Part shown: positions 1 to 37,033 of the stretch, in pieces | How positions within the stretch are numbered: position 1 is the stretch's first letter | Layout: every line of letters begins with the position of its first letter | Origin: Octopus bimaculoides | Lineage: Eukaryota | Length of the DNA stretch: 37,033 nt | Direction: 5' to 3' | Assembly: GCF_001194135.2 (NCBI RefSeq) | Contig: NC_068999.1 | Coordinates: 28,979,643 to 29,016,675 of the forward strand | The notes under the pieces: generated by a model | What the model was told of the DNA's origin: nothing | Databases searched by the model: none | The model's input: the letters and a program-made list of their open reading frames with translations, nothing else | Position numbers and translations under genes: made by a program

Positions 1-71
1 GAGGGAAGGCGATAACTTGAGTGAGGTAGAGAAAAGAAATACATAAATACATACATATATATATATATATA

Positions 72-365
72 TCATCATCATCATCGTCGTCGTTTAACGT
101 CCGCTTTCCATGCTAGCATGGGTTGGACGATTTGACTGAGGACTGGTGAACCAGATGGCTACACCAGGCTCCAATCTGATTTGGCAGAGTTTCTACATCT
201 GGATGCCCTTCCTAGCGCCAACCACTCAGAGAGTGTAGTGGGTGCTTTTATGTGCCACCGGCACGAAGGCCAGTCAGGAGGTACTGGCAACAGCCACGCT
301 CGAAATGGTGTATTTTACGTGCCACCTGCACAGGAGCCAGTCCAGCGGTACTGGCAATGAATTCG
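72..365 (-). mobile_element. RTE-LINE 3' tail copy (truncated LINE or tail-sharing SINE)
   Basis: Reverse complement of the 3' end of the RTE at 14630-16375 (ggatgcccttcctagcgccaaccactc; catgctagcatggg; (CAT)n tail); retains many CpGs. Confidence 0.75.
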
Positions 366-439
366 CTCGAATGTCTTGTATATATACAAATATATTTATA
401 TACATATATATGTGAGGTGGTCAAGGATGTGGTTTATAG

Positions 440-690
440 CAAAAAACTCACATAGTCTTACATTTGTTAAGGGAGTGCAGAAAGAACTGAATTTTCGAAT
501 AGCTGAAGTAAGCATTCCAACAGTTGCAGAAGAACCCTTCAAGAGCTTGGGCCGAATATATACTGGAACATTGTCAGATAGGGATCTCGGAATAGAAATT
601 ATGAAACAAGTTGAGGTTGGATTTTCAGCGATTGATAACTCAAAATTACTAGGTAAACATAAAATCCGGTGCTTACAATTTGGCTCAAGA
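440..690 (+). mobile_element. Decayed RT/thumb fragment of an RLE-type non-LTR retrotransposon (HERO/NeSL-like)
   Basis: IPTVAEEPFKSLGRIYTGTLSD...AIDNSKLLGKHKIRCLQFG resembles the IPT..EKPVKSLG....LKD...IDKSGLPGKFK.W..Q.G pattern recalled for these elements. Confidence 0.55.
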
Positions 691-714
691 AACATGCATA
701 AATACACACACATA

Positions 715-795
715 CACTATGGGCTTGCTTCAGTTTCTGTGAACCAAATCCACTCACAAGCCTTTGGTTGGCCCAAGGCTACAGAAGAAGACAGT
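715..795 (-). mobile_element. tRNA-derived SINE fragment
   Basis: cagtttctgtgaaccaaatccactcacaagcctttggttggcccaaggct matches the copy at 4700-4862 (cagtttctatcagctagatttactcacaaggccttgattggcctgggact). Confidence 0.55.
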
Positions 796-1516
796 TTAAT
801 GAACCATTACAAGTTAACACCCATGAGAAACACATGAGCAAAGAGGGAATTACAGAGGGCTGATATTCTAAGGAAAGACTCTGTGTTCTGATTAATTCTG
901 GGTCTGTGGTGGTGATGATACACAAAAGAGAGATAAGAGGATGAGAGACAAGTGGGTCAGGGATACCTGAGTGGATGTGGTGTGTGCCCAGGAGGTTTGA
1001 AATGTAAAGGTCATCATAGTAACAGAGTATCCAAAAAGTAAAAGAAAAAAGAGAATACATAAAACTACACAATTTCCAGTAAACAATACTAATTATTGAC
1101 ACACATCCCAAAAATACATGTAAATGAATAAGGGTGTGGTAGATGAAATCAAAGGATATTTTCAATTTTTATTGTTAGTTCCAATGTAGCAAGAAATCTT
1201 ATATGGTTGTTTAATTAAATAGTTTAGCCATTTTTAACCTCCCCATACTCTCAAGTGAAATCATATTTTATAGTGAGAATAAAATTTTACCTGATAAGTA
1301 ATATATGACCCTATGACGAGATAAGGCATAGGTAAATATTATCTTACTTGGAAACAAGCAAGGGTTGGCAGCAGGAAGCATGTCCAGTCATAGAAAATGT
1401 AATGCAATAAATTCCATCTGATCCATATAGACATGGAAAAGTGGAAGATAAAACAATGATAATATAGTACTTTCTGCATTTTCAGTCCCATCTTTTCAAA
1501 GATTTCATCACCATGG

Positions 1517-1562
1517 CACAGGCATGGCTGTGTGGTAAGAAGTTTGCTTCCCATCCACATGT
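1517..1562 (+). mobile_element. tRNA-derived SINE head fragment
   Basis: ggcatggctgtgtggtaagaagtttgcttccc matches the reverse complement of 4830-4862; A-box-like. Confidence 0.45.
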
Positions 1563-2317
1563 ATGTGTATGTGTGTGCTCCTCATGTATACACAGTTTCA
1601 TTCTTACATAACTAAAATTTTAAGATATATTGTTTTTATAAATGACAATATTACTCCTCTTATAACTTTCTCATACATCTGTTTACATTTTATATAATAT
1701 GAATAATATAATGCATATAATAATAATAATTGGTTCATTTGTATGCATATACAGGCATTTATGTATGTACATTTAAGTATATATATGTGAGTATTTATAA
1801 CTTAACCTTATGTACTTTATAAAATCTCTGACGAAGCCTAGAGAAACAACCAAGTACCTCAGTTTCATCTACTAATTACTTCAGTCTACTGGAGTGATAA
1901 ATGTAGAATGAAACAGCTGTAAGATATTATCCCAATTTCTATTACTATATGTTATATTTTTATAATTACTGATATTTTATATTTTGCATTTTATATATTA
2001 TATATGTACGACATAATATGTCATATATGTATGTATATTGTTATAATTGTCCTTTTAGTAAATGAATAAATAAATTGGCATAATATAATATCTATAAGTT
2101 GATGAATACCACCTATTAATCCCCTCCATTTTCTTATTGCTCTATAAATTAATGGTAAAATAACTTTTTACCCTCACCCATTTATTACACTTGGTAATGT
2201 AATTGTCATGCAATGAAAAAACACTTGTGTAATAATAATTGGGTATTCTACCAGCAGTATATTGGACAGATATTATCCCTTAGTGGGTTGGATTCACAAC
2301 CTCTAACTTTCTTTCTT

Positions 2318-2319
<2 letters not shown>

Positions 2320-2379
<60 letters not shown>
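2320..2379. repeat. (AT)30 microsatellite
   Basis: Perfect dinucleotide run. Confidence 0.98.
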
Positions 2380-2382
<3 letters not shown>

Positions 2383-2552
2383 CCACTACACTCTCTGAGT
2401 GGTTGGCGTTAGGAAGGGCATCCAGCTGTAGAAACTCTGCCAAATTAGACTGGAGCCTGGTGTTTCCATCCGGTTTCACCAGTCCTCAGTCAAATCGTCC
2501 AACCCATGCTAGCATGGAAAGTGGACGTTAAACGATGATGATGATGATGATG

Positions 2553-2554
<2 letters not shown>
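2380..2554 (+). mobile_element. RTE-LINE 3' tail copy ending in (GAT)n
   Basis: Close match to 16207-16375 (gagtggttggcgttaggaagggcatccagctg...ggacgttaaacgatgatgatg). Confidence 0.8.
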
Positions 2555-2588
<34 letters not shown>

Positions 2589-2594
2589 TTGTGT

Positions 2595-2740
2595 CCCCAT
2601 AACATTTCGGCAAAAGAAACTGATAGGATAAGTACCAATTTTTTTTTTTAAAGTATAGGGGGCAATTCATTTGACTAAAAATTCAAGGCGGTGTTCCAGC
2701 ATGGCTACAGTGTAGTGACTGATATAAGTAAAAGATAAAA
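2595..2740 (+). mobile_element. Probable SINE 3' portion
   Basis: gataggataagtacca...ttcaaggcggtgttccagcatggctacag...aagtaaaagataaaa resembles a common octopus SINE tail; recognition only. Confidence 0.4.
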
Positions 2741-2985
2741 TATTCAAGCAGAGAGAATTCTGTAATATATTTATATGCACAGAAGGACTATAAAATTTCA
2801 GCTAAATTAAGGTTGAGACTGGCTCAGAATAATTAAAATCATAATTCCTTTCAAATAACAATACTGTTAATCAAAAATTTGTTTAGCTTCTTAAAAAATC
2901 ATCAAAACTTGTGGCTGTAATTCTATATAAAGTATTAGGAAGAAAAAAAATGAGTATCCAAAACAGAATTAGTAATCAATCCTAC

Positions 2986-3183
2986 CTTATTAATTAAATG
3001 TTCAGTTACTACCTCACGTAGACCTGTATAGAGTTTTTCTCCATGTTTGTGTAACACCATTGTATAAGCATTACGATAAAGTTCTTCAAAACTAAGTCCA
3101 CTGTTGTTTTTTTTCTGTATTTCCTGTATAGCATTTCGTAACAATGTCCAAATACTATTAACATACTTCTCATCCATTGTCAT
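2986..3183 (-). CDS. CUL3: Cullin-3, second coding exon
   Basis: Translates [66 protein letters not shown], nearly identical to the human CUL3 N-terminus; acceptor ctttctcattacag| and donor AAG|gtagg; 198 nt, phase 0. Confidence 0.97.
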
Positions 3184-4158
3184 CTGTAATGAGAAAGATG
3201 TATACAATGTAAAAACAAATTAATCTTTAAAAACCATTCCTTTGATAAATTTGACTGAAAAACTGCACATAAAACTAGATACCATAGCTACTATTGTAAG
3301 AACACTGATTTAAATCAAGCATGTAACATGTTCAAATTCTTCTCAGTCAAATTAAAGAATACCATCAACCTGAATGTGTTGAAGATATGATTACAAACAA
3401 TACATTTTTGAGATATCTATAAAAGAAATGCCCAAGAATAAATACCTATCTTACTCTTAGCAAGCAGTTAATTCAACTAGTGGATGGATATATATATATA
3501 TATATATATCAACTTTATCAACTGCAATATAAGCTTGATTTCAATTTTAAAACAAGATAAATAAATATTCAATGTGGCACCTAAAGATGATCATTTAAAA
3601 TAACTATTGAACTGTCACTACAAACAAATATTACAGCATACTTTTACATCCATTTTTCTTACCAAATAAAAACTGGATGCTAACAAAACCATGTCAATTT
3701 GACAGTAACTATCAGTCTTCCTTAATCTTGACTTTGAGACAGTTTAGCACTATCAATTCTTTGTTCTCGGGAGTAAGTGCCAATCACTTGAAAAACAAAT
3801 ACTTTATATTACAATCTGGCCACATTAATGCACTTCAAGTAACCAATATGATCATTTTTATTGAATAAACAACCCCATTTATACCAAATAACGTTTTCTG
3901 ATTTAGACTTTTGCAGAGCAGGCCAGTTAATTATGAAACAATCATTCTTATTTTCATCACAGTACATAGGTTTATGACCATAGTTTTGAAAGCCATTTCA
4001 TTGTGAAACCAATGAATGAAAAAATTTAAACCACAAACTTGAATATATAAAAAGAAGCTGATACACTAAAAACTAAGTGACATTTCTAGCAGACTAGACT
4101 AAAACCACAAATTTACTGAAAGTATATAGTAAATATAGCTATATAATAATCATTTTAA

Positions 4159-4369
4159 CCCTTTAGCATTTAAACCGGCCAAAAGTATTCTGCCCGTTTT
4201 GTGTTCAAACTAGCCAGATCTGGTCTCTCACACCAACCCTACAATATTGTTTTAAAAATTAACAGCTACCTCATCAAAATCTCATAGCTACAAGATAATG
4301 CATGATTAGTTCAAAACAATGTGGATGAAAAAGCATTAATTTTGGCAGAATAATGTGAACACTAAAGGG
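4159..4369. mobile_element. piggyBac-like MITE
   Basis: TTAA|CCCTTTAG ... CTAAAGGG|TTAA: TTAA on both sides (4155-4158, 4370-4373), 8-bp perfect terminal inverted repeats, 211 bp, non-coding. Confidence 0.8.
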
Positions 4370-4404
4370 TTAATGTCAGCTTTTCAATACTTGTATGGAT
4401 CAGA

Positions 4405-4462
4405 AGAGTGTATCAAGTCAGAGTTTCTACAGCTAGATGCTCTTCCAGGCACCAACTCGCAC
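4405..4462 (-). mobile_element. Short RTE-tail remnant
   Basis: cagagtttctacagctagatgctcttccaggcaccaactc matches 186-226. Confidence 0.55.
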
Positions 4463-4699
4463 CTAGCAAGGTAACAATCTCCCAGTCTAATGAACATTGT
4501 TGCACAGAAAACTGGAAACAAATGACACAAAAGAACAAACCTTTTGTTTACAAAGACTGCTCAATCTGTCAAGACATGTCAAGAAGTCTAGGCATACTTT
4601 TGTGATAAATTGCAAGTAGATACTATTTGTATGAACAGAGAGACCTTTGTTTACAATCAATCAACACACAAAGATGAAGGTGGGGGGAAATATGTACTC

Positions 4700-4862
4700 A
4701 AACACATACACGAGAGGTTTCTTTCAGTTTCTATCAGCTAGATTTACTCACAAGGCCTTGATTGGCCTGGGACTACAGCAGATGTTTACCCAAGATGCCA
4801 CAGAGCTACCGAACCTGAAACCACACAGTTGGGAAGCAAACTCCTTAACCACAAAACCATGT
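4700..4862 (-). mobile_element. Degenerate tRNA-derived SINE
   Basis: Minus strand begins catggttttgtggttaaggagtttgcttcccaactgtgtggtttcaggttcgg (tRNA-like head with A/B-box-like motifs); shares body with 715-795. Confidence 0.65.
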
Positions 4863-5559
4863 TTGTACCTGTAATTTGTATGCATGTGTGTATGTATATA
4901 TGTATGTGTTTATACAACATATGGACACAGGCATCTGTCATATTATGATTACTTCAAGTTAGAGGATTTTGTGCTTACAGAAATTGTAGAATATGACCAC
5001 AAATTTTGAGATGTGGTCTGTAATTTTGCCCTTATGGAAACTCAAATGAATCTTAAGAATTTAAAAGATACGCTTTATTTTTAGCAATAAAAGTTGGCAT
5101 TTTATCTGAGATTATAGCTAACAATCTGAAAAACTATAATCATGACATGTGAGTGTGCACGCACGCAAGTTTTTCTATATAATTTCTTGTGTAAAGAGGA
5201 GTATCTATGAACGTCTATAAATCAACATTCACCACCATCACAAACAATAATCACCAACACCAAAGCCAATACAACCCGCCAACTCTTTAAATGACCACCA
5301 ACAATAGCAACAATACTGTGAATAAACTAAGAAACTGTCTAAAATAAAAGATAATCTAATGAGATAATGTAATTTTAATCTTAGGTCATTGAGACAGCAG
5401 CAACAATAGTAGTATCAGCATGTCAGCCATAAGTCAGAAGTGTAAGGTGCAATGTGCCCATGAATCTGGTAACCCTTTAATTAACTTAATCATACAGTGC
5501 TTCCTCCCAACTCTCACTCCTTCACCTTTTTATTTTCTCATTTCCATTGGAATAAGACA

Positions 5560-6010
5560 ATTTTTTACTCACACAAAACAGAACTTTCTTTGAATTTACA
5601 TACCATTCAAGATGTCTGGAAACAAACCAAGAAAGGCAGAGATGCAAAAGGGAACCATAAAGGAATTACATTGGGTATTGGTACTTGGAAAAATATATAG
5701 CCAGACTGTAACACTGACTTTACAAGTTTTCCATCAGCCTATATCAAATTCAGAAAGATATTGTGGTACTTGCAAATGGTATAGTGTTTGAAGACAATGT
5801 GATAGGCTAGCGTCCCATAAAGAAAGTTTAATGAGGAGTTGATGCTGTCAGAATAAGAGCAATCTTCTAATACTGATGAGAATATGAAATTATAAGAAGA
5901 GTTTACAAAGAATTTTGGATGTTTTTCATTTATCAGGATGTTGATAAATTATAAGACAGAAGATATACATCCTCCCAATAGCTCACATTTTCCAACCACC
6001 TCTCACACAT
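5560..6010 (-). mobile_element. Possible highly decayed CR1/L2-type RT remnant
   Basis: Minus-strand LYGTLAYH...IFLNLI*A weakly echoes STGDLLAY...IALDISKAF; many stops; weak. Confidence 0.25.
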
Positions 6011-6479
6011 CAGACATTTTTGTGATAAGAACATACCCTATTATGATATTATTTATTCCCTAATGTATTTCACTTCAAATGTTTTTGTGTATACATATTG
6101 TACTGTTTAAGTTTAGAAATTGCAATTTTCATGTATAGAAGTGGTTGTATTGTTTGTTTTCTTGTGGGAGGAGGCTTTTTTCAAAGAAATCTATCACTCT
6201 ATAGTATGAAAATCTATGGGAAAATTAATTTTGCTTTATGAGATTTCACTTTAACCAAGATTTTTAGGAATATATTACTCCTTTAACACAAGGAATTCAT
6301 AGCTATTATATCTTGCAGCTCCTACTGATCTTTTTCTCTTGCTCTCTTTCCCCGACCCTACTAGATGTGTGTAGCCATAGTTACTCTACAAAAACCTGCT
6401 CTGACTCAACCTTTCTCATAGTTTAATCTTCTTGTCCCTCCACCACTTCTCACAGTCAGTAGTCCTGCTAGCAGCACAG

Positions 6480-6660
6480 TGACTTCAATAACGAATGTGG
6501 CATGAAAAAAGCACCTAGTGAAGTGGTTGGTGTTAGGAAGGGCATCCAGCCATAGAAACCATGCCAAACTAAACATTGGAACATGATGCAGTCCTTAGAG
6601 TCATTGGATGCTGTCAAACTATCCAACCCATTCTAGCATGGAACATGGGCATTAATGATT
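6480..6660 (+). mobile_element. Older RTE-tail copy
   Basis: gtggttggtgttaggaagggcatccagcc...gtcaaactatccaacccattctagcatggaa. Confidence 0.7.
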
Positions 6661-6819
6661 ATTTATGTGATAGACTTCTACAATTTTCTGTTCAGAAAGT
6701 TTATTCAAAAGGCAGTGGCCAATCCCTTTCTATAAAAAGAGATACTTGTCCAGAGATTTCAAATCAAGAGAAGTAGGAAGAGATGTGATGCTTGTCAACT
6801 GATCACAGTTCTCCTAGAT

Positions 6820-7090
6820 CTTGCCCAATAAGAACTGCCTTCAAGTTAATAACAAAGGACACACATATACATTTGTATTTGATGTCCTTGTGCACCGCAC
6901 AGTGGACTCTCCTACATTGAGCTGTTCGACAAAGGCTCTCATTGACACCCTTGGGTTGTCAGCAACAACCACGTGGATATGCTGGATGAACTTAGGCATC
7001 CTGATAACATTTGATGGTTGAGTAACTATCTCTTCAGCACAGATGATATATTCCCACCAGCCCTTTCCTGATCCTGAAAACAAAGGACCA
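6820..7090 (-). pseudogene. Tc1/mariner transposase remnant (N-terminal HTH region)
   Basis: VIRMPKFIQHIHVVVADNPRVSMRAFVEQLNVGESTVR, then after a frameshift VHKDIKYK...RQFL, matching the TIRTPEFIQQVQ..IDENP.KSMRA.A..L.VSE.TIRR.VHEDI.YKSY...RGQF pattern of DD37D/maT-like transposases. Confidence 0.65.
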
Positions 7091-8049
7091 GGCCACATTA
7101 AAAATATTGGTGATTTTCAAGATGCAATGGCTGGAAGCTATGGTCACAAACACCTCATAATTGTGTAACAAACCTTTTGCCTAATAAGGTCAACTCACAT
7201 TCTATGTGATGTGTGTGTTTGAATATGCAAACATAAGAGCAAGAGAAATTGTAATGAAACTACTGCTTACTTGAATTAATAAAGATCTCATATCAAGTTA
7301 ATCTGATAAATGAAATAGGCAGTAATGTATTCTCAATATAATTAAGCCCAAGTCAACCTGATCAAAAAATGTTTTAACTGTAACTGATCTATTTTCAGAC
7401 ATATGCAATGTGTTCCCTTTTTGAAAGCAGAATGTCTCATACATTCATACATGAAAAGGAATTGGAAAACTTTTGCTTAAGCCAAAAGGAAAATAATTTT
7501 ACTCTTTGTGAAAAGAAATGACAGTAAAAGCTATATGATGAGAAAATCTAAAAAAATAGGCAATTCAATGTAACTTAAAGTTGAAGTGTTGAAACATTTT
7601 GAAGACCTGTGCAAGACCTGTAAAGCTGAAAATAGCTAATGTGATAAAGCTATATAAATAGTAGTTATCCAACTTTTGAAATAAATGGGGTTTTTTTAAA
7701 AGAATGTTTGATGCAAGTTATATATTTTACTTAAATAATTCATAATTATATGTCAAAGGAACTATTTATATGCTGTTTATTCTTCGAATATTTTATCAAT
7801 GTTAGTTCCTTCTCATCACATTTTATTCAAATATTAAACGGTTACTAGACTAAAGGTTTTTGATTTAATTTATGCTATGATTTGATCTCTATATCTGCCA
7901 ATCATCAAGAACAAGGAATTGAAGGAAATTGACAAATTATACTTTACCATCTCACAATATTCAAATAAACATGTATAATCCATTTGGATTATATAACCAT
8001 CAATACAATAAACTTACTTGAACAAAGCCAACAAAGCAATGTGCATATG

Positions 8050-8680
8050 TGAAAACCTGGGCAAGATTTTTGATGAAGGCCAGGAGTTGCCCATGCATGT
8101 CTTCCCTCAACGACACTGTTTATCGAAGGGAAAAGCCATTGGACTTGGGCTGATACAGCTTGGTAATAGTGTCACTTGTAGACAATGCTGTCAGAACACA
8201 AAGGTTCAGACATCTTGCTTGACTTTCTGACAATTTCACTAATCCATTGCTTGGACTGGTATTTTTTTAAAAATCAAGTCTATAAGGATGAAAGATAAAG
8301 TTGACTTTGGTAGGATATTGTGCGGTATAAAAAAGCAAATGTCAAATTTTTTTTATTCCTGAGTCATAACAAAAGGCAGCATCCAGACCCATTATAGAAC
8401 TTGATACTGGTGGTAAAAGGAAGAAACTATCTTCAAACTGGAAACCAGACCTAAATGTTTACAATAGAGTGGCTCAGATGACTAAATGCATCTCCTAAAT
8501 AAGCTACAGCAGGATTTGAATCCAGAATGCAAAGAGTCAGAACAAATATTGCAAAGCATCTCATTTGACACTTAAACTATTCTGATATTACTGGTACTCT
8601 ATTGATGAAAAGCAAAGTTGACCATAATGGGATTTGAACTCAGAATGTAAGAGGCCAGAATAAATACTGCAAGGGGTTAG
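8050..8680 (-). mobile_element. Cluster of degenerate SINE remnants
   Basis: actggta...ggatgaaagataaagttgac (8255-8310) and actggtac...gatgaaaagcaaagttgacc...ggatttgaactcagaatgta (8590-8648) match the core of the intact SINE at 32056-32284. Confidence 0.6.
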
Positions 8681-9659
8681 CATAAATACAAGGAGCTAGA
8701 ATGAATACCTTTAATGATCAAGCCTTTTCTATAACAGGCACTCAGATTGTTTTTCAAGTTAAACATCTAAAGCTCAGTCTTCAGTATCCATTTCAGATTC
8801 TTCTTTCCTATTCATCATTTAAAAAAAAGAAAAATCATCTCACCACCAAAACACTAACACCCTAAACTTCCCTCACATTATATCACCATTAACTTCTTCA
8901 TGTTAAATCATGTCAAGTAACAGAAACTATTACTTTTACAGAAAATTATGATTTTACCATTCTTTACTACTTAGGCTGTTAGTTTTGCCGAGGAATATTC
9001 TACTTTATTAAAATATTTCTTGATATATGAGTCACACTGCACATCATGTGGACCCATTGATTACATCACCTATATAGTTATTCTTACCTAATCCTTTATA
9101 GTGCAGAGGGTCTTTTGCCTGATGTTAATCTTCAGAAATTCTTGCTGCCAATTGTAATGTAGATTTTACTATGACTGCATTAAGCCTTTTCATTCAATTT
9201 TCAAACTTTTTATGCTAATAATTCTTTAAAATATCAGAAATATATTTCACAAAAACTTACCTTAATTTGCTTAATAAATTAAATGCTTAAAGAAACTGCC
9301 ATATTAAAACAAAATTTAAGCTCTTAATAAAAATCTACACTTGTAATATCTTTTTCAAAAATTCTATTAAATTATAGATGAAAAGACTAATTTTGAAGAA
9401 ATAATTTAACTCAAAGCATACTGTTATATAAAAATTTATATGTTAGTTGTTTTTTTTTTTTATTGTTGTCAACAAAAGAGCCCAATTGTTAACCAATCAA
9501 AATCCCTAAGTTCAACAAATTCGATAGCCTAAGATGTTTTTTGATTAAACATCTGATAAAGATACAAATTTTATTTATTGTGAATTGAGCAAAAGTACAG
9601 ATGAGCTAAGACGCAAGACTCAAACAAAATCAAGTATAACTTAATTGTTTTCGACCACT

Positions 9660-9705
9660 ATCATCATCATTATCTTGCAACACGCTTTTCATGCTAGCAT
9701 GAGTT
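9660..9705 (-). mobile_element. RTE-tail terminal remnant
   Basis: tcatcatcattatc...cgcttttcatgctagcatgagtt resembles 72-125. Confidence 0.45.
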
Positions 9706-11642
9706 ACGCGGGCGGGTCTGCTATACAATTTAGCTGGTTTTCTAGTTACAGCAATTCATTTTTCTTGGCAGATCGGCCAACTACTGTTAAATTGCTAAAG
9801 TATTTTAAGAGATTTCCGTTCTAATACCAGAATGATCAGTATGGTGGTAATACTAATAAACGATATGAAAAGTAGGGAGCTGAACGTCATACATGAACAG
9901 TTAGTAAGATGCTAAATGCAGTTTATCCTTGAAGTATTTACCTATGTAATAAATGATTGACATGGCTAATTCATGTCAGCAAATGACATTTTGTTTTTCA
10001 AGTCATAAAGTATGTAAACATTGAATTTGTAAATCTATATAAACCTATTGCAAACATATTTACTAGGACTAACGTCGTCATCTTTGTATGGTATTTAAAA
10101 GAAAAGGGCCGAAATTCTGCATTTTTTTTTTTAATAAACAAATAATTTGAATGTATTGCGATTACAAATTTCTTACTTAATGACATTCTATTATCAATGA
10201 TCTCAAACAAGGAGGGAATTTGATCCAACAGATATGAATGAAAATTGAGCCTGGTTCTCTCAAAACGTTGACTGCTACTTATTCACTGCAGTAGTAGCCT
10301 CAAGACTTTATATGGTGAAGTTGAGACATAAACAAAAAATCGATTTTTAAACTACCTATTGTATACGAAAAAAAAAGCCTCCAAAGTTACACAATGAAAA
10401 CGAATAAAACAATATTAACAAAAGGACTAATCAACGTGTATATTAATTATTTACAATTTACAAGAAATGTTCTTCATTCAATATGAGATTCTTTAAATTT
10501 AAAAGTTCACTAAATCTGCAAAATACAATTACAAGAAACACGAGCAAAATATTCTTTGTAAATATTACAAATTTCAGACATTTTCAATACAGCAACAAGA
10601 CTTGGGGGGGGGGGATCGAAACTTACTGTACTTGAAATGATTTCACTATACAAAACCAATAAGAGATTGTCCATATTAACTGAATTAACCGATAATTGTT
10701 TTATCAACCTAAACCAAATTTGAAATCACAGGAGCAAAATAATGAACTAGTAATTGTAATGATAGTTCCATAAGAATAAAAAAATGCAAATAAAATTGTT
10801 ATAGAAACATGCATATAATTATTCATTTCAGAAAAATATTTAAATATGTGGCAATAAGAAATATTTTCGATGTTTTGTCACGTAACTATTTTATTAAAAA
10901 AAAAATAATAAACAGGTGCGCCACAATGTATGGTAAGGAATAATAAATATATATAGGTCTGTATGTATGCGTATCTATTTCATATAAGGGTGAGAGATAG
11001 CAGGACACTGACAAATTGAAGAAAACATACTTTATTATTAAGTTATATTACCAATAAATTTATAAAATTTATTCGATGATAATGAAATATATACAAGGAC
11101 ATTATTTTCAATTTTATTAAATGTTTTTTTTACATATGTATCATTTTCATAACATTTATAATATATGTATATAGAAAAGAAACTTTCAATGAAATAAAAA
11201 AATTATTCCATAACAAATTTCAAAAATCATCTAATTTCTCAGTTGATGTCAATAAAAACAGGCTCAATTGTGATTATCTCAGCTTGTAAATATGATAGTA
11301 TACTAGACAGTTCGTAGTGGCACAATTTAAATTTAGTTAGATCTAAGAATCTTTAACACGGGTAAATACTTCTATTTTTTAAAAGGCGAATTTTGTAGAG
11401 CAAATAAAAGTCTTTCAACGAATAAATGAATCTAAAAGTGCAGACTGCTATGGTTACAGAAGTCTTTCCAAGACTTACTTTAACCCGCCATTTTGAATAT
11501 TTTTCTATTTTATACATGTACTGCTACATTAGAAAATACAGTCTCGTGAAAATTATACTGATTACAACAAAAACATAACTTGATTGCATTTATGATAATT
11601 CAGCATGTAATTTTACAAAATCAAGAATAATGCAATACTTAC

Positions 11643-11702
11643 AGGAAAGGCCCTAATGCGCATCTTCGTGTCTCTCTTATGGGTTCTTAAACCGCCACTC
11701 AT
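11643..11702 (-). CDS. CUL3: Cullin-3, first coding exon
   Basis: ATG AGT GGC GGT TTA AGA ACC CAT AAG AGA GAC ACG AAG ATG CGC ATT AGG GCC TTT CCT|gtaagt = MSGGLRTHKRDTKMRIRAFP; DTKMRIRAFP matches human CUL3; consensus donor; joins in frame to 3183 across an 8459-nt intron. Confidence 0.95.
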
Positions 11703-12540
11703 CGCGAATGTCCTTAAAGTTGCAAGTCAAAACAGATATTTAATGAAATTATCAGCAAAATAAGGCTGCAGAGAGTATAAAAATTGAACCAAATCGCGAT
11801 CACCTTTAATATCTTTAAGAAACAAATGTATTATGTCTATTTGTTATACATGTATATACATACATTAAAGGTGTAATATTTTTATGGATGTGTATATGTT
11901 TAAATACTCAAGTCATGCAAAAAGACTTGATGAAAAATGTTTTTTCCATTCAAAGAATGCTGTTTGAGAAAAAGAGTTAGCAATTTTTAGGAATATGTAA
12001 TATGTAAAATAATTCCAGATAAAGGATAAAATGTGTTTGTGTTCGAGTGAGATATAGTGCTGTCTTGTTTCCTTTCCGTGGTTTACGCTTTTAAAAGGAA
12101 TTCGTCGGTTACAATGTCAATATTTGCCGACACTTGAATATTCTAAACAAGGAGAAAAATCTATTATGTTTGCCAAGAGTGAATCAATTGTCGCTGGATG
12201 AAACATTCCTTTTTCATGGTGACCTACGAATCATCTTGTGTTCTTCGACACTCACCAACCTAACCTGCTTCTTTTCGCCAACGATTAACGTAGTAAACAA
12301 CCGCTTCAAAAAATAGTCCCCTCTTCTAGGATGCTATCACACAAGTTTACAAGGAAATTTATTATAAATTTATACCAAGAGGTAGATAATACCAATCTAT
12401 CAACTATCGGAAATGTATTATTATAAACTAAACTTGATGTTGTCGAACTGGCACTATATAGTATTTTTATCAGCAACAGTTTTTGATTGTCAACGCCCAA
12501 GGAAATTCAGCTTTACCGTTTATTTTAGGAAAATCTAGTA
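11703..12540 (-). promoter_or_regulatory. Cullin-3 5'UTR/promoter region
   Basis: Directly upstream of the ATG; CpG-retaining; candidate acceptor at 11766-11767 and donor gtgagt at 12255-12250; TSS not determinable. Confidence 0.5.
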
Positions 12541-13080
12541 TCTTCTAACAATTAAGATAAGATTAATTCTAATTCTATTAACTTAATCATTTAAGAAAAT
12601 AGTTGCTTTCCATTTTATGCTTACCAAAGTTCCATGTGTTGCGTGAATATTACTTTGCATTTACCGTATACCTATTTCAATAATCAAATCGTGTAGCTTA
12701 TTTGTCTAATGGACTATCATACTAACATATCCATTCATCGTTCAGTCGTTTTATTTTACTGATGCCATTCATTATTCAGCGTTTTTATTATACTTATTTC
12801 TTATTAATATATGCATATTCGAAAAGTTATTTTTTTAAGAAAAGTTATTTTTTAAAATTTGGAGTGGTGGCGCAATAACAAGTAAAGAGATGCGTCTGAT
12901 TTTACTGACAGAGGGGAGATAATTCGTGAACTCGAGTAATGTTTTGTTTTCCTTCATCGAGCTTCGCTTTCATAGACTTCACTCTTTCTTTCTCTGTCCC
13001 CACCACATGCTTACGTAAGTACATGCATACACGCATGCATGCACATACACATGCATACATACATTACACTACACTACACT

Positions 13081-14554
13081 ACTCACTCTTTCATTGTGGA
13101 TGACACGAAACTATAGGCAAAGAATATGCATGAGATGAAAAAGAGCCTTGACCTGGTTACAACATTCTCAAAGAATATAGGGTTGGAGTTTGGTCAGGAT
13201 AAATGTTGTTATACGGTTGTGAAAAGAAGGAAAATGTAAAAGAAACTGACATTTTCATCAATGATCTAACTGTTTCCCCTGTATCTGACGAGGAATGTTA
13301 CAGGTACCTTGGGGTAGATGAAAACATATCTTACGATGACACTTGTTACAAGACGCATGTCACTAAAGAATATCTAAGTCGAATAAAGAAAATATGGACC
13401 TCGGAACTCTCTACATTCAATAAAACTGTGGCCCACAATGTGTTTGCTGTGCCAGTACTTCATACCAACATTTGGGTTACTTGATTGGACGCTTGATGAG
13501 ATCCGAACCATTGATGTAAAAACCCGGAAGATACTAACACACATAATTTCCACATCGTCAGTGACGTAGACCGCCTCTACCTAAAACGAAAACAAGGGGG
13601 AAGAGGCTTAACATCAATCCAAACTGTCTTTGAATGTCGTATCATATCACTTCGGCAACATCTTTCAACCACAAAGTGTCGAAGTGCACCTCTTGACCAA
13701 GTCTGCATACATGAGACTTGGAAAGCAGCATTCCTTGTCTGATAGCATTAAATACATGCCCAAAGAAGTCACACAACTCTACCACAACATATCAGATGAA
13801 AGGATAAGGGTATATCTGCAGAAGACCATGCATGATAGTAACATTGATCATTAAAGCAGTCTATCATGGACTAACAACCAGATTACTAACTCCCACTTTG
13901 GAGGGTATGCGTTTGCAATCCAGGAACAAGAAATATCAACCAAATATCTGATGCACAAAAGGGACAGAGATGCAGGAAAAGCAGCAAAATGTGATAACTG
14001 ATGCAGACTTTGTGGAGTTAACACTGAAGATATTACCCACATCATAAGCAGTTGTCTGAAAATGCCATTATGGTATTATCTGCCAATGAGACATGATGTA
14101 GCTGGGACACTGTATAATGAGATCCATCAGAAGGATAACCTCATGGCCAAAGAAGTAAGAACCTACAGTATGGAGTACTGGTGGAATGTCCCAGTGGAAA
14201 CCTCAATAAAATGTAAACATAATAGACCTGACATAGTAATTTGAGATAGAGAAGAGAAACTGTACAGTTGTGGAAATCAGCCGTCTAGTGAATGTTAACA
14301 TAAAGATCAGTGAAAAAGAAAATACCTATACTGAACTATTGAGGAATCTATAACTACTCTATCCAGATTACAAGTTCAGGTTTATACCTGTAATCATTGG
14401 GGCACTGGGATATGTACTACACTGCCTAAGTACCAATCTTGAGAAATTAGGCTTCTCAAAATCAGAAAGGTGAAAGCTGATTCAAAGACTGCAGATCCAA
14501 GCCATCACTGGAACTTCAAAAAACTGTAAAACTTTCCAGAAGTTTGTCATTTAA
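13081..14554 (+). mobile_element. R4/Dong-like non-LTR retrotransposon, 3' half (RT C-terminus, CCHC, restriction-like endonuclease), decayed
   Basis: THSFIVDDTKL*AKN (RT motif 5), GLEFGQDKC, YRYLGVDE, DRLYLKRKQGGRGL, CRLCGVNTEDITHIISSC (14002-14055), RHD, WWNVPV...NRPDIVI*DREEK..VVEI, PVIIGALG; stops and frameshifts. Confidence 0.9.
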
Positions 14555-14629
14555 GTATATATATGAGCATGTCTAGGCATGCAGCTATATGCATGTGAAT
14601 ACATACATAAAACAAAACATACAAATCTA

Positions 14630-16375
14630 CACATATGCATTCATGGTTACTAAGAGCTGTACAAGCCCTGTACAGAGATACCGCCAGTAAGGTGAGGGTT
14701 GGCAACGAGTATAGTGAAGATTTCTGGGTAGAAGTAGGGGTTCACCAAGGATCAGTCCTCTTATTCATTATAGTCCTCCAGGCAATAACAGAGGAATTCA
14801 AGACAGGCTGCCCCTGGGAGCTCCTCTATGCTGATGACCTTGCTCTAATAGCTGAGTCACTACCAGAACTAGAGATGAAGTTTCAAGAGTGGAAGCAAGG
14901 TCTAGAATCAAAGGGCCATAGAGTCAATCTAGCAAAAACCAAAGTCCTAGAAGGTGGACAAATCACAAACCCCTTCATGTAGATGGCCTTGCTCAATCTG
15001 TAGAAAAGGCATAGGTAGAAACTCTATAATCTATGGACACGTAAGAGGTGCAGCAATATCAAGGAAGATAGTTTTTGTGTGTGGCAGATGCACAGGGTCA
15101 ATAAACATCGAAGATGTACAGAAAACAGATTCCATCACATGCCAGGTGGGAGAAACTAGAAGTAGTTGATAGCTTCTGCTACCTAGGTGACCAAGTCTGT
15201 AGAAGGGGTGGATACTCTGAGAGTGTTGCCACTAGAATAAGAAAAACCTGGGCAAAATTCAGAAAGCTCCTACCTCTGCTGGTAACAAAGGGCCTCTTGC
15301 TCAGAGTGAAAGGTAGACTGTACGATGCATATGTGCAAACAGCCATGCTACATGACAGTGAAACATGAGCCATGACTGTCGAGGACATACGTAGGCTTGA
15401 AAGAAATAAAGCTTGTATGATCCACTGGATGTATAATGTCTGTGCATACATGACGGAGTGTATGTGCCCTGAGAGAAATGTTGGACATAAAAAGCATCAT
15501 ATGTAGTGTGCGAGTGAGATGACTGCACTGGTATGGTCATGTGCTGCATATGGATGAGGAGAGCTGTGTGAAGAAATGTCACACCCTAACAGTGGAAGGA
15601 ACCTGTGGAAGAGGCAGACCCAGAAAGACATGGGATGAGTTGGTAAAGCACAACCTTTGAACATTGAGTGTCACAGAGGCAATGACAAGAGATTGAGACC
15701 TTTGGAGATATGCTGTGATTGAGAAGACCCGGCAACTAAAGTGAGATCACAGCCGTGGCTGATACCAGTGTCGCATAACCAACCCATTTAAAAGTACCCT
15801 TGAATTGTCAGGTGATACGCTGTGCTTGAAAAGACCTGTTGAGTCAAGTGAAATCGAATCATGGCCAATGACCCAGCAAGTAAAGTGAGATCACAGCTAT
15901 GGCTGATACCAGTGTCGCATACCCAGCCCATTTAAAAGTACCCTTGAACCATCGGATGATATGCTGTGCTTGATAAGACCTATTGAGTTAAGTAAAATCG
16001 AAATCAGGATGGAAATCATAGTTGTGGCCAATGCCAGTGCTGCCTGACTGGCAACCATGCTGGTGGCACGTAATAAGCACCATTCAAGCATGGGTCGATG
16101 CCAGTGTCACCTGACTTTCTGCCAATGACACATAAAAAGCATCATCTAAATGTGGTCGATGCCAGTGCTGCCTGACTGGCTCCCATACCAGTGGCATGTA
16201 AAAGGTACCCACTACATTCTCAGAGTGGTTGGTGTTAGGAAGGGCATCCAGCTGCAGAAACTTTGCCAGATCAGACTGGAGCCTGGTGCAGCCAACTGGC
16301 TTGCCAGTCCTCAGTCAAACTATCCAACACATGCCAGCATGGAAACGGACGTTAAACGATGATGATGATGACGAT
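14630..16375 (+). mobile_element. 5'-truncated RTE-clade LINE with 3'UTR and (GAT)n tail, decayed
   Basis: VGVHQGSVL, WELLYADDLAL, VNLAKTKV, Cys-rich insert (WPCSICRKG...FVCGRC), FCYLGD, RVKGRLYDAYV, WYGHV, GRGRPRKTW; ORF ends ~15745; tail gatgatgatgatgacgatgac. Confidence 0.9.
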
Positions 16376-16499
16376 GACATACAAAAATACTCTGTTGATG
16401 TTGAAATTCCAATGAAGGAGCCTTGGATCGAAGTTAGAAACCGGCTCTTTCTCGATTGGCAAGAAATCTTGAAATAAAACTGAATAATGACATATACAG

Positions 16500-16869
16500 A
16501 CAAACAAACTGATGAGTAAGCAGATGGAAAGAAGGGAGTGTGAGTACGTGCCAAACAACTTTTGATAAATAAAGCTGTACTGCCTGAAGTAAGAAAACAT
16601 CAAAGAAACTTTGTGACATTAAGGTTTGATTATAGGAAAGCATTTGGCTATTCCTCATTTATGGCTACTGAAGTCCCTACACTTGGAAAAAATACCTGCT
16701 ACCTTAGCTGCTGTCATTGAAAAACCTGGGCAACAACCCCCACATTTACATTTGAGAGCCTCTGTTGTTATAGATATTTCAAAGAGAATGTTCCAAAGAG
16801 ATTAAAATTCTATAATTCTGTTTATTTTGGCATTAAATACATTATTATTTCTGCTGTAAAAATCCTTGC
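16500..16869 (+). mobile_element. Second R4/Dong-like fragment (RT N-terminal motifs), cut off by the telomere-like array
   Basis: E*ADGKKGV*VRAKQLLINKAVLPEVRKHQRNFVTLRFDYRKAF, IPHLWLLKSL, ISKRMFQRD*NSIILFILALNTLLFLL*KS correspond to EQ.G.K.G..G..EQLLINK...DY.KAFDS.PH.W and GIFQGDSLSPLLF.LALNPL. Confidence 0.8.
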
Positions 16870-19800
16870 AACCCTAAACACTGCACCTAACATTAAATCT
16901 AACACTAAACCTAACAATAACAGTAACACTGAACCTAAACCTAACTCTAAAACTAAACCTAACCCTAACTATAAGCCTAACCGCTACCCTAACCCTAACA
17001 CAAATGCTAACCCCAAACCTAACACTAACCCTAAACCTAACTCTAACCCTAAAACTAACCCTAACCCTAAACCAAAGCCATGCCCTAACACTAACCCTAA
17101 CCGTAAACCTAACCCTGAACCTAACCATAATTCTAACCCTAGCCCTAACCCTAACCCTCACACTGACCCTAACCCAAAACCTAACACTAATCCTAGCACT
17201 AACTCTAACACTAACCATAAAAAGAACACTAAACCCTAATCCTAAACCTAGACATAACCCTAACCCTAACAGCAAACCTAAACCTAACACTAACTCTAAC
17301 ACTAAACCTTACATTAACAGTAAAACTAAACCTAACACTAACCCTAAACCTAAACCTAAACCTAACCCTAACACTAAACCTAACTCTAAGCCTACCACTA
17401 ACTCTAAACCTAAACTTAAACTTACACTAGCCCTAACACTAAATTTAACCCTAACCCTAACCCTAAACTTAACCCTAACCTAACCCTAAACCTAAACCTA
17501 ACCCAAACACTAAACCTAACTCTAAACCTAAACCTAACCCTAACCATAATACTAAATCCAGCCCTTCCTTAACCCTAACTCTAGCTCTAACACTATCACT
17601 TACCCGAACCCTAACATCAACCCTAACCCACACCTTAACCCTAAACCTAACACTAACCACAACAGGAACACTAAGCTTAATCCTAACACTAGACTTAAAC
17701 CTAACCCATGCCATATCCCTAAACCTAAGCCTAACATTAAATCTAACCCTAACCCTCAACCTGACACAGACCCTAACACAAAACCTAAACTTGACCCTAT
17801 TACTCACCCTAACCCTAACGTCAACCCTAAACCTAACACTAACTGTAACAGGAACACTAACACTAATCCTAACCCTTTACCTAACCCTAACCACAAACCT
17901 AAATAAACAAAACCCTAAACCTAACACTAGCTCTAACACTAAACATAGTACTGAAAGTAACACTAAATATAACATCAACCAAAACAGTAACCCAAACCCT
18001 AAACCTAAATCTAACCCTAAACCTAATCTTAACCTTAAACCGAACACTGACCCTAACCCAAAACCTAACCCTAACCCAATCCCTTACCCTAATCATAATG
18101 TCAACCCTTACCCACACCATAATACTAAACAACACTAACCATAACAGGAACACTAACCCTAATCCTAAACCTAACCCTAAATCTAATCCTAAATTTAACA
18201 CTAACCCTAACACAAGACCTAACCCTAAACCTAACTGTAATCCTAACTCTAACCCAAACTCTAACCCTTACCCTAAATGTAACGTTAACCTTAAACCACA
18301 CCTTAACCCTAAACCAAACACTAAACCTAACACTAACCGTAACACGAACACTAAGCCTAATTCTAACCCTAGACTTAACACTAAACCTAACCCTAACCGT
18401 AAACTTAACCCTAAACCTAACTCTAACATTAACACTAACCCTAACACTAATACTAATGCTAATACCAGCCATAGCCCTAACATTAACCATGGCAATAACC
18501 CTAACCCTACACATAACACTAACCATAAAACTAGTACTGACCCTAACCTAAAACCTAACCCTAACCCTTACACTAACCCTTACCCTAACCCTAACATCAA
18601 ACCTAACACTAAACTTAATACCAACCATATCAGGAGCACTAACCCTAATCATAACTCTAGACTTAACACTAACACTAACCATAACCGCAAACCTAAACAA
18701 AACCCTAGACCAAACACTAATCGTAACAGTAACATTAAACCTAATACTAACATTAAACCTAAAACTAACCATAACTCTAACCCTACCCCTAACCCGAAAC
18801 CTAACTCTAACTCTCACCCTATCCCTAACACTAAACCTAACCCTAAATCTAACCACAAACTTAAAAATAACATTAACCTAACACTAAACATAACTCTAAC
18901 AGTAACACTAAACCTAACCCTAACTCTAAACCTAACCCTAACCATAAGCCTAAACCTTACCCTAACTCGAATGCTAACCCTAAACCTAAACATAACCCTA
19001 ACCCTAAAACTAACCCCAACCATAGTGCTAACCCTAACCCTAAACCTCACCCTAACTCTAACCCTAGCACAAACCATAACCCTAGCACTAACCCTAACCC
19101 GAAACTTGACACTAACCCTAACCCGAAACTTGACACTAACCCTATCCCTTACCTTAACACTAAAGTCAAACCTAATGCACGCCTTAACCCTATGCCTAAC
19201 ACTAACCATAACAGGAGCTCTAGCCCTAATCCTAACCTTAGACTCACCTCTAACCCTAATCCTAACCACAAACTTACACAAATCATTAAACTTAACACTA
19301 ATGCTAGAACTAACTCTAACACTAAACTGAACACTAACAGCAACACTAAACCTAACATTCACCATAAGAGTAACCCTAACTCTCAACGTAAACCTTATCC
19401 TAACCATAACACTAACCCTAACCCTAAAACTAAACCGAACAATAAAACTAACACTAACCCTAACCCTAAACCTAACCCTAGCCCTAAACCGAAACCTATC
19501 CTACCCATAAAATTAAACCTAACCCTAACCCTAAACCGAACACAAAAACTAACCCTAATCCTAACCCTAAACCTAACACTAACACTAAACCTAAATCTAA
19601 CCCTAAACCTAACCCTAGACTTAACCCAAACCCTAGCCATAGCCCTAACCCTAAACCTAAGCCTAACTCTAACACTAACCTTAACCCTAAAAAAAAACCT
19701 GACATTTACCCTAACACGAAACCTAGCACTTAACCTAACCCTAACACTAACACACACCTTTAACCTAAACCTAACACTAACCATAACGGAAACACTAACC

Positions 19801-20659
19801 CTAATCGTAACCCTTGATCTAACCCTAACCCTATACACAAACCTAAACAAAACCCTAAACCTCACACTAACACTAACCCTAACCATAAACCTAACCCTAA
19901 CCCTAACCCTAACACTCACCCTAACCCAAAACCTATCACTAATCCTATTCCTTATCCTAACCATAACGTCAAATCTAACCCACACCTTAACCCAAAATCT
20001 AACATTAAACATAACACTAACCGTAAAAACAAACAACAACCCTAATCTTAACATTAGATTTAACCCGAAACCTAACCCTAATGGCAAACCTAAACAAAAC
20101 CTAACACTAATCCCAGTACTAACTCTAATTATAAACCTCACGCTAACAGTAACTAAACCTAACCCTAACCTTAAACTTAACCCTCACCCTAACCATAAAC
20201 TTAACCCTCACCCTAAACCTAACCCTAACACTCAACCTAACCCTAAACCTAACACAAACCATAACCAAAAAACTAACCCTAACCCTAAAACTAACCCTAA
20301 CCTTAACCTAAACACTAACCGTAACAGGAACACTAACCGTAACAGGAATACTAACCGTAACAGGAACATTAACCCTAACCCTAGATATAACCCTAACCCT
20401 AAGCACAAACCTGAACAAAACCTAAACCTAAACACTAACCATGATGCTAACTCTAACACTAAAACTTACACTAACAGTAACACTAAACCTCACCCTAACC
20501 ATAACATTAAACCTAAACCTAACTCTAGCCCTCACTCTAACCATAACCATAAACCTAACCCTAACCATAAACCTAACCCTAGCCCTAACACTAAACCTAA
20601 CCCTAACCTTAAACCGAAAACTAAAATTAACCCTAAACTAACCCTAACCCTAAACCTAA

Positions 20660-20728
20660 NNNNNNNNNNNNNNNNNNNNNNNNNNNNNNNNNNNNNNNNN
20701 NNNNNNNNNNNNNNNNNNNNNNNNNNNN
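20660..20728. other. Assembly gap (69 N) with an 85-bp exact duplication on its flanks
   Basis: 20575-20659 is identical to 20729-20813. Confidence 0.95.
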
Positions 20729-23700
20729 AACCCTAGCCCTAACACTAAACCTAACCCTAACCTTAAACCGAAAACTAAAATTAACCCTAAACTAACCCTA
20801 ACCCTAAACCTAACCCTAAACCTAAATGTAATACTATACCAAGCCCTAGCCCTAGATCTAACCCGAACCCTAAACCTAACACTAAACCTAAGAGTAACAG
20901 GAACACTAACCCTAGTCCTAACCCTAGACTTTACTCTAAACCTAACCCTAGCCAAAGCCCTAACCCTAACCCAGACACTGACCCTAACACAAAATCTAAA
21001 CCTAACCCTATCCCTTACCCTAACCCTAACAGACACCTTAACACTAAACCTAAAACTAAATCTAACACTAACCGTAACAAGGACACTAACCTTAATCCTA
21101 ACTGCAAACCAAAGAAAACCCTAAACCTAACACTAACCCTAACACTAACTCTAACACTAAACCCAACACTAACAGTATCACTAAATCTAACATTAACTGT
21201 AACAGTAACCCCAACCCTAACACAAAACATAAACCTAAACCTAACACTGACACTAATCCGAAACCTATCCCTGACCCAATCCCTTACTGTAATCGTAACG
21301 TCAAACATAACCCATACCTTCACCCTAAACAAAACGCTAAACCTAACACTAGCCGTAACAGGAACACTAACTTCAAACCCAACCCTACGGTTAACTCTAA
21401 TGCTAACCCTAACTGTAAACCTAAAAAATCTAGACCTAACACTAAACCTAAATCTAACTCTAACACTAAACCTAACCCTAACCATAATCTTAAACCTAGC
21501 CCAAGCCCTAACCCTAACAGAGACACTAATCCTATCCATTACCCTAACCCTAACGTCAAACCTAACCCACACCTTAACCCTAAACCTAACAATAAACTAA
21601 CACTAACCTCAACAGGAACACTAACCCTAAACCTAATACTAACCCTCATTCTAACCCTAACCCGGACACTGACACTAACCCGAAACCTCACTCCAACCCT
21701 AATCTTAATGCACACTCTAACCCTTAACCTAACATGAGACCTAACCCTAACCGTAACCGTAACACTAAACACTAGCCCTAACCCTAACCCTAAATCTAAC
21801 CCTATTACCTACACTAAGCCTAATGTTAAACCTAACCCACACCTTGACCGTAACTCGCACATTAAACATAACACTAACTGTAACAAGAACACTAACCCTA
21901 ATCCTAATGCTAGACTTAACCCTAACCCTAACCCTAGCCATAGCCCTAACCCTAACCCTAACTCTGAACCTATGACTAACCCTAAAACAAAACATAACCT
22001 TAATGCTAAACTTGACACTGACCCTAAAAAGAAACCTAACTCTAACCCTATCACTTATCTTAACCCTGAGGAAAACCCTCACACACACCTCAACCCTAAA
22101 CCTAACACTAACCGTAATGGGAACACTAACCCTAATCCTAACTCTAGACCTGATCGTAACCCTAACTGCAAACCTATACAAAACCCTAAACCTAACACCA
22201 ACCCTAACGCTAATTCTAACAATAAAACTAACAATAACAGTAACACTAAACCTAACATTGACAGTAACAGTAACCCTAACCCTAATACTAACGCTAACGC
22301 TAATAATAACACTAACCCTAGCCCTAACCCAACATTAAACGTAACCCTAACCAAAACACAAACACTACACCTCACCGTAAAACTAACCCTAAAACCTAAC
22401 TCCAACGCTAACCCGAATCCTAACCATAAACCTCACCCTCAATCTCACCCTAAACATAACACAAAACCTAACTGTAAAACTAACTCTAACATTAACCCTA
22501 ACCCTTACCCTAAACCTAACACTAACCCTAACTTTAACACTAACCCTCATCCTAACACTAAATCTAACCATAACCCTAAACTTAGCCATAAAACTAATGC
22601 TTACACAAATCCTAACACTAACCCTAACTGTAACCCTACCAGTAACCGTAATCCTCACCCTGACACTAACACTAACATTAAGCCTAAGCCTAATCCTAAT
22701 GTTAACACTAACACTAAAATTAGCACTAAACCTAAACTTAACCCTAACACTAAACTTAAACTCTACACCCTAACCCTAACCTTAACCCTCACTCAAACAC
22801 TAACCCTAAGTCTAACCCTAACACTAAACAAAATGCTAACTAACCCTAATACTAACCCTAACGCTTACCATAAGCCTAACCCAAAACTTAATCCTAAACC
22901 TAACCATAAACTTAACTCTAAAACTAACCCTAACACGAACCCTAACCCAAAAGCCAAACCTACACCGAAACCTAAACATAAGCCTAAAACTTACACTTAC
23001 ACTAACCCTCACCCTAATCCTAACCCTAACCCTAAACCTAACGCTAACCCAACCCCAAACCTAACCCTTAACCTATCCCTAACTCTAACCCTACCCTAAA
23101 ACTATCACTAACATTAATCCTAAACCTAACCCTAACACTAAACGAAAAACTAGCACTAACCCCAACACTAACTCTATACCTAACCTTCACCCTAACCTTA
23201 AACCTACCACTAACCCTAAACCTAACACTAACCCTAAACCTAACCCTTACCCTAACACTAAACCTAACCCTAACCCTAAACCTAATCCTAACCCTAAACC
23301 TAAACCTAACCAACCCTATCACTACTCCATGCCCTAAACCTAACCCTAACACTAACCCTAAAATATAACCCTAACCCGAACCCGAACCCCAAAACTCACA
23401 CTCAACCTAACCCTAAACCTAACCTTAAAACTGAACCTGGCCCTAACACTAACCCTAACCATACAACTAAGCCTAATCCTAACGCGAAACCTAGCCCTAA
23501 CCCTAAACCTAACGCATACAGTAAACCTAACCCTAACCCTAAACTTTAGACTACCCCTAACACTAACGCTAACCCCAAACCTATCCCTAAACCTTACAGT
23601 AAACCTAACCCTAAAACTAATTCTAACCCTAATCAAATGCTAAACATAACCGAAACCATAACACTAACCCTAAACCTAACTCTAAAACTAACCCTGACTT

Positions 23701-26700
23701 AAAAGCCTAATATTAACCATAAACCTAACCGGAACCTAACCCAAAACCTAACCAGAACCTAACCCAAAACCTAACCGGAACCTAACCCCAAACCTAACCT
23801 TCAACCTAATCCACAACCCTAACCTAAACCTAACACTAAACCTAGCCCTAATGTACACCGTCACCATAAAATTAAACCTAACCCTAAACCTAACCCTTAC
23901 ACTGACACGAACTGTAACCCTAACACTAAGCCTAACCATAAACCTAAACCTAACACTAACCCTGACCCTTACGTAACCCTGACACTAACCCTTACCCTAA
24001 TACTAACACTAACCGTAAACATAACCTAATCTAAATCTAAACATCACATTCAATATAACCCTAAACCTAACCCTAACATGAAAGCTAACCCTCATCCTAA
24101 CTCTAACACTCACCTTAACTGTAACCCTAAACCTAACACTAACACTCACCTTAACTGTAACCCTAAACCTAACACTAACACTTACCCTAACACTAACCAT
24201 AACGCTAACCATAAACTTAACCCTGAAACTAATGCTTACACCAGTCCTAACCCTAACCATAACATTAAACATAAGCCTAAACCTAACCCTAACACAGTAA
24301 CCCTAACTCTAACCCTGACCCTAACCCTCCCCTTAACCCTAAAACTAACGCTAAAACTAAACCTTAATCTAAACCTAAACCCTAAGCCAACCCTAACATT
24401 AACACTAACCCTAAACCTAACCTACTCCTAACACTTAACCTAAACCTTATCCTAACCCTAATCCTAAACCTAACGCTAACGCTAAACCTAAACCCTCCAC
24501 ACTGTCCCTAACCCTGATCCTCACCCTAAACCTCACACTAACCCTAACCATAACCCTGATAATAACAATGACCCTAACCCTAAATATAAACCCTAACACT
24601 AGCTCTAAATTTAACCCTAAACCTCACCCTAACCTGCACACTAAACTTAATGATTACACTAACCCTAAACCTAACCCCAACACTAACACTTAGCCTAAAC
24701 CTAATCTTAACCTAACCCTAACACTAACCATAACTTTAAAACTAATCCTAACCTTAACCCTAACACTAACCCTGCACCTAAACCTGACCCTTACTGTAAC
24801 CTTAACTGTAAATCTAACCCTAACCCTAACCCTAGCACTAACCCTAAACCTAACCCTGAACCTATCACTAACCGTAACCATAACTCTAACCCTCACCATA
24901 AACATAAACGTAACCTACCCCGAAACCTAACCCGAAACCTAACAAAGCCACTAACACTGACCTTACTCTAAACCTAAACCTACCCTAAACATAAACCTAA
25001 CTGAGCCCAACACTAACACTAACCCTAACCCTTAACTTAAACCTCACACTAACCCTAACACTTACCCTAACCCAAAACTTCACATTAACCTTAAAAATAA
25101 CCATAACCTTAAAACTAACCCTATCCCTATAACTAAACCTAACCTTACACACAACCCTAACCCAAACACTAATGTGAACCTAAATCCTAAAACCTTAAGC
25201 TAAACCTAACCCTAACCCTAAGACTAACCGTAACAATAAACCTAGACCTCACCCTGTCACTAACACTAAACCTAAACCTAACCCACACCCTAAAACTAAC
25301 CCGAACCCTAAACCCTAATGCTAAACTTAACCCTAGTCCTAACCCTAACACTAACCCTAAAATTAAACCTAACACTAGCCCTATCCCTAACACTAAACCT
25401 AACCCTAACCCAAACACTGACACTAACCATCAACCTAACTGTAAAACTAACCCTAAATCTAATCCTAACCCTAATGCTAATGCTAACACTAAACCTAACC
25501 AAAACCCATAAAACTAACCCTAACCCGAACACTAATCCTATCCCTAAAACCTAATCCTGACCATAACCCTAACCCTAAAGCTCACCATCAATATAGCCCT
25601 AACCCTAACCCTAACACAAAAACTAACCCTAAACATAACTCTAACACTAAACCTAACCGTCACCCTAAACCTAACACTAACCCTAATGTTAACACTTACC
25701 CTAACACTAACTGTAACCCTAACCCTAAAACTAACTTTTACACTAGTCCTAACCCTAACACTAAACAAAAACTAAACCTAAACCACACAGTAACCCTAAC
25801 CCTAACAATAACACTAAACATTAACCTAAACCAAAACTCTAAGCCAACACTAACGCTAACACTAACCCTAAACCCTGACCCTAACCCTGATCCTCACCCT
25901 AAACATACCCTAACACTGAAGATAACTGATACGAATACTGACGTTAACTCTAAACACAAACCTTAACCTTCACACTAAACCTGAACCTAACCCTAAACTT
26001 ATCCCTAACACTAAACCAACATCTCACCCTAACCGTAACACTACCACTAACCCTAAGACTAACACTAACCCTAATACTAACTCTAGGCCTAACCCTAATC
26101 CTACCCATAACCCTAACCCAAACACTATCTCTAAACCTAACCTTAACACAAAACCAAACCGAAAACTAACACTAACCCGAAACCCACCCCTCAACCTGAA
26201 CCTAACCCTAACCCTTATCCCAAACTTAAACGTAACCATAAGCCGAAGATTAATACTAACACTAACCCTAACCCTAAATCTAACCCTAACCTTAATGCTA
26301 ACTCAAACACTAACCCTAACACTAAACCTAATGCTAACCTTAAACCTAACCCTAACACTACACCTACCACTAAGCCTAAATTTAACCCTAAACCAATATC
26401 TAACCCTAACCCTTACCCCAAACTTAAATGTAACCATAAACCGAACATTAATACTAACACTAACCCTAACACTAACCCTAACTCTAAACCTAACCTTAAA
26501 TCTAACTGTATCACCCTAACACTATCCCTAATCCTAAACATAACCATAACCGTAACCTTAACTCTAACACTAACCCTAACCCTAACACTGACCATAATCT
26601 TTAACCTGACCAAGATGCTAACCCTAACTATCACCCGAACGCTAAACCTAAAACTCACCCTGAACCCAACTCTAACGCTAACACTTACCCTAACCCTAAA

Positions 26701-29700
26701 TTTAACACCAACCCTATCTCTAAAACTAACCCTAAACCTAACCGTAACCCTCAACCTAACCCTAAAACTAAACCTAACCAAAATCCTAAACCTAACCCTG
26801 ACCCTAACCCTAAACCTAACAATGAACTTAACCCTAACCCGAACAGGACCCTAACACTAACCCTCACCTTAAAACTAACACACACCATAACCCAATCCTA
26901 ACCATCGCCTTAACCCTAACCCTAACACAAACCCGAACCCTATTCCTAACACTATCTTTAACACTCACACTAACCCCAACCATAGGCCTGAACCTATTCT
27001 TCACTCTGACACTCATTCTAAACCTAACACTACCACTAACCCTAATCCTAACCCTAACATTAACCATAAACTTAACCCTCGAACTGATCTTAGCCCTAAC
27101 CCTAACACTAAACCAATGCGAAACTCTAAACCTATCCCTAACCCTAGCCCTAACATTCACCTTATCCCTAAAACCTAACCCGAACCCTAACCCTAAACCT
27201 ATCACTCAGCCTAAACCTAAACCTAAAAAAACCTTAAACCCAACCCTAACACTAAACATAACCCTAAACTTAATGCTTACACTAACGCTAAACCTAACCC
27301 TAACACTAACCCTAAACTTAACCCTAGCCCTAACCCAGACTCTAAACTTAAACCTGATCCTGACTCTAACCCCAACCGTCAATCTTACCCTACCCTAATC
27401 CTAACCCTCACTCTAACCCTAACCATGACCATATCCCTAACCCTTACCCTAATCCTAACATTAAGCTTAACCTAACACTAACACCAACAATTACCCTAAC
27501 ACTAACCCTCACCCTAATAATCCTTACCCTAACACTAAACCTAACATTTACATTAAACCTAACTCTAACCCAAACACTGACACTAACCATCAACCTAACT
27601 GTAAAACTAACCCTAAATCTAATCCTAACTCTAACGCTAACACTAAACCTAACCAAAACCCTAAAACTAACCCTAACCCGAACACTAATCCTATCCCTAA
27701 AACCTAACCCTGACCATAACCCTAACCCTAAAACTCACCATCAATAGAGCCATTAACTTAACCCTAACACGAAAACTAACACTAAACCTAACCGTCACCC
27801 TAAACTAACACTAACCACAATCCTAAACCTAACCTTAATCATACCCCTAACCCTTACCTTAACTGTACCCTTAACTCTCACCCTAAAAATATCTTTAACA
27901 ATAACTCTCCCATATCCCTAACCCTAAACCAAAATGTATGCGTAACTGTAACCCTAACCTAACTGTATTACTAACCCTAAGCCTGAACCTTAAACCCTAA
28001 CCCGAAACCTAACCCAAATCCTAAACCTAACCCGAATCCTAATCTTCACACTAACCCTAAAACTAACTCTAATCCTAACACTAATCCTAACCCCTAGCAC
28101 TAACGGTAACACTCACCCTAACCCTATCACTAATCCTAACTCTAAACCTAACACTAACGCTAAACATTACCCTAACCCTAACCATCACCATAACACTAAA
28201 AACAACACTAAACCTAACACTAACACTAACCCTAGCCCAACCCTAAAACTAACGCTAAACCTATCCCGAACCCTAACACTAAACACAACCCTAATCCTCA
28301 GCCTAACCCTAACACTAATCCAAATCCTAACCATAACCCTTACCTGATCCCTAAACCTAACCTTAGCACTAACCTTAACCGTAATGCTAACCCTATCGCT
28401 AACATTAACATTAACTCTACACCTAACACTAAACCTAAATCTAACCCTAACCATAACCCTACATTTAACATTAATCATAATGCTAAAACTAATCCTCAAA
28501 CGTAACCCTAAAGATCACCCTAAATCTAACCCTAACCCTAACACTAACACTAACCCTAACCTTAACATTAAACCTGACCCTAAACCTAACACTAACTCTA
28601 ACACTAACCCTAAACAACTCTAAGCATAACCCTAACACACACCTTAACCATAACGCTAACCTTAAACCTAACCCTAACCCTACCCTAACACTAACCCTAA
28701 CCCTGACACTAAGCCTAAACCTAAACCTAAACCTAGCACTAACCCTAATGCTAATCCTATCTCTAACCATAATCCTAACACTAAACCATAAACTCTACCC
28801 TGAACCCAAATACTAAACTTCACACTAACCCTAAACCTAACTTATACACAACCTTAACTCTCACCCTAAACATAACCCTTACCCTAAACCTAACCATAAC
28901 CATTACCTTTACATTTACTCTATACTTATCCCTAACCATAACCCTAACCCTAAACCTAACCCTAACTCTAACCCTAACACTAACATTGACCTTAAACCTA
29001 ACCCTAGCCCTCACATTAACCCTAAACCTAACAATCACACTCACCATAACCATAACCCTGAATCTAATCCTAACCTTAGCCCTAACCCTAACTCTAAACC
29101 TAAACCTAACCCTAATGCTAACAGTAACCCCAACCCTACCCTAAACCTAAACCTAACACTAACCCTTAACTTAACCCTAAAACTAACCTGAAACCTAAAC
29201 CTAACCATAAACCTAAACCTAACCATAACGCTAAACCTAAGCAGAAAACTAACACTAACGCTAACCCTACCACGAACTCTAACCCTGACGATAAAATTCA
29301 CACTAACCCTAACCCTAAACCTAACCTGAATTCAACCCTTATCTTAACCCTAAAGTTAATCCTAACACTATACTTAAACCTAACCCTACTAGTAACCCTA
29401 ACCATATCCCTAACTTTAACACTAGCCCTAACCGCAATCCTAACCAAAACACTAACACTAACACCAACCCTAAACCGAAACCTAGCCTTCACCCTAAAAC
29501 CTAACCCCAACCCTAGCGTTAACCCTAACACTAACACTCACACTCACACTAGACCTAACCCTAACACTAAACCCAATCCTACACCTAAACCTACCCTTAC
29601 GCTAAGCTTAACCCTAACACTAACCTTAAACCTACCCCACTATCTATTCCTAACACTCAAGCTAACCCTAACACTAAACCTAACTGACAACCTAACGCTA

Positions 29701-32055
29701 ACACAACCCTAATAATAAACCTAACCCTAATACTAACTCCAACCCTAATACTAACTCCAATCCTAATACTAACTCCAACCCTAATACTAACACTATCCCT
29801 TACCCTAAATCTAACCCTAACCCAAACCTCCAACGCTAACCCTCAGCCTAACACTAACGCTAACCCTAACCCTAATCCTATCGCTTATACTAATCCTATC
29901 CCTAACACTAACATTAACCCTAATCCTAAACCTAACCCTAAAACTAACCCAAACACTAACCCTCAACCTAGCCCTAAACCTAATCATGAACCTAACACTA
30001 ACCCTGACACTAACCCTATCACTAAACCTAAATCTAACCATAATTCTTACCCTAACGATAACCCTCACCCAAACCCTAACCCAAACACTAACGTTAAACC
30101 TAACCCTCACCCTCACCCAAATACTAACCCTATCACCAAACCTAACACTAAGCCTCACCCTAAACCTAAACCTAACCCAAACCCTAACTTTAACACTAAG
30201 ATTAGCACTAAACCTAATGCTAACCATGAAATTAACCCTAACCCTAGCCCTCACACGAACCCTAACCCTAACACTCACACTAAACATAACCCTAACCCTA
30301 ACCATAGCCCTAACCCGAACCCTAACACTAAACCTAACCATAAACCTAAACCTATTCCTAGTGCTAAACCTACAAAGAAACCTAACACTAAACCTCATCC
30401 TAACCCTAACACTAACACTCACACTAAACCTAACCCTAAACTTAACCTAACCCTAAACCTAAATCTACACCTAACACTAACCCTAAACCTAATCGTAAAC
30501 CTGCCCCACTATCTATTCCTAACCCTCAACCGAACCCTAACACTAAACCTAAACGAAAACCTAATGCTCACCCCACACCTAACAATAAACCTAACACTAA
30601 ATCTAACCCTAACCTTAAACCTAATTCTCACACTTGCCCGAAAATTTACCCTAAACCTCACTCGTAAACTAACCATAAACCTAACCCTAATGATAACCCC
30701 CAACCCTAATACTAACGCTATCCCTAACCCTAAATCTAACCCTAACCACAAGGCTAACCCTCACCCTAACATTAAGCCTAACCCTAACCTTACACTAATT
30801 ATTTCCTTAACACTAACACTAACCATAAACCTAATCTTAAACCTAACCCTAACCCTAACCCAATACATAACCCTAAATCTAACCCTTACCCTAACGATAA
30901 CCCTCATCATAATCCTAACACTAAACCTAACCCTAACCCTAACCTTAACCCTAACCTTAAACCTAACCCTAACCCAAACACTAACCCTAGCCGTAACACA
31001 AAACATAACACCATGACCCTAACACTAAACCTAACACTAACCCTCACCCTAAACCTAAACTTAGTCCTAACCCAAACCCTCACTCTAATCCTAACCTTAG
31101 TACTAACACTAACCTTAGCCCTAAATCTAACCCTAAACTTAACCCTAACACTAAACCTAACGCTAACCATAAAACTAACCCTAACTCTAACCCTAATTCT
31201 AACCATAACCCAAACCCTAACTCTAAAACTAACCCTAACCCTAAAACCTGACCATAACCCTAACCTGAACCCTAACCCTAAACCACACTTTCAACCTAAA
31301 ACTAAATCTAACCCTAACTCGAAACCTAAACCTAAACCTAACCCTAACATTAACACTAAACCTAAATCTAACCTTAACCCTAACACTAACTCTAACCCTA
31401 AACCGAACCATATTCCTAACCCTAAACCTAACCTTAACTCTCACCCTAACCCTAAAACTAGCCTTAACCCTAACCCTAACCCTAACACTAACCCTAACTA
31501 TAAACCTAACCCTCAGCCTTACCCTAACCCTATCCCTAAGCCTGACCTGAACTCTAACCCTAAACTTAATCCTCACCCTAACCCTAAACTTAACCCTCAC
31601 CTAACCCTAAGCCGAAACCAAACCCTAAACCTAACCCTAATCCTTAATCCTAAAGTTTGTACTAATCCTAACCCTTACCTTAAACTTAAAATTTGCACTA
31701 ATCCTAAACCTAAGCCTAACATTAACCTTAAACTTCAATCTACCCCTAACTCTAACTCTAACCCTAATCCTAAACCTAATCCTAATCCTAACCCTAATCC
31801 TTAAACCTAAAGTTTACACTAATCCTAAACCTAAGCCTAACATTAACCTTAAACTTCAACCTACCCCTAACTCTAACTCTAACCCTAAACCTAACCCTAA
31901 TACTAGCCCTAAACCTAACCGTAACCCTAAACCTACACTAACACTAAAACTAACCCTAAGCCTTACACAAACCCTAACCCTAACTGAAACCCTAACCCGA
32001 ACCCAAACTCTAACCCTTAACATAACCCGAGACCAAACCCTAAACCTAACCCTTA

Positions 32056-32284
32056 TTTCATTATTACCCACAAGGGGCTAAACATAGAGGGGACAAACAA
32101 GGACAGACAAAGGGATTAAGTCGATTACATCGACCACAGTGTGTAACTGGTACTTAATTTATCGACCCCGAAAGGATGAAAGGCAAAGTCGACCTCGGCG
32201 GAATATGAACTCAGAACGTAACAGCAGGCGAAATACCGCTAAGCATTTCACCCGGCATGCTAGCGTTTCTACCAGCTCGCCGCC
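32056..32284 (-). mobile_element. Apparently full-length tRNA-derived SINE with candidate 13-bp TSD
   Basis: Minus strand starts GGCGGCGAGCTGGTAGAAACG (A-box-like) with GAGTTCATATTCC (B-box-like); aacctaaccctta at 32043-32055 and 32287-32299; CpGs intact. Confidence 0.85.
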
Positions 32285-32615
32285 TTAACCTAACCCTTAA
32301 CCTAACCCTACCCCAACCCTAACACTAACCCTAATACTAACCCTAAACCTAAACCTATGCTAGCCCTAAACCTAACACACTAACCCTACACTTAATGCTA
32401 GCCCTAAGCCTAACCCTAATTCTAACCTTAACCTTAACCCTAACACTAACCTTAACACTAAACCTAACCCAGACCCTAAACCTAACTCTAACCCTAACAC
32501 TAAACCTAACCCTGACCATAACCCTCACACTAACACTAAACCTAACCCTAACTATACACCTAAGCCTAACCCTGTCCCTAACCCTCACCCTAAATATAAC
32601 CCTTACCCTAACTCT

Positions 32616-32728
32616 AAGGTTTAACATGCACTAAGAATACATTTACCAAACATCTCACTGAACTTCAAGCTTTTCAAATTAATCGTTTGAAAATTTTCAA
32701 ACTAGAAATATTTGTTTTCACATTTAAT
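32616..32728 (+). repeat. Isolated, internally deleted satellite monomer inside the hexamer array
   Basis: atttaccaaacatctcactgaa...tttgaaaattttcaaactagaaatatttgttttcacatttaat matches the 34848-36598 monomers. Confidence 0.85.
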
Positions 32729-34847
32729 AACCCTAACCCTCACTCTAAATCTAAACCTAACTCAAGCCTAAACCTAACCCTAAACCAAACCTTAACCCTA
32801 ACACTATCCCCAACCCTAAAACCTAAACCTAGCCCTCAAACTCACTCGAACCCTAATCCTAAACCTAACACTCAACCTAGCCCTAACCCTAACCATAACC
32901 CTAATCGTAACCTTAATCTAAACCCTAATCCTAACCATAACCCTAAACCTACCTTTCACCCTAAACATATCCCTAACCCTAATTCTCACCCTAACATTAA
33001 CCCTAACCGAAACCCTAACACTAAACTTAATCCTAACCCTCACTCTAACCCTTACCCTTACACTAACTCTACCCTAACCCTAAACTTAACCCAAACCTAA
33101 CAATAAACATAACCCTAATTCTAACACTAACCCTAACGTTTACTCTATCCCTAACCCTTACGCTAACCCTAACGCTAACCTTAACTCTAACCCTAACCCT
33201 TACCCTAAGCCTAAACCTAACCCTTACCCTAAGCCTAAACCTAACCCTACTCCTAAAGTTTTAGGTTACCCTAAAACTTACATTAACCCAAACCTATCCC
33301 TAACCCTCACCCTAATCCTAAGCTTAAACCTAACAGTCACATTAACCATAAACCCTACACTAACCCTAACACTAAATCTAAACCTAACCTTAAACATAAC
33401 TCAAACCCTAACCCTAACACTAAAACTAATGCTAACCTTAAAACTAAACCTAAATCTAACCCTAATCCTAAACCTAACCATAACACTAACCCTAACACTA
33501 ATCATAACCCGAGATATAACTCTAACACTAAACTTAACCCTAACCATTACCCTTACCTTCACATTAACCCTAAACTTATCATTAACCCTAACCCTAAACC
33601 TAAAACTAATAATAACACTAACCCTAACCTTAAAACTAATTCTAACTCTAACCATCAACTTAACGATAACCCTAACCTTAACCCTAACTCTAACTCAACC
33701 CAAAACCCTAACCCTAATACTAACCCTAAACATATCCCTAACCCTAAACCTCACCCTAACACTAACCCTAACCCTATACCTAACCCTTAACCTAACCTAA
33801 CCCTGACCCTAAACCTAAACTTAAACCTAACACTAACTCTAACCCTAACACTAACCATAACCCTTACCCCAACACTTACACTAACCCTAACCCCAACCCT
33901 ATTCTTAACCCTAAACTTACCCCTGACTCTAAACATAACCCAAACCGTAACCCTAACTCTCACCCTAAACCTAACCGTAACACTAACCCTTAACCCTCAA
34001 ACTTACACTAAACCTGACCCTAAATCTAATCCTGGCCTGAAACTTAATCAAAACCCTAACACTAAATCTAAACCTAACCTTAACACTAACCCTAAGTCTC
34101 ACCCTAACACTAAATCTAACGCTAACCCTAACCCTAAACCTATCCCAACCGTTCACTCTAAACCATTACGCTAATCCTAACCCTAACCAAAAACCGAAAC
34201 CTAACCCTACCCTAACCATAAACCTAATCCGAACACTACTCCAAACCCTAACTCTAACACTAATTCTAACCCTAACCCTAACCTTAACCCTAACCCTAAT
34301 TCTAACCATAACCCTAACCCTAACCCTAACGCTGACCCTCTCCTTAACCCTAATCCTGACACTAAAACTAAACCTAAACCCAAACCTAACCCTCGCCTTA
34401 ATCCTAACCCTAACCATAACAGTAACCCGAATCCTAACCCTAATCCAATCTCTAAAACTAAACCGAACACTAACTCTTACCATCACCCTATCCCAAACCC
34501 TAACCCAACAGTACACCCTAAACCATTACGCTAAGACTAACCATAATACTAACACTATTCCTCATATAACCCTAACCCTAAACCTAACACTAAACTCTAA
34601 ACCATTACGCTAACCCTAACCATAATCCTAACTTTAACGCTCACCCTAACCCTAACCCTAAACTTAACCCTAACCCGAACTCAAACCCTAAACCCTAGCC
34701 CAAACCCTAACCCTTACCTTAAACCTAACGTAACCCTCACTTTAAACCTTAAACGCTAAACCTAGACCTAACCCTAACCCGAACCCTAAATATAACGCTA
34801 ACCCTGACACTAACCCTAACCCTAAACCGTACATTAACCCTAACCCT

Positions 34848-36598
34848 AGATGTGAAGATTATCTTTACTAAACGTTTCACTGAAAGCTCAAACTTTCTCA
34901 AAAAATATGGAGTTGCAAAATGCTGCAAATCAGCATGACATCGTTTTCAAATGAGAAATATTTGCTTTCAGATTTAATAATCCTAACCCTAATCCTAACC
35001 CTAAACCTAACTCTAAAACTAACCTTAACCCTAAACCTATCCCTAAACCTAACCCTAACCCTAAACCTATACCTAACCCTAACTCTAAACCTAGTCATAC
35101 TCTCAAAAGCAATTATATTACAATATTTTTTATGATACACACTTCGCAGATTCAGAAGTAAAGGTTTAATATACATTGACAGATAGAGGTGAAGAATATA
35201 TTTTCCAAACATTTCACTGAATTTTAAGCCTCTTCAGAAAATATGACTGTTGGAGATGACGATTTACCAAATATTTCATTGAAATCTCAAGCTTTCTCAG
35301 AAAGCATGAAGTCACAAAATGTTTGAAATTAGCATGAAATTGTTTCAAAAATATTGAAATAAAAGTTCTTGTTTTCACATTTACACTGAATTTTAATTTT
35401 TCTGACAAACACTCATCATACATACACACCTTTTTATACACACTTGTGGGATTGAGAAGTGATGTGAAGATTATATTTTACGGAACTCTGAAAACGAAGT
35501 TGCAAAATGTTGCAAGCATTTATCACATTATTCTTAATGTACATACTACACGGATTCAGAAGTTAAGGTTTAATATACGTTAACAGAAAACGTGAAGTCA
35601 CAAAATGTTGGAAATCAGCATGAAATTATTTGAAAATTTTGAATTGAAATAGTCTTTGCCCATATACTGTTTACTCATTCATGACTTTACATTTCTTTGA
35701 CACGTTAGAGGTGAAGAGTGATTTTACCAAACATTTCACTGAAATCTCAAGCTTTCTCAGAAAACGAAGTCGAAAAATGTAAAACAGAATGAAATTTTTT
35801 GGAAATTTTGAAATAAAAAATTCTTATTTTCCGATTTTCTAAATAATCATTTGTGACTTTCATATTACTGACACACACTTGTTTGATTCGGAAGTAATAG
35901 GTTAATCTACATTAACTGGTAGATGTGAAGATTATATTTACCAAACATTTCACTGAAATCTCAAGCCTCATTAGAAAACATGAAGTTGTAAAATGTTGCA
36001 ATTCAGAATAAAATTGTTTAGAAATTTGGAAATGAACAATTTTTGTTTTCGCATTTAGTATTTAGTCATTTATGACATTTCATGGGTTAATATATGTTAA
36101 CTATTAAAAGTGAAGGGTATATTTACAAAACCTTTCACTGAAATCTCAAGTTTTCTCAGATAACATTAATTTACAAAACGTTGGAAATTCTTGTTTCCCC
36201 CAATTACAATGAACACATTGGTGAATTTTAATCGGATTGAGAAGTAATTTATTAAAATACATTATCTGATAGTTGTGAAGATTATATTAACTAACCATTT
36301 CACTGAAATCTCAACAATTCTCAGAAAACATGTCGACCGAAATTGTTGGAAAATTTTGAAATGAAAAATTCTTGATTTCGCATTTATATTTACACATTTG
36401 TGACTTTTAATTTTACTGACAATCACTAGTCCGATTGATAGGTAATTGGTTAATATACATTAACTGGTAGATGTGAAGATTATATTTACTAAACATTTTA
36501 CTGAAATCTCAAGCTTTCTCAAAAAGCATGCAGTTTCAAAATCAACATGAAATCATTTGAAAATTTTCAAATGAGAAATATTTGTTTTCGCATTTAAT
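34848..36598 (+). repeat. Diverged AT-rich satellite, ~165-215 bp period
   Basis: Anchor tttcactgaaatctcaa (or variant) at 34875, 35212, 35274, 35734, 35948, 36133, 36298, 36496, usually preceded by agatgtgaagattatattt. Confidence 0.9.
34979..35093 (+). repeat. Short telomere-like tract within the satellite
   Basis: ~19 degenerate CCCTAA units. Confidence 0.9.
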
Positions 36599-36700
36599 AA
36601 CCCTAACCCTGAACCTAACACTAACCCTAACAATACTCCTAACACTAACCCTACCACTAACCTTACCTCTTACCCTAACCTTACTAATAACCCTAAACCT
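36599..36700 (+). repeat. Short telomere-like tract ending at the palindrome
   Basis: ~17 degenerate CCCTAA units. Confidence 0.9.
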
Positions 36701-36748
36701 TATAGGAAAGTGGTTATACACCATTAGGTGTACACCCGCTTTCCTATA
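36701..36748. other. 48-bp near-perfect palindrome (22-bp arms, 4-nt loop)
   Basis: tataggaaagtggttatacacc-atta-ggtgtacacccgctttcctata; 19/22 arm positions complementary. Confidence 0.9.
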
Positions 36749-36756
36749 TTAATTTC

Positions 36757-37030
36757 TGTAGAAACAACGCAACGCAGAACTCTGAACTATCAACACAACA
36801 ATATTTATTTACAGAGGAAATAGGCAGCACTTCGCCCTTTGGTTGCTGAGACGCCGTCAATGATGTTGAGAGGTTATTTGTCTAGCTCCAGAGTTGGAAT
36901 GTTGGAGACACTGCTTGACATGACCATACTCATGGCCGGCCGGCCGAGAAAGAGAATGAATTGAGCGGGAACGTTTAGATGTTGAATTCCACGCATGCGT
37001 GAGACTACGCATGTGCACGGCGTTACTACA
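36757..37030 (-). mobile_element. Probable LTR (274 bp) of an LTR retrotransposon
   Basis: TG...CA termini with 8/9 inverted match (tgtagaaac / gttactaca); minus-strand AATAAA at 36804-36809 near the 3' end; CpG-rich; following 'acc' could begin a polypurine tract on the minus strand. Confidence 0.6.
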
Positions 37031-37033
37031 ACC

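What the first reader, a model, noticed from the sequence alone, without database searches (positions are those of the whole stretch)
16870..34847. 18 kb phased telomere-variant array ~5 kb upstream of the CUL3 start codon
About 3000 hexamers keep 6-bp register over long stretches while most units are imperfect (7/20 perfect at 17041-17160; 2/19 at 33424-33537); I saw no perfect runs beyond roughly 3-4 units. Strong phase with high substitution load is unlike a simple decayed microsatellite and suggests repeated amplification of variant units. Interstitial telomeric sequences are known in many animals, but one this long and uniformly degenerate beside a housekeeping promoter merits study as a chromatin boundary, fragile site or karyotype-rearrangement scar.
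Basis: partly seen in the sequence, partly recalled or inferred. Interest (0 to 1): 0.7.

Follow-up and report, generated by a model that had tools for sequence, protein, structure and literature searches.

The report
Ancient interstitial telomere-like array in octopus
About 18 kb of decayed telomere-type hexamers lies inside an octopus chromosome 5 kb upstream of CUL3; it is real, shared with a second octopus species that split off about 34 million years ago, shows no sign of constraint, and is a large but ordinary example of a known class.

Summary
TRF reports one 6-nt array at 16899-34848: 2,991 copies, 64% matches, 2% indels. Identity to CCCTAA is 79%, 20% of units are perfect, and no perfect run exceeds 3-4 units.

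The N gap at 20660-20728 is spurious. The 85 nt on each side are identical, so the two contig ends overlap and the array is continuous, about 154 nt shorter than written.

The window is Octopus bimaculoides. The O. sinensis orthologue lies at 17.7 Mb of a 53.9-Mb chromosome in a separate assembly. It has the same array at the same junction, with shared variant units and the same base profile. The array is therefore real, interstitial and older than the ~34-My split; my rough estimate is about 100 My.

There is no higher-order repeat or recent amplification. Units behave almost as independent draws, and register persistence fits the local substitution-to-indel ratio. However, C-to-A changes at C1 and C2 far exceed the flank spectrum, and the C1 and C2 changes are mutually exclusive. 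This suggests built-in TTAGGT and TTAGTG variant units, or a position-specific mutation bias.

The array runs in one orientation, so it is not a head-to-head fusion. Its right side abuts a ~190-nt satellite carrying short hexamer tracts. Verdict: an old, apparently unconstrained interstitial telomeric sequence, a new member of a known kind.

The parts
16870..32617 (+). Main degenerate (CCCTAA)n array, about 15.7 kb as written. It includes the false gap and the SINE-like insert listed below.
   Evidence: TRF. Wrap-around alignment gives 79% identity. The left junction and variant units are shared with O. sinensis.
20660..20813 (.). Assembly artefact: 69 N plus a second copy of the 85 nt that precede the gap (20575-20659 equals 20729-20813).
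   Evidence: Exact 85/85 match. 46 of the 88 duplicated 40-mers in the whole array come from this pair.
32056..32286 (-). SINE-like retroposon inserted into the array. It is flanked by a 13-nt target-site duplication, AACCTAACCCTTA, at 32043-32055 and 32287-32299.
   Evidence: Read directly from the sequence. The G-rich, low-identity bins at 31870-32470 mark it. No tRNA or Rfam match, so the class is inferred.
32618..32728 (+). Partial copy of the X satellite unit, interrupting the array.
   Evidence: 92% identity over 50 nt to the end of the X unit at 36551-36600. Sequence read.
32729..34847 (+). Second hexamer tract, 2.1 kb. It is slightly less decayed: 26% perfect units and A at C2 of 0.15.
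34848..34977 (+). X satellite unit ending in ...CATTTAATA.
   Evidence: 82% identity to 36468-36600. Repeat families D4-D7.
34978..35093 (+). Third short hexamer tract, 19 units, with a weak 18-nt period.
   Evidence: TRF.
35094..36597 (+). Degenerate tandem array of X units, spaced about 165-215 nt and 72-85% alike.
   Evidence: the repeat finder families D2, D4-D10. BLAST of X against the window.
36598..36700 (+). Fourth short hexamer tract, again starting right after CATTTAATA.
   Evidence: TRF. Sequence read.
11643..11702 (-). CUL3 coding exon 1 (MSGGLRTHKRDTKMRIRAFP, followed by GT).
   Evidence: 100% match to Octopus cullin-3-B.
2983..3183 (-). CUL3 coding exon 2.
   Evidence: 100% identity to the octopus proteins.
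14635..14982 (+). LINE reverse-transcriptase fragment in the 5-kb spacer between CUL3 and the array.
   Evidence: Pfam RVT_1, E = 3.7e-7.

Best explanation
This is an old interstitial telomeric sequence: a one-orientation block of about 3,000 TTAGGG-type hexamers inside an Octopus bimaculoides chromosome.

The most likely history is as follows. The block was laid down, or last homogenised, in essentially one episode, well before the O. bimaculoides / O. sinensis split of about 34 My. My rough estimate is of the order of 100 My. It formed next to a ~190-nt satellite (X) that itself carries short hexamer tracts. It probably started as a mixture of canonical units and two variants, TTAGGT (ACCTAA) and TTAGTG (CACTAA).

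Since then it has evolved as unconstrained DNA. Point substitutions accumulate at or above the flank rate. Length changes come mostly from whole-unit slippage, which keeps register. There are rare duplications of 0.1-0.9 kb, and one retroposon has inserted.

Shown:
- the array is real;
- its position is interstitial;
- it is shared between the two species;
- the decay is uniform, with no higher-order structure;
- the gap is false.

Inferred: the single-episode origin, the built-in variants, the age, and the absence of function. Any present effect would be passive, through about 415 residual YTAGGGTTR sites and an extreme G/C strand asymmetry.
For: Array statistics:
- Overall structure and unit composition.
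- Identity to the consensus per 300 nt: mean 0.790, sd 0.0238, against a binomial sd of 0.0235.
- In-register unit identity at lags 1-50 is 0.648-0.664, against 0.653 for independent draws.

Species and position:
- O. bimaculoides cullin-3 models end ...DTHFFSS exactly as window ORF 2935-3207 does; O. sinensis has Q at that position.
- The O. sinensis locus is CM016877.1:17,740,602-17,769,124 of 53,884,001 bp.

Orthology of the array:
- The left junction is the same in both species, followed by the same variant units.
- Exact shared 24-51-mers are colinear.
- Orthologous blocks are 90-95% identical. Non-orthologous gapped controls give 79-81%.
- O. sinensis shows the same base profile: A 24% and 28% at C1 and C2, overall identity 77%.

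No sign of constraint:
- 109 differences in 1,075 aligned array sites, against 4.6% over 8.8 kb of flank.
- Of the 16 gaps in the three orthologous blocks, 9 are multiples of 6 nt.
- O. sinensis has an ~886-nt internal duplication that the window lacks.

Variant units:
- C-to-A is 22-24% at C1 and C2, against C-to-T at 9%.
- In the flank, transitions are 67% of changes and the C/A class 15%.
- Double-A units are depleted, 95 against 156 expected.
- A at C2 declines along the array, p = 1e-5.

Split date of 34 My: PMC10700109.
Against: - Only the first ~2.75 kb of the window's array could be cross-checked. L001, the fetched O. sinensis locus, ends inside the array. The other 15 kb rest on one short-read-based assembly, which already contains one false gap.
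- Between-species differences at C1 and C2 still show more C/A changes (15 C/A against 21 C/T) than the flank spectrum predicts. A continuing position-specific mutation bias, or exchange between units, could therefore explain the A excess without built-in variants.
- Decay is not perfectly even. Identity rises from about 0.775 to 0.805 from left to right, p = 0.007. T4 conservation also rises, p = 6e-4.
- Adjacent identical units are depleted, 148 against 181, z -2.8. Plain independent decay does not predict this.
- The age depends on an assumed starting composition and on a flank rate that may be partly constrained. Estimates run from 90 to 360 My.
- Absence of function is an argument from lack of constraint, not a test.
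Confidence: 0.72

Rival explanations
1. Fossil chromosome end. The array would be a former terminal telomere with its subtelomeric satellite (X units interspersed with telomere-like tracts) on the right. A rearrangement would have internalised it by joining the telomere tip to the CUL3-side DNA at 16870.
For: - With CCCTAA on the plus strand, a left chromosome end would have its subtelomere on the right. That is where the X satellite and the short same-orientation hexamer tracts lie.
- No X-like sequence occurs on the left side, z at most 1.3.
Against: - Variant units are commoner on the supposed distal (left) side than next to X: A at C2 is 0.27 on the left and 0.15 on the right. In human telomeres variant repeats are concentrated proximally (my own knowledge).
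- Whether X occurs at present-day octopus chromosome ends could not be checked.
- Octopod karyotypes have been stable at n = 30 (PMC10700109), so the event would have to be old.
Confidence: 0.3
2. Expansion of a satellite's or mobile element's own microsatellite. The hexamer tract would be a component of the X repeat unit, always starting after CATTTAATA, and one or two copies would have grown to kilobases by slippage or unequal exchange. The telomere likeness would come only from a short seed.
For: - Four tracts (32729, 34978, 36598, and the main array ending at an X piece) have the same orientation and the same start point relative to X.
- The review notes that interstitial telomeric sequences are often flanked by mobile elements and satellites (PMC6410037).
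- Octopus has the highest microsatellite count among 719 surveyed eukaryotes (PMC6387519).
Against: - The main 15.7-kb tract has no X unit at its left edge.
- X is not found elsewhere in about 47 kb of window and O. sinensis sequence.
- Growth by slippage should leave neighbouring units more alike, but they are slightly less alike than chance.
- The starts of the tracts are not clearly co-duplicated: 0.71 identity, at the 95th percentile of background.
Confidence: 0.25
3. Selected functional element. The array would serve as a heterochromatin block, insulator or binding platform for telomere proteins, kept upstream of the CUL3 promoter.
For: - Position and junction have been retained for at least 34 My in two species.
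- About 415 YTAGGGTTR-type sites remain.
- Shelterin proteins bind degenerate interstitial arrays in mammals (PMC6410037).
Against: - Array sites differ between the species about as much as, or more than, the flanks: 10% against 4.6-7.4%.
- Length and internal arrangement differ freely between the species.
- Only 10 G-quadruplex motifs survive in 18 kb.
- A 5-kb spacer rich in mobile-element fragments separates the array from the CUL3 ATG.
Confidence: 0.07
4. Assembly or sequencing artefact, or the proximal part of a true telomere misplaced by scaffolding.
For: One false gap with an 85-nt overlap shows that the assembler struggled here. The right-hand 15 kb are not independently confirmed.
Against: - The same junction, variant units and base profile appear in the separate O. 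sinensis assembly.
- 99% of 30-mers in the array are unique, so it can be assembled.
- Errors are substitution-type with a fixed position pattern, not indel noise.
- Non-telomeric DNA lies on both sides of the array.
- The O. sinensis locus is 17.7 Mb from the chromosome start.
Confidence: 0.04

Closest known systems
[quoted passage not shown]
   Same: Many units carry one or more substitutions. The orientation is single. The block lies next to a tandem satellite that carries further short telomere-like tracts.
   Different: This array is far longer, about 18 kb against hundreds of bp. Its orthologue lies 17.7 Mb inside a chromosome rather than in a subtelomere.
Heterochromatic interstitial telomeric sequences (het-ITS) of vertebrates, for example the Chinese hamster, and the pericentromeric blocks of telomeric repeats and variants in cycads (PMC6410037, PMC9827991)
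   Same: A large internal block of telomere-type repeats that includes variant units, usually read as a relic of rearrangement followed by amplification.
   Different: Those blocks reach hundreds of kb to Mb, sit near centromeres and are often homogenised. This one is 18 kb, lies 5 kb from a gene start, shows no homogenisation, and its chromatin state and distance to the centromere are unknown.
Human 2q13-q14 fusion ITS
   Same: A degenerate internal telomere array that marks old history.
   Different: The fusion ITS is two arrays head to head, (TTAGGG)n-(CCCTAA)n. Here all 18 kb run in one orientation, with no perfect TTAGGG on the plus strand.
Interstitial and subtelomeric TTAGGG repeats reported in the slug Deroceras laeve genome (PMC12506671)
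   Same: A mollusc with TTAGGG-type telomere motifs and interstitial tracts on its chromosomes.
   Different: That report is at chromosome-map level, with no unit-level or cross-species analysis. My four literature searches touching this question found no report for a cephalopod.

Membership tests
Interstitial telomeric sequence (general) | Tandem array of the telomere-type hexamer | tested here: met
   Period 6, consensus CCCTAA/TTAGGG, 2,991 copies.
Interstitial telomeric sequence (general) | Internal, non-terminal chromosomal position | tested here: met
   Non-telomeric DNA lies on both sides in the window. The orthologue is at 17.74 Mb of a 53.88-Mb O. sinensis chromosome.
Interstitial telomeric sequence (general) | The motif equals the host's own telomere repeat | not testable with these tools
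   No octopus chromosome end was available. TTAGGG is reported for other molluscs (PMC12506671). For octopus it is assumed.
Fusion ITS | Two arrays head to head, in opposite orientation | tested here: not met
   There are zero perfect TTAGGG on the plus strand in any 1-kb bin of the array, against 26-44 CCCTAA per kb.
Heterochromatic ITS (het-ITS) | Very large block, hundreds of kb to Mb | tested here: not met
   About 18 kb in O. bimaculoides and at least 4.9 kb seen in O. sinensis.
Heterochromatic ITS (het-ITS) | Centromeric or pericentromeric location in heterochromatin | not testable with these tools
   No centromere map or chromatin data were available.
Subtelomeric-type degenerate ITS | Degenerate units next to subtelomeric repeat families | tested here: inconclusive
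   The units are degenerate and the array abuts the X satellite. Whether X is a subtelomeric family is unknown.
Subtelomeric-type degenerate ITS | Location within a subtelomere | tested here: not met
   17.7 Mb from the nearest end in O. sinensis.
Short ITS (telomerase-mediated break repair) | A few to about 25 hexamers | tested here: not met
   About 3,000 units.
True telomere | Terminal position with long perfect repeat runs | tested here: not met
   The longest perfect run is 3-4 units, and the array is flanked on both sides.
Higher-order-repeat satellite | Periodic similarity at a multiple of the basic unit | tested here: not met
   Autocorrelation decays monotonically. Unit identity at all lags equals the independent-draw value.

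The most novel reading that the evidence does not exclude
The array plus the X satellite is the fossil of a chromosome end, telomere and subtelomere together. It would have been internalised during the rearrangements that built the octopod or coleoid karyotype, so it would mark an ancestral chromosome junction. Its unusual TTAGGT/TTAGTG content would record the variant-repeat make-up of cephalopod telomeres at that time.
Probability: 0.15. Interest if true: 0.6.

Novelty: new member of a known kind. Interest (0 to 1): 0.3.

Why it matters
Interstitial telomeric arrays are used as markers of chromosome rearrangement, and they are known sites of breakage and shelterin binding in vertebrates. My searches of the held paper library found none described for a cephalopod.

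This one is unusually tractable. It is so decayed that nearly every 30-mer is unique, so it can be aligned between species unit by unit. That allows dating and gives a direct view of how a telomere-type array mutates: whole-unit slippage, position-specific C-to-A change, and loss of identical neighbours.

If the X satellite proves to be subtelomeric, the locus would pinpoint an ancient chromosome junction in a lineage known for large-scale genome reorganisation. Otherwise it is a well-characterised but ordinary piece of old repetitive DNA. The practical point is that the assembly gap inside it should be closed.

Tried and rejected
- A megablast hit suggested colinearity across 3.8 kb of array. 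A gapped global alignment then gave 51-53% shared variants. The same aligner gave 42-46% on non-orthologous array pieces, so I dropped that statistic. I relied instead on exact shared 24-51-mers and stringent block alignments.
- Higher-order repeat or alternating unit types: only weak negative neighbour correlations and no periodic signal.
- X-like sequence at the left junction: none, z at most 1.3.
- Co-duplication of X plus the start of its tract: inconclusive. My start coordinate for the 32729 tract was a base or two out of register with the other two, so only the comparison of the 34978 and 36598 tracts is usable.
- A LINE 3' end abutting the array: rejected. The reverse-transcriptase fragments end by about 15.4 kb, and 16191-16371 is a different interspersed repeat.
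- tRNA and Rfam scans of the window: nothing found.
- Fetching more of the locus through P0001, P0121, P0122 and two long array ORFs: not on record.
- The O. bimaculoides genome paper (PMC4795812) is not held.
- I ran no further search on the Pro/Asn-rich array translation, because low-complexity hits would be uninterpretable.
- Oxidative G-to-T damage as the cause of the C-to-A excess: it fits poorly. The hot positions correspond to the middle and 3' G of GGG, whereas the 5' G is the usual oxidation hot spot (my own knowledge).


Full report
**1. The observation**

The window has ordinary composition up to about 16.87 kb. It then switches for 18 kb to A 40%, C 36%, T 20%, G 3.5%, with 26-44 perfect CCCTAA per kb and no TTAGGG on the plus strand.

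Tandem Repeats Finder reports a single period-6 array at 16899-34848: 2,991.5 copies, 64% matches, 2% indels. Base autocorrelation is 0.636 at lag 6. It declines smoothly at multiples of 6, while the flank stays at 0.28-0.30 at every lag.

A wrap-around alignment to cyclic CCCTAA gives about 79% identity and 192 frame-shifting indel events. Of 2,814 clean units, 573 (20%) are perfect, and the longest perfect run is 3-4 units. Half of the array lies in constant-register runs of at least 214 nt, the longest 746 nt, and all six registers are used.

Its two local counts are slightly low: I find 10 of 19 and 4 of 18 in the best register.

**2. The assembly gap, tested first**

The 85 nt before the gap (20575-20659) are identical to the 85 nt after it (20729-20813). 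In this array 99% of 30-mers are unique, and only 88 40-mers occur twice. Of those, 46 come from this pair.

The two contig ends therefore overlap. The gap is false, the sequence is continuous, and the true array is about 154 nt shorter than written.

**3. Species and gene**

CUL3 exon 2 lies at about 3183-2983 and exon 1 at 11702-11643, both on the minus strand. The array starts 5,168 nt upstream of the ATG.

Exons 1 and 2 match Octopus cullin-3-B at 100%. O. bimaculoides models end ...[15 protein letters not shown] exactly as the window's read-through ORF does, whereas O. sinensis has Q in place of H. The window is therefore O. bimaculoides.

The 5 kb between CUL3 and the array are a patchwork that includes a LINE reverse-transcriptase fragment (Pfam RVT_1, E = 3.7e-7).

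**4. Independent confirmation and position**

The O. sinensis orthologue was fetched as locus L001 (GCA_006345805.1, CM016877.1:17,740,602-17,769,124, of 53,884,001 bp). It is colinear with the window from the region downstream of CUL3 exon 2 up to and into the array. Its first 4.9 kb are the same kind of array.

Evidence that the two arrays are orthologous:
- The left junction is the same in both species (...AAAAATCCTTGCAA|...) and is followed by the same variant units.
- Exact shared 24-51-mers fall on consistent diagonals.
- Stringent alignment of three blocks gives 90-95% identity.
- In-register non-orthologous units give about 65%, and gapped alignment of non-orthologous pieces gives 79-81%.
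- The O. sinensis array has the same base profile: A 24% and 28% at C1 and C2, identity 77%, longest perfect run 3.

The degenerate sequence is therefore real. It was already degenerate in the common ancestor, about 34 My ago (PMC10700109). It lies a third of the way along a chromosome, not at an end.

There is a limit to this check. L001 ends inside the array and corresponds only to the first ~2.75 kb of the window's array. O. sinensis carries about 2 kb extra there, including an ~886-nt duplication whose copies are 93% alike.

**5. How it evolves**

Flanks differ by 4.6% over 8.8 kb, with 6.5 substitutions per indel. The kilobase next to the array differs by 7.4%.

Orthologous array blocks differ by about 10%, 109 of 1,075 sites. 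Of their 16 gaps, 9 are multiples of 6 nt. So there is no sign of constraint. Length changes are mainly whole-unit slippage, which leaves register intact.

The array-wide ratio of about 20 substitutions per visible frame shift is therefore expected. Persistent register with a heavy substitution load does not call for a special process.

Several results point to one age for the whole block and no later homogenisation:
- Identity to the consensus per 300 nt has sd 0.0238, against 0.0235 for pure binomial sampling.
- Unit-to-unit identity in register is 0.648-0.664 at lags 1-50, against 0.653 for independent draws.
- Only a few short internal duplications exist. The best is 246 nt at 92% identity.

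**6. What plain decay does not explain**

- At C1 and C2, A reaches 24% and 22% while T is only 9%. At C3, A is 8.5% and T 10%. In the flanks, transitions make up 67% of differences and the C/A class 15%.
- Units with A at both C1 and C2 are depleted, 95 against 156 expected, z -6.3. Other double changes are near expectation.
- A at C2 falls from 0.27 on the left to 0.15 on the right, p = 1e-5. Overall identity rises slightly, from 0.775 to 0.805.
- Adjacent identical units are fewer than chance, 148 against 181, z -2.8.

My reading is that roughly a third of the units were variant types, ACCTAA (TTAGGT) and CACTAA (TTAGTG), when the array formed. About 11% per-site decay was then added on top. 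This is an inference.

A continuing position-specific C-to-A bias, or exchange between units, is not excluded. Between-species differences at C1 and C2 still show 15 C/A against 21 C/T.

The shortage of identical neighbours fits preferential loss of homogeneous runs by slippage. That is also an inference.

**7. Age**

Using only the T, A, A positions, the distance from the consensus is K = 0.12. The flank rate is 0.024 per lineage per 34 My, which gives about 175 My. If the array evolves twice as fast as the flank, as the block comparison suggests, the figure is about 90 My. Using all six positions gives up to about 360 My, but that is inflated if variants were built in.

The safe statement is that the array is several times older than the 34-My split.

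**8. Surroundings**

The array is interrupted by two elements:
- a 231-nt SINE-like insert at 32056-32286, with a 13-nt target duplication;
- a 111-nt piece of a repeat I call X, at 32618-32728.

To the right lie, in order: a 2.1-kb tract, one X unit (34848-34977), a 116-nt tract, about 1.5 kb of tandem degenerate X units (35094-36597), and a 103-nt tract.

Each tract begins right after ...CATTTAATA of an X unit, and all tracts have the same orientation. X is absent from the left junction and from the rest of the window and L001.

Two origins fit this layout. One is a former left chromosome end: telomere, then subtelomeric satellite with telomere-like islands, then unique DNA. The other is a satellite or mobile element whose own hexamer tract expanded. 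I cannot separate them without genome-wide data. The single orientation excludes a head-to-head telomere fusion.

**9. Comparison with known classes (definitions from PMC6410037)**

It is an interstitial telomeric sequence. It fails the tests for three classes:
- short ITS, because it has about 3,000 units;
- fusion ITS, because it has one orientation;
- het-ITS as usually defined, because it is 18 kb rather than hundreds of kb. Its chromatin state and distance to a centromere are unknown.

It most resembles subtelomeric-type degenerate blocks in sequence style and in having a satellite neighbour. It differs in being far longer and in not lying in a subtelomere.

Four literature searches touching this question found no description of such arrays in cephalopods. 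A slug genome paper reports interstitial TTAGGG tracts at map level. Octopus is noted for the highest microsatellite count among 719 eukaryotes.

**10. Verdict**

The array is an old, apparently unconstrained, interstitial telomere-like block shared by two Octopus species.

The argument for repeated amplification is not supported, although built-in variant units are plausible. Functional roles are untested, and the lack of constraint speaks against them.

It is a new member of a known kind and of modest interest. The interest would rise if X proves to be subtelomeric and the site marks an ancestral chromosome junction.

Noticed in passing
window 32056-32286 (target duplication at 32043-32055 and 32287-32299): A SINE-like retroposon of 231 nt sits on the minus strand with an A-rich tail. 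It is inserted into the hexamer array and flanked by a 13-nt target-site duplication, AACCTAACCCTTA. ARAGORN and Rfam gave no match.
   Followed up: partly
window 34848-36597 and 32618-32728: A local degenerate tandem satellite (X) has units spaced about 165-215 nt and contains the palindrome TTTGAAAATTTTCAAA. Four hexamer tracts each start right after its ...CATTTAATA. X is absent from the rest of the window and from the O. sinensis locus L001.
   Followed up: partly
window 36700-36748: A 10-nt inverted repeat, TATAGGAAAG...CTTTCCTATA with a 28-nt loop, lies directly after the last hexamer tract. It could be a terminal structure of a mobile element.
   Followed up: no
window 36988-37020: The right edge of the window is richer in G+C and carries CACGCATGCGTG and CGCATGTGCACG motifs. 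These resemble housekeeping-promoter (NRF1-type) sites, so a neighbouring gene may start just beyond the window.
   Followed up: no
window 2935-3207 (-), and proteins P0001, P0121, P0122: The public 102-109-aa cullin-3-B models of O. bimaculoides and O. sinensis consist of exon 1 plus exon 2 read through into intron 2 (...INKV|[10 protein letters not shown][H/Q]FFSS*). They are either truncated annotation products or a short isoform. Later CUL3 exons lie outside the window.
   Followed up: partly
L001 about 500-1200 and 1390-2090 (O. sinensis): O. sinensis carries an internal duplication within its array, offset 886 nt, with copies 93% alike. O. bimaculoides has a single copy, so the array changes length by segmental duplication as well as by slippage.
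   Followed up: partly
window 13203-15368 (+): LINE reverse-transcriptase fragments lie here. ORF 14635-14982 matches Pfam RVT_1. ORFs 13203-13484 and 15114-15368 look RT-like but gave no Pfam hit. All lie in the spacer between CUL3 and the array, and the region is colinear in O. sinensis.
   Followed up: partly
window 2320-2568 and 16191-16371; L001 25397-25669 and 28022-28210: An interspersed repeat of about 190 nt lies next to a perfect (AT)30 microsatellite and occurs at several places in both species. One copy lies 500 nt left of the array.
   Followed up: no
window 15726-16002: A 144-nt unit is tandemly duplicated, 1.9 copies at 87% identity, about 0.9 kb left of the array.
   Followed up: no
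window 16870-34847: Adjacent identical hexamers are under-represented, 148 against 181 expected (z -2.8). Perfect-perfect neighbours are depleted at lags 1 and 2. One possible cause is preferential loss of homogeneous runs by slippage.
   Followed up: partly
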